Positions 1-64,000 of a stretch of 64,000 nt of DNA are shown here, piece by piece (position 1 is the first letter of the stretch; every line of letters starts with the position of its first letter). The DNA is taken from the NCBI RefSeq assembly GCF_006345805.1, contig NC_043008.1, forward strand, positions 68,448,001-68,512,000, given 5' to 3'. This stretch comes from Octopus sinensis (Eukaryota). Under the pieces are notes generated by a model. That model worked only from the letters and a program-made list of their open reading frames with translations. It was not told where the DNA came from and did not search any database. Position numbers and translations under genes: made by a program.

Positions 1-362
1 TCCATAGCCTTTTAACTATGGGATCTGGTGTGGCCCCTAGCCTTGCCAGCCCCTGTCAAGCCGTCCAACTCATACCAATATGGAAAAGAGACATTAAAGG
101 ATGATGACAATGATATAACAAGTTTCTTTCAGTTTCTATCCAGTTTTATCAGACCAGAAAAACACATTCGTCCAAGATGATGATCAGTGGGACTGAACCT
201 GGAAACTAGAAATCATGTGGTTGAGCAGTAAACTTGTTAACCATACAGCCATGTGTGCATCTGTGGATTAGATTTTTAACTTATTGTAAACACTATCTGA
301 GTTATTGGGAATAATAAACTTGGTGTCTAATGCGCGCTCGCACTTGTGTATATATATATATA

Positions 363-962
363 TGGCACGTAAAATACTCCAATGCGACCGTACGACAGGC
401 ACCCTTGCCAACCCCCTTTGCTTGTGAAGACATGTTGGGGCAAGCGAAATCGAAATCGAATTGAACCAGCCAGTATCCCTGGTCTGGTGGTACGTAAAGC
501 ACTATCCGACTCGTGGCCGTGGCACGTAAAATACTCCAATGCGACCGTACGACAGGCACCCTTGCCAACCCCCTTTGCTTGTGAAGACATGTTGGGGCAA
601 GCGAAATCGAAATCGAATTGAACCAGCCAGGATCCCTGGTCTGGTGGTACGTAAAAAGCACTATCCGACTCGTGGCCGATGCCAGCACCGCCTCGACTGG
701 CTTCCGTGCCGGTGGCACATAAAATACACCAATCTGACCGTGGCCGTTGCCAGCCCCGCCTGGCACCTGTGCAGGTGGCACGTAAAAAGCACCCACTACA
801 CTCACGGAGTGGTTGGCGTTAGGAAGGGCATCCAGCTGTAGAAACATTGCCAAATTAGACTGGAGCCTGGTGCAGCCTTCTGGCTTCCCAGAACCCCGGT
901 CGAACCGTCCAACCCATGCTAGCATGGAGAACGGACGTTAAACGACGATGATGATGATGATG
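363..962 (+). mobile_element. 3' end of an RTE-type LINE (or derived non-autonomous element) with (GAT)n tail and an internal 157-bp tandem duplication
   Basis: Ends in GTTAAACGACGATGATGATG; units 363-519 and 520-678 are near identical; the same 3' region recurs many times in the window. Confidence 0.75.
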
Positions 963-1000
963 ATATATATATATACATATATATATATATATTTATATAT

Positions 1001-1795
1001 CATCATCATCATCATCAGTTAACGTCCATTGACCATGCTGGTATGGGTTGGATGGTTTAACTGGGTAGGCACGCTGGAAGCTGCACCTGACTCTTGTCTG
1101 ATTTGGCATGGTTTTCTATGGCTGAATCCCTTTCCTAACGCCAACCACTCCGAGAGTGTAATGGGTGCTTTTGTATGCAACTGATACAGGTACCAATTTG
1201 CATGACACCGGTATCTGCCACGGTATCTGATTTTGCTCAGCTTGATGGGTCTTCTTCCCAAGCATGACATAGTGCCAAAAGTTTTGATCATTGCCTCTGT
1301 GAGGACTAACACTCAGAAGGAACTCAGCCACTTCGCCTCTGTGAGACCCAATGCTCGAAAGGAACTCAGCCACCTTGCCTCTGTGAGGCCCAACACTGAA
1401 CAGGAACTTAGCCACCTTGCCTCCATGAGGTTCAGCGCTCTTGAAAGGGACTCAGCCACTTTGTTTCTGTGAAGCTCAAGTTCAAAAGATGTTCTTTACA
1501 TGCCACCAGCATGGGTGCACTTGGCTTGATGGGTCCTCTCAAGCACAGCACATCGCCAAAGGTCTCGGTCACCAGTCATTGCCTCTGTGAGGCCCAAAGT
1601 TCGAAGATCGTGCTTCACCACCTCATCCCATGTCTTCCTGGGTCTACCTCTACCACAGGTTCCCTCCACAGTTAGAGATCGGCACTTCTTTATACAACTT
1701 CCTCGTCCATATGTCTCACATGACCATACCAGTGCATTCATATCTCTTGCACATCACATCTGATTCCTCTTATGCCTAACTTTTCTCTCAAGATG
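1001..1795 (-). mobile_element. RTE-clade LINE 3' fragments with a 42-bp internal minisatellite
   Basis: Minus-strand peptide ...SCIKKCRSLTVEGTCGRGRPRKTWDEVVKHDLRTLGLTEAM..., typical of the RTE ORF C-terminus; (CAT)n tail at 1001. Confidence 0.85.
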
Positions 1796-1964
1796 CTTAT
1801 ATATACACACACACACGATTCGATGGGTAAAGGTTGCCATTTTATACTTTTAATTTTGTGCATGCACATTACTTGTTTGTGATTTTGTCAATTACACAGT
1901 ATAGTAGGGTCAGTTGGGCAAAAATATCATCATGATGCATTTCATTCCGCTAGAAATTTGGTAA

Positions 1965-2192
1965 TGGTGGTGAGCTGGCAGAAACGTTAGCACGTTGGGC
2001 GAAATTCTTAGTTGTATTTCCTCTGTCTTTATGTTTTGAGTTCGAATTCCGCCAAGGTCGACTTTGCCTTTCATCCTTTCGGGGTCGATAAATTAAGTAC
2101 CAGTTAAGCACTGGGGTCAATGTAATCGACTTAATCTCTTTGTCTGTCCTTGTTTTTCCCCTCTATGTTTAGCCCCTTATGGGCAATAAATA
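1965..2192 (+). mobile_element. tRNA-derived SINE with Deu/Nin-like core; 13-bp TSD
   Basis: A/B-box-like head, core GCCTTTCATCCTTTCGGGGTCGATAAATTAAGTACCAG; TSD AGAAATTTGGTAA at 1952-1964 and 2193-2205. Confidence 0.8.
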
Positions 2193-3523
2193 AGAAATTT
2201 GGTAACGACATGGGATTCGCACTGGAAGCTCCAATATGAACATAGTGCAATCTAAGCACATGTACTGAGAGTGATAAAAATCAAACACCCAGTCAACGTC
2301 ATGGTGTTTAGAGTGATCACTAGTGATGACACTATTTTCATTTTTGCATAATTTAGATGACAGTTTATTCACCGCATATGGTTGGTAAGGAAGCTACTTA
2401 GCACACAGCCACTCCTGTGCCTGTTTATAATTTTATTCTACAACAATGTATATTTAGTATTCATAGGTTTTAGTATTTGGTATTCATGTGTTCATTGTAA
2501 CTGCTGTCATTGTTTTTTTTCTGTGAGAAAAGTGCTGTTGAAATATTATGGGGAATTTGCTGATTCAAGTTCGAATCTACTCTATGCCTAATTGAAGTCA
2601 CTACACACTATAAGGAGAACGACAGCATATTTTCGTGAGAATGGGGAACATATTGAAATATCAAGTGTTAGGTGAAATAGTGGGAAGAAAACTAAATATT
2701 GTTTGTTGTATTTGGGGATGGTCATAGTTTTTGCAAATTAACCACATGCCAAGATATATATATATATATATATATAAATACACACTTGTTCTTCACTTCA
2801 GCTGTATAATTATGTTTATCTTAGTGTCCTTTGTTTGAAATCCCAGGATATGTAACAAAAGATTTTTAATGAAGGACTCTAAAATAATAATAATAAAAAA
2901 GCTGAACTGAAGAACAAGTATATAGTGCGTGTGGTAAATTGGCAAAAAAATATGACCCCCTCCAAATATAACAATATCTGTTTCAACATGAATTCACATC
3001 AGAAATCTTGCAAAACAAATACATAAACGTCAATATTGTTTAGTTTCATTTTAAGAGAGAAAAAGTTAGGTTACTCATACGTATTTAATTTGAGGCAACA
3101 TTAACAAATACATTAATTTTATGATGTAATGATGTAAATGACAGCTTAGAAACAACATGAGAAATAGAAATATAATTACATTTTATAATTAATGCTGTAA
3201 TTAAATACTTCTAAGTTACCTAAATGTGTTTTCTGTGTAATAAATTTGCTTTTAAAATGAACTCATTAAGTCTTGTTTTTACATCATTACATCTTAAAAT
3301 TAATGTTTTTCTTTTAAAAAGCTGTTTCAGTGTTTTCGTTTCCTGTCACGTCGTTATATCTTAATGCATTTTTAAATGTTTCTTATTAAGTAATTGAAGT
3401 TATCGAAATTAATTTTTTTCATCTTAGAATAACAGGAAACAATAATTTTCGTTTCATTATTTTATGTAACCATGATGCTTTTAATCTTTCCCCATTTTCT
3501 TAAAATTATGCTGTAGAAAGAAT

Positions 3524-4675
3524 CTTGGAGTTGGTGAGGTAATAGTGAAATTTAAGAGTAGATGCTCCTCTCCCTAATATATGCCAGCCAAACCATGTAA
3601 AAGAGGCAGGAAAGCCTATGCCATTGATTCAAAACTTCAATATTTACACAGGCAAAGATAAGGGTGTAACAGGCTGAGAAAACATTCAGTTTGGCACTAA
3701 AGTTATCACTGACCTGGCCAGGCCTTATTACAGAAAGAAACATGTTTATTTCGATATCTTCACATCAGTGAAATTACTTGAGGAGCTTCTCTGAAAAAAG
3801 ACTTATTCCCATAGCACTGTAAGTCTGAATTCTAAAGTCCTACCAGATGCTGTGAAGTTGAAGAATAGAAGTGAAAAATAAAATGCAAAAAGATAAACTG
3901 ACAGCAATCATCTGGTGTGAGGATAAAAGGCTGGTTAGTGTGTTGACAACTACCAACAAAACAGGAAACTACCAGGTGATCAAGGAAGGAAAACCAAATT
4001 AGACATTAATAACTCAAAACCCATAACAACGCAGGAGTAGGCAAACAATTTTAACCCTTTAACAATCAGGTTACTCTGTCAAATGTAATGTTTGTTTAGT
4101 CACATTGTTTTGAATTAATCGTGTGTTTTAGTTTTATAATAGCATTGTGGGGTAGATGTGAGAGGCTGCATCTGGTAAGTTTGAACATAAAAACAGGGAG
4201 AATATTTGGGCCAGTTTGAATGCTGAAGGGTTAATGTCGATAAGGGTGATCAGCTGTGCTCTTGTTATGGAATTGCAGATAAGGCAAAGAAGTGGTGGAA
4301 ATATGTTTTGGTTTGTTGTTGATGTTACATGGTGAATACATATATTTTGTACAGAGAAGCCTCTGGTGCTTCTTAACCAAATACTTTCTCACACCTTGAT
4401 TTTCACCTGGTTGTGGCCAGAGATCTCATCAGTGGATACAGCTGTAGAAAGGGAGCTTCATCATTGCACATTGAACCTCTCTTGATAAAAAACAAATGAT
4501 GTTTTGCATGAAACTACAAAAATTCGGTCTAAATGTGGTGTTAGAAACTCTTCTGTGTTCTCAGAAAGGTGAGTACACCGAATCAGGCCAGAAGATCCAG
4601 ACTTCATTTGAGTGTATGTGGTGCAGTGTTACTTTGTGCAAGGACAGAGGTTGCTTTGCTGCGTTTCACAATTAG
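3524..4675 (+). mobile_element. Degenerate piggyBac (PGBD-like) transposase relic
   Basis: Frameshifted translation: LGVGEVIVKFKSR..YMPAKPCKRG; FNIYTGKD; VITDLARPYYRKKHVYFDIFTSVKLLEELL; WCEDKRLVSVLTT; VDKGDQLCSCYGIADKAKKWWKY; C-terminal cysteine-rich CSQKG...TSFECMWCSVTLCKDRGCFAAFHN*. Confidence 0.9.
4055..4230. mobile_element. TTAA-flanked piggyBac-type MITE nested in the piggyBac relic
   Basis: TTAA at 4051-4054 and 4231-4234; termini CCCTT...AAGGG; related copies at 20682-21342 and 60554-60771. Confidence 0.8.
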
Positions 4676-5378
4676 GAACATTATGACTAGAACTCTGTTG
4701 GTTTTAACGACAAGGCTTGCTTCCAATCAATGGAACATGAAGTTAATCACCCTTTTGTTTTTTTTAATTGTGTAAGTTTTGTTTCTTGCATAATTGTAAA
4801 TATGTTGGCATACATCCTTCGTTCCAGAGTACCAAACGATGTAATTTAACAGAAGTACAGTGTTCCCTTGCTTTTATTGTCGATACAGGGTCTTCTAGAG
4901 GAGATATGGAGGAGAAAATGTGTGTGTGAGAAAAAGAGAGAATTAGTATGAAACAGACAATTAGTGAGAGAGTGGGTCTTTCACCATCTCGTTTCTTGAA
5001 CTTTTCCCACTTTACCCCAGGTGGGACCTCAAACTCGGGATATTTCCTTTGTGCATTTTAAGAAGATTTTGGTTTTGTGAGCAAATGTTGGAAAAGAAAT
5101 TCATTGAGAAATGGTAGCATTACTTCAAGAGAAGCAGACTAATATTAACACCGAGTTGGATTCTGTTTGTATTATAAATTAAGGAGTCAGAGGTAAAGGT
5201 TTTGTGTACTAAATAGCACAGCCTTGATTTGAACATGTGACAAAAATATTTTCCTCAAAGTTGTATGCATGTGTTTTACGTTAAATGCGAGATGAAATAT
5301 GAAATAGAGCAAGGGAGATAATTAGGATATGCAGATTAGTGATAGCAATGGAAATTGTGAATGAATATTGTCTGAACC

Positions 5379-5433
<55 letters not shown>

Positions 5434-5436
<3 letters not shown>

Positions 5437-5808
5437 GAGGTGCAATGGCCCAGTGGTTAGGGCAGCACTCGCGGTCATAGGATCGTGGTTTCGATTCCCA
5501 GACCGGGCGTTGTGAGTGTTTATTGAACGAAAACACCTAAAAGCTCCACGAGACTCCGGCAGGGGATGGTGGTGATCCCTGCTGTACTCTTTCACCACAA
5601 CTTTCTCTCACTCTTACTTCCTGTTTCTGTTGTACCTGTACTTCAAAGGGCCGGCCTTGTCACTCTCTGTGTCACGCTGAATATCCCCGAGAACTACGTT
5701 AAGGTGTCTGTGGAGTGCTCAGCCACTTACACGTTAATTTCACGAGCAGGCTGTTCCGTTGATTCGGATCAACCGGAACCCTCGTCGTCGTAACCGACGG
5801 AGTGCTTC

Positions 5809-5810
<2 letters not shown>
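5434..5810 (+). mobile_element. tRNA-derived SINE inserted in a (TA)n microsatellite
   Basis: A box TGGCCCAGTGG, B box GTTTCGATTCC; ~300-bp non-tRNA body; (CA)n tail; long (TA)n on both sides; CpG-rich, so probably young. Confidence 0.8.
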
Positions 5811-5876
<66 letters not shown>

Positions 5877-6252
5877 AATATATAAAAATAAATAAGTAAC
5901 AAAGATGTACCGGAATCTGCACTTCGGAAATATATCAGAAATATTGGGTACAAATACCTCTGCATGTTCCCTTGCCTTTATTGTTGATACAGGGTCTTCT
6001 ATATGTGGAAGATCTTCAGTATTCAAATAATATTGTTGGGGAGTGCAGATTACACTGAATTAGCAAGGTGCTTCAATTTAAGTACCCAATTCAACTGAAT
6101 CTTATATATATATGGTACAGACAATATTCATTCACAATTTTCAACTGCTCATTTTATACATAATTTTTTCACTTTCATTGTTGGTCTTTTTCTTGTGTGT
6201 GTATGTATATATTTCACACACATGCATTCACATGTTTTTGCTTTTCTTTCAG

Positions 6253-6363
6253 TTTCCAAAACCAATTACAGAGACTTCTCTTGGATATATAGATACAGTG
6301 GGGAAATTAGAAGATCTGTGTAGAGATTTAGCCAAAGAAGAAGTCATTGCTGTTGATTTGGAG
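6253..6363 (+). CDS. EXOSC10: EXOSC10/RRP6 internal exon (FPKPITETSLGYIDTVGKLEDLCRDLAKEEVIAVDLE), ExoI motif D-x-E; first exon found in window, gene 5'-incomplete
   Basis: ttttctttcAG acceptor at 6251-6252, GTAAGT donor at 6364; 111 nt, phase 0/0; AVDLE motif of RRP6-family DEDD-Y exonucleases. Confidence 0.96.
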
Positions 6364-6748
6364 GTAAGTCTGTATACATACATACATACATACATATATA
6401 TATATATCTTATACACATATAAAAGCAAATTGTCTGTTTGTTTCAAGTTGCCATCTACACCTGTTAATGAATTTTTGTGAAACTTTACAAACTTGCCGAA
6501 GTAACATCCAGTTTGTTACTAAGCTCATTGAAGTTTAATAAAAATGTATAATTGGATGGCTAGGGCCCCTGGAAGGGATCCACATATATAACTAATATAT
6601 TTTATTTTAACAGCCAAGGGAAATAACCCTTTTATTTTCCTATATTATTTGGTATGAATCAAGTTGAGTACGTTTATTTCTTAGAATTTGATCTGTTAAA
6701 GTTATTTTCGCAATTTATTTAGTAAGACCCTTAAATATGTAAATAGTA

Positions 6749-7150
6749 GGTGCAGGAGTGGCTGTGTGGTAAGTTCTTGCTTACCAACCACATGGTTGCG
6801 GGTTCATTCCCACTGCGTGGCACCTTGGGCAAGTGTCTTCTACTATAGCCTCGGGCCGACCAAAGCCTTGTGAGATGATTTGGTACATGGAAACTGAAAG
6901 AAGCCCATTGTATATATGTATATACATATATACGTGTATGTATATGTTTGTGTGTCCCTCCCCAACATCGCTTGACAACCAATGGTGGTGTGTTTACGTC
7001 CCCCGTATCTTAGCGGTTCGGCAAAAGAGACCGATAGAATAAGTACTAGGCTTACAAAGAATAAGTCCTGGGGTCGATTTGCTCGACTAAAGGTGGTGCT
7101 CCAGCATGGTCACAGTCAAATGACTGAAACAAGTAAAAGAGTAAAAGAGA
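6749..7150 (+). mobile_element. tRNA-derived SINE of the most abundant family (GGCACCTTGGGCAAGTGTCTT core); other copies near 16613-17010, 21881-22224, 30110-30470, 45400-45800 and 61020-61400 (-)
   Basis: Repeated head GGAGTGGCTGTGTGGTAAG..GGTTCAGTCCC, internal (TA/TG)n and tail ACTGAAACAAGTAAAAGAG in many copies. Confidence 0.85.
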
Positions 7151-7289
7151 GAGTATTTTCCTAAACAATAGATCCACTTATTTTGGTTAGTGACTTATTC
7201 ATGAATATACCATGAATGACGATACCTTTCATGTCACTTCAGCCAATTGACAAGTGCTGCATGAAGAACTGTTCTGCTTTTAGACAAAT

Positions 7290-8425
7290 GCATTGTCATC
7301 ACAAAGGTCACACCCGGTTTTCCTGTATGAACACCTTCTTCAAATCTATTTGTACAGCTTGAAATTGGCCAGCGTGTATATTTCACAGAAGACAATACTC
7401 AAAATGTAGTTCTGAATCCACCAGAAACCACTTCGACAGCTTTCTTCAAATTGTGCCAGTGTGATCTGTTTGCCCGAACACTGTTGTATATTGAGGTCCC
7501 CATGTACTATAACCTGGGCACACAATAGATGGAACAGACACAAGCAAGGAGCATGCATTAAGGGCTGGGAAGAAGATGCTGTCATCAGAAGTGGCACCAT
7601 TGGGCGAGTGTACACTGTGCTCCCTAATCAGCAGGAGTGCTTCTTTCTGCATCTACTGCTGCACACTGTCAGAAGTTCTATGTCATGCAGAGACTTTCAA
7701 AGACAATGGGGGAAGGCTGCACAACCTACAGCGATGCCTGTGCCAAACATGGACTACTGGAGGACGATGCTCACTGGGACCAGACAGTGGAGGGGGCAGT
7801 ATTCAGCACAACTCTAAGTCAACTGCGCCAGCTATTTTCTATCATGTTGATGACATGTGGCTTGCGTGAACCTCTCAAGCAGTGGGTGACTCACAAAACC
7901 AGCATGGCAGAGGACATCCTACAAAGGATTCAAAGGCAAACTTCAGCGGAAGTTTCCACGTTCAATAACACCATTTACAATGAGGCATTACTTGACCTGG
8001 ACACCCGAGTGCAAGCTATGGAAGGTCAAGGCAATTCCACATTTAGTCTGCCTCAACCAGAGCACGCAGCTAACAGTCTTGTAATTGAGTACCTGCAAGA
8101 AATCAGCTATGACATCGAGGAAAAGAACACAAACTGATGTAGGACCAACTGGGTGTATATAACACCATTATTTCAAGCATTGAAAATGAAAGAGGAGGTT
8201 TTTTCTTTCTGGATGCTTCAGGTGGAACTGGCAAAACATTTGTCATCAACCTTCTTCTGGCTAAACATATTGCCATAGCAGTGGTGTCAAGTGGAATTGC
8301 TACAACTCTGCTAAGTGGTGGCTGCACAGCTCATTCCTGTTTCAAACTCCCTTTGGACCAGTCTAAGAAAGAGAAGACAAACTGCAACATCAGTTGTGGT
8401 TGTATAAAAGGCAAACTTCTATGAA
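7290..8425 (+). mobile_element. Helitron Rep/PIF1-helicase relic
   Basis: VYFTEDNTQNVVLNPPETTSTAFFKLC; IGRVYTVLPNQQECFFLHLLLHTVR; TYSDACAKHGLLEDDAHW; Walker A region [20 protein letters not shown] and [24 protein letters not shown], with frameshifts and stops. Confidence 0.92.
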
Positions 8426-8857
8426 GAATATCGAAAACATAAATTACAGCTTTGACATAGTGTAGAAAGAGAAGACAACAACTAGTAAATGTCATAAAAT
8501 TCTATAAGGGCAGCAATGACATCATTTTAACATTCACTTCATGCTTGCATGGGTCAGATGGAATTTAATTGAGGTAGATTTTAAGGTGGTGATCTGGCAG
8601 AAACATTAACATGCCGGGCGAAGTGCTTAGCGGTATTTCATCTGTTTTTATGTTTTGAGTTCAAATTCCGCCAAAGTTCAATTTGCATTTCATCTTTTTG
8701 GGGTCGATAAATTAAGTACCAGTTGTGTACTGGGGTTGATCTAATCGACTGACCCTCTCCTCCAAAATTTTGTACAGAAGAATTGAGGTAGATTTTCTGA
8801 GGCTGAATGCTGTCTTCAGTTTCCAAGTAAGGTAATATTTCCCCTTGGCCAGCTATA

Positions 8858-11172
8858 CAGGGTGCATAAGGTATTTGAGGACATACCTTTTTGGAGTCAT
8901 TGCTGCATTTTTTGCTACCTCTGTATTATCTTTCAGAAAATTAATAATGGCAGACCCTCAGATTACTCAAGAAATGAAGAGGCATGCTGTTATTGTTGGT
9001 TATAAAGGCTGAGCATAGTGATTTAGAAATACCTCAATTTTTAAAATTTGCCAGATGTTTCATATACAAAGTTTGTAAAGAGCTAGAGACTGAAGATGGA
9101 AACATATCACCAGTATCAAAGCATAAAAATCATTCTAAATGCTCTGAAACCATCAAAACATCTGAATTTATCCAGCAAGTTCAACAGATCATTGATTACA
9201 ATCCCAGAAAGTCTGTGAGGTCAATTGCAAAAGATCTCCATATGTCAGAAGGAACAGTCAGAAATTTTGTCCACGAAGATGTCTAGATATAAGTCTTATA
9301 TGACAAGGAAAGGTCAGTTTGTCAGAAAAACAAAAGAAAATCTCTACATCAGATCTAAAAGGCTCTTAACCCTTTCGTTACTATATTTCTGACCAAAATA
9401 CACCCCTTATGTGTTTCAATTAATTTCTAACGTAATCATAAATTTAGTCTGGTTTCATTAAACAACTATAACTTTTTTATTTATCAATATATTAACGTGA
9501 ATTTTGGAAGATAATTTAATGAAATGTTCTCAACCAATTCTATACTATAATTTTTGTTACAAAGTGACTCTAATTGCAGGTAGATACAGGTAAATTCAAC
9601 AAAATATAAAATTATTAAAATTTTGTTCAAACATCGCTATAGAAAATATTAGCTAATATTCAATTGGGTATACAACAAAATTTTACGATAGAATTTGTTA
9701 TTCTGGGTAACTTTCTGATACCCATAATAATATTTATGGCAAAATAGTCTTAATTTCATTTAAGGTTGTGGGAAACCACTAACTATCCTTTCTTTCGTTT
9801 TGTTTACATTTAGCGTAACGGTTCGTTTCCGCCGTAATGATTTCAAATAGGCTCATTCGAAAAAATAAAAAGAAATAGTCTAAGGCTTTACTCTCCTGGG
9901 AAAGTCTGTGGCTTGATCCAGTTTCTTCAGAAAAATCACCGAAAGAAACAGTTTTTAAATTTTCACTCCATTCAGGTGCCAATTCATTTTCTTTATCGCT
10001 GTCGGAGCTCTCGGATTCACTGTTTTCACTTTCGGAAAATGAAACATCAGATTCATTATCAAATACCACGTGCTTTTTTTTTCAGTCATAGAGTTAGATT
10101 TATGAAGGTTTTCAGTAGAAAATCCTTCGAATTCTGACTCGCTGCTTGATATAATGAAATTCGTATCCATTTTTTGTCAGAATTACAAATTTTGAAAACA
10201 CAATAGGAACAAATTTCGGAAAAAAATCTCCCAAAATTCACGGAATTAAAATTACACTTCGATTGTTGTACAAAACTGTAGTTGAACTGTTTACGAAATA
10301 TAATACGTGTTTTCACGAATGTACTAAAGAGATTTGCTCTGATATTCTCATTTAAATATGAATAGGTAAATTCGGGCGGGTTGGTCACATTAACCAAAAT
10401 TTTTTTCGGGCGGCTTTGGGCAGTTTGGTATCGAAAGGGTTAAACAAACTGAAAAACCAGCAGAAGATGATTTGATTTGGTTTTTCTCAAACGAGAACAA
10501 CTTTGACTAAGATCAAAAAGTTAACAGAAGAAATGACAGATGGTTATGTGGAGACCCTTCTGAAGTTCCAAGTGTTATGCATACAAAATTCCCTGCAACT
10601 ATCATGGTTTTAGGGGTTGTCAGCAATGAAGCACATGTAATGCCACCTTACTTCTTTCCACAAGGCCTTAGAGTTAACTCTGCTGCCTACACTGAGGTCC
10701 TGAAAATAATTGTTAAGCCCTGGGTATACAGTGTATGCAATGGAAAGCCATGTGTTTCAGTAAGACTCTTGCACTATCACACATGACTCTAGTATCACAG
10801 GAATGGATGGCTGAAAATTTTCATGACCACATAACCCCTAACATTCGGCCTCCTAATTCCCCAAATCTCAATCTATTGGACTGTTACATGTGGAGCATTG
10901 TTGAGAGAGAGGTCAATGAACAAGCCCATAACAACAAAGATACTTTGAAAGCCGCCATAGTCAGCATAATGTCCAAAATGAACCAGGACCACTTGATTCA
11001 AGCATGTAGATGATTTAGATCTCACATAGAAGCAGTTGTTGAAACTGAAGGTGCTTTTATTGAATAACATTATAGAAAAGGTTTATTTTTATCCTCATAG
11101 CATTTTTTGATAAATAAAGTTATTATCTGTTATTATATATCTGTTTTTTTATAACATAAATCTGTCCTCAAA
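8858..11172 (+). mobile_element. Tc1/mariner-superfamily (maT/DD37D-like) transposon relic, split by a piggyBac insertion
   Basis: TA|CAGGGTG left end; HTH region SVRSIAKDLHMSEGTVR; WFFSNENNFD*DQKVNRRNDRWL; HTKFPATIMVLGVVS; RPPNSPNLNLLDCYMWS; right TIR remnant TGTCCTCAAA (11163-11172) complementary to TTTGAGGACA. Confidence 0.9.
9370..10439 (-). mobile_element. Internally deleted piggyBac element with TTAA TSD
   Basis: TTAA at 9366-9369 and 10440-10443; TIRs CCCTTTCGTTAC / GTATCGAAAGGG; minus ORF 9779-10069 encodes an acidic N-terminus plus ALDYFFLFF...IITAETNRYA, typical of the piggyBac transposase N-terminus. Confidence 0.9.
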
Positions 11173-11307
11173 CATTGTTTTCTTTTTGTTTTTCTTAACA
11201 TTTTAGATAATATTCTGTTAAGAATTTCTTCTGAGTCTGTTTCAGGATTTGGAGAGTGTGAAGATAAAATGCAGCTCTGTTTGATATTCTATTTTTGTCT
11301 TTTACAG

Positions 11308-11451
11308 CATCATTCTTACCGAACGTTCCAAGGTCTAACATGTTTGATGCAGATTTCTACATATGATCAGGACTTCATTATAGACACACTAGAACTACGG
11401 AAAGAGCTAGAGTTACTCAACGACGTCTTTACAGATCCTAAAATTGTAAAA
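11308..11451 (+). CDS. EXOSC10: EXOSC10 exon ([48 protein letters not shown])
   Basis: tttacAG acceptor, GTAAGT donor at 11452; 144 nt, phase 0/0; highly conserved RRP6 [15 protein letters not shown] motif. Confidence 0.98.
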
Positions 11452-12440
11452 GTAAGTCGTCCATTGAAACTGATTTCTACAAATGTACCTGATTAAATAT
11501 ATCTTTGTTACTTTTATCTGGGTTTCTCAACAGGTGTACAGCATAGCTCCAATTATGAAGATCAGCTCTATCTTATAATATTAGTATAACAAGAGTTTTT
11601 CTTGTGGACATAAGCCATGCCTTATAACAGGAGCTTCAATTGCGAAGATCAGACCAGCCTTGTAACAGGAACTCTGTCTTATAACAAGAATATAACAAGA
11701 GCTCTGTGGAGATCAGCTGTCTTATAAGAAAGTAACTGTAAATTTTTTTTGTCATAGTCAGTCAAGTCTTCCAAAAGAAATTCATCAAGAATTCATTGGG
11801 ATAATTGCCATTCATCATCATCTTTCCATGCTGCCACGTTGCTAAAAACTTTGCTTCATGTCATTGCGTAGTTCTGGGTTCAATCCTGCTATACAACATC
11901 TTGAGCAAGTGACTTTTACCATAGGCCTGGGGTTGATGAATATTTTGTAAATGAAATTTAACAGATATGAAAACTGTGCAGAAACCCATACAACTATAAT
12001 TGTTTCTATTCTTTGGCATTGGGTGATCTTACAGCTCTTCTACTGAAACACTCCGAAACCATTCATCTCTTCACTTCCTGTCCACTGTGTATCTGTCCCC
12101 ACCAGATGCCACCTAAACCACTATCTGCAGTTCTTCTTCCCCCAGAACATTGGCTGTCTGGAATATTCTCTCTGCTTTTATGTTTCTTGCTGGTGTCAAC
12201 TTCCAAAGTTCAAATGAAATATTAATGGCATCAATTTCTCTGCTTAGAATCCTTGCACAGGTCATAAGGCTCTGCCTTGTTTTCCAGGTCCAGCAAGTTA
12301 AAAAAAAAGAAATATATGTGTATTTGTATCATCATCATTTAATGTTCATTTTCTTTGGTTTGATGGTTTGACAGGCTCCAACAAACCATAGAGCTGTGTT
12401 GTGCTCCAGTGACAGCTTTGTTTTCATTTCTATGGTTGAG

Positions 12441-15208
12441 TGCCCTTCCTAACACCAACCATTTTATAATGTGTACTCTGTATTTTCTTGCCACCACTAA
12501 TAAGGAGGTTGCCCAGTAACTAACAATACAGGAAAATAGAAGTGTGTGGGAAGTGTTTGAAAGGGGGAAGTGGCTTTATGCCAGGTGTTGAGAGGCTAAA
12601 GTATGATAGAGAGACAAGCGCTACTGTCTTACTCTAGATGAGATACATGGTTACCTTGCATAATATAAGGGTGAGCAGAAATAGGTGGAAGATAATAAAG
12701 ATGTTTATGATGGGATGCCAGAGTGAACTCGCAAAGTATAAGAAATTGAGTAGATATGGTCAGTGAATTTTTGGTAGGTAGGGTTAGTTTTATGAAGGTG
12801 TGATGGGAGTGTTAGAGATAGAGATAAAGGTGAAGGTGCTGACTGATGAACAAGGGTGAAGGTGTGGTTGATGGGAGATAGTAGTATGGAAAGGAATAAG
12901 ATGAGAGAGATAGAAATGGCCCAGGAAAGAAGATAGATCAGAAAGTAGTGGGGTGATGTGCAAGGTGTAGGAGTGGTGGGAAGGGAGATGTAAATATGGG
13001 TGGCTATAGTGTGTGGAACATGATGGTAGATATGAGATGGCGTTGAGAATGGTAGTAGATATGTGTGGTGTTAAAGATGAAATGTGGCTGAAGAAAGATT
13101 GGCCAAAACTGACTGGAGCTTGGTGCAGCTCTCCAGCTTACCAGCTCCATTATACCATCTGATCCATGCCAGCATGGAAAACGGATGTTAAATGACGATG
13201 ATGATGATACCAGGGCCGCCTGACTGGCTCCCGTACAAGTGGTATATAAAAAGCACTATCCAAACGTGATTGATGCCCGGCCTACCTGACTGACTCCTGT
13301 GCCGGTGGCACATAAAAATCACCCACAACACTCTTGGAGTGGTTAGAGATGGGGATAAATATTTATAAGCATAGGCATGATTGTTAGTTAAGTAGCTTAT
13401 TTCTTCCCAACCTTATGGTTTTGGATTCTGTTCTACTGTGAAGCACCTTGAGCAAGTGTCTTCTACTATATCCTCAGGCTGACCAACACCTTGCGAGGAA
13501 ATTTGGTCAATGTAAACTAGAGGAAACCCTTCATATATGTGTGCTTGTGTCTTCTAGTCTCAATATTGCATGATAATTACGAATGTTTTTGTCATTCAGT
13601 GTTCATTTACAACAATCAGGTAATGTCAAGACAAGGAAACACTAACATGCATTCAGCTACACTTACTTTGAAGAAAAGTACTTTCATCATCATCATCATC
13701 ATCGTTTAACATCCATTTTCCATATTGGTATGGGTTAGACAGTTTGACTGAGGTCTGAAAAGCCAGCAGGTGCACCACACTCCAATCTGATCTGGCAATG
13801 TTTCTACAGCTGGTTGCCCTTCCTAACACAACCATTTTATAATGTGTACTCTGTATTTTCTTGCCACCACTAATAAGGAGGTTGCCCAGTAACTAACAAT
13901 ACAGGAAAATAGAAGTGTGTGGGAAGTGTTTGAAAGGGGGAAGTGGCTTTATGCCAGGTGTTGAGAGGCTAAAGTATGATAGAGAGACAAGCGCTACTGT
14001 CTTACTCTAGATGAGATACATGGTTACCTTGCATAATATAAGGGTGAGCAGAAATAGGTGGAAGATAATAAAGATGTTTATGATGGGATGCCAGAGTGAA
14101 CTCGCAAAGTATAAGAAATTGAGTAGATATGGTCAGTGAATTTTTGGTAGGTAGGGTTAGTTTTATGAAGGTGTGATGGGAGTGTTAGAGATAGAGATAA
14201 AGGTGAAGGTGCTGACTGATGAACAAGGGTGAAGGTGTGGTTGATGGGAGATAGTAGTATGGAAAGGAATAAGATGAGAGAGATAGAAATGGCCCAGGAA
14301 AGAAGATAGATCAGAAAGTAGTGGGGTGATGTGCAAGGTGTAGGAGTGGTGGGAAGGGAGATGTAAATATGGGTGGCTATAGTGTGTGGAACATGATGGT
14401 AGATATGAGATGGCGTTGAGAATGGTAGTAGATATGTGTGGTGTTAAAGATGAAATGTGGCTGAAGAAAGATTGGCCAAAACTGACTGGAGCTTGGTGCA
14501 GCTCTCCAGCTTACCAGCTCCATTATACCATCTGATCCATGCCAGCATGGAAAACGGATGTTAAATGACGATGATGATGATACCAGGGCCGCCTGACTGG
14601 CTCCCGTACAAGTGGTATATAAAAAGCACTATCCAAACGTGATTGATGCCCGGCCTACCTGACTGACTCCTGTGCCGGTGGCACATAAAAATCACCCACA
14701 ACACTCTTGGAGTGGTTAGAGATGGGGATAAATATTTATAAGCATAGGCATGATTGTTAGTTAAGTAGCTTATTTCTTCCCAACCTTATGGTTTTGGATT
14801 CTGTTCTACTGTGAAGCACCTTGAGCAAGTGTCTTCTACTATATCCTCAGGCTGACCAACACCTTGCGAGGAAATTTGGTCAATGTAAACTAGAGGAAAC
14901 CCTTCATATATGTGTGCTTGTGTCTTCTAGTCTCAATATTGCATGATAATTACGAATGTTTTTGTCATTCAGTGTTCATTTACAACAATCAGGTAATGTC
15001 AAGACAAGGAAACACTAACATGCATTCAGCTACACTTACTTTGAAGAAAAGTACTTTCATCATCATCATCATCATCGTTTAACATCCGTTTTCCATATTG
15101 GTATGGGTTAGACAGTTTGACTGAGGTCTGAAAAGCCAGCAGGTGCACCACACTCCAATCTGATCTGGCAATGTTTCTACAGCTGGTTGCCCTTCCTAAC
15201 ACCAACCA
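12441..15208. repeat. 1373-bp near-perfect tandem duplication
   Basis: Landmarks offset by 1373 (12481/13854, 13211/14584, 13681/15054, 13801/15174); junctions fall in TGCCCTTCCTAACAC(C)AACCA at 12441, 13815 and 15188. Confidence 0.95.
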
Positions 15209-15684
15209 CTCCGAGAGTGTTATAGGTGCTTTTTACATGCTGCCAGCCAGGTGGGCCTGGCATCGATCACGTTTGGATAGTGCTTTTTACATGTCACTGG
15301 AACAGGAACCAGTCAGGCGAGCCTGGCATTGATCACGTTCGGATAGCGCTTTTTACATGCCACTGGCATGGCAGCCAGTCAGCGGGCGCTGGTATCGGCC
15401 ATGTTCGGATGGTGCTTTTTACATGTCACTGGCATGGGAGCTACTCAGGCCAGTGACATGTAAAAAGCATCGTGTTATTTATTTGCCCTGAGGTGCCCAG
15501 ACACTTTCTAGTTACTGTTTGGGCCCATTGTAAACTATAACCAATGACACCATTGTACACAAAAGGACTACAAGAGCAATTTGTTTTATCAGTATTAACC
15601 AAACTTTATAACAATGGCATGTTTGAAATTTTATTCAGTCACCTTGTTTAAACTTTATTGTTCATGTAGTAAGCTATGAGATTC

Positions 15685-15936
15685 TTACATTCTCTCAATT
15701 TCCTGTAATTCAGGCCGCCTCATGGTTGCAGCAGACAAAATGGGAAAAGTGTTGCCCCAGAGGATAGCAAGGGGGATGTGTTGGAACAGTCACCCTGGCT
15801 CGTGGGACTTGCACTTGTAGATAGCTGTCTCCACCTTGATAGCAGTGAACAGAGATGTGGTCCGGGGACTGAGTACACTGGAGGTCTGCACTGCCACAGG
15901 CTTGGCCCTAAACTTGTCTGAGAGCAACCGATACTT
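15685..15936 (-). mobile_element. CRE-clade-like non-LTR retrotransposon C-terminus (restriction-like endonuclease end)
   Basis: Single frame KYRLLSDKFRAKPVAVQTSSVLSPRTTSLF...HEPG*LFQHIPLAILWGNTFPILSAA..., resembling the KY..L...F.PVAVET.GV.GP...W.FQRISLA..RGN pattern of CRE RLE domains; one in-frame TGA. Confidence 0.7.
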
Positions 15937-16034
15937 TTAAATTGTACTAATTTAAAATTTTGTTTGAAAGAATTATCTCCCTTTATACAATGCGATATCA
16001 CATTCCCTTTTTTTGGCAGAAATTTAATTATGCA

Positions 16035-16264
16035 GCGGTGAGCTGGCAGAAACGTTAGCACACCGGGTGAAATGCTTAGCCGTATTTCGCCTGCTGTTAC
16101 GTTCTGAGTTCAAATTCCGCCGCGGTCGACTTTGCCATTCATCCTTTCGGGGTCGATAAATTAAGTACCAGTTACGCACTGGGGTCGATGTAATTGACTT
16201 AATCCGTTTGTCTGTCCTTGCTTGTCCCCTCTATCTTTAGCCCTTTGTGGGCAATTAAGAAATA
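16035..16264 (+). mobile_element. Young Deu/Nin-like tRNA SINE with 17-bp TSD
   Basis: TSD AGAAATTTAATTATGCA at 16018-16034 and 16265-16281; CpG-intact body. Confidence 0.85.
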
Positions 16265-16384
16265 AGAAATTTAATTATGCACTTCGATAAAAAAAACATA
16301 AGCTCATTTCTAATTTTAAATTGCTGTAAACATTCACTCTCATTCACACATATACACTGACTCTTTGTTTTTTCTTAATTGCAG

Positions 16385-16575
16385 GTGTTTCATGGTGCCA
16401 ACTGCGATGTGGACTGGTTACAGAGAGACTTTGGTATTTATGTAGTGAATATGTTTGATACTGGGCAAGCGTCTCGAATACTAAACTATGAACGTTTCTC
16501 ACTGTCTTATTTAATGGAGAGGTATTGTCAAAAAGAAATTGATAAACAATATCGATTAGCTGACTGGAGAATCCG
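16385..16575 (+). CDS. EXOSC10: EXOSC10 exon (VFHGANCDVDWLQRDFGIYVVNMFDTGQASRILNYERFSLSYLMERYCQKEIDKQYRLADWRIR), ExoII Asp
   Basis: ttgcAG acceptor, GTAAGT donor at 16576; 191 nt, phase 0/2; HGA.CD.WLQRDFG and ADWRIR motifs. Confidence 0.98.
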
Positions 16576-18413
16576 GTAAGTTCCCATATCTTTAACCTTT
16601 TTGTTACCATATAGGCGTAGGAGTGGTTGTGGTAAGTAGCTTGCTTACGAACCACATGGTTCCGGGTTCAGTCCCACTGCGTGGCACCTTGGGCAAGTGT
16701 CTTCTACTATAGCCTCTGGCCAACCAAAGCCTTGTGAGTGGATTTGGTAGACGGAAACTGAAAGAAGCTCCCTCGTATATATGTATGTAAGTGTGTATAT
16801 GTTTGTGTGTCTGTGTTTGTCCTCCCCAACATTGCTTGACAACCGATGGTGGTGTGTTTACGTCCCCTGTAACTTAGCGGTTTGGCAAAAGAGACTGATA
16901 GAATAAGTACTAGGCTTACAAAGAATAAGTCCTGGGGTCGATTTGCTTGACTAAAGGTGATGCTGCAGCATGGCCACAGTCCAATGACTGAAACAAGTAA
17001 AAGAAAAAGAGATATTTCTGTTGAAATACACTGGTTTTATTTCAGATTATTCTGAAAATAATAAAAGAGCAGGTGTGGGTGTGTGGGGAAGAAGTTTGCT
17101 TTTTAGTCACATGGTTTTGGGTTCAGTGACACTGTATGGCACCCTGGGCAAGTGTTTTCTACTGTAGTCTCATGTTGGACATAGCTTTGTGAGTAGTTTT
17201 GGTAGATGGAAACTGAAAAGCCCATTGTATATGTACATATATGTGTGTGTGTGTCTGTGTGTGCTTGCTTGTGTTTCTTTGTCTTGACATTGCATGATGG
17301 TTGTAAATGAGTGTCACTGTCATACAAGCAGTGTCATTTATTTCCAATATTCTACACCAAAATGCTTGGTTATGGGGAAATGTTTTCTTTCTAGGAAATA
17401 GGTGAGGGTTGGTGACAGGAAGGGCATCTGTTCTTAGAAAATCTGCTTCAGTGAGCATCATCTGACCCATGCAAGAATGGAAAAGTGGATGTTGATATGA
17501 TGATGATGATGAAAGAATTTAGTAAACAAAACTCTGCTTGCGAAGACCTGTTGAGGCAAGTGAAATCGAAATCGAACCAAATTCGATGACCGGCACCCAT
17601 GCCAATCTTTCTTCATTGGACACTAAACTTTGCTTGTGAAGACCTGTTGGAGCAAGTGAAATTGAAATTGAGCTACATTCGATGACTGGCACCCATGCCA
17701 GTGGAGCACTAACAGCTCCATCCGAGTGGGATCACTGACAGAGCAGCTGTCTGGCTTCTGTGCTAGTGGCACGTAAAAAGCACCATTTGAGCATAATAGT
17801 TTCAAATTTTGCCACAAGGGCAGCCATTTTAGGGGAGGGGGCTGAGTTGATTACATTGACCCCAGTGTTCAACTGGTACTTATTTTATCAACCTCAAAAA
17901 GATGAATGGCAAAGTCGACCTTGGCGAAATTTGAACTTGGAACATAGCAGTGGGAAAAATACCACTAAGCATTTCATCCAGCATGCTAACAATTCTGCCA
18001 CCTCACCGCCTTAATAATAATAGTAATAATAATAATAATAATAGTAATAATAACAATAATAATAATAATAATAATCATCATCATCATCGTTTAACGTCCG
18101 CTTTCCATGCTAGCATTGGTTAGACGGTTCAACTGGGGTCTGGGAAGCCAGAAGGCTGCACCAGGCCCAGTCTGATCTGGCAGTGTTTCTACAGCTGGAT
18201 GCCCTTACTAAACGCCAACCACTCCATGAGTGTAGTGGATGCTTTTTACATGCCACTGGCACGGAGGCTAGCTGGGGCCCGCGTGCCGGTGGCACGTAAA
18301 AAATAATGATAATAATAATAATAATAATGATAATAGTTGTTGTGAGGAAATGTAACTAATAATCATAATATTTATCAGTATAACTGTTTGATGTATTTAT
18401 CCTCTTTTTCTAG

Positions 18414-18570
18414 GCCTCTTCCTGATGTTTTAATTAACTATGCCCGTGAAGACACACATTACTTACTGTATATTTATAATTGTATGAAGAATGAGCTCAT
18501 TGAGAAAGGTAACCTGAATAAGAACTTAGTAAAGGCTGTTTTACAGAGGAGTACAGAGATATGTAAAAAG
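18414..18570 (+). CDS. EXOSC10: EXOSC10 exon (PLPDVLINYAREDTHYLLYIYNCMKNELIEKGNLNKNLVKAVLQRSTEICKK), ExoIII YxxxD
   Basis: tttttctAG acceptor, GTAAGT donor at 18571; 157 nt, phase 2/0 completes the CG+G Arg codon; YAREDTHYL motif. Confidence 0.98.
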
Positions 18571-18954
18571 GTAAGTTTTTATTTCTTTTGAGTTTGATAT
18601 TTGTTTTCACACTTTGAAAATTTTAGGTTTTTTATAGATTTTATAATGTCATGTGTTAGATTCTGAACTTTGTCTCAGTGATATAAATGTGATGGGAGAA
18701 GAGGTTATAGTGGATGTAATCAATCTTTGTTGGAGCCAGTATTGAGTGGGGGGAAATCCTCTGTGTGGTAACTCAGTTTGTTAAAAATAGCAGTCAAATC
18801 TTCAAACTTCATCCTACTATCTTAAAAAAAGTGGCATATTGACAATATAACACTAATCTTGAAGGTTGGCCAGCCATAATGTCATCATCATCATCATCGT
18901 TTAACGTCCGTCTTCCGCGCTAGCACGGGGTAATAAAAATAATAATAATAATAA

Positions 18955-19725
18955 GTGTTATCATGTACATTGTTTTGTCTTGGTATAAAAGATGGGCTAT
19001 AGCAAATATTCCTCTGAATACCTCAGATTTGCTTGTCAGTTGTTTGACCTTAACCAGTTGACCATGTCCCTTAGTGGCTGATGATATGTGCCTCTGATCA
19101 TGAGCAGAAGTAGGGAGGGAACATCATTGCTATGTGTTCAGAGGAATTCTTTGGAGTTTTGGATAATTCACCCCTTAACAACTCTTATTCAGGGACTTTT
19201 TGAACAGGATGGGCTACTCAACTTGAAGAAAATTTTATTTTGTCTTGGTATAAAAGATGGGCTACAGCAAATATTCTGCTCAATACCACAGATTTACTTG
19301 GCAGATGCTTGACTTAACCAGTTCAGCAGGTACCTTGGTGGCTGACAAGGTGTGCATCTCTGATCATGAGCAGAAATAGTGGGGGAGCATCATAGCCATG
19401 TGCTGAGAGGAATTCTTTAGGGTTTGAATAATACACCTCTGGAAACATGGGCGTTTTGTTCAACATCCTTAAACAACCCTTATTGAGGGATCTTTTGAGT
19501 AATATGGGCTACCTGACCTGAAGAAAATTCTAACTGGCCCCTCCTATAAGGTTATGCACTGTTTATCTTGATATGAGATCACTATTTCCTGCACAAATGG
19601 CTGTGATGCATATGCCGGGTGTACCTTTATCTGATGGGTAGTCATGATGGGTATATTGAGCTTTGTATATTTGTATATATTGGGCTTTGTATATTTGATG
19701 GCTTGCACTACTCTCTCTCTCTCTC

Positions 19726-19758
<33 letters not shown>

Positions 19759-19770
19759 CATAATAATCAA
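18955..19770 (+). mobile_element. Unclassified (AAT)n-tailed interspersed repeat, here with a partial internal tandem duplication; other copies at 54950-55490 (+), 51895-52430 (-) and 58300-58645 (-)
   Basis: Shared ~500-bp body (...GGGCTACAGCAAATATTCTGCTCAATACCACAG...CACTGCTCTCTCACTCAATAATAAT). Confidence 0.75.
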
Positions 19771-19841
19771 CATCATCATCATATATGGAGGCTAGTCACA
19801 GATTGATCTGAAGTCACTGAATTCGAAAATCTTAATTTCAG

Positions 19842-19990
19842 GTTTACACAAAGCCAATTTATAATGATGAATCATATCAAGTGTTGTACAAAAAAAGTCG
19901 TAAAACCTTCAACCCTCAACAGATGTTTGCCTTGAAGAAGATGCATTCTTGGAGAGAGAAGACAGCACGTAGTCAAGACGAAAGCTTGAA
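19842..19990 (+). CDS. EXOSC10: EXOSC10 exon (VYTKPIYNDESYQVLYKKSRKTFNPQQMFALKKMHSWREKTARSQDESL), start of HRDC domain
   Basis: atttcAG acceptor, GTAAAA donor at 19991; 149 nt, phase 0/2; WR.KTAR.QDES motif. Not in the ORF track (no in-frame start codon). Confidence 0.95.
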
Positions 19991-20399
19991 GTAAAACCCA
20001 GTTTGCTTTTTTCTACAATTCTTTTCACTGTTTTACATTTATGTTATCCCATTGACTTTTTATAACCTGATTGTTTTAAGTTGGATCAGTTGAGTTTTTT
20101 TCCACAGCTAGATTACCCTACCTGTCACTGACCACTCAGTCATAAAGTAGAGGTTGGACCCTGGTTTGTTTTGAGTCATGATAAAAATGAAGCAAGTTAG
20201 AACTATGTACTTTGGTCACGGGCAAAACCTAATGGCTATATTAATAACATTTGATCATATGACGTGAACATGTGACCAGTGATCCAGTACTCTACATTAG
20301 TTTTTGTACTGTATTTTTATATTTAAGCAAAAAGTCACCCTTCTATATATCATACAGCTTGCAAGGTTTCCTGCCTCCCAATCTTCCTACACACCACTC

Positions 20400-20604
20400 T
20401 ACAACTATGATAGCTCTATAAGCAGTACTTCTGTGGAGAGATGTTCATGTTTGCTACTTGATTTGCTTTTGTGTTACTGTTGTGTGGACGCTCCCAGATG
20501 ATGAAGTAGGCTAGTCCAATACGTAGATATAGAGGGAGATGTCTAGATGTCGGGAGTTGAGTAGAGGTCATCCGAACCTGTGATATAACAGTGGCGACGA
20601 GGAT
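20400..20604 (+). mobile_element. LTR 3' end plus tRNA-Ser primer-binding site of a truncated LTR retrotransposon
   Basis: ...TGTGATATAACA (ends 20590) then G then TGGCGACGAGGAT (20592-20604), complementary to the CCA 3' end of tRNA-Ser(GCT); left boundary uncertain. Confidence 0.6.
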
Positions 20605-20681
20605 TTCGTAGCTCACACACCATGTGTGCAAATGTGTCTGATCATTCCAAATTATGACAGTGTCCCTTCCATCACCCTTAA

Positions 20682-21342
20682 CCCATTATTGTTTATAGCA
20701 ATCATATCCAGCCCCAAATTTTCTGTCTGTTTTATGTTCAAACTGGCCAGATCTGGCTTTTCACACCCACCTATCAATGTCATTCAAAAAACTTAAACAC
20801 TCACATCATTGAAATCTCAAAACTATGTGATAAATGCATGATTAATTCAAATCAATGTAAGTGAATAAGCATTACATTTGATAGAATAATCATCGTCATT
20901 TAGCATCGGTTTTTCATGCTGGCATGGGTTAGATGGTTTGACTGGAACTGGCAAACTTGAGAACTGCACCAAGTTCCACTCTGGTTTGGCATGGTTTCTA
21001 CAGCTGGATGCCCTTCCTAATGCCAACCACTTTAAGAATGTAATAGGTGCTTTTATGTGCCACCGGCATCGGTCACAACTACAATTTCACTTGGTTTGAT
21101 AAATCTTCTCAAGCACAACATATAACCAAAGGTCTCAGTCACTTGTCATCGCCTCTATAAGGCCCATCGTTCTAAGATCATGCTTCACCACCTCATCTCA
21201 TGTCTTCATGAGTCTACCTTTTCCACAGGTTTCCTCCACAGTTAGAAATCGGCATTTCTTTACACAGCTCTCTTCATCCATATGCATCACATGGCCATAC
21301 CAGTGTAGTCGTCTCTCTTGCAATAATCTGAATGCTAATGGG
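20682..21342. mobile_element. TTAA MITE interrupted by an RTE 3' fragment (20891-21321)
   Basis: TTAA at 20678-20681 and 21343-21346; TIR CCCATTA/TAATGGG; RTE insert flanked by an AATAAT duplication (20885-20890, 21322-21327). Confidence 0.8.
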
Positions 21343-21584
21343 TTAAACTATGCTTTCCAGAAGTAGGACTTGCCCTTGCCCAACTCTTTAATCTCTCTGG
21401 ATATGTACAGGCATATGCTCTATGATGCATGCCATAATGTATCCCATCACCTGGAAAGAAAAATCTCTCTTTTGTTAGCTGTCGCTCTCACTTCCATGAT
21501 CTCAAAAGTAATGTTAACAGTTGTTAAAAACCACATTCCCTCACTCCTTGTTCTCTCCTCTGTGTCCTTCCCAACAACCAGTAC

Positions 21585-21992
21585 TGTTGTGACGTGTATT
21601 TTACGAATTGGCGCTGCATGTTCTTTTATAGTAGTTGTCAACATCATGTTTGATAGCGTTGGCAAATTTAAAAGAAAACACAGAACGAAATATTGTAAAA
21701 GAGCCAAGATTGTCAATGACTAGTGAGTCGAGGTTCAGACATTGAGACAAAAACAATCAATCGAAGAAAAGAAAATGAAGTAGAAAAAGCTGCAGCTGTT
21801 ATATAATAATTTCTACAACAGATTTCTGAAGATATTTATGATCAAACAGATAAAAAGAGTTGTTGCATTTGAAGGATACAGTCCCACTGCGTCACACCTT
21901 GGGCAAGTGTCTTCTAATATTGCCTCGGGCCAACCAAAGCTTTGTGAGTGGATTTGGTAGACAGAAACTGAAAGAAGCCCGTTGTATATATG

Positions 21993-22030
<38 letters not shown>

Positions 22031-24821
22031 CGTATGTGTATGTATGCTTGACAACCGATGCTGGTGTGTTTACGTCCCCGTAACCTAGTGGTTCGGCAAA
22101 AGAGACCGATAGAATAAGTACTAGACTTACGAAGAATAAGTCCTGGGGTCAGTTTGCTTGACTAAAGGCAGTGCTGCAGCATGGCAACAGTCAAATAACC
22201 AAAACAAGTAAAAGAGTAAAGAGTATCACTTTTTTGTGTTAATAAACTCACAGTTTCCACAAGACCATCATATTTTTATATTCCTTGAATTATTGGTGAA
22301 GTCTGTATTTTCAGTCAGTCATTTTCTTTTGTATCTTGATACTGAGATATTTATCTCTTTTTGTGGTAACAAGTGAACAGTTTCCACAAGAAATTGGCAA
22401 TGAGGATGAGATAAGATTTGGCATTGGAGGTGGACTGAAAATCGAAAGCTCAAACCCACGTCAAAACTTCTGAAGCAAGACCTTCATTTGAATTGAAAAG
22501 GGTCTCAACAAAATGAAGAATGGCTTCCTTGAGCAATGTAAGAAGATTGATCAAAACAGTTATTCTCCCACTCCATGAACAGATTGCCACCCCAATATCC
22601 ATCATCTGCAATTGAGGAACAGGATTGTGTTCATCAAATTATTAAGCAAGATATACGAAATATCCAAAGAGCAATAGAATTTATCAAGAAACAACAGGCA
22701 AAGTGGGAAGAAATTGTTGAGAAATTGGAGCACAAAAGTCAAATGGACAGAGCAGCCAAAGAAGAAAGATACCTAACTGAATTTTGCAGTGGTGACTATA
22801 GGTACATAAAAACTCATCTGGATGCCCTTGACCAAGTAACAAAACTTGAAGAAATCACCTCAAGACAGATGCCAAGTTTGAATGATTATGCTAATTGAAG
22901 ACAACAAGGTCCGGCTGAAGATTCAGTGATGAGGACACCTGCAGACTGAATAAGACTACTGGAGATACAATTACCCACTTTCAGTGGTGACCAACTTGAA
23001 AGGCCAACCTTTTGGTCACTTTTCAAATCAGTGCTTCATGTCACTTCCAAATATGAGGTACCTAAAGTTCAGAAGTTCATTTATTTTGATCAAATGCAAA
23101 GCAAAAGAAATGATCAGCAGTTTGAATATAATGGCCAAAAACTACAGGCTCACAACTGAACTTTTGAAAGAATGCTATGGGCAAACACAAATTGCAAAGG
23201 CAGCTGAAAAACATCTGACTGACCAATGAAAATCCCAAATTGCTCTGGAAAACAATTGACAAGCAATTAAGTGCCAGTTACGCACTAGGGTTGATGTAAT
23301 CGACATAATCTGTTTGTCTATCCTTGTTTGTCCCCTCTGTGTGTAGCCCCTTGTTGGCAGTAAAGAAATATGAATTACAGAAAGGAAATGCTCAAGTGGT
23401 GAGGACAATTTTATCATTGAGTTGCAGAACCTGTGGAAGCTAGAAACCTTGGGGATCATGGACAAGCTGGAACTATCTGATGACGATTATGCTATTGATC
23501 AATTCAGTCAAACTATTTGTTTCATTGAAAACACAGATTTCAAGTTCAATTCCCATGGAAACTGCACCACCTGAAATTACCTACTATTTGTGGATTGGCC
23601 GTCAGTTGTTTGAAATGGCTTTCTCAATGGCTGGCATCAGATCAAAAATTATTCAAGAAATATGATGAATTTATTGAAAATCAAATTCACAAAGGAATTA
23701 TTGAAGAAATAATTGAAGAAGAAACTGAGAAGGTTCATTATTTAGCACACCATCCTGTACTCAAGCAAAACAATACACACACGAAGTTGAGAATTGTCTT
23801 CGATGTGAAGTGGAGAGAAATCAGAACATTCAGCTGTCTTGGTAAACATTGAGGCTTTCTGTGAAGAGAAATATCTGGAAGAAAATCAATCTACTGAAGA
23901 TATTATTAAAATCGGACATACTACAGATAACATGGATGAGAAAGAATCAGAGACATCTAATGTGGCATTAACAGATGTTTTCTTAAACAGCACAAATCTA
24001 TGAAGGGTATTCTTTGCTCCCTGACAAAACTTCTGTGGAAGACCTTGCTGAGGATCAACTACTTTCAAGTGATACCAAACCATCAGATATGTTAGCAGAT
24101 AACACCTTTGATAAAAACCAATTTGAAGAAGAATTACCTATCTCTTTAGATACAGACAAAGAAATAATAGGGATCAGGAGAGGCGTTGGTTGAAAAAGGT
24201 TGGTTTGACTTGTGTGCTTCAGCAGGATGTGGAATGGAAACAGGAGGAAGCCATAAGATTGGACAAAGATAGAGAGAAGATAAGATTAGAGAAAATGAAA
24301 TACTGTTTGAAATAAGTTTCTTGTCAGTTCATGTGAAAATTTTGACAACCTTTTATCACTGAGAGGTTGTGACGTGTATTTTATGAATTGGTGCCATGTG
24401 TTTTTTGTTGTGGCTGACAATGTCATGTTTGATGGTGTTGGCAAATTTAGAAGAAAACACAGAATGAAATATTGTAAGAAAGCCAAGATTGTTAATGACT
24501 AGTGAGTTGAGGTTCGGATGTTGAGATGAAAACAACCAAAGAGAAGAAAACAAAGAAGAAGAAGAAAATGTCACAATTGTTATATAACAATTTCTACTAC
24601 AAACTTCTGGAGATATTTATGATGAAACAGATAAAAAGAGTTGTTGCACTTGAAGGATACAAATCAACTGTATATATGTATCTCTTTTTTTTGTGTTAAT
24701 AAACTAACAGTTTCCACAAGAATTATTGGTGAAGTCTGTATTTTCGGTCAGTCATTCTCCTTTGTATCTTGATACCGAGATATTTATCTCTTTTTGTGGC
24801 AACAAGTAGACAGTTTCCATA
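21585..24821 (+). mobile_element. BEL/Pao LTR retrotransposon, internally deleted, with both LTRs and a 5-bp TSD
   Basis: 5' LTR 21585-22388 (split by a SINE), 3' LTR 24365-24821; TSD AGTAC at 21580-21584 and 24822-24826; PBS TGGCAATGAGGATGAGAT at 22395-22412; Gag-like EIQLPTFSGDQLERPTFWSLFKS and NYRLTTELLKECYG; LQNLWKLETLGI; KYDEFIENQIHKGIIEE...YLAHHPVLK...TKLRIVFD. Confidence 0.92.
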
Positions 24822-25425
24822 AGTACAGCTTGTATAGATCCATATCTTGTCTATCACTTTCCAGTGGTCTCTCACCATTCTGTACAGTCATAAAAAACCC
24901 GTCTCTGTCATCATCATTATCATCTTTTAACATCCACTTTCCATGCTGGAATGGGTTGGATGGTTTGATCAGAGCTGGTAAGCTGGGGAGCTGCACCAGG
25001 TTCCAGTCTGATTTGGTTTGGTTTCTACAGCTGGATGCCCTTCTTAATGCCAACCACTTCTCAGTGTGTGCTGGGTGCTTTTTACATGGCACCAGCACAG
25101 GACTCTTGCTGGCCAATACTCTTCACCAGGGCATATGACGTCAACACTTCTACTGTGGAGGACGGGTTTCCTTGGGTACAGCAAGGTGCCAGGTATCTCA
25201 GTCCTTTGTCATCTTGTCCAAAAGGTTCAGTGTTCTGAAGTTATCCTTCAGTACTTTGTCCCATATCTTCTTGGGTCTCAAAACAAAAAGAAAAAGGACC
25301 AGTTTTGAGCATTTGAGTCGATATAATTGATTAACCCTTCCTAACAAAATTCAGACCTCATGCTTTAGTTAGAAGCAATTGCTAGTATTATTATTATTAT
25401 TATTTTTCTTTTTGTTCTTTTCCAG

Positions 25426-25588
25426 TTATGTTCTTCCTAATCATATGCTGCTACAAATTGCAGAGATTCTACCAAGGGAACGACAAGGTGTCTTAGCTTG
25501 TTGTAACCCAATACCACCTCTGATTCGTCAGTATTTACAAGAAATTCACGGATATGTTCTAGAAGCAAGAGATATTACTATAGTGAAG
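25426..25588 (+). CDS. EXOSC10: EXOSC10 exon (YVLPNHMLLQIAEILPRERQGVLACCNPIPPLIRQYLQEIHGYVLEARDITIVK), HRDC domain
   Basis: ttttccAG acceptor, GTAAAT donor at 25589; 163 nt, phase 2/0; YVLPNHM and ACCNP.PP motifs. Confidence 0.97.
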
Positions 25589-26755
25589 GTAAATAAATAC
25601 TTGTGTTTGTTTTGGGAATGTGTTGAGGCCTAAAGGGACTGAGCTGACAGGTTGTTGATCGTTTGGGTAAGATGAAAGTACAAGATTATTCACCAGATAG
25701 TTGTAAGTTTGTAACTTATTGTGGCACTGACCGAGGTACATAAGTGCTTGCTCCACTTTGTCTGACTGACAAATGTAATACAGACTCTACTCTCATATTT
25801 TTATTATTGACAAGTAGTTACTGTATTAAATATACAATGAAGATTGTTCCAAAGTATGGAAATATCCGCTTATGGAGAATTGGAGCAACCACCCTCCATG
25901 TGCCAACATAGATTATCATCTTCAGGTGTAGGTGGGCATAATAATAATAATAATAATAATCCTTTCTACTATAGGCCTAAGGCCTGAAGTTTTGAGGGAT
26001 AGTCAATTACATCAACCCCAGTGCTCAAATGGTAAAACCCTGAAAAATGAAAGGCAAAGTTGACCTCAGCAAAATTTGAACTCAGAGCATAAAGGTGGAC
26101 AAAATGCCACTAAGCATTTTGCCTGGTATACTAATGATTCTGTCACCTTAATATTAATAATAATAATGATAATAATCCTTTGTACTATAGGTACAAGGTG
26201 TGCTAGTTCACATCGACCCCAGTGCTCAACTGGTACTTATTTTATCAACCTGAAAGGATGAAAGGCAAAGTTGACCTTGGTGAGATTTGAGCTCAGACTA
26301 TAATGGTGGATGAAATGCCGCTAAGCATTTCAGCGGGTATGCTAACAATTCTACTAACTCCCCACCTTAATAATAATAATAATAATCAACCAGGCAATTA
26401 TTAAAGACAGGGAAGAAAATGCTTGTAGACTAATAAATGTAAGTGCCTCCTCTGAGAATAATATATCTGTAAAGGAATTTGACAAACTGATATTATTATG
26501 ATTAATTGGGTAACAAGTTGACTGAATTATTAGCACATTGGGCAAAATGTTTAGCAACATTTTGTCCATTTTTATGATCTGAGTTCAAATTCCACCAAGA
26601 TCAACTCTGCCTTTCATCCTTTCTGAGTTGATAAAATTAGTACCAGTTGAGCACTGGGGCCAATGTAATTCACTTACCCACTCCAAACTTGCTGGCCTTG
26701 TGCCAAAATTTGAAACCTGTATTACTGCTATTAATTATAATGCTCTAATTTACAG

Positions 26756-26879
26756 CAACGTGGTGTTGTTCCTGAGAAGAAAGAATCTGTTTCCATCGAC
26801 CCAAAGTACGATATGAACAAACTTTTAGAATATCCACATGATTTATCTCATCAAATTAATAACAAAGATAATGAACCAG
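26756..26879 (+). CDS. EXOSC10: EXOSC10 exon (QRGVVPEKKESVSIDPKYDMNKLLEYPHDLSHQINNKDNEP)
   Basis: tttacAG acceptor, GTAATG donor at 26880; 124 nt, phase 0/1; PHDLSH motif typical of the post-HRDC region of RRP6. Confidence 0.9.
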
Positions 26880-27723
26880 GTAATGTCATTTCATTTTTGC
26901 TCTGCGTTTTATTCAACACCATCTTTATTTTTGTTGGATTTGTCTATTTACCTATGTCTTTCCTTTCAGAACACCTCTTCCTATTGAATTATAAATGACC
27001 TCTAATAACCTTGATGTTTCCACTGTAGGTATTGTTACACTGCAGTTGATATTAGATAGGAGTGACTGGAGTTATGTACCTTGTTCATATGCGACTGTAC
27101 ACAGTAGCTGTTGAAATATAGATTTAGTAAGTTTAGATGATAGCTTAATATAGGTACAAAGTAATACATTTTGGAGTAGAGGTGTGTTAGTTTAACCAGC
27201 TCCTAGTGTATAGCTGATATTTCTTTTATATACTCTGAACAGAAGAAAATGTAAATCAGCTCTGGTGAGATTTGAAGTTGGCTGGAATGTAAAGGGACAT
27301 TATCAAAACCTGTGAGGTATTTCATTTGGTGCTGCATCAGTTTTTATCCACCACCCACTGCTGTGTTTGCTATCATTTTCTAACATTGGCACATGGCCAC
27401 ATTGATAGAAGGTCCCTTTGCTATGTGGTCACATTGGCCTGAAGTCAAATTGGTATAAAGCCATAAATCTACTGGGAGCTGGTATATTTGATTGGGGTAA
27501 TCTTCAGTATATTACTGGTTATTAGTTTGTCAACTGGAGGAATGAGTGACCTGTGCAGGATTTGAACTCAGACTACAAAAAATGTGACTAAATATTGTAA
27601 ATAGTTTTTTTTTCAGTATACTGTTGTTTTTGCCATTTCATTGCTTTGTGTTGTTGATGATGATAATGTTGTTTATGATGATGACAGTGATGATTAATAT
27701 ATTATGATGACTTGTATTTAAAG

Positions 27724-27839
27724 ACAATTTCGAAGATACTCTGATGGCCAACAAATTAAATGGTGCTGAACTTTCTGATAATTCTATCATGAATCTTAAA
27801 GAACATCCCTTCCTTTCGGCATTTGACTGGTTCTCAGCG
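27724..27839 (+). CDS. EXOSC10: Probable EXOSC10 exon (DNFEDTLMANKLNGAELSDNSIMNLKEHPFLSAFDWFSA)
   Basis: tatttaaAG acceptor (weak, AAG), GTAAAT donor at 27840; 116 nt, phase 1/0, open in exactly the frame needed between neighbouring exons; low sequence conservation. Confidence 0.72.
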
Positions 27840-27924
27840 GTAAATATACAACTACCACTATTTTATTAATGATACACCATCACTTTTGTGTTTGTTTTTT
27901 GTTTTTTTGTGTCCTCTCACATAA

Positions 27925-28460
27925 CTAGTTTTTGTGGGGTGGTGTGGGTGTGCAAAGGGACTAACTAGTCAACAGTACTGATTCCTTCAAAACTAGTTTT
28001 TATAGCTAGGGGTCAGTGATACTGACCCTTATACAATTAAGTTTTTATAGCAGGGTACTGACTATAGTCAACAACATTGATCCCTATAAATCTAGTTTTT
28101 GTGGGTGGATTCAGTAGTAATAACCCTTGTATAGTTATTTTTTGTATCAAGGGACTGACTAGTCAGTAGTATTGAGCCCTATAAAACTAGTGTCTGTTGT
28201 GTGGTACTTAACATAGTCAGTAGCCCTGACCCCTATGCAGCAAGTTTTTGTAGAAGGGACTTATTACCGCCTGTAGTATTTCATTCACTACAAAACTAGT
28301 TTTTGTAGGAGTAGGGACTAAACATAACTAGTAGTACAGACTGTCATACGGCCAGTTTTTATAGGCAGGGAATGACTAGTCAATAGCACTGACTCTCACA
28401 CAACTAGTACTTGTCATGGGTATTGAGTATGGTCAGTTGTATTGACATCCCTGCACCCAG
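27925..28460. repeat. Degenerate ~50-bp minisatellite (CTAGTTTTTGTAG..GGGACTGACTAGTCAGTAGTACTGACCC)
   Basis: Recurring ACTAGTTTTT, ACTAGTCA and CTGACCC motifs at roughly 45-55 nt spacing. Confidence 0.65.
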
Positions 28461-28547
28461 TTTTTGCTGTGGATGACAGTTTTTCTTTGTTACTTTCTAA
28501 TTTTTATTCATGACTTAGAAGGGTCAGTGCCATGACCTTATGCCCAT

Positions 28548-28815
28548 AGGCATATGGCATAGTGGTTGAGAGCACAGGCTACTAACCTCAAGATTCTGAG
28601 TTCGATTCCTAGCAGTGACCTGAATAATAATGATAATAATAATAATAATAATAACATCGAAAAATACCTTAGGAATGAGAACCCAGGTTCGAAATTTCCC
28701 CAAGACACCTGATGAAGGCTAGAGGGTATATCAGCCGAAACGTATTAACAACAAACAAGATGATGACAAATATCTGTCAAATGTAAATAATGTACATAAT
28801 TCCTCATCTCTTAAA
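28548..28815 (+). mobile_element. tRNA-head SINE-like element with a Penelope-like tail carrying a hammerhead core
   Basis: A box TGGCATAGTGG, B box GAGTTCGATTCC, (AAT)n, then CTGATGA-A-GGCT..AGCC-GAAAC at 28709-28741. Confidence 0.6.
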
Positions 28816-30225
28816 TATAGAACTGTATAATTATTATTGTTATAAGGTGGCAAAGTGGCAGAATCGTTAGCATGCCAGGGAAAATGCCTAGCAGCAGTTC
28901 ATGTCTTTTCATTCTGAGTTCAAATTCCACTGAGGTCAACTTTGCTTTCATCCTTTCAGGGTTAATAAAATAACTACTGGTTGAGCACTGGGATCGATGT
29001 AATTGACTGGCACTGCCCCCTCCCCTCAAATTTCTGGCCTTGTTTCTGTTGTTGAAAGAATCTATATATTAATACACTAAGGCCAAAATATGTTACACTG
29101 TTACATGACTAATGGAAGGGAAAAGCAAAGAGCGAGAGAGAAAGAAGAAAAGAAAAGAGAGAGAGAAGTGTTAATGATGTGTGGTAGGGGAAGTAATGGT
29201 TATTATGCTGATGCTGTTGACTTTGCTTTCATCCTTTTGGGGTCAATAAATTAAGTACCAGTGAAACACTGGGGTCAATGTAATCGACTAGTCCCCTTCC
29301 CACAAAATTTCAGGCCTTGTGCCTATAGTAGAAAAAATTATAATTAAGGTGGTGAGCTGGCAGAATCATTGGCATACCTTGCTTAGCAGCATTTTGTCTG
29401 TCTTTACATTCTGAATTCAAATTCTGCCATGGTCGACTTTACTTTTCATCCTTTTGGGGTTGATAAATTAAGTACCAGTCAAGTACTGGGATTGATGTAA
29501 TTGACTGTTCCCCTTCCCTAAATTTCAAGCCCTGTGCCTATAATAGAAAGGATTATTATTATTATTAATGGAAAAGAATATGAAAATCAGTAGAGTTCCA
29601 AACAAAATGCTTTGTGTTATTTCAGCATATCTTTACGCTCTGAGTTCAACAATTCCTGCTGTGATTGACTTTGCCTTCCATCCTTTAGGGATTGATTATT
29701 TAGATATTAGTGAAGTACTGGGTATTAACTAAATTGACTGTACACCCCACCCTTATAGATAGCTTTAGAAGAGGTAGAGAGGAAGCACAGAACATATGTC
29801 CATTCTATTGTAAGTGCATGTCCTTGTCTTAACTTTAGCCATAAATGTTTCTCTATATAGCAGTAGCATCATCATCATCAGCAGCAGTATTGGTTTTAGT
29901 ATGGGTCTTCTTTCTTGAATTCTGTAAAAATGGAGCAACTGTTGAAGTGCTAAAATAGTTCCTGTTAATATTGTAGGATTTGAAGTTTAATTTTTACGTC
30001 TGTTTTTGGTTTTTCTGCATGAATGACGTAAACAATTGTGTTACTGGAAGAAGCAGAAGAGGACATTGGGCAATGTGAAGACAATGTAGGGTTTTGAGAT
30101 TTCCCAACCACATGGTTCTGGGTTCAGTCCTACTGTGTGGCACCTCGGGCAAGTGTTTTCTAATATAGCCTCGGGCTGACCAAAGCCTTGTTAGTGGATT
30201 TGGTAGATAAAAACTGGAAGCCCCT

Positions 30226-30258
<33 letters not shown>

Positions 30259-30958
30259 CTGCCTTTGTGTCTGTGTTTGTCCTCTCATCACTGCTTGACA
30301 GCCAGTGTTGGTGTCTTTATGTCCCCATAACTTAAAAGTTTAGCAAAAGAGACTGATAAAATAAGTATTAGGCTTTAAAAAAATCCTGGGGTCATTTTGT
30401 TTGACTAAAACCCTTCAAAGTGGTGCCCCAACATGGCTACAGTCAAATGACTGAAACAAAAGATAAAAAATTATTTTTATTTATTGGAATCTCAAGGTGG
30501 ATTTAATTGTAGAAAGCTTTGGTAATTATAGACTGCATTATGCTAACATACTTGAACATAGGCATGTACAACCTTTTTCCTTGAGGTAGGCTATACAATA
30601 CGTAGCTCATCATCAGGTGGGCTGTGCTACTAAAACAAAATTCAAGCTAATTTTTCATTAGGTGTGCCATTAGAAAGTCCTATGGACTGCAGCTTGTCTA
30701 TGACTGTTCTATAGTATGCTAACACTGGTACATGCCAACACACATGAGTACTTGCTATTATACAATACTATGCAGTGCCACATGTTAACACACTCTTGTA
30801 CATATACTATACTTCATGCTAACACACACTTGTACACACTACCACATACTAATAAACACATCTGTATACCATGCATTAACATATACCAGTACAGCTTGTA
30901 TATTTCTATCTTTTCTACCCAGATTAAATAATTTCATAAATATTTTTCAATTTTGCAG

Positions 30959-31024
30959 AAAAATTCTCAGAATAAAAATATTGCTGCAGATCTAAAGGAA
31001 TCTTTTAAGAGCCCTTTTACTATG
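30959..31024 (+). CDS. EXOSC10: EXOSC10 exon (KNSQNKNIAADLKESFKSPFTM)
   Basis: ttttgcAG acceptor, GTAAGT donor at 31025; 66 nt, phase 0/0; ESFKSPF resembles the conserved ESF.NPF motif of the metazoan EXOSC10 C-terminal region. Confidence 0.85.
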
Positions 31025-33493
31025 GTAAGTTACTGTAGATGTTGTCTTTTGTATCATCAGTGTCATCATCATCACCACCACCACCACATCTTCCATTTCT
31101 ATAAAAGGTAATCCAGTTCACAATGTAAGATATGTTGTGCATGCAATACAGGCTAATCTGCTTTAATCACTGGTCCCTTCTCTATGGGAAAAGGTCATCA
31201 GCATAATTAAATCAGTTATCACACAAAGCTTTTAGAATGTATGCCTTTGGTAAGCTCATCCATCATAATAAGGCTGTGTGGCTTTATCTCTGTAATGCAA
31301 CAGAATGGCATGTGGTATATTTAGCCTTCAGAGAAAGCTCAAATAGAAGGATTTTTTTTTTGTATTAAAATTCTGTCATCTGAGAAGGTCTATACTCTTT
31401 TAATTTGATGTACATCCAACCATGCCTGAATGGAAAAAAGCCGTTAAATGTGGAAAATGAATCCAAGTATAAAACCTAGAAAGGAGTGACGTACATCATT
31501 TCTCTCTTTGGTTAGTGTTTCCGGTATTGTCCAAAATACACTACAGCACAACAGAATTGCTTCAATGTCTGCTATTGTCCAGACCTTACTGCTATACAAC
31601 AATGCTTTAATTCTGTGACTGAATTATCTCAGATAAAGTAAAGGGTATGTACCATAATCATTCCCATAATCTTCAGTATTACTTTCATTTTCACATTCAT
31701 CTCCTCATCATCAGTTCACCATCATTATTGTTTGTGTGTTTGTACATATATCCGTCTACTCTGCCCACCATTCCTGGGAGAGCTGTGGAGTTAATGTCCT
31801 TAGGTACCTCTTCTATAGAGTTCTATCAGAAGCAACTGTCATTAGACTTTCCTGATGGATTCTCAAGCATGACCAACTGAAACTCTAGATATTATCCAAA
31901 CTTGGATCTCCTGTCAGCTGGCTCGGTTTGAAGAATCCGTCTTTTGATTCTTTCCTGCGATATTCTAATCACATGTCTGTAATATGGAAATTTGACCTCT
32001 CAGTGTGAAGAAGTAGTGCTTGACTAGAGAGACTCCCTAATCTCCAACTTTGTTGAATAATGTTACTCCAGGGATCTTTCAGAGGAATCCCATTTTGGCT
32101 GCTTGTGTCTGTGATTGTATTCTTTGGGTCATTGTCCAGCATTCCAGACCTGCATTCAGTCCTCAAAAGAGGAGGTGGAGTTGATCAAAAAGCCAAACTT
32201 GCTTTCTTCATTTCAGTTTTTACGCCTCTCCTCACTTATGTTATGTACTTAAATATCTAATTCTACTCAGTTGTCTGTTCAGTGTGTGTATCAGATCTTT
32301 GAAAGCCATCTCTAATGATAATTCAAAGTATAAATCCTGATCAGATGTAAAATGTTAATCCCCTTTCAGCCATGACAAGCTTGTGACAGGTGGGTGGGCG
32401 TAGATATTGTTTGCTGTTGTTTTCTGAAGAATGTTAACATCTGAGAAAACTAAAACCAAAAGACAGTGTTTGTTAAACAAAATCCATTGTTATATTTGTT
32501 CAGCACCATGTTACATATGCTCCCTTGTGTATGTGAACCAATGATCACAAGTGCTGTGAACCAATGATCTGTAACCAACGACGCTATTGTTCATAAATAA
32601 TGATATGAGAAGCATATTTCCCCAAATTACACTCTAGTCTTAAACTAGGAAAGAATGAAAGACACATTGGATAATGTAGTTCTTGATACACTTACTTTCC
32701 ATGTGTCTTGCCTACAGGCATTGATGACTGTGGGCTTCCATGCCAAAGCCTGGAGATTCATGATTTTGCTGAGAAACATACAGCAGTGGTTTCTCATTAC
32801 TTTCTGCTATCTTATTTAAAGTTTACTTTGATAGTCTCTTGCTTTCCAGACTTCTTATCCTTGAAGTACAGGATCCATTTAACCCTTGGCATGGTGGGTG
32901 GGCTGGGGACACTGGTTCACATAACATTAGGACATGTCCATACAGCAGTGGGCCTGTCTGACACCTATGTAAAGACCAGCTCTCATCTGAGTGTTGTATA
33001 TCTTAGCTATAGGACCACCTCTTGCTATTTGACCCATAACTAGGACCCTTGACAGTTACTACCATCCTGAGCCAGAGCAAACTTGGGTGTAGTACTATAC
33101 AATGATTAGAAAATGATAAGATCGTAGTTGGAATGGCTTTAGACAGAGGTCTACTGGATGAAGGCTGCCTAGGGCTAAACCACTGCTATTGCAGTCATCT
33201 TAAGTTTGCTTTCATTTAGAACAAGAATGGCAAAAAGGCAAAACATTGTGAAACTGAAGTCAACATGGTGCTATTTCTTCGAAGTTTCAAAACATATTTA
33301 ACATTTGTTTTTGTGTGAAGTCATTAAAGTCTTTGAGACATTTACTTGTGAGGCTTTGGTTATAGTGAAATAGCAGACATTACAGAGATGGCTGCTAACA
33401 TTTTGGAACAAAGATATTCTTGCTTTATTTCGTTTTTGGATTCAGTTTGCAAGATTCTTTATGTGAGTTCGTGTGTTGAAGCATTTTCTGTTG

Positions 33494-33811
33494 TGTCTGG
33501 AGAGATTCATTCTCTTTTAGTGCCTTATAATTTAACACACTCACTGGTAAAATTTCTACTTATTTCTTTTTTTATTTTTCTAAAATTTTCGTTGCGTCTT
33601 GCAACCTTTTCAATAGTTTTGAAAGATCTGATATACATACTGGCTTTCAAAGATCTGATACACACACTGAACAGGCAGCTGAGGCTAAACTAATGAAAGG
33701 GTTGCAAGATGCAATGAAAATTTTAGAAAAATAAAAAATAAATAATTGGAAATTTTACTGGTGAGTGTGTTAAATCATAAGGCACTGAAAGAGAATGACT
33801 TTCCCCAGACA
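33494..33811. mobile_element. Fold-back element/MITE with ~125-bp terminal inverted repeats
   Basis: 33494-33619 is the imperfect reverse complement of 33687-33811 (TGTCTGG...CCAGACA). Confidence 0.8.
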
Positions 33812-36071
33812 TTCTTGCTATTTTCTGGAATATGTTTATATTATTGTTTTGTGTTTCTTTTTTTAGTTCTTTCCTGTTAATCAAAGTGAAGAAGAAAATA
33901 GCAAATCTACAGATGTTGAAATTGAGGTCAGTGTTTCCTTTCATGTTTTTTTATATACACACATAAATATGTATACACACATATATGTATACATACACGT
34001 TTATACATATATGTATACACACATATATATGCACATGCATATTTTATTTATATACACACATAGACACAGGCGTGGCTGTATGGTAGGAAGCTTGCTTCCC
34101 AACCACATGGATCTGGGTTCACTACCAACATTTAACAATACAGAATTTGATCAAATCCTCCTCAGAATATCATGTGTTGGCCATGTCACAAGAGAGTTTG
34201 GATAGTGAAGTTGGTAAGGTACCAGCGAGCTGTCTGAGAAATCTATGATTCATCTCTTCTCACTGTGAAGGTGCATGGCCTAGTAGTTGGGCTGTGGCAC
34301 TCACAATCGCCAGATTGTGGGTTTGAGTCTCCGAGTGGGTGGTGCATTGTGTTCTTGAGCAAAACACTTCATCTCACATTACTCCAGTTCCCCTTTCAAT
34401 CAGTGAGTATTGTTGGCCTGCTTGCCTAGCCAGCAGGGTGGTGGCATTTGAAGGCTGAAACAATGCAAATGTACATTGTGACCAGCGATAGCCTGGTCGG
34501 CCATGTGATCACGTGATCTTTTGCGTTTGGTGCATGGCTAAGATTTTAAAGTCATCCTAGATTGCATCCAGAAAAGGGTCCCTTGACGAGCTGGCATAGT
34601 GTGACTCTCAGACGTTCTCCAGCCTCCAGTCCCTATGCATTTTATCCCCTCTCTCTGCCTTTTCTACTGCTATTTTAAGGCCTCTTCCCCTCAGAGCTAA
34701 CTGGGTTTATATCACCCTCACTTGGACATTTCCAACCCACTCTTTGGACTTCTGGATTTCCCACCCTGTTCCTATCTCTCCTGCAAGTATTGACTTATAA
34801 GGGTTCAAAGGAAACATTAATGGCATGAATTAACCAATCTTTGAGGGCCTGCTCCTTCCTCAAGCAAATAAAAAAGAAATTGAAGCAATAAGGGACTCAG
34901 CAAAGGGGTTTCAGTTTATTGTTTGTTAGAGTTCAAGGTCAGCTTTGATCAAATGTTCTACATGATTCAGGCATTGTGTATCTGTCTATAACTACATTAC
35001 ACAAAGTGACCTTCTTTTTTGAAGGTAATGAGATAGATTTGTCTGCCATTTTAAGCCAACCAGTTGTTCTCATAGGAAGCTGCTTAAATGGCTTGTTTTA
35101 CCTTTTGTTTGTTTATGTTAATGCTTTCATCATCATCATTTAATGTCTGCTTTCCATGCTGGCATGGGTTGGACAGTTTCACATGGAACTGGCTAGCAGG
35201 AAGCTATATGGACTCCAACTATCTGTTGTGGCATGGTTTTGTATGACTGGATGGCCTTCCTAACAACAACTACTTAACAGAGTGTGCTGGGTGCTTTTTA
35301 CATGCCACCGACATGGTTGCGTTTATGCTTCACTGGCACAGGTGTGTTAAAGCAGCACTAGCATGGGTACTTTTTAAGTGGCACTCACACCCGAAAGGAT
35401 AAGCCTGTACGTGTGAAAGACAGTAGTTTTACCTAGCCTGATGTATCTTATCAAGTACAGCAAATTGTCACATCTCCTGGTCCCTTGTCATTTCCTCAGT
35501 GTGGTCCAGTGTCTGAAGATCCTTTCTCACCCTTTGTCCCACATCTACCTGGTCTACTCCTTCCACAGGTACCCTCCACAGTTAGCTTGGCACTTCTTTA
35601 TGCAGCTGTCCTCATCCATATGCATCACATGACTAAAAAGCTTTATATATATATATATGTATATATATATCATCATCATCATCGTTTAACATCTGCTTTC
35701 CATGCTAGCATGGGTTGGACGATTTTGACTGAGAGCTGGCGAACCAGATGGTTGCACCAGGCTCCAATCTTGATTTGGCAGAGTTTCTACAGCTGGATGC
35801 CCTTCCTAACGCCAACCACTCCGAGAGTGTAGTGGGTGCTTTTTATGTGCCACCGGCACGGGAGCCAGTCAGGCGGTACTGGCAATGACCTCGCTCGAAT
35901 CCTTTAACACATGCCACCAGCACAGGTGCCAGTAAGGCGACTTTGGTTACGATCACGCTTGAATGGTGCCCTTTTATGTGCCATTGGCACGGAAGCCAGT
36001 TGGTTGCTCTGGCAGGGGCCAGTCAGGCGGTACTGGCAACTGATTTATATATTTACATTTCCTTTCTATAG

Positions 36072-36141
36072 AAACACTGGAAACTTTTAAAGAAGCAAAA
36101 ACCGAAGAAAAAGATTTGTTCAGAATCAACGTCAAATAAAG
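36072..36141 (+). CDS. EXOSC10: Probable EXOSC10 exon (KHWKLLKKQKPKKKICSESTSNK)
   Basis: cctttctatAG acceptor, GTAATT donor at 36142; 70 nt, phase 0/1; the only open frame; contains the WKL motif. Confidence 0.75.
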
Positions 36142-36379
36142 GTAATTATAGTTACATCTAAATTTAATTTGAGAATTTTTGTTTCAGTGTTGAAGTATAA
36201 GGGAAGGTAATAAAAACCACCACATCATTTTCAAAGTTGGAGAAAATACAATTTATTCAGTTATTTCACTTCAATGAATTCTGATTTTAAATAAGTATTT
36301 TGAAATGTTAAAATAGATAAACTGTAAACAATTCCAAGACCTTGTTAGAACATGCACACTGATGAAGAGGATTGTTGGT

Positions 36380-36560
36380 TGTTAGTATTTTCAGCTATAG
36401 TAATAAGTATTAGTGGTTATGCTAATAAGTATTGGTGCTTATAGTAATTAGTATTGGTAGCTATATTGTAGTTAGTGTTGGTGGTTATAGTAGTTAGTAT
36501 TGTGGGTTATAGCAGTTAATGTTTGTGGCTGTAGTAGTTAGTATTGATGGCTGTTGGTGT
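36380..36560. repeat. ~22-bp degenerate minisatellite (TAGTAGTTAGTATTGGTGGTTA), reverse complement of the array at 62990-64000
   Basis: About seven recognisable units. Confidence 0.7.
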
Positions 36561-39350
36561 TAATGGTACAAAATATATTCAAATATTGGTTTCAAATTTT
36601 GGCACAAGGCCAGCATGTTCGGGATGGGGGCTAAGTCTATTACATTGACCCCAGTGCTCAATTGGTACTCATTTCGTCAACTCCAAAAGGACGAAAGGTT
36701 GACCTTATCGGAATTAGAACTCAGAATGTAAGGAAGGATGAAATACTGCTAAGCATTTTACCTGGCATTCTAATGATTCTACCAGCCTGCTGCCTTCAAT
36801 ATATTCAAATACTGATATATATGTATAGAAGGAAATATTTTTTTGCATTTAAACATCAAGTATTTTGCTCTCATTATATTGGGTGGAATATTTCTTCAAA
36901 TAACATGACAGAATGTGAATATGTTGGACATTGAATATAGTTGTTATTTATTTCTATAATTGTTACATCAAATGGGGTATAGGTAGCCCGTGGCTAGAAC
37001 TCTAAGAGTACAGCTTTTCTCCATTCCTAGATCCGTGACATTGATGAGTTTGATTTAAAATTTATGTACATGATGATATGCATCAAAGGTCACATGAACC
37101 AAAAATTCAAGTTTGATAACTAAAATAGTGCAGTTGTCTTCCCCTGTTCTCAGCTAGACTAACAAAATTTTTCATTTTTTTTTGTCTTTGGTCAGTAAGT
37201 GTTATTTCCTATTTGCTTCTATCTAGAAATCAAAGCAAATCACTACTATTCTCTTCGAATTTTGCTTTTGCGACCTGGACATCAGTGTTTTGAAACTGAC
37301 CTATTTTCCATTACATTTTAGACTGATTCAGCACTGAGTTGCTGAAGCAGAAATATCCTTATAACAAATATTCTGCTCAATACCACAGATTTGCTTCTCA
37401 GTTGCTTGACCTTTACCACTTGAGCATGTCTTTTAGAAGCTGACAATATCTTGAGCATATATCTTAGTGACTGACAAAATGTGCATCACTGATCATGTGA
37501 AGGAATAGTGGGGGAGCATCATAGCCATGTGTTGAGAGGGATTCTTTAGGGTTTGAATGAATGTAACAAAAGCAAAGTTTGAAGGAAATACTAGCCATTT
37601 TTCATACTTTGTTGGGGATAAGCAAATAGGGAATAACAGTTTCTGCTCAAGGACAAAAATCTTGTTACTCAGTGTAATAATTACACACAATTTCTAGAAA
37701 AAATTATGATAGTTATTTAATATTGTCTCTACATTGAAGGAAGGTATTATTATATTTCAAGATGTGTGGTCTCTGGTGTTAGTCTGTTCCTTTTCCAACT
37801 TTTGGAGTTGTCAGAAAATTTATTTGTAAGCCTGAACTAAAAATATATAACAGAAAGAAAATCCTTAGAATTCTAAAAAACTAATAATGATCTGAAACAG
37901 CAGAACAAACAATATTGGGTGCAGACATGATTGTATGGTTTAGATGTTCACTTCTGAACCATGTAGTTCCAGGTTCTCTCCCACTCTTTGCCTCTTTCAA
38001 CAAGTGTCTTTTGCTTTAGCCTTGGGCTGACCAATGCCATATGAGTGAATTGTAAGTGATGGAAACTGTGTAGAAGCCTGCTGTACGTGTTTCTGTGTGA
38101 ATGTGTGTATGTGTGTGAATCTGTGTGTGTCTGTGTCTTTGTCTTGTCACAGCTTGGCAACTGGTGTTGATCTGTTATTGTTGCTGCAGCCTAGCAGTTT
38201 AGCAAAAGAGACTGATAGAATAAGTGCCCCAGCATGGCCACAATCGATTGACAGAAACATGTAAAAGAAAACAGAATTAATAAAATTTCATCATCATCAT
38301 CATTGTTTGCCATCCACTTTTCCATTGTTCAATGGGTCAGATGGAATTTGTTGAGGTGGATTTTTTTACAGCCAGATGTCCTTCCTGTTTCCAAGTAAGC
38401 TAATATTTCTACATGACTTGACATGTCTCCATGGAAGATTGGAAACAAAGGACACTGCTTGCATAATGATGATTTGTTTGCAATAGTCATGTAAAGGCAA
38501 GGCAAGGAGACAGTAATGCAGGCACACTTACATAAATATATATCTATGTACATAGTTGAAATTTGTAGAAAAAAAAAGCCGAAGACAGGTGTATGAACAA
38601 CAAGCAGGTGTATTTGATGCTCAGAAAAGTGAAAAATCTTTTATGTTTTGAGCTTATGCTCTTCAGCAGAAAAGAATAAGAAAAAGTAAACAGAGAGAAA
38701 ATAAAAAAAACTTGTGGATCATCATCATCATCATCATCATCGTTTAACGTCTGCTTTCCATGCTAGCATGGGTTGGACGATTTTGACTGAGGGCTGGCGA
38801 ACCAGATGGCTGCACCAGGCTCCAATCTTGATTTGGCAGAGTTTCTACTGCTGGATGCCCTTCCTAATGCCAAAATAAAAATAAATAAATATAAATAGAT
38901 ATAAATATATATGACATGTAAAAAGCACCCACTACACTCTTGGAGTGGTTGGCATTAGGAAGGGCATCCAGCTGTAGAAATCTTGCCAGATCAGATTGGG
39001 GACTGGCAAACTAGTAGGCTGCGCCAGGCAAACCATCCAACACATGCCAGCATGGAAAACAGACGTCAAACGATGATGATGATATTAGTGTAAAACTAAT
39101 GGATCTGCTTGTTTTTTCACCTGTTTTCGTATTTTGTTTTCAGTAAATCTGAACTACACACGCACACACACACACACACACACAGAAGATAAGAGGAGTT
39201 TAGGTTAAGGTGTCTCAAAATAATAGGTATGCATTTTGAGTGCTCAAATAGGTGCCATCAAAATTCCAGTCAGAACAGTGGTTGAAGTTGTGGTTGTATG
39301 AATGTCTTGTTCAAAAAATGGCTAATGGTAGCTTCCCTTTGAGTCAGCCA

Positions 39351-39516
39351 GACTAGGGCATTTGATTTCATTTAATTCAATCTCAATATTTAGCTACGTG
39401 ACAAATGGTAGAAATGGTACAAAAAGATACTATCTTTACTAGTTTTGTACCATTTTTACCATTTGTCATATAGCTAAATTTTTAGATTGAATTAAATGAA
39501 ATCAAATACCCTAGTC
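39351..39516. repeat. Near-perfect 74-bp-arm palindrome with an 18-nt loop
   Basis: 39351-39424 pairs with 39443-39516 with only a few mismatches. Confidence 0.9.
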
Positions 39517-40468
39517 CTGCCTTGACTAATTGTTTGCCTTTCCTCACTACTTTAATCTTTATATATATATATACATACACACACATATGTATATATTTAT
39601 TTATTCATATATATTTATATATATCATGAAGTATATTTGCCACTTAAATGTGGCTAACCCTTAAGGGTTAATATACTTCACGATGTCTTGCAGCTACTGT
39701 TTATACCTCGCTCAGAGATTTATTATTGTTTATTTATATATATATATTGTCATCTCATCTTTTAATATCTCTTCTCCATAATGGTATGGGTTGGACAGTT
39801 TGACAGGAGTTGGTCAGCTGGAGAGCTGCCCTGGCTCCATTTGTCTATTTTGGCATGTTTTCCATGGCTGGATACTGTTCCTAACCATTATAAAGAGTGT
39901 ACTGGGTGCTTTTATGTGGTATGGGCACTTTTATGTGACACTGGCACAGGTGCTTATACATGGCACATGCACCTATGCTTTTATGTTGGTGACAGTACCC
40001 ACGAGCCCACAAGACTAGAATCTCTTGGTTGAGAGAGGGATAGGATGCAAAAGACATGCTTGTATGTATAGACAGCCACAATTTTGCTTTACTTAGCTTG
40101 ATGTGTCGTCTCAAGCACAGCAAATATATATATTTATAGGCACCTGGTTTAGTGGTTAGAGCATTGGGCTCACAATCATGAGGCAGTGAGTTTGATTCCT
40201 GGACTGTGCTGTGTTCTTGAGCAAGACACTTCCTTTCACATTACTCTAGTTTACTCAGCTATAGAAATGAGTTGTGATGTCACTGGAAGCAAGCTGTATT
40301 GGCCTTTGCCTTTCTCTTGGATAACATTAGTGGCATGCAGAGAAAAGGCTGGTATGCATGGGTGACTACTGGTCTTCCATAAAAAACCTTGCATGGACTT
40401 GTGCCTCGGAGGGTAACTTTCTAGATGCAGTCCCCATGAACATTCATGACCAGAGGGGGTCTTTACTG

Positions 40469-40513
<45 letters not shown>

Positions 40514-40516
<3 letters not shown>

Positions 40517-41364
40517 TTATATATAGAGGGCATTATACATACATGCCAGAGGGCATTATACATACATGCCACACGCTAAGAGGGACAATTAGTCATTTCT
40601 GCCAAAAATTTTACTAATCCCACCGAATGCAATTTTTCAAAGTAAAATTAGTAAAATTAGTAAAATATTTGGTAGAAATGACTAATTGTCCCTCTTAGCG
40701 TGTGGCATGTATGTATAATGCCCTCTGGCATGTATGTATAATGCCCTCTATATATAAATTAATATGTTCAATAAGAAATAATTATTTTCGAAATTTTTTC
40801 TCTTATGAGGTCTTTCACGCTATCTACCTGACAATTTCTTGTTAAGTTTTCCTTATTAAGTAGTTGTCCTTAATTGCTAAATTTTTATTCCGAAAAAACT
40901 TTTCCTTTCCCGAAATGCAATTCGTAAAAGTCTGCCATTACCGGATGTAATATATGTAAACTCACCCATGTGCTTCGTTGATGTTGATCAGTTAGCTGAT
41001 CGGCTTAAGCGAGGCAGGGTCGTTTATTTATGATACGTCCAGGCCTGCTGATGAATACGTAAGTATGAAATCACTGTGATACAGGTCTATATTTTTTTAA
41101 ATGTCTTACTTTGAAAAATTGCATTCGGTGGGATTAGTAAAATTTTGGTAGAAATGACTAATTGTCCCTCTTAGCGTGTGGCATGTATGTATAATGCCCT
41201 CTGGCATGTATGTATAATGCCCTCTATATATAAATTAATATGTTCAATAAGAAATAATTATTTTCGAAATTTTTTCTCTTATGAGGTCTTTCACGCTATC
41301 TACCTGACAATTTCTTGTTAAGTTTTCCTTATTAAGTAGTTGTCCTTAATTGCTAAATTTTTAT
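40514..41364 (+). mobile_element. Young partial-tandem plus inverted element (Penelope-like/retrozyme-like) between (TA)n tracts
   Basis: Direct repeat 40657-40888 = 41133-41364 (period ~476); 40514-40645 is the reverse complement of 41106-41236; hammerhead in the unique part; CpG-rich. Confidence 0.75.
41041..41088 (+). ncRNA. Type I hammerhead ribozyme
   Basis: Stem I AGGCCTG (41041-47)/CAGGTCT (41082-88); core CTGATGA (41048-54); stem II ATAC-GTAA-GTAT; GAAA (41067-70); stem III ATCA-CTG-TGAT; cleavage triplet AUA, predicted cut between 41081 and 41082. Confidence 0.88.
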
Positions 41365-44029
41365 ATATATATATATATATATATGCCGTCCAACTCACGC
41401 TAGCATGGAAAGCGGATGTTAAACGATGATGATGATGATATGCCATGTAAAAAGCATTAAGTCCACTCTGCTGAGTGGTTGCTGTCAGGGAGGGCACCCA
41501 GTTGTAAAAATCCTGTCAAAACAGTCACAGAAGCCTGGTGCAGGCTTCTGCTTGGCTGGCTCTTGTGAACTGTCCCACCTATGCTAGCATGGAAGGCGGA
41601 TGTTAAACGATGATGATGATATATAAACGATGACCTTCTTTCAGTTTCTGTCTACCACATCCACTCTGAAGGCTTTGGTTGGCCTGGGGGCTTAAGTAGA
41701 CACTTGTGCAATGTGCCACACAATGGAAGAGAATCCAGAACATGTGGTTGTGAAGCACTCTTCTTACCACACAGCCATCCCTGCACCTATAGTCTTGCTT
41801 GTGCCTAAAGCCATGACTGTAACAATATGTAAATGGCATTTGTCTCATGAAAGAGATTTTTGTTATGTTTATAGGATGGTGTCATGAAAGTATGAAGTGT
41901 TGGGAGTATGAACTTAACTTGCATCAGAAAACTGACATGTGATCAAACAAATGGTCTGTATACGATTGCTAGAAATAGCAGCCAAAACCATACTGTCTTA
42001 AAAAATTGAAAAGGCACATGATAATGTAGACCTAAGCACATCAACATCATCATCATTTAACATCCATTGTCCATGCTGGCATGGGTTGGACAGTGACCAG
42101 AGCTGGCAAGCTGGTGGGTCTGTACCAGATTCTAGTTTGATTTGGCATGGTTCCTACAGCTGGATGTCCTTCCTACCAACAACCACTTTTTAGAATGTGC
42201 CGGGTGCTTTTACATGACACTGTATGGGCACTTTTACATAGCACTGCACAGGTGCTTTCATGAGGTACCGCACAAGTGCTTTTATGTGGAACTGCCATCA
42301 GTGCTTTACATCACCAGAAGGATTGGTCTTAAAACTTTAGCTGTGGGGTACGTGTCTTCTCAAGTACAGCCAGATGCCAGTTCTCTCAGTCCTTTGTCAT
42401 CTTACCTGTTTAACAAAATAAAAGACAGGGTGGCCATAAATGTGTTGCCTTTGATTATGTCTCCTCAATCAAGGTTGACATTGGACTAAGCAACAACATC
42501 AGCATTGCTCAACCTGCTAGAAATAGCAGCCAAATCTCTCTCAAATCACACAATACCATTTAAAAAAGGAAAGCCACATTGGACTATGTAGTCTTAGCGT
42601 TAGAAAAAAATGGGATGGTCATAGCTGGAATGCCTTTTGATCATAGGTTTGCTCATTGATGACTGACCTGTGGTTAAACAATGACATCACCATAACACAT
42701 CTAACAGCACACAAACATTCTAATTTAGAAAATGTTGGAAAATACACAGCTTAATTGTTAATTAGTAATTAGTAGAGTGTTAATTAGATGTTTAACAGTA
42801 TTGCAATTTCACTTATGATAATAGGTTAATGGACAGTACTTATGGAAATTTACTTTGCTGTTTATTCTCCCGGCATTGATAAAATATGTACCAATATGTA
42901 CCAGTAATATACTGGATGTCAATTATGCCAGCTGTATATTATCCCTTACCTCCACAAGGGAGGTCTCTTTTAGGCTAACTGCAGATGAAAGAATGGTCTG
43001 ATGATGGCAAACTGACAAATAGGAAATGAGTAGAGAGGATTTCTTAGTGACCCTCTCTAGTGCTGGGTCCATGATAAGAGAGAGGCAATGATTAAGGACA
43101 GGAAGGTCAGCAAGCCCCAAAATAGAATTTGTGAGCAAGACATGGGCTCTGATGTATCTTGGTGGACAGTAACTTCAAATATGAACTGAGCTAAGCTACG
43201 ATGTGCCCCCAACTCTTGTCAGCAAGGAAAATTGGATGTAAAAATGGTGGTGATGATGTGTGAGTGTATGCATATGTATACACTTTTGCACTATGTGTGT
43301 GTGTGTGAGTAATAAGAAGCTTGCTTTCCAACCACATGGTTCTGGATTCAGTTCCATTGCATGGTACCTTGGACAAGTATCTTCTGTAGCCTCAGGCCAA
43401 CCAAAGCCTTGTGAGTGGATTTGGTAAATGGAAACTGAAAGAAGCCTGTCGTATATATATAAATATATATATATATGTGGTTGGCGTTAGGAAGGGCATC
43501 CAGCTGTAGAAACTCTGCCAGATCAAGATTAGAGCTTGGTACAGCCATCTGGCTCACCAGCCCTCAGTCAAAATCGTCCAACCCATGGAAGGCAGACGTT
43601 AAACGATGATGATGTGTGTGTGTGTATGGTTGTCCCACCGTTTGACAACTGGTGTTAGTGCGTTTACACCCCTGTAACTTAGTAGTTCTACGAAAGAGAC
43701 TAACAAAGTAAGTACCAGGCTTAAAAAATATAAGTACTGGGTTTGAGTCATTCAACTGAAAATTCTTCAAGGTGGTGCCCCAGCATGGCCACAGTCTAAT
43801 GACTGAAACAAGTAAAAACAACAACCCATCCCCTGCAAAAAAAGAAAAACAAAAAAAATTATGATATATGTAATTTAATTCCAGCCTCTGACTCTCAGGA
43901 TTGTTTCAGTTCTATATTTACATGATATTATTTATTGCTTTATTTACTTTTGAGATTCGCCGTTCCTTACAAATTACTAGTTGAATCTTGTTTGTAATTT
44001 GTTGTTGATGTCATTTGTTTTATTTACAG

Positions 44030-44100
44030 AAACAGAATTGTCTGTAAATGATGAAAGTCCACAAGAAGATCCTGGAGAAATTATTCCTCTGTCTTTCAGG
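44030..44100 (+). CDS. EXOSC10: Probable EXOSC10 exon (ETELSVNDESPQEDPGEIIPLSFR)
   Basis: tttatttacAG acceptor, GTAAGG donor at 44101; 71 nt, phase 1/0, fits the neighbouring exons. Confidence 0.72.
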
Positions 44101-44981
44101 GTAAGGCAACTGTATATATATATATATACACATACACACACATATATACATACATATACGAGATGGGTGCTGAAAAGTCTCTGGTTTTGGGTAAAAGAAA
44201 ATACAGGAAGATTAGTTAATTATGATGTTATTCACCATATTCCCCTCTCCGATTCACACACTTACTATAGCAGTCCTTCAGTTTTTCTAATCCCTGTAAA
44301 AAGAACTCAGAAAGTTGGGCCTCCAACCAAGCCTTTCGTGATACCCTTAAAGCCAGAAACTTTTCAGCACCCCTCATATATTTATAATATAAATTGGACA
44401 TGGGCTATCGTTGTATTCTTTCTTGTCTTGAGGTTCACAGCCAAATGGCTGTGTGGATTCGCGTGAAAAATGGCACACATATGGAGACGGGTGCATAGAT
44501 TGGAATGCGGTTTGTATTTTTTTCCTAGCCCCCATAGTTAACGAGACAATCCATTTTAAAACTTTTTCTAATGGAATTCCCCTGTTTGAAACAACTAGTT
44601 GCTCACACAGCCAGCATATACCATTTCGCTAGCAACAAAGGGAGTACAGAATGACAGTCAGCCAAAACTTTCACTATGCTGTCTCTCTTCTTTCACCTCT
44701 TTGTGGGATTAATAATCTTAATCTTTAGTGACAGTTTCTTATTCAAACTACATAATAGGCAGAATTGTCGGAATAAAACAGAAGGGTTTTTGAGGGAGAT
44801 CTGGCTGCTATTTCTACCAGGTCTAGCTCCCATGTAGAGGTCTGAACTTAATTTTCATTCACATATTTGCATTTCAAAAATTTAACATCTTTTCTGTAAA
44901 TCAACAATCGTAAACACATACACACGTGCGAGCATGCATGCACGCCTGCACACACACACACACACACGTCCATTTTATATA

Positions 44982-45318
44982 TCTTCTTTCAATTTCTGAT
45001 CTCTGCAAATAAAATTTTTACGGATACAACTGCTTACAAAAATAGGGATTAATGTATAATTTCTTTCTATGTTCATAATTAAATCAATGTTTTAATGGTT
45101 AGACAGAGGTCCAATAGAATAGCTGTCAGAAACAGAATACGTACAAATTCGTTCTTCACAACTCCTGGAACTGTTTCCTGACAAGCGGGGAGGGTCCAAT
45201 CAAAACAGGGGACCCAGAATGATAAGGTTTAGAAATGTTGTTATAGATTATGCCTAACCGAAAACGATTACAGCCACATCATCCAAACAGACCAGGTGAA
45301 ACTGGGCTTAGCTGCTAG
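44982..45318 (+). mobile_element. Probable non-autonomous Helitron
   Basis: 3' end has a CCAG-gtgaaa-CTGG hairpin (45292-45305) 9 nt before CTAG (45315-45318) followed by T; candidate A|TC 5' end at 44982 (less certain). Confidence 0.5.
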
Positions 45319-48300
45319 TATATATATAATTCATTAATAGATTGTATGGTGTACACCTGGTAGTTTGCCAGTAAAGCATGTTCTCTCTCATTAATCATAT
45401 AGGTGTGGCTGTGTGGTAAGAAGCTTGCTTCCTCACCTTATAGTTCCGGGTTCAGTCCCATTATGTGGCACTTTGGGCAAGTGAAGTGTCTTCTACTATA
45501 ACCTCGGGCCGACCGAAGTTGTGTGATTGAACTTGGTAGATGGAAACTGAAAGAAGCCTGTCGCGTGTGTGTGTATGTATATATATCTATGTGTGTGTCT
45601 ATGTTTGTACCCCACCACCACTTGACAACCAGTGTTGGTGTGTTCTCATCTCTCTAACTTACCAGTTCAGTAAACAAAGGCTGATAGAATGTGCTAGGCT
45701 TAAAAAAAAACATGGGGTTGATTTGTTCAACTAAAATTTTTCAAGGCAGTGCCCCAGCATGGCTGTTGTCATTTGACTGAAACAAGTAAAAGATAAAAGT
45801 TATGTATAATCCCAGTTAAGTGGTTCCAGGTTTGATTCCATCATGTGGCACCTTGTGAAAATGTTGACTTTTTGCCTGGTCCTTCAGTGGAAGACTGATG
45901 CTATTATCACCTGGTCCTTGGGTAAATAGACCAGGGCTATCACTTGGTCCTAGAATGTCTTTAGCAGAGTCAACTGTGTTGCAAGACTTTAACCTGGCCT
46001 TTGGTCTTAAGCCTGCTCACATGTAGTTCCTAATTATCTTCTGTCAATTTCTGAGTCTCTGTAAAAGGCCAGAGGTGCTTCCCTCTTCCTCTGCTAAACT
46101 ATAAACCAATGTAGCTGTGATGAAGTTTCCAGGTCTTACTACAATCTCTGAATTGAATCCTTTGAACAAAACTCTCAACTCTCCTTGTTTCAGACAGACC
46201 ACTGCTCTCTGGCCACTTACTTCCTCCAAAGAAGGTTTGAACTAAGGACAAAACTGGAGTAGCTTCACAACACCAAATGCATGCATGCATGCACACATGT
46301 GCAAACAGCAACACAGTAACATGCACACAACATATACACACTTTGGTGAAATATGTTTGAGACCAGCTTATTAGAAATAGCAACCAAATCTCCATGAAAT
46401 CACACTCTGCTGTTTTAGAAAAGAAGGACACTTTGGTTAATGTGGTCATAGGGTTTACTGTACCTGGGGTAAATATCAGATGGTCATAAGTGGAATATCT
46501 GATCTTGGGTCTGCTTGAGCAGAGCTGACCTGGTGTTAAAAAAACCAAAACCAAAAGCAGCAACAACATCCTACTCACGTAGAAGAAAATAACAAAAAAC
46601 AAAAAATGTGTTGCAAAGAGAAGGTATCCACTTCAGGACGAGAAACTACTTCAGCTTTAATTGTACATGCCCACACAGATGCATACATACACGGAATACA
46701 TTCAGGTACCTTTAAACTCATTTAGGATAGTATTGTTGCTACACACACATTCCAGACCACATCAATACAAAAGGCATGACACTAACAGAAAACCCTTTAT
46801 CTCATTCATTAACACACTCCATTACAAACACACTGACATACTGTATCCTTCCCAATATATCTTTAACTGTTATTATACACTTTCTGCATTATACAGCCTC
46901 CTCTTTTGACTGTTGTTCAATTCCCAAATTCACTCACTCCCGGCATGTTTTTCCTACTAGCATTTACCTCATGACAGAATATTAAGTTCAGCACTGTGTC
47001 AGCCTCATCAGTCAAAGATGTTGCTGTATTGGCTTATATCAACTACTGATGTGACTGTGATGGTTGTATGTCAATCTGGGATGTGACTGTAAGTGTTTTA
47101 TTTCAAATACTGATGTGACTGTGAAAGTTATATATCAACCTATATGAATGTAAGGCCATAGATATCTTAATAAATGTGAAAAAGCAGTAATGAAGTACTG
47201 AAGAACAACCTCAGGAAGCTGAACCTTTCAGGTGAGATGACAAAGGACTGAGACACCTGGCACCTGACCATTTTGAAGAAGACTCACAGCCTGCAGCAGA
47301 AGTGTTAAGATGAATCCTTCTGGTGGAGTAAAGCCATGTAAAAGCACCCGTGTGGCATCATGTAAAAGTGCTAGTGTGGTGCCACATAAAATTGCCCATG
47401 TCGTGTCATGTAAAAGCACTCAGCACACACTGTAAAGTGTTGGCATCAGGAAGAGTATCCTGCCATAGAAACCATGCCAAATCAGACTAGAGTCTGGTGC
47501 AGCTCCCCAGCTTGCCAGTTCTGCTCAAACCATCCAATAGATGCCAGCATGGACAATAGATGTTAAATGATGATGTTATCCTCTCCTCATCCCAACCTCC
47601 ATAAAACAGCTCAAACATAAAATGCAAAATGAAAAGCAAAGATAGAATAGTTTTGGACTACATTCAGACCATAGCACAGTGGTTCTCAACTGGGGCCCAT
47701 ATGACCCAGCTCCATACAAGCAAAATAGCAAATTAGGGATCCACTGTATTTATTAAGGGTCCTTAAAAAAATTTTGCTTTAGATGTATTTATTGCAAGAA
47801 ACAGCTGGTTTTTCTCTCTCAAGTGTTTTACATTGTTCAACCTAGAGATGTTAATGTGTGAATAACAAAATAGGGGTTTTGAAAGAAGCATCTATAAAAT
47901 TAGGTTTTAAACATCGAATGGTTGGTGATGGTGGGGTGGAGTCCATCAGAATAAAATAGTAACCAAAGGGGTCCGTAGATAAATGATTGAGAATTCTTAC
48001 TGTAGAGTGAACACATTGTCATGTGACAAAGTAAGGTACATAACTCTGCATTTTCTAGTTTACTTGACCAAAGACAAAACAGGTTTTCCCTACTTAGTGG
48101 TTTAGTGATAGGAATAGTTATACCAATTGGATTGTGGTAGGACTGGGTATACAGGTTACTCAGTAGTGGTTGCTTGATCTGTTGGAAATAGTTACCAACT
48201 CAGCTATTCTGTTTCCAAAAAAAAAAAAAAAAAAAAAAGCAAAAAAGCAAAAGGGAGTAAACATCAGATAATATAGTTCCACATACACTGTTACTACCTT

Positions 48301-48869
48301 TATCATTGTTTTAAAATCTGGTTTTCCATGTGCGCATGAGTCACATGAAATTTGTTGGAGCAGGTTTTTTTTTTCTACAGCTAGATTCTCTTTCCATAAC
48401 CAATCCTCATCTGTTTTCCTCCACAGTAATATTTCCTCATGGACGAACAGGGTTTTTTTTTATAGAAGACTGCAAATGAATGACAGCTTGAATGACTGAC
48501 ATTCATTTATGATTAACATGTGCTGTCAGGGCAAGGAGTCTCATACACACACAATAGGCTTCTTTTCAGTTTCCATTTACCAAATTCACTCAGAAGGCTT
48601 CTTTCGCCTTCTGTTGCCCCAGGATATAGTAGAAGACATCTGTCCAAAGTGTTGCACAGTAGGACTGAACTCAAAACTGTGTGGCTTCAAGCCACATAAA
48701 TGGTCAGGTCTGAAACACATTTGATTCTAATTTTGCTTGGTCAAAACAATAGTAACAAATATTTCAACAAACTTTAGAAAGAAATGTTTTAGGAGGCATA
48801 AAACAAACTTTTCTAACCTCCCACAAATCTCTGACCTTGTGCCTATCTTAGATACAACTGATCATGATC

Positions 48870-49735
48870 ATCATTATCATCATCCTCGTTTAATGTCTGT
48901 TTTCCATGCTAGCATGGGCTGGATGGTTTGACCAGGGTCTGGGAAGCCAGGAGGCTGCACCAGGCTCCAGTCTAATCTGGTAGTGTTTCTACAGCTGGAT
49001 GCCCTTCCTAACGCCAACCACTCCGTGAGTGTAGTGGGTGCTTTTTACATGCCATGATCACTTGGTACTTTTTACGTGCCACTGGCACAGGTATCACAAT
49101 TACAATTTCCATTTGATTTTCATTTTGATGTTGATGTACTTGAGACTCAATAGGTCTCCTCAAGCACAGCAGGTCGCCCTATGATCCAAGGTACTTTTGA
49201 ATGGGCTGGGGCTGGTTATGCTAAACTGGTGTAGGATATAGCCGTGAACTCACTTTATTTGCCAGGTCTTCGCAGTCACAGCATATCTCCAGAGGTCTCA
49301 TTCTTTTGTCATTGACTCTGTGAAGCCCAATGTTCGAAGGTCATGCTTGACCACCGCATCCCATGTCTTCCTAGGTCTATCTCTATTCTAGATTCCTTCA
49401 ACTTTTTGGGAGTGGCACTTCTTCACACATCTCCCCTCTGCCATCCATAGTACATGAACATACCAGCGCAAACATCTCTCTTGTATGCCACACCCTATGC
49501 TTCTTATGTCCAACATTTCTCTCAGGGTACTTACACTGTCGTGTGTGCACACTGACATTACACATCCAGCAGATCATGCTAGTTTCATTTCTTTCAAGCC
49601 TACGCATGTCCTCTGCAGTCACGGCCCATGTTTCACTACTGTGAAGCATGGCAGTTCACACACATGCATAATACAATCTACCTTTCACTCTGAGCGAGAG
49701 GCCCTTTGGCACCAGTAGGGGTAGAAGCTTTCTAA
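48870..49735 (-). mobile_element. RTE LINE 3' fragment
   Basis: MLHSSETWAVTAEDMRRLERNETSMICWMCNVSVHTRQ, downstream RGRPRKTW region and (CAT)n tail. Confidence 0.85.
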
Positions 49736-50021
49736 ACTTTACAGAGACTCAACTGATAAGGTGGTGATTTAGCAGAATCATTAAAATGTCAAACAATATA
49801 ACTTGTAGTGTTCGTTCTGGCCCTTTACATTGAAAACCAAGGTCAACTTTGCCTTTCATCCTTTTGAGGTTGATAAAATAAGGTACTGGTGAGGAATGGA
49901 TTGATTATATTCACTAACACCTTTCTCTTCCAAAATTTCTGGAGTTGTGTCTATGCTAGACACAATTATCTAGGACAGGGGTTTTGTAGAAATGTTAAAG
50001 CGTCAGTAAAAATTCTACTGT

Positions 50022-50536
50022 TAGATGAAAGGTTCAAGTATGATTGAGGGATAGAGATAGGTGTCTTACTGTAGATGAGATACTTGACTGCCCCAGTAGG
50101 AAAAGAGAGGTAAGGAAGGAGAGTTAGAGAGAAAAATAATGAGACAGTCAGTGAGAGAAAGCGAGAGAGAGTGAGCAGTTAACCAAATATAGTCATGTCC
50201 CTTTATGCTCTTGGATCAAATTCTTCAATGATCAACTTTTCATTCCATCATTCTGAGATTAATAAAATAAATACCAGGAGAGAGGAGTCACTTTATAGCC
50301 TTCTTCCAATGCCAAATTATTAACTTTTCTCATTTAAGCATAATTTGCCAAGGTTTACATGGAAAGGAGATATGGTTCTGAATGATCCCCATGTCTTTCC
50401 CAAGGGTACATTTAATGCAAATCAAATGAAATTACTCCATTCCCAGCTTGGAATGGAAATTTGTATGCCTGTAGACATGATTTGACAAAACTTGTATAAC
50501 TAGTTATGTAGGTGCAGGTGTGGCTGTGTGGTAAGA
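50022..50536. repeat. Copy 1 of a ~500-bp inverted segmental duplication (partner at 61379-61862)
   Basis: The segment 50190-50510, not seen elsewhere in the window, and both flanking repeat junctions match the reverse complement of the partner. Confidence 0.9.
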
Positions 50537-53500
50537 TGGTTAGGCTATCAGTAAAATTTTGTGATATTTGTTCTAGATCTTTATAATTCTTGTGTTTAAA
50601 TCCTGCTGAGATAAGCTCACCTTTCATTCTTCCAGTGTTGATAAAACAGCACCAGTCAAATACTGGTGATAATGGTCTCAACTAACCCCTCCCCTACAAA
50701 ACTGCTGGCCTTCTGTCTAAGTCAAAAATCCAAAGGTGGCATGCTGGCAGAATCGTTAGTGCATCGGACATAATGTTTAGTAACATTTCTCTTACCTCAT
50801 TGTGTTCTGAGTTCAAATCCTGCCACGGTCAACTTTATCTTTCATTCTTTTGGGGTTGATAAAATACAGTACCAGTCAACAACTGGAGGGTCAGTGTAAT
50901 TGACTAGCTCCCCATCCTCCAAATTTCAGGCCTTGTGCCTATAATAGAAATTATTATTATTATAATTATTCTCTTTTTTCTTTTTTTTTTTAACTGAGGG
51001 CAGTGGGTTAGCAGATAGTTAGAGCATTGAAAAATTTCTGTTATTTCTTCCAGCTCTTTATGATCTGAGTTCAGATCTCACCGAAGTCAACTTTACCATC
51101 CATCCTTTCAAGGACTGATAAAACAAAGTACTGCTCAAGTACGAGAGTTGCTTCAATCAATTAACTTCCTCCTTCAAATTTCAGGGCTTGAAATTTCATA
51201 ATCATCATTTAACATCCGCTTTTCATGCTGGCATAGGTTGGATGGTTTGACTGAGGACTGGAAAGCCAAATGGCTGCACCAAGCTCCAATCTGATTTGGC
51301 AATGTTTCATCAGCTGGATGCCATGAGAGTGTAGTGGATGCTTTTGCATGCCACCGGCACAAGGGCCAGTCAGGCGGTACTGGCAACAGCCATGCTCAAA
51401 TAGTGTTTTTTACGTGCCACTTGCACAGGAGCCAGTCCAGCAGCACTGGTAATGAATTCGCTCGAATGTTGTTTCTCACATGCTGCTGGCACAAGTGCCA
51501 GTAAGGCAATGCTGGTAACGATCATGCTTGAATGGTGCTTTTTATGTACAACCGGCACGAGAGCCAGTCAGTGATCACACTCAGATGGTGCTCATGATCA
51601 TTTATTAAGTTTTCAAGGTTCATGCACCTCCTTGTTCTCTAGGATGTGCCTAATGATAATAATAATAATGGTTTCAAATTTTGCCACAAGGGCAATTTTG
51701 GCAGAGGAGATAAGTCAATTTCATCAATCCCAGTGTTTCACTGGTACCTAATTTATCAACCTTGAAAGGATGAAAGGCAAAGTTGATCTCGGTGGAATTT
51801 GAACTCAGAATGTAGTAACAGGCAGAATACTGCTAAGCATTTTGTCCAGTGCGCTAACGATTCTGCCAGCTCGCCTATTATTATTATTATTGAGTGAGAG
51901 AGCAATGCGTGCTATCAAAGTGACACTGGGGTACAAATATATGAAGCCATCTGATAAGGGTACACCTGACACATGCATCGCAACCACATGTGTGTGACAT
52001 GGTGATCTCATATCAAGATAAACTGTGCATGACCTTGCAGGTGGGGCCAATTAAAATTTTCTTCAGGTTGAGTAGCCCATCCCGCTCAAACGGTCCATGA
52101 ATAAGGTTCGTTTAAAAATGATGAATGAAGTACTCATGTTTCCAAAGGTGAACTATTCAAACCCCAAAGAACTCCTCTCAACACATGGCTATGATGCTAC
52201 CCCCACTGCTGCTGCTTGTGAACAGAAATGCACACATTGTCAACTACCAAGGGACATGCTCAACTGGTTAAGGTTAGGCAACTGACAAGCAAATCTGTGG
52301 TATTGAGCAGAATATTTGCTGTAGCCCATCTTTTATACCAAGACAAAACATGTACATGATAACACTTCCAATCAGTTAAGATCAGAAACCACGAGAGCTA
52401 CTGTCTGGTACTGCATCAGGGCATTTATTTATTATTATTGTTATTATTACTAGAGGGACCTGTGGATATTCCACAGAATGAAAAAGATTAAGAGAAGCTA
52501 TTTAAGAAAGAAAGGATGATTTTTATTTTGTTAAGTTATTTCACTTCCAATTACAATAAGATATTATATGATTTTAAAATTTCCCTCTGCTAAGTACTTT
52601 ATATTTCTCTCTTTCTTTCTCTCTACCTCTTCAACAAACTTTTTTTAATCATGCAATTTCTCTTTTTATGTCTTTAACATTTCTTTATTTCTCTTCACCT
52701 TTTCCTCCCCACCCTACAGCATGTTATTAACACTTCTCTCTTCCATTTTTCTCTCACTGTCTTTTTCTCTTGCTCATTACCTTTCCCTTCAACTAACCAC
52801 ATGATGCATTTGACCTTAGTGCATTATTATACTCCTCTCTTCATTCTTCTCTACTCACATTTCTCTGCCCTCTCTCTTTTACTCCACATCTCACTACACC
52901 TCCACCTCTACCTCTCTAACTAACTAAAGTATAACAGGCAAACGAACAAGCAGATTATTATATATATTATCAAAAGGTGAGTCAGAGTGACAGTTGTGGT
53001 CTGAGTGAACAGATCTGCTCTGAGCATGTACTTATAAATTGGTGAAGGATAACTAGGACATGGCCCTTGCTTTAGCGGTCAAGGTAACTGGTTTTGTGGA
53101 GTTTCCGTGAGTTACCCTTGTAGATCTTTCTCTACCTTTGAGGAATTAATTCTTGTTTGAATATTTTTGTTTTGTTTTGTTTTACTTTTTACACTTACAT
53201 AATCCTACATGCATCATCCTGTATTGTCCCCAGTGTTTTAGTCAGCCCTTAGTGGCTAATAAAGTAAATATTATCATCATCATCATCATCATTGTTATTG
53301 TTGTTGTCTTCTTGAGAAGATCTGTCAAGTCAAGTATAATTGTAGTCATGGCTGATGCCAGCATTGCATAACTGGTAGCCATGGCAGTGGCACATAAAAA
53401 GCTCCCTTTGAACGTTGGGCAGTTTTGAGGGATGGGGATTAGTTGATTACATTGACACCATTTTATTGACCCTGGAGATTTGAAAAGCAAAGTTCACCTC

Positions 53501-54023
53501 GGTGGCACATAAAAAGCTCCTTTCAAACATTGGGCAATATGCTGTGCTTGAGATGTCTTGAGGTTTGAAAAGCAAAGTTTGCCATGGTGGCACATGAAAA
53601 GCTCCCTTCGAATGTTAGGCAATATGCTGTGCTTGAGACGACCCATCAAGCCAAGTGAAATCGTCATAGTCATAGCTGATGCCAATGTCGTGTAACTGGC
53701 ACCCATGCTGGTGGCACATAAAAAGCACCCTTCAAACTTTGGGCCTCATGGAGGAGTGACATGTGACCGAGACCTTTGGCAAGCCAAGTGAGATCGTAGT
53801 CCTGCCCAATGCACCTGTGCTGGTGGTATGTAAAAAGTACCCACTACATTCTTGGAGTGGTTGGTGTTAGGAAGGGCAGATTGGAACCTGGCTTTCCAAT
53901 TTTCAGTTAAACTGTCCCACCCATGCCGGCAAGGAAAATGGATGTTAAATGATGATAATGATGATGATGATGTTGTTGTTGTTGTTAATTATATATTGAC
54001 AGTTTTATTTCTCATTGATTCAG

Positions 54024-54279
54024 CCACCTTTGAAGAAGAAACTCATGAAAAAGATGGCCAGGATGGAAGAGGAACGGAAAAAGATGAAAATGATGGTACC
54101 CGAGGACACTATTGAAACAGTAGAGATCAGTGATTCAGAAAATTCTGATGTAGAAATAATTGAAGAGAAGATATCCCCAAGTGTGAACATCAGTAAGGAA
54201 CCTGGTAGATTTGGCAAGAAAAATCTCACTGATATTAATCCCTTCAACTATGAGGATGTTAACCTCAAGATGTTTAGTG
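54024..54279 (+). CDS. EXOSC10: EXOSC10 exon (PPLKKKLMKKMARMEEERKKMKMM...DINPFNYEDVNLKMFS), basic/acidic C-terminal region with candidate NLS
   Basis: gattcAG acceptor, GTGAGT donor at 54280; 256 nt, phase 0/1; NPFNYEDVNLKMFS matches the conserved PF/YDY...K.F motif near the RRP6 C-terminus. Confidence 0.87.
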
Positions 54280-54833
54280 GTGAGTAATAATGATGATATT
54301 CCCCTCTATTGTAGGCACAAACCCTAATGTTTTGTGGGAGGGAGGTAATCGATTACATCAACCCCCCCCCCACTCAGTGCTCAACTGGTACTTTATCGAT
54401 CCCCAAAAAATGAAAGGCAAATGCAACCTTGGTGGGAGAATAATAATAATATTCCTTTCCACTATAGACACAGGCTAGTAGATTTCATCCCCCCCCCACA
54501 ATGCTTGATTGCTACTTTTTTCACCAATCACAGAAGAATGAAAGGCAAAGTTGACCATGGCAGAGTTTGAAAAATGGATGAAATACTGCTAAGCATTTTG
54601 CCTGGTATACTAAAATAATTATAATAATAATAATGATAGTTTATAATTTAAGCAGAATGCCAGCATTTTTGTGGGAAGTGGGGGGTGATTATGTTGACCC
54701 CAGTATTGACTGGTACTATATTTTATAGATTCTCAAAGGGATGAAAGACAAAATTGCCCTTAGAATGTAAAGCATTTTTTCTGATGCTCTAATGATTCCG
54801 CCAATCTACTGCCTTCAATAATAATAATAATAA

Positions 54834-54864
<31 letters not shown>

Positions 54865-54874
54865 AGTAATAGTA

Positions 54875-54908
<34 letters not shown>

Positions 54909-55706
54909 GAACAACAACAACAACAATTTAAAAAAAAGTACAAGTTCCAGGCAGTGGCTCTCATGGTTTCTGATTAGAAGTGTTATCATGTACATTGTTT
55001 TGTCTTGGTATAAAAGATGGGCTACAGCAAATATTCTGCTCAATACCACAGATTTGCTTGTCAGTTGTTTGACCTTAACCAGTTGAGCATGTCCCATTGT
55101 GACTGACGATATACGCATCTCTGATCACGAGCAGAAGTAGTGGGGTGAGCATCATAGCCGTGTGTTGAGAGGAATTCTTGGAGGTTTGGATAATTCACCT
55201 TTGGAAACATGGGTGATTCGTTCAACATCCTGAAATAACCTTTATTCAGGGACCTTTTGAGCAGGATGGGCTACTCAACCAGAAGAAAATTCTAACTGGG
55301 CTCCACCTGCAAGGTCATGTGCTGTTTAACTTGATATGAGATCACCATGTCGCGCATGTATGGTTGTGATGCATGTCCCTGGTGTACCCTTATCAGATGG
55401 GTATACTGGGCTTTGTATATTTTACCCCAGTGTCACTTTGATAGCTTGCACTGCTCTCTCACTCAATAATAATAATAATAGTAATAATAATAAATCCTTT
55501 CTACTAAAGGTACAAGACCTGAAATTAGGGGAAAGGGGCTAGTTGATTACATCAACCCCAGTGTTCAACTGGTGCTAATTTTTTCAGCCCCAAAAGGATG
55601 AAAGGCAAAGTCAACCTTTGCAGAATTTGAACTTAAAAGGTAAAGATGGACAGAATGCTGTTAAGTGCATTCTCTGGCATGCTAATAATTCTGCCAGCTT
55701 ACTGCC

Positions 55707-55737
<31 letters not shown>

Positions 55738-56381
55738 TTTTCTAATTGGGCACAAGGCCAGCAATTTTGAGGGATGGGGATTAGTTGATTGCATTGACAC
55801 CATTTTATTGACCCTGGAGGTTTGAAAAGCAAAGTTCACCTCAGTAGGATTTGAACATAAAGCATAAGGAGTTGGAAGAAACACTGCAATGCATTTTGTC
55901 TGATGTTTCAATGATTCTGCCTCTTTGTTACCAGTAGTAGTAGTAGTTATGATTTCAAATTTTGGTACATGGCCAGCAAGTTTGAAGGAGGGGCTTGCTC
56001 AACTGGTACTTATTTCATTGACCCCGAGAGGTTGAAAGGCAAAGTCGACTTTGGTGGAATTTGAACTTGGAACGTAAAGACAGACCAAATGCTGCTAAGC
56101 ATTTTTCTTGGTGCACTAATGATTTTGCCAGCTCACTGCTCTAATAATGATAATAATAATAATAATAGTAATGGCTTTTGATTTAGGCATAAGGTCAGCA
56201 GTTTTGAGGTGTTGGGTGGCAGGCGGAATAGTAGTTGAAATTCCTTTGACTCCAGTAGTTCATTGCATCACACTCATTATTATCAGACAGTGTAGAAATC
56301 TGTTTAAAATTCTTCATGATCTTACAAGCAGTATTGGCAGCCATCTAAAGTCTAAACTATTTTCTCCCTTGTTTCCAATAG

Positions 56382-56437
56382 CAACTGGTACTTTTGGAGG
56401 AAGATTATCAGAGAAACTGCTCAAACAGAGCAAAAAG
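56382..56437 (+). CDS. EXOSC10: Probable penultimate EXOSC10 exon (ATGTFGGRLSEKLLKQSKK)
   Basis: gtttccaatAG acceptor, GTAAAG donor at 56438; 56 nt, phase 1/0; support is splice signals and phase only. Confidence 0.6.
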
Positions 56438-56589
56438 GTAAAGTACTATGATTGGTAATTTCTCCGTTTGCTTTTTTATTTTGTACTAATACTGAGGCAG
56501 CTCCTGTGTAGCAACACTGACCAGTGAGAGAGCTTCTACGTAGCATTATTGACCAGTAAGGGAACTTCTTTGTAGAAACACTACATATA

Positions 56590-57420
56590 TCATCTTCATC
56601 ATCATCATCATCATTTAACGTCCGCTTTTCATGCTAGCATGGGTTGGACAATTTGATTGAGGACTGGCAAACAAGATGACTGCACCAGGCTCCAATATGA
56701 TTTGGCAGAGTTTCTACAGCTGGATGCCCTTCCTAACGCCAACCACTCCGTGAGTGTAGTGGGTGCTTTTACGTGCCACCAGCACGAGAGCCAGTCAGGC
56801 AGTACTGGCAACGACCACAATCAAATGGTGTTTTTTACGTGCCACCTGCACAGGAGCCACTCCAGCGGCACTGGCAATGACCTCACTCGAATGTTTTTTC
56901 ACGTGTCACTGGCATTTTTACATGTCACTGGCACAGAAGCCAGTTAGCTGCTCTGGCAATGATCACACTCAGATGGTGCTCTTAGCACTCCATTGGCACG
57001 GGTGCCAGTCATTGAATTTGATTCAATTTCGATTACCTCAACAGGTCTTCGGAAGCAGAGTTTAGTGTCCAATGAAGGAAAGGTACGCATAAGTGGGCTG
57101 CTTACACCCCTGGCATAGGCCACGGGTTATGGTCTCACTTGGTTTACTAGGTCTTCTCATGTACTGCATATTTCCAAAAGTCTCGGTCACTAGTCATTGC
57201 CTTGGTGAAGCCTAATGTTCTAAGGTCATGCTTCACCACCTCATCCCAGGTCTTCCTGGGTCTACCTCTTCTACAGGTTCCCTCAACCGCTAGGGTGTGG
57301 CACTTTTTCACACAGCTATCTTTATCCATTCTTGCCACATGACCATACCAACGCAGTCGTCTCTCTTGCACACTACATCTGATGCTTCTTAGGTCCAACT
57401 TTTCTCTCAAAGTACTTACA
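56590..57420 (-). mobile_element. RTE LINE 3' end (ORF C-terminus, 3' UTR and tail) in the last EXOSC10 intron
   Basis: STLREKLDLRSIRCSVQERRLRWYGHVARMDKDSCVKKCHTLAVEGTCRRGRPRKTWDEVVKHD; (CAT)n tail at ~56590-56615. Confidence 0.9.
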
Positions 57421-57685
57421 TTCTGCTGAGTATGCACATATATGTATGTATGTCTGAATTTTTTTGTGCATATGTGTGTGTCTTTCTGTGCTACCACAGA
57501 AAGGTATATGCAAACTGATGATGTTATATTTTTATTTGTGAAATGTGCATATGTGTAATGTATATATGTTTGTGTGTAAAACAATATCATTAAAAAAATA
57601 GAATTAAAAAAAATTTGATAAATCAATTTCTGCTTCTGTTTTGGATGTGGTAAAATATTTATAGATTTATGTATTTTTCTTTCAG

Positions 57686-57730
57686 AATCTGAGAAACAAA
57701 TTTAAGAAATCTAAAGGAAAAATGGTTTGA
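57686..57730 (+). CDS. EXOSC10: Probable terminal coding exon of EXOSC10 (NLRNKFKKSKGKMV*)
   Basis: tttttctttcAG acceptor, phase 0; basic tail; TGA at 57728-57730 followed by AATAAA 57 nt downstream. Confidence 0.6.
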   Translation, partial: NLRNKFKKSKGKMV

Positions 57731-57786
57731 AAATGCAATCGATACTTTCAAAGAAATTTTTACCGATTGTCTGTACACTTTGTTTT

Positions 57787-57792
57787 AATAAA
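57787..57792 (+). terminator. Candidate polyadenylation signal AATAAA of EXOSC10
   Basis: Canonical hexamer shortly after the predicted stop, followed by U-rich sequence. Confidence 0.5.
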
Positions 57793-58029
57793 TGATTAAG
57801 AAAGTTTTAAATGTCTCTTGGTCTGACTTTATTCAACTTAATCCACATTCTAGAAAAAGAAAATATGAGCCCTGTACAATGAAATGTTTAATCTAAATTT
57901 GAGGAACAGTTGTTGGGGCCCTGAATATTTTTTTATTGAGACAATCTTCCATTAATGAGGAGTTGTGATTTTGGTGTAGTAGTAGTAGTTGTTGTTATTG
58001 TTGCTACTGCTACTGTCATTGCTGCTGCT

Positions 58030-58255
58030 GCTGCTGTGTTGTTGTTGTTTTAGGTGGCAATCTGGTAGAATTGTTTGCACGCCTCTGCAAAATGCTTAGT
58101 AGCATTTGGTCTGTCTATACATTTCTGAGTTTGAGGTTAGCTTTATCTTTCGTTATTTCAAAGTCAATAAAATAAGTATCGGTGAAATACTGTGGTTGAT
58201 GATGTTGACTTACCCTTTCTCCTAAAGTTGCTGGCCTTGTGCCAAAATTTGAAAC

Positions 58256-58293
<38 letters not shown>

Positions 58294-60450
58294 TATTATT
58301 ATTAATTGAGTGAGAGAGCAGTGCATGCCATCAAAATGACACTGGGGTAAAATATACAAAGCCCAGTATACCCATCATGACTACCCGTCTGATAAGGGTA
58401 CACTAGGCACATACATCACAACCATATGTGTGCGACATGGTGATCTCATATCAAAATAAACAGCACATGACCTTGCAGGTGAGGCCCAGTTAGAATTTTT
58501 TTCTGGTTGAGTAACCCATCTTGCTCAAAAGGTCCCTGAATAAGAGTTGTTTAAGGATGTTGAACGAAACACCCATGTTTCCAGAGGTGAATTTTTCAAA
58601 CCCCAAAGAATCCTTCTCAACACATGGCTATGATGCTCCCCCTATTATTATTATTAAGGTGGTGAGCTGGTAGAATTGTTAGAATTGTAGCATTTCATCC
58701 ATCTTTATGTATTTGGTTCAACTTTTGTTGAGGTTGACTTTGCCTTTCATTCTTTCGGGGTCGATAAGTACTGCAATTGATATGATCAACTTCTCTCTCC
58801 CTTCAAAAACTGCTGGCCCTGTGCCAAAATTTGAAATCGTTATTATTATTATTATCATTTTATTCAGGTGATGAGGTCATCTTTGCTTTTCACCCTTTCA
58901 GGGTGGATGAAATAATTACATATTGAGCACTGGGGTTGATGTCATTGACTATCCCCTCCCCACTACATTTCAGACTTTGTGCATATGGCAGAAAGGATTT
59001 TTGCTATTATTAAGGTGGTGGAAGGCAGAATTGTTCACATACCAATAAAAAATGCTGGGAACCATTTTGTCTGTTTTGAATTTAAATTCGGCAATGGTTG
59101 ATTTTGCCTTTTGTTCTTTTGGGGTCAATAAAATAAGTACCATACTTCACTGGGGTTGATGAAATCAACTACCCACTCTGACAAAATTTCAGGCCTCATG
59201 TCTACAGTAGAAGGGATTATTATAAAGGTGGTCAGCTCAGTAGAATTATTACCATGCAGGCCAAAATGCTTGGTGGCATTTTGTCTATCTGAGGTTGTCA
59301 TTGCCTTTCATCCTTTCAGGGTTGATAGAATAAGTACCATTTGAGCTCTGGGGTTGATATAATTAACTAGCCCCCACCCCGAAAATTTCAGGCTTGGTGC
59401 CTATAGTAGAAAGGATGATTATTATTTAAGGTGGCAGCCTGGCAGAATTGTTACTGTACCTGACAAAATGCTTCGTGGCATTTCTTTCAGCTTTACATTC
59501 TGGATTTAAATTCCGTTGAGGTCGACTTTGCTTTTTCTCCTTACTGGATCGATGAAATAAGTACCCGTTGGATACTGGGTCAATCTAATCAACTGCCCTC
59601 TCTCCCCATATCTAAGGCCTTGTGTCTATAGTTGAAAAGATTATTATTAATATTACCAAGGCAATGAGCTGTTAGCGTGTTGGACAAAATGCTTAGTGGC
59701 ATTTCACCCACCTTTACATTTCGCCCACCTGAGGTCAATGAAATAAGTACCTGACAAGCACTTGGGTCAACGTAATTAACTATCTCCCTCTCCCAAAATT
59801 GCTAGCCTTGTGCCTATAGTAGAAAGGATTGTTATTATACAATGCTTTAAGGTGGCAAGCTGGCAGAACCATTAGCATGCCAGGCAAAATGCTTTGCAGT
59901 ATTTTGCCCATCGCTATGTTCCGCCAAGTTGATTTTGCTTTTCATCTTTTCAGGGTTGATAAATTTAGTACCAGTCAAGTACTGGGGTTGATGTGATCGA
60001 CTCACACTTCCCCACAAATTACAGGCCTTGTACCTATTGTAGAAAGCTTTAATATTTTTGTTCCTAAATTTCTATTGATATTACCCTGCCTTTGCTTTAA
60101 TTTTGAAAGTATTGAAGAATTTAGTAAAATAACTTTGTCATTATTAATCTGATATTTGGAATGTTAACGAACATGAAATTTTGCTGTAAGGTTTTAATTT
60201 AGATTCCTTTAAAACAGGCAAATTTGTATCAGAGGACCAAGGGTGGTTTGGTACTGAGAGAGTTAAGGGTGGTAGATCAGCTGAATTGTTACAGTTTCAG
60301 GCAAAATGTCTCACAGTTTCCAACTCTTTAAGGTCAAAGTTCAAATACTGCTACGGTCAACTTTGCCTTTCATCTTTTCAAGGGTGATAAAATAACAAAC
60401 CAGTTGAATATTGGGACTAATGGTATCAACTAATTCTTTCCTCACTTCAG
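58030..60450 (+). repeat. Head-to-tail cluster of about nine degenerate Deu/Nin-like SINEs
   Basis: Heads near 58031, 58657, 58866 (truncated), 59011, 59224, 59428, 59657, 59849 and 60267; same strand, mostly ~200-bp spacing with ATT-rich linkers. Confidence 0.8.
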
Positions 60451-61378
60451 TAGTTGTTGGCCTTGTATCCAAATTAGAACCAATTAGTCAATGTGAGGTG
60501 GTGGGAGCTTTGAGAAGTTCTGTTTTAAGAATAAAAATGTTCTTAGACTTTAACCTTTTAGCAATAAACTGGCCGTATCTGACCTAATTATTCTACCTCC
60601 TTTATGTTCAAACGAGCCAGATCCAGCCTGTTACACCTACCCTACAATATCATTCCTAGTAAAGAGTCACATCATGGAAATCTGGCAGCTATAAGATAAT
60701 GCAGGATTAATTGAAAAAGAATGTGAATAAATAAGCATTATATTTGACAGAATGATCTGAATGCTAAAGGGAAAAAAAAGACCAATTTACACCTATTACT
60801 TATGCTGATTAGACAGAGACCTGATAAAAGTCCTAACAAGTAATCACAAGAAAGCTCAACATGCTCAGGAAGACATTACACTTGCAATAATATGAAAGGA
60901 CCATGAAACAATGCAATGGATATGAAAAGAGAGAAAAATAAATGACTTGGTCAAATTCGTAAACTTGTTGAAAATGGTGTAGGGCTGGGAACATTTTTTA
61001 ACTCTCATCTTTTAATTGGTTCAGTCTTTAGACTGTGGCCATGCTGGGGCATGGCCATGAGAAATTTTTAGTTGAATGAATCGGCTCTAATATTTTTTTT
61101 TCTCTAAAGCCTGATACTTATTCTATTGGTCTCTTTTGCTGAACTGCAAAGTTATGGGAATGTAAACACACCAACACCGGTTGTCAAGCAATGGTGGGGG
61201 ACAAACCCAGATGCAAAGACACACACACACACACATACAGAGCAGTCTTTCAGTTTCCGTCTGCCAAGTCCACTTACAAGGCTTTGGTTGGCCCCAATGC
61301 AATAAATTGTAGAAGACACTTGCCCACAGTGCCATGCAGTGAGATTGAATCTGAAACCATGTGATTGGAAATCAAACT

Positions 61379-61862
61379 TCTTACCACACAGCCACAGTTG
61401 TGCCTACGTGACTAGTTATACAAGTTTTGTCAAATCATGTCTACAGGCATACAAATATCCATTCCAAGCTGGGAATGGAGTAATTTCATTTGATTTGCAT
61501 TAGATGTACCCTTGGGAAAGACATGGGCATCATTCAGAACCATATCTCCTTTCCAAGTAAACTTTGGCAAATCATGCTTATATGAGAAGAGTTAATAATT
61601 TGGCATTGGAAGAAGGCTATAAAGTGACTCCTCTCTCCTGGTATTTATTTTATTAATCTCAGAATGATGGAATGAAAAGTTGATCATTGAAGAATTTGAT
61701 CCAAGAACATGACTTGATTGATTAACTGCTCTCTCTGTCTCTTTGTCTCTCTAACTGTCTCTCTCTCTTTCTCTCTAACTCTCCCTCCTTTCCTCTCTTT
61801 TCCTACTGGGGTAGCCAAGTATCTCCTATCTTTATCCCTCTATTATACTCTAACCTTTCACC
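61379..61862. repeat. Copy 2 of the inverted segmental duplication (partner at 50022-50536)
   Basis: Reverse-complement match including the SINE head junction. Confidence 0.9.
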
Positions 61863-62369
61863 TGTTACAAAGTCACTTCCCAGTGTTCCACTCCCTCTCT
61901 CAGCTGAGGGGATATTTGTCTTGCAATTTACTTGGTGACCCTGCTGGTGCTGGTGCCACATAAAAAAAACACCTAGTACACTCTGTAAAGCAGTTGGCAT
62001 TAGGAAGGGCATCTGGCCACAGAAACCAAGTCAAAGCAGACAATGGAGACTGGTGTTGCTCTCTAGTTTGCCAGCTCCTGTCATATCGTCTGACCCATAT
62101 CAGCATGGAAGACAGATGTTAAAAGACAATGATGATGCTTCAATGATTGTGCCAATTCATTGATCTTATAATGAATGATTCTGATTTGAAACATAGACAA
62201 ATAACCACACATTTGAGGGTGAAACACAGAGTAGCATATTTTAGTGAAAAGTCACATAACTACACATCTTTAGGAAGGAGCACATAGCAACACATTTTAA
62301 GAGAAGGGTATTGAACAACACGTTTTGGAGAAGGGCTTATAGTTGTACATTCTAGGTGAGGATCATCAT

Positions 62370-62850
62370 CACCATCATCATTTAGCATCTGTTTATACTG
62401 GCATGGGTTGGATGGTTTGACTGGGCTTGCATGCTGGAAGGCTGCGCCATGATCCAGTCTAATTTGGCATGGATGCCTTTCCTAACACCAACCACTCTGA
62501 GAGTGTAATGGGTGCTTTTATGTGCCACTGGCACAGGTGCCATTTGCATGACACCGGTATCTGTCACAACTGCTATTTTGCATGGCTTGGGTCTTTTTCA
62601 CAAGCATGACGTAAAGTCAAAGGTCTTTGTCATTGCCTCCGTGAGGCCCAACGCTCGAAAGGAGCTCAGCCACTTTGTCTCCATGAGGCCCAATGCTCGA
62701 AAGGAACTCAGCTATCTCACCTCCATGAGGCCCGTTTGAAAGGAACTCAGCCACCTCACCTCAGCGAAGCCCGCTCAAAAAGAACTCAGCCACCTAGTCT
62801 CCATGAGGCACAATGCTCGAAAGGAACTCGCCTCTGACAGGCCCAATGCT
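62370..62850 (-). mobile_element. RTE-derived fragment with ~42-bp minisatellite, same subfamily as 1001-1470
   Basis: Five units of AGGCCCAATGCTCGAAAGGAACTCAGCCAC...; (CAT)n tail at ~62365. Confidence 0.75.
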
Positions 62851-62989
62851 CAAAAGATATAGTTGATTAAATCAGCCCTGACTGGAATTCTACTTTATGT
62901 GCCTAGAAAGTATGAAAGACAAAGCTGACTTGTGGCAGGAGTTGAACTCAGTAATTCTTCCGCATCAGAGACAGAGCAACTGTAATATA

Positions 62990-64000
62990 TACTAATACTA
63001 AATACTGTAACCTACAATCATAATATAACCACCAATACTAACTACAATAGCCATAAATACTAACTACAGTAGCCATGAATATTAATAATAATTACTATAA
63101 CCAACAATACTAACCGACTGATACAGCAACCAACAGTAACTATTACAAACACCAAAACAAATTACTATAAACATCAAAGTCGACTATTCCAACCATTAAT
63201 ACTAACCATTAATGCTAACTACTTCAACTACCAATATTAACTACATTAACCACTCATTCTAATACAACCATGAATATAAATTACTAAAACTACTATTAAT
63301 ACTAACTTCTATAACCACAAACACTATCTACTTTAATCACCAATGTTACTGTAGTCACTAATGGTAACAACCATAACCACTAATACTAACTCACTATTGA
63401 TAATAACAGCTATAACGACCAATATTAACTATTATAACCACCAATACTTACTACTACAGCTACTAATACTAAACTTCTTTAGTCACCAATACTAACTAAA
63501 ATAACCACTAATACTGATACTAACTATTATAGCTACCAATACTAACTACTACAGCTACTAACGGTAGCTACTATAGTCATCACATACTAACTGCTATAAC
63601 CGTCAATACTAATGCAACCACCACTTGTAACAACTGCAACTACTTATATTAACTACAATAACCACTAATACTAACAACGATAACCATTGATACTAACCAC
63701 TATAGCCAATAATACTAACTATAATAATACCAACCAATACTAACTATAATAATACCAACCAATACTAACTACCATAACCAGCAATACTAGCTACTATAGC
63801 CTCTAATACTAACCATTATAGTTACTGCAACTAACAACTAATGATAACTATTATAACCAATACTAATTAATTACTATAACCACCTATACTAATCACTATA
63901 ATATCTAATGACTAATCACCGTAATTACCAATACCAATTGCTGTAACTACCAATGCTAACTATAATAGCCAGCAGTACTAACTAGTATAACCACCAATGA
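62990..64000. repeat. Degenerate ~21-22-bp minisatellite / low-complexity array (TAACCACCAATACTAACTACTA), runs off the window
   Basis: Repeated AATACTAACTA and ATAACCA motifs; G almost absent on the + strand. Confidence 0.85.

Follow-up and report, generated by a model that had tools for sequence, protein, structure and literature searches.

A type I hammerhead motif inside a small composite repeat in a putative EXOSC10 intron of Octopus sinensis

A complete type I hammerhead motif with all of its elements paired can be read directly on the plus strand at 41041-41088 of a 64-kb stretch of Octopus sinensis DNA (contig NC_043008.1), which is referred to here as the window. The motif lies inside an 856-bp composite repeat (40509-41364) that makes up 1.3% of the window. 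The best explanation, to which we assign a probability of roughly 0.7, is that the hammerhead is carried by a retroelement of the retrozyme/Penelope-like element (PLE) kind, short, non-coding and non-autonomous, which inserted in sense orientation into a (TA)n microsatellite of an EXOSC10 intron. Given its place within such a small mobile insertion without coding capacity, the hammerhead most likely serves to process the RNA of the element itself rather than to regulate the gene.

The hammerhead and the composite repeat around it

The motif corresponds to the structural definition of a type I hammerhead: both core boxes, the A15.1-U16.1 pair, and an H17 that is not G are present, and three helices surround the core with helix I at the open end (Table 1). 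All invariant core positions (13/13) are intact. Helix I has 7 bp, six of them Watson-Crick and one G.U (41043.41086), and the cleavage-site triplet is AUA, with U at 41080 and A17 at 41081. Helix III can be drawn in two ways, in the monomer as 4 bp closed by a CUG loop, A15.1-UCA(CUG)UGA-U16.1, and in a dimer as 5+5 bp flanking a U.U mismatch. A preliminary description of the same DNA had proposed a structurally complete type I hammerhead at this place; its statements on the sequence, including the A-U pair at the base of helix II, proved correct in every detail, and both direct reading and the descriptor search described below recover the core boxes and the three helices.

Table 1. Positions of the hammerhead parts, the surrounding repeat, and the predicted RNA structure in the window
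Feature	Position	Strand	Basis
Putative EXOSC10 intron holding the insertion	36142-44029	+	GT..AG, open frame, splice signals
Left flanking (TA)n microsatellite, ~27 units	40471-40525	.	TRF, sequence
Inverted partial unit copy	40509-40645	-	Reverse complement of 41106-41241, 97.8% identity
Inverted/direct junction, AGTAAAATT x 2.9	40641-40666	+	Repeat finding, sequence
Upstream direct copy, 5'-truncated, without hammerhead	40656-40888	+	Equals 41133-41364, 99.6% identity, offset 476 bp
Full 476-bp unit	40889-41364	+	Self-comparison, ORF scan, folding
Long-range closing stem of 267-nt domain, 5' strand	40890-40939	+	Pairs with 41100-41148, folding
98-nt imperfect hairpin, no spacer to helix I	40943-41040	+	Folding
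Helix I, 5' strand AGGCCUG	41041-41047	+	Sequence, folding, descriptor
Core box C3-A9, CUGAUGA	41048-41054	+	Sequence
Helix II AUAC/GUAU with loop 2 GUAA, A10.1-U11.1 pair	41055-41066	+	Sequence, folding
Core box G12-A15.1, GAAA	41067-41070	+	Sequence
Helix III palindrome AUCAC-U-GUGAU	41070-41080	+	Sequence, descriptor, folding
Predicted scissile bond, A17 (41081) / C1.1 (41082)	41081-41082	+	Standard hammerhead numbering
Helix I, 3' strand CAGGUCU	41082-41088	+	Sequence, folding, descriptor
Long-range closing stem of 267-nt domain, 3' strand	41100-41148	+	Folding
Right flanking (TA)n, ~11 units	41362-41384	.	Self-comparison, sequence

The composite repeat is built from 1.5 direct copies of a 476-bp unit and one partial copy in inverted orientation, and (TA)n flanks it on either side. 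The full unit has 34% GC and a longest ORF of about 50 aa, with none above 50 aa. The direct sequence runs unbroken across the cleavage site. Only one hammerhead copy is found in the composite repeat, not a tandem with at least two; with one hammerhead in 1.5 units, the unit is therefore not excisable from this locus. At its outer end, the inverted copy passes into (TA)n at the 'tatatataaatt' that lies within the unit. The left (TA)n would represent half of the target microsatellite; it could also be an expansion of a TA-rich stretch that belongs to the unit itself. Because of the (TA)n flanks, a target-site duplication is unrecognisable. A SINE-like repeat begins at 41385, after the right (TA)n.

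Other classes of mobile element were considered and rejected. The outer ends of the block are not mutual inverted repeats, as would be expected of a MITE or foldback element, and it lacks the 5'-TC and 3'-CTRR ends of a Helitron. An autonomous PLE nearby was also rejected, as reverse transcriptase (RT) or GIY-YIG domains occur in none of the tested ORFs; the intron contains no RT or GIY-YIG coding sequence, and its ten longest ORFs have no Pfam domain. Elsewhere, nothing but a PIF1-like fragment and a weak match to DDE_3 was seen.

PLE insertions are described as containing partial tandems, which serve as pLTRs, and an adjacent 5' inverted, 5'-truncated copy; hammerheads are located in the pLTRs, and (TA)n is a preferred target (Craig et al., 2021, PMC8557442). 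The locus displays this signature: its partial tandem is truncated at the 5' end, a truncated copy in inverted orientation adjoins it on the 5' side, and the target is (TA)n. Non-LTR retrozymes combine a type I hammerhead with a repeat length of some hundreds of bp, less than 45% GC, no coding capacity, and highly self-paired RNA (PMC7229834), and here too the type I hammerhead is carried by a short, non-coding, low-GC unit, the RNA of which is predicted to be highly self-paired. Retrozyme families as long as 972 bp have been reported, along with their descent from pLTRs, derivatives that are monomers, and frequent copies in introns (Li et al., 2026, 10.64898/2026.07.22.740005); by that usage, the present locus would be a "monomer derivative". 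Retrozyme units are described as about 150-450 bp long, with an upper limit of about 1 kb. The link to PLEs and retrozymes, which the preliminary description had drawn from the hammerhead, is borne out by the local repeat architecture that it had missed.

In the life cycle that has been proposed for elements of this kind, tandem copies undergo transcription, and their hammerheads cut the multimeric RNA to unit length, often as hammerhead dimers via a palindromic helix III. The unit-length RNAs then become circles, which an autonomous PLE copies back into the genome with its RT/GIY-YIG endonuclease. Copying from a template either circular or longer than the unit, with priming at TA-rich microhomologies, would produce just the arrangement observed: more than one unit in direct order, unbroken across the cleavage site, and an inverted fragment added by twin priming, with everything placed within a split (TA)n. 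Since only one hammerhead copy survives at the locus, it would be a passenger there.

RNA folding, cleavage competence and the rate of chance matches

Folded as a circular RNA, the unit has a minimum free energy (MFE) of -131.7 kcal/mol, compared to -89.0 +/- 5.5 kcal/mol for shuffled sequences (z -7.8), and 64% of its bases are paired. The structure is biased toward the strand of the hammerhead: the plus-strand value is reached with 19 G.U pairs, whereas the minus strand folds to -100.1 kcal/mol with 7 G.U pairs. The same is seen for a 267-nt three-way-junction domain at 40886-41152 (z -7.3 on the plus strand versus -4.65 on the minus strand), and against this strongly structured element, most of the intron has |z|<2. 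In the predicted compact plus-strand fold, the hammerhead forms one arm of the three-way junction, and the 98-nt hairpin at the far end of helix I forms the third arm.

For the hammerhead as a monomer, nearest-neighbour folding predicts a non-catalytic structure of -12.1 kcal/mol and a hammerhead of -9.7 kcal/mol. The competing fold, preferred by 2.4 kcal/mol, pairs U4-U7 with A15.1-A15.4, and the exact hammerhead fold accounts for about 1% of the monomer ensemble; helices I and II of the hammerhead are retained in the MFE fold. Because helix III is palindromic, the dimer is favoured and is predicted to adopt a textbook double hammerhead (-31.1 kcal/mol), which agrees with the earlier suggestion that this helix suits dimers. 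Several features point to a slow ribozyme, namely the A10.1-U11.1 pair, the AUA triplet, the competing fold, and the lack of a second copy in cis for dimer cleavage. AUA is a natural but slow cleavage triplet, the slowest of the natural triplets tested (PMC1636495), and no loop 1-loop 2 tertiary contacts are recognisable.

These features raise the question of whether the element has the retroelement origin proposed here but carries a hammerhead copy that is catalytically dead or negligible, a fossil. In its favour are the A-U pair at the place where G10.1-C11.1 is "highly conserved", the slow AUA triplet, the non-catalytic MFE structure, and the single hammerhead without a partner in cis, as are the poor cleavage of PLE-type and amphibian hammerheads as monomers and the Rfam search, in which the motif found no match. 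However, the core is fully intact, and helix III (4 bp and a triloop) is longer than in dimer-dependent hammerheads. The axolotl retrozyme hammerhead HHR_Amex2, with a U.U mismatch and not G-C at the base of helix II, nonetheless cleaves. In addition, the 99.6% identity of the repeat copies leaves little time in which the element could have decayed. We therefore consider a dead copy unlikely, although it survives better than the other alternatives.

The possibility of a chance look-alike, arising in an AT-rich self-complementary repeat and having no ribozyme ancestry, was addressed with an RNAmotif-style descriptor written for the hammerhead. Even with thresholds relaxed to at least 4, 3, and 1 bp for helices I, II, and III, the motif at 41041-41088 is the sole match on both strands of the window. 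In 4000 random windows of matched base composition, the descriptor gave 0.028 matches per window at (4,3,1), 2.5e-4 per window at (6,4,4), and none at (7,4,4). The extrapolated chance rate is about 3e-5 per 64-kb window, perhaps 1.4 times higher with dinucleotide effects, and for a single window the motif is far beyond chance. As a control, 31 metagenome sequences that fit the core and GUAA-loop pattern were examined, and the three helices were formed in none of them (0/31). In favour of a chance origin, the broad descriptor predicts about one such motif when scaled to a 2-Gb genome, Rfam detects no hammerhead, and flanking helices come more cheaply by chance because the region is structure-rich anyway. 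However, the rate falls again inside an 856-bp element that has the PLE-type architecture independently of the motif, and the RNA structure is biased to the hammerhead strand. Moreover, genuine hammerheads number in the thousands in invertebrate genomes with retrozymes or PLEs, which puts the prior probability of a genuine motif far above the chance rate. Taken together, a chance origin appears improbable.

The Rfam check that had been proposed did not recover the motif: cmscan against Rfam 15 reported no hammerhead family at the gathering score, and none appeared even at E<=10, either in 1.5 kb or in 91 nt. Sub-threshold plant-miRNA matches at 40548-40726, obtained at permissive E, merely reflect the long inverted repeat. 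Searches for relatives of the element were likewise negative. Self-BLAST of the 64-kb window revealed no copy beyond the 856-bp block, and an exact 23-mer of the element was not present in metagenome contigs. In viral contigs, a degenerate pattern gave one match with a 4-bp helix II, rejected as a hammerhead since helices I and III are missing. The 47-aa ORF of the element had no exact match when looked up; ten concatenated ORF translations of the element, searched against a collection of 5.8 billion proteins on the grounds that spurious ORF calls on other copies might be caught, gave no match.

The EXOSC10 intron

The hammerhead strand is the coding strand of an EXOSC10/RRP6 homologue, as had been claimed, and the best protein matches of its exons, coral among them, are 63-64% identical. 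The proposed intron 36142-44029 also gains support: it is bounded by GT..AG with good splice signals, and the junction 36141|44030 leaves the frame open if the upstream exon is taken to start from an acceptor at about 36070. Homology support was sought for the two exons flanking this intron, and none was found, nor was it found for a candidate C-terminal exon at 54000-54284; verification of the EXOSC10 exons extends as far as the HRDC domain (25373-25630, which matches residues 530-579 of the 885 in the human protein) and no further. An EXOSC10 intron context for the insertion is thus plausible.

About 2.9 kb separate the cleavage site from the 3' splice site, and typical Pol II rates would leave roughly one minute for transcription of this distance. 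The transcribed intron RNA may be slowly cut at 41081/41082 by the monomer, and such cleavage would not be expected to be fast enough to disturb splicing. It is worth noticing that slow hammerhead cleavage within an intron leaves splicing intact (Dye 2006 and Fong 2009, as summarised in PMC2995048), and that in Xenopus about 43% of such element copies overlap introns (Li et al., 2026, 10.64898/2026.07.22.740005).

The preliminary description went further and suggested that the hammerhead could regulate EXOSC10 or feed cleaved ends to the exosome, a proposal left unsupported by a young mobile insertion, a split (TA)n, and slow-ribozyme features. That an exapted intronic ribozyme cuts EXOSC10 pre-mRNA co-transcriptionally, tuning splicing or making exosome substrates in a feedback, is very improbable: the sense-strand location in a plausible intron, the effects of intronic self-cleaving ribozymes on host genes (e.g., the Cpeb3 ribozyme, PMC10919898), and a stable three-way junction that could help the hammerhead fold speak for it, but the insertion seems recent and bounded by a split microsatellite, the predicted cleavage is slow relative to the minute available, splicing tolerates slow intronic hammerheads, and intronic retrozyme copies are commonplace. 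Given the young insertion (copies 99.6% and 97.8% identical) and the split (TA)n, there is no sign of selection for a host function. A bolder version, in which the stable 267-nt fold renders the monomer active in the nascent EXOSC10 intron, severing a fraction of pre-mRNAs whose 2',3'-cyclic-phosphate and 5'-OH ends go to the nuclear exosome and Xrn2, has in our view very little chance of being correct.

Significance and comparison with known systems

If the retroelement explanation is true, the locus adds a further copy to the widespread class of hammerhead-bearing, PLE-dependent, non-autonomous retroelements. Its value would be chiefly one of annotation, as it points to a family of retrozyme/PLE origin in this genome, one that pipelines based on Rfam overlook because the motif is below every Rfam hammerhead threshold. 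The locus would also illustrate cleanly, in an element of very small size, the insertion signature of tandem plus inverted copies in a (TA)n target, and the continuity across the cleavage site bears on whether the RT template is a circular or an uncleaved multimeric RNA. The EXOSC10 location is biologically interesting only if the ribozyme is fast in vivo; an active intronic monomer, if true, would be a young, lineage-specific feedback between a ribozyme and an exosome nuclease gene.

Among known systems, the non-LTR retrozymes (Cervera and de la Pena, 2020, PMC7229834) share with the element the type I hammerhead, the non-coding low-GC (34%) unit, direct head-to-tail repetition, highly self-paired plus-strand RNA, a helix I of about 6-7 bp, a helix II of 4 bp, and a dimer-compatible palindromic helix III; intronic copies are common among them. 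The 476-bp unit is within the range of retrozyme families, 51-972 bp (Li et al., 2026, 10.64898/2026.07.22.740005). The element differs from non-LTR retrozymes in having 1.5 units, a single hammerhead, and an extra inverted fragment, in its helix III of 4-5 bp, usually 1-2 bp in retrozymes, and in the lack of recognisable loop 1-loop 2 tertiary contacts.

The pLTRs of PLEs with min-HHRs (Cervera and de la Pena, 2014, PMC4209133; Craig et al., 2021, PMC8557442) have the same insertion architecture, and the hammerhead lies in the repeated non-coding part in both. Unlike an autonomous PLE, the element has no RT/GIY-YIG ORF, and the block is only 856 bp long. Compared to the PLE min-HHR consensus (PMC4209133), helix II has 4 bp where the consensus has 6-8 bp, there is no unpaired base after A9, and the 10.1-11.1 pair is A-U where G-C is highly conserved; helix III is real (4-5 bp) here and absent or minimal there, so that only the palindrome is shared. 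Amniote intronic hammerheads (Rfam HH9/HH10) and the intronic CPEB3 HDV-like ribozyme resemble the motif in their sense-strand intronic location, but they are single-copy, deeply conserved, and detectable with Rfam, whereas the motif described here lies in a young repeat and has no Rfam match. Finally, the satellite hammerheads of newt, Schistosoma (SM-alpha), and cave cricket (RF00163) are also of type I, organised in tandem repeats, and equipped with a dimer-capable helix III, in contrast to which the element has no reportable Rfam score and forms no long satellite array.

Hammerhead motif and its chance expectation

Read directly and in standard hammerhead numbering, the 48 nt at 41041-41088 (+), AGGCCUG-CUGAUGA-AUAC-GUAA-GUAU-GAAA-UCAC-U-GUGA-U-A-CAGGUCU, contain the parts listed in the table, and their strand order makes the motif a type I hammerhead. 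What the preliminary description stated about this sequence is correct throughout. The GUAA loop 2 (41059-41062) is complementary to UUAC at 41106-41109, 18 nt 3' of helix I, and a 4-bp pseudoknot of the type stabilising some hammerheads is conceivable; matches as short as 4 nt are, however, to be expected by chance where the sequence is AT-rich.

Features of the hammerhead, the composite repeat around it and other repeats (window positions)
Feature	Position	Strand	Remarks
Helix I		+	7 bp: 6 Watson-Crick and one G.U (41043.41086)
C3-A9 box		+	CUGAUGA, present
Helix II		+	4 bp, innermost pair 10.1-11.1 = A-U, closed by GUAA tetraloop
G12-A13-A14		+	present
Helix III		+	from A15.1-U16.1; 4 bp and CUG loop, or near-perfect palindrome AUCAC-U-GUGAU
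A17	41081	+	predicted scissile bond 41081/41082
Block part 1 (leftmost)			(TA)27
Block part 2			inverted fragment of unit
Block part 3			short junction, AGTAAAATT x 2.9
Block part 4			direct copy of unit, 5'-truncated, without hammerhead
Block part 5	40889-41364		full 476-bp unit; hammerhead at unit positions 153-200
Block part 6			(TA)11
Block part 7 (rightmost)			SINE-like repeat
Predicted junction, closing stem	40890-40939 with 41100-41148		long-range
Predicted junction, hairpin	40943-41040		98 nt, abuts helix I without spacer
Predicted junction, remaining arm			hammerhead
SINE-like copies (examples)	776-958, 18074-18255, 35127-35307, 35666-35845, 48873-49060, 56598-56770		
PIF1-like helicase fragment	8143-8421	+	PF05970, E 1.9e-20; in an intron of the EXOSC10 homologue, suggesting a Helitron-type remnant
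Weak DDE_3 transposase match	10717-11010	+	E 0.005, under curated cutoff; in an intron of the EXOSC10 homologue, suggesting a Tc1/mariner-type remnant
Identical ORF translation sets	12632-13892 and 14005-15232		offset 1373 bp; indicates a recent ~1.3-kb tandem duplication in an upstream intron

An RNAmotif-like descriptor was run on both strands of the 64-kb window; in order, it demands CUGANGA, a bulged base that may be absent, helix II, GAAA, a compact helix III with the A-U pair included, U, H and helix I. Its only match, even at I>=4, II>=3 and III>=1, is 41041-41088 (I=7, II=4, III=4). In 4000 random windows of matched base composition, 0.028 matches per window were obtained at thresholds of 4,3,1 for helices I, II and III, 1.25e-3 at 5,4,2, 2.5e-4 at 6,4,4 and none at 7,4,4; extrapolation with a pairing probability of ~0.39 per added base pair gives a chance rate of ~3e-5 per window for the hammerhead, which dinucleotide effects may raise ~1.4-fold. 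The chance expectation is negligible for a single window; in a 2-Gb genome about one such motif would arise by chance, so genomic context matters. As a metagenome control, 31 sequences with CTGATGA-N4-GTAA-N4-GAAA-N9-TAC were inspected and none (0/31) formed three helices. CTGATGA is followed by GAAA within 6-30 nt at nine sites in the window, against ~1.5 (1.54) expected from shuffles, and at the other eight the descriptor finds no hammerhead helices. GATGATGA-type motifs occur in SINE-like repeats, and we suspect that they explain part of this excess.

The Rfam search proposed in the preliminary description was negative: cmscan with 4227 Rfam 15 families found nothing in the window at gathering thresholds, and no hammerhead family appeared at E<=10 with a search space of 1.5 kb or 91 nt. 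Since a 14.6-bit match had E=7.3 in the 91-nt search, the hammerhead models score below ~15 bits here. Likely causes are A-U for G-C at 10.1-11.1 and AUA for GUC, together with a helix III longer than in the seeds and the absence of conserved loop nucleotides. The motif has the structure that defines a hammerhead and does not score as a member of an Rfam hammerhead family.

Composite repeat and its putative host intron

The hammerhead sits in an 856-bp composite repeat (40509-41364), on which the preliminary description was silent. Segment 40656-40888 is directly repeated at 41133-41364 (99.6% identity, 476-bp offset), and 40509-40645 is an inverted copy of 41106-41241 (97.8% identity to its reverse complement). 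The block holds no ORF longer than ~50 aa and occurs nowhere else in the window. No Pfam domain was detected in the intron's ten longest ORFs, and no relative was found in the collections searched; the element is known from a single locus. The hammerhead probably (probability about 0.7) serves a small non-autonomous retroelement in processing its own RNA, and a single, recently inserted copy of this element would ride along in the intron as a passenger. In the proposed cycle, hammerheads would excise unit-length RNAs from tandem transcripts, and these would be circularised and then copied back to DNA by enzymes of Penelope-like elements (PLEs). Both (TA)n junctions lie at TA-rich spots of the unit ('tatatataaatt', 41226-41237; 'aaattttta', 41356-41364) and the sequence is unbroken across the predicted cleavage site, which suggests that a circular or uncleaved multimeric RNA was reverse-transcribed here, with priming by microhomology at nicked (TA)n, and that the inverted fragment is a product of twin priming.

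On the intron's sense strand, the inverted and direct copies together form a near-perfect hairpin (40509-40765; 110-nt arms, 97% complementarity, 37-nt loop), from which dsRNA or small RNAs could arise. It matches plant miRNA precursors in Rfam only below threshold (e.g., MIR7504, 66.8 bits against a gathering cutoff of 83), and these matches reflect a generic long hairpin. The abundant SINE-like family (~240 bp at 41385-41625, at least 20 further copies) has an internally duplicated 49-54-nt segment (41388-41436, 41572-41620) that ends in ...GTTAAACGATGATGATGAT; its copies often adjoin (TA)n or (CA)n microsatellites, and one lies directly 3' of the element's right-hand (TA)n.

Exon-like ORFs on the + strand at ~6.1-6.5, 11.2-11.5, 16.4-16.6, 18.3-18.6 and 25.4-25.6 kb encode the 3'-5' exonuclease and HRDC domains of EXOSC10/RRP6; their database matches carry PF01612 and PF00570, bear the name exosome component 10 / RRP6 and reach at most 63% identity. 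The HRDC exon aligns with residues 530-579 of 885 in the human protein, so ~300 poorly conserved C-terminal residues must be encoded downstream. The putative intron 36142-44029 has GT and AG ends, a good acceptor (ttcctttctatag/) at ~36070 and the donor aag/gtaatt at the upstream exon, and cagg/gtaagg at the 3' end of the downstream exon. Translation passes the junction without a stop (..KPKKKICSESTSNK-E-TELSVNDESPQEDPGEIIPLSFR); the small putative flanking exons 36071-36141 and 44030-44101 are open only in the frame ending at 36140, with split codon G/AA, and the frame of the longer ORF meets a stop five codons past the junction. The splice signals and the open frame make it probable that the hammerhead lies within an EXOSC10 intron in sense orientation, as first described, but homology of these two exons to solved EXOSC10 sequences was not detected. 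Homology support was not found for the candidate exon 54000-54284 either.

RNA folding, cleavage and the host gene

The 476-nt + strand unit was permuted so that it begins at the predicted cleavage site and was folded in circular form: its MFE is -131.7 kcal/mol, 64% of its bases are paired and z = -7.8 (200 dinucleotide shuffles, -89.0 +/- 5.5). The - strand reaches only -100.1 kcal/mol and has 7 G.U pairs, compared with 19 for the + strand. Region 40886-41152, contiguous in the genome, is predicted to fold as a three-way junction (+ strand, -89.1 kcal/mol and z -7.3; - strand, -64.9 kcal/mol and z -4.65). In 267-nt windows along the whole intron |z| stays below 2 nearly throughout, except at the element and at a few DNA-level inverted repeats. 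Unlike these repeats, whose strands score alike, the element is strand-biased; this points to selection acting on the hammerhead-strand RNA, as a retrozyme-type RNA would lead one to expect. Extreme self-pairing on both strands was seen at 39334-39600 (z ~-18/-17) and 38802-39068 (-7/-8) of the same intron; these presumably represent inverted repeats at the DNA level or SINE copies paired in inverse orientation.

In its MFE structure the isolated 48-mer retains helices I and II, but U4-U7 pair with A15.1-A15.4 in place of helix III (-12.1 kcal/mol; the hammerhead fold, at -9.7, makes up ~1% of the ensemble). Two 48-mers cofold into a classical double hammerhead (-31.1 against 2 x -12.1 kcal/mol), in which helix III forms between the two molecules (5+5 bp flanking a U.U mismatch) and both strands build each active site; this bears out the earlier remark on dimers. 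The descriptor finds no second hammerhead on either strand of the window, which rules out cleavage as a dimer in cis at the locus.

Features of the present copy speak both for and against continued cleavage. All invariant core positions are intact, helix III is stabler than that of amphibian or PLE hammerheads that depend on dimers, and axolotl HHR_Amex2 offers a natural precedent for a helix II base other than G-C: with a U.U mismatch there, its monomer is 22% cleaved in 1 h and its dimer efficiently. However, the 10.1-11.1 pair is A-U in place of the 'highly conserved' G-C (PMC4209133), AUA is the slowest natural triplet tested (PMC1636495), a non-hammerhead fold competes, and no tertiary loop-loop contact is recognisable in the hammerhead. 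The preliminary proposal that the hammerhead regulates EXOSC10 is very improbable: only position and strand favour it, whereas the insertion looks young, the 3' splice site is just ~2.9 kb downstream, and slow intronic cleavage leaves splicing intact, only a very fast ribozyme aborting it (Dye 2006, Fong 2009, described in PMC2995048).

Comparison with known systems

The closest kinds are animal non-LTR retrozymes and the pseudo-LTRs (pLTRs) of PLEs, from which a recent preprint derives these retrozymes (Li et al. 2026, 10.64898/2026.07.22.740005). The retrozymes join a type I hammerhead to non-coding repeats that are short and low in GC, and their RNAs are highly self-paired (PMC7229834); the unit matches these properties. 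Consensus lengths of retrozyme families span 51-972 bp, monomer derivatives are frequent, and in Xenopus ~43% of copies overlap introns (same preprint). The unit would work like a non-LTR retrozyme, but the defining tandem hammerhead pair is missing at the locus, so the element is at most a monomer derivative. The hammerhead does not fit the consensus of the minimal PLE hammerhead (min-HHR; Cervera and de la Pena 2014, PMC4209133), and none of the Rfam hammerhead models detects it; the value of the finding lies mainly in annotation, because Rfam-based pipelines would miss the family. With PLEs, although the RT/EN ORF is missing, the element shares the insertion signature, tandem/inverted and (TA)n-targeted (Craig et al. 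2021, PMC8557442), of which it is a very clear case.
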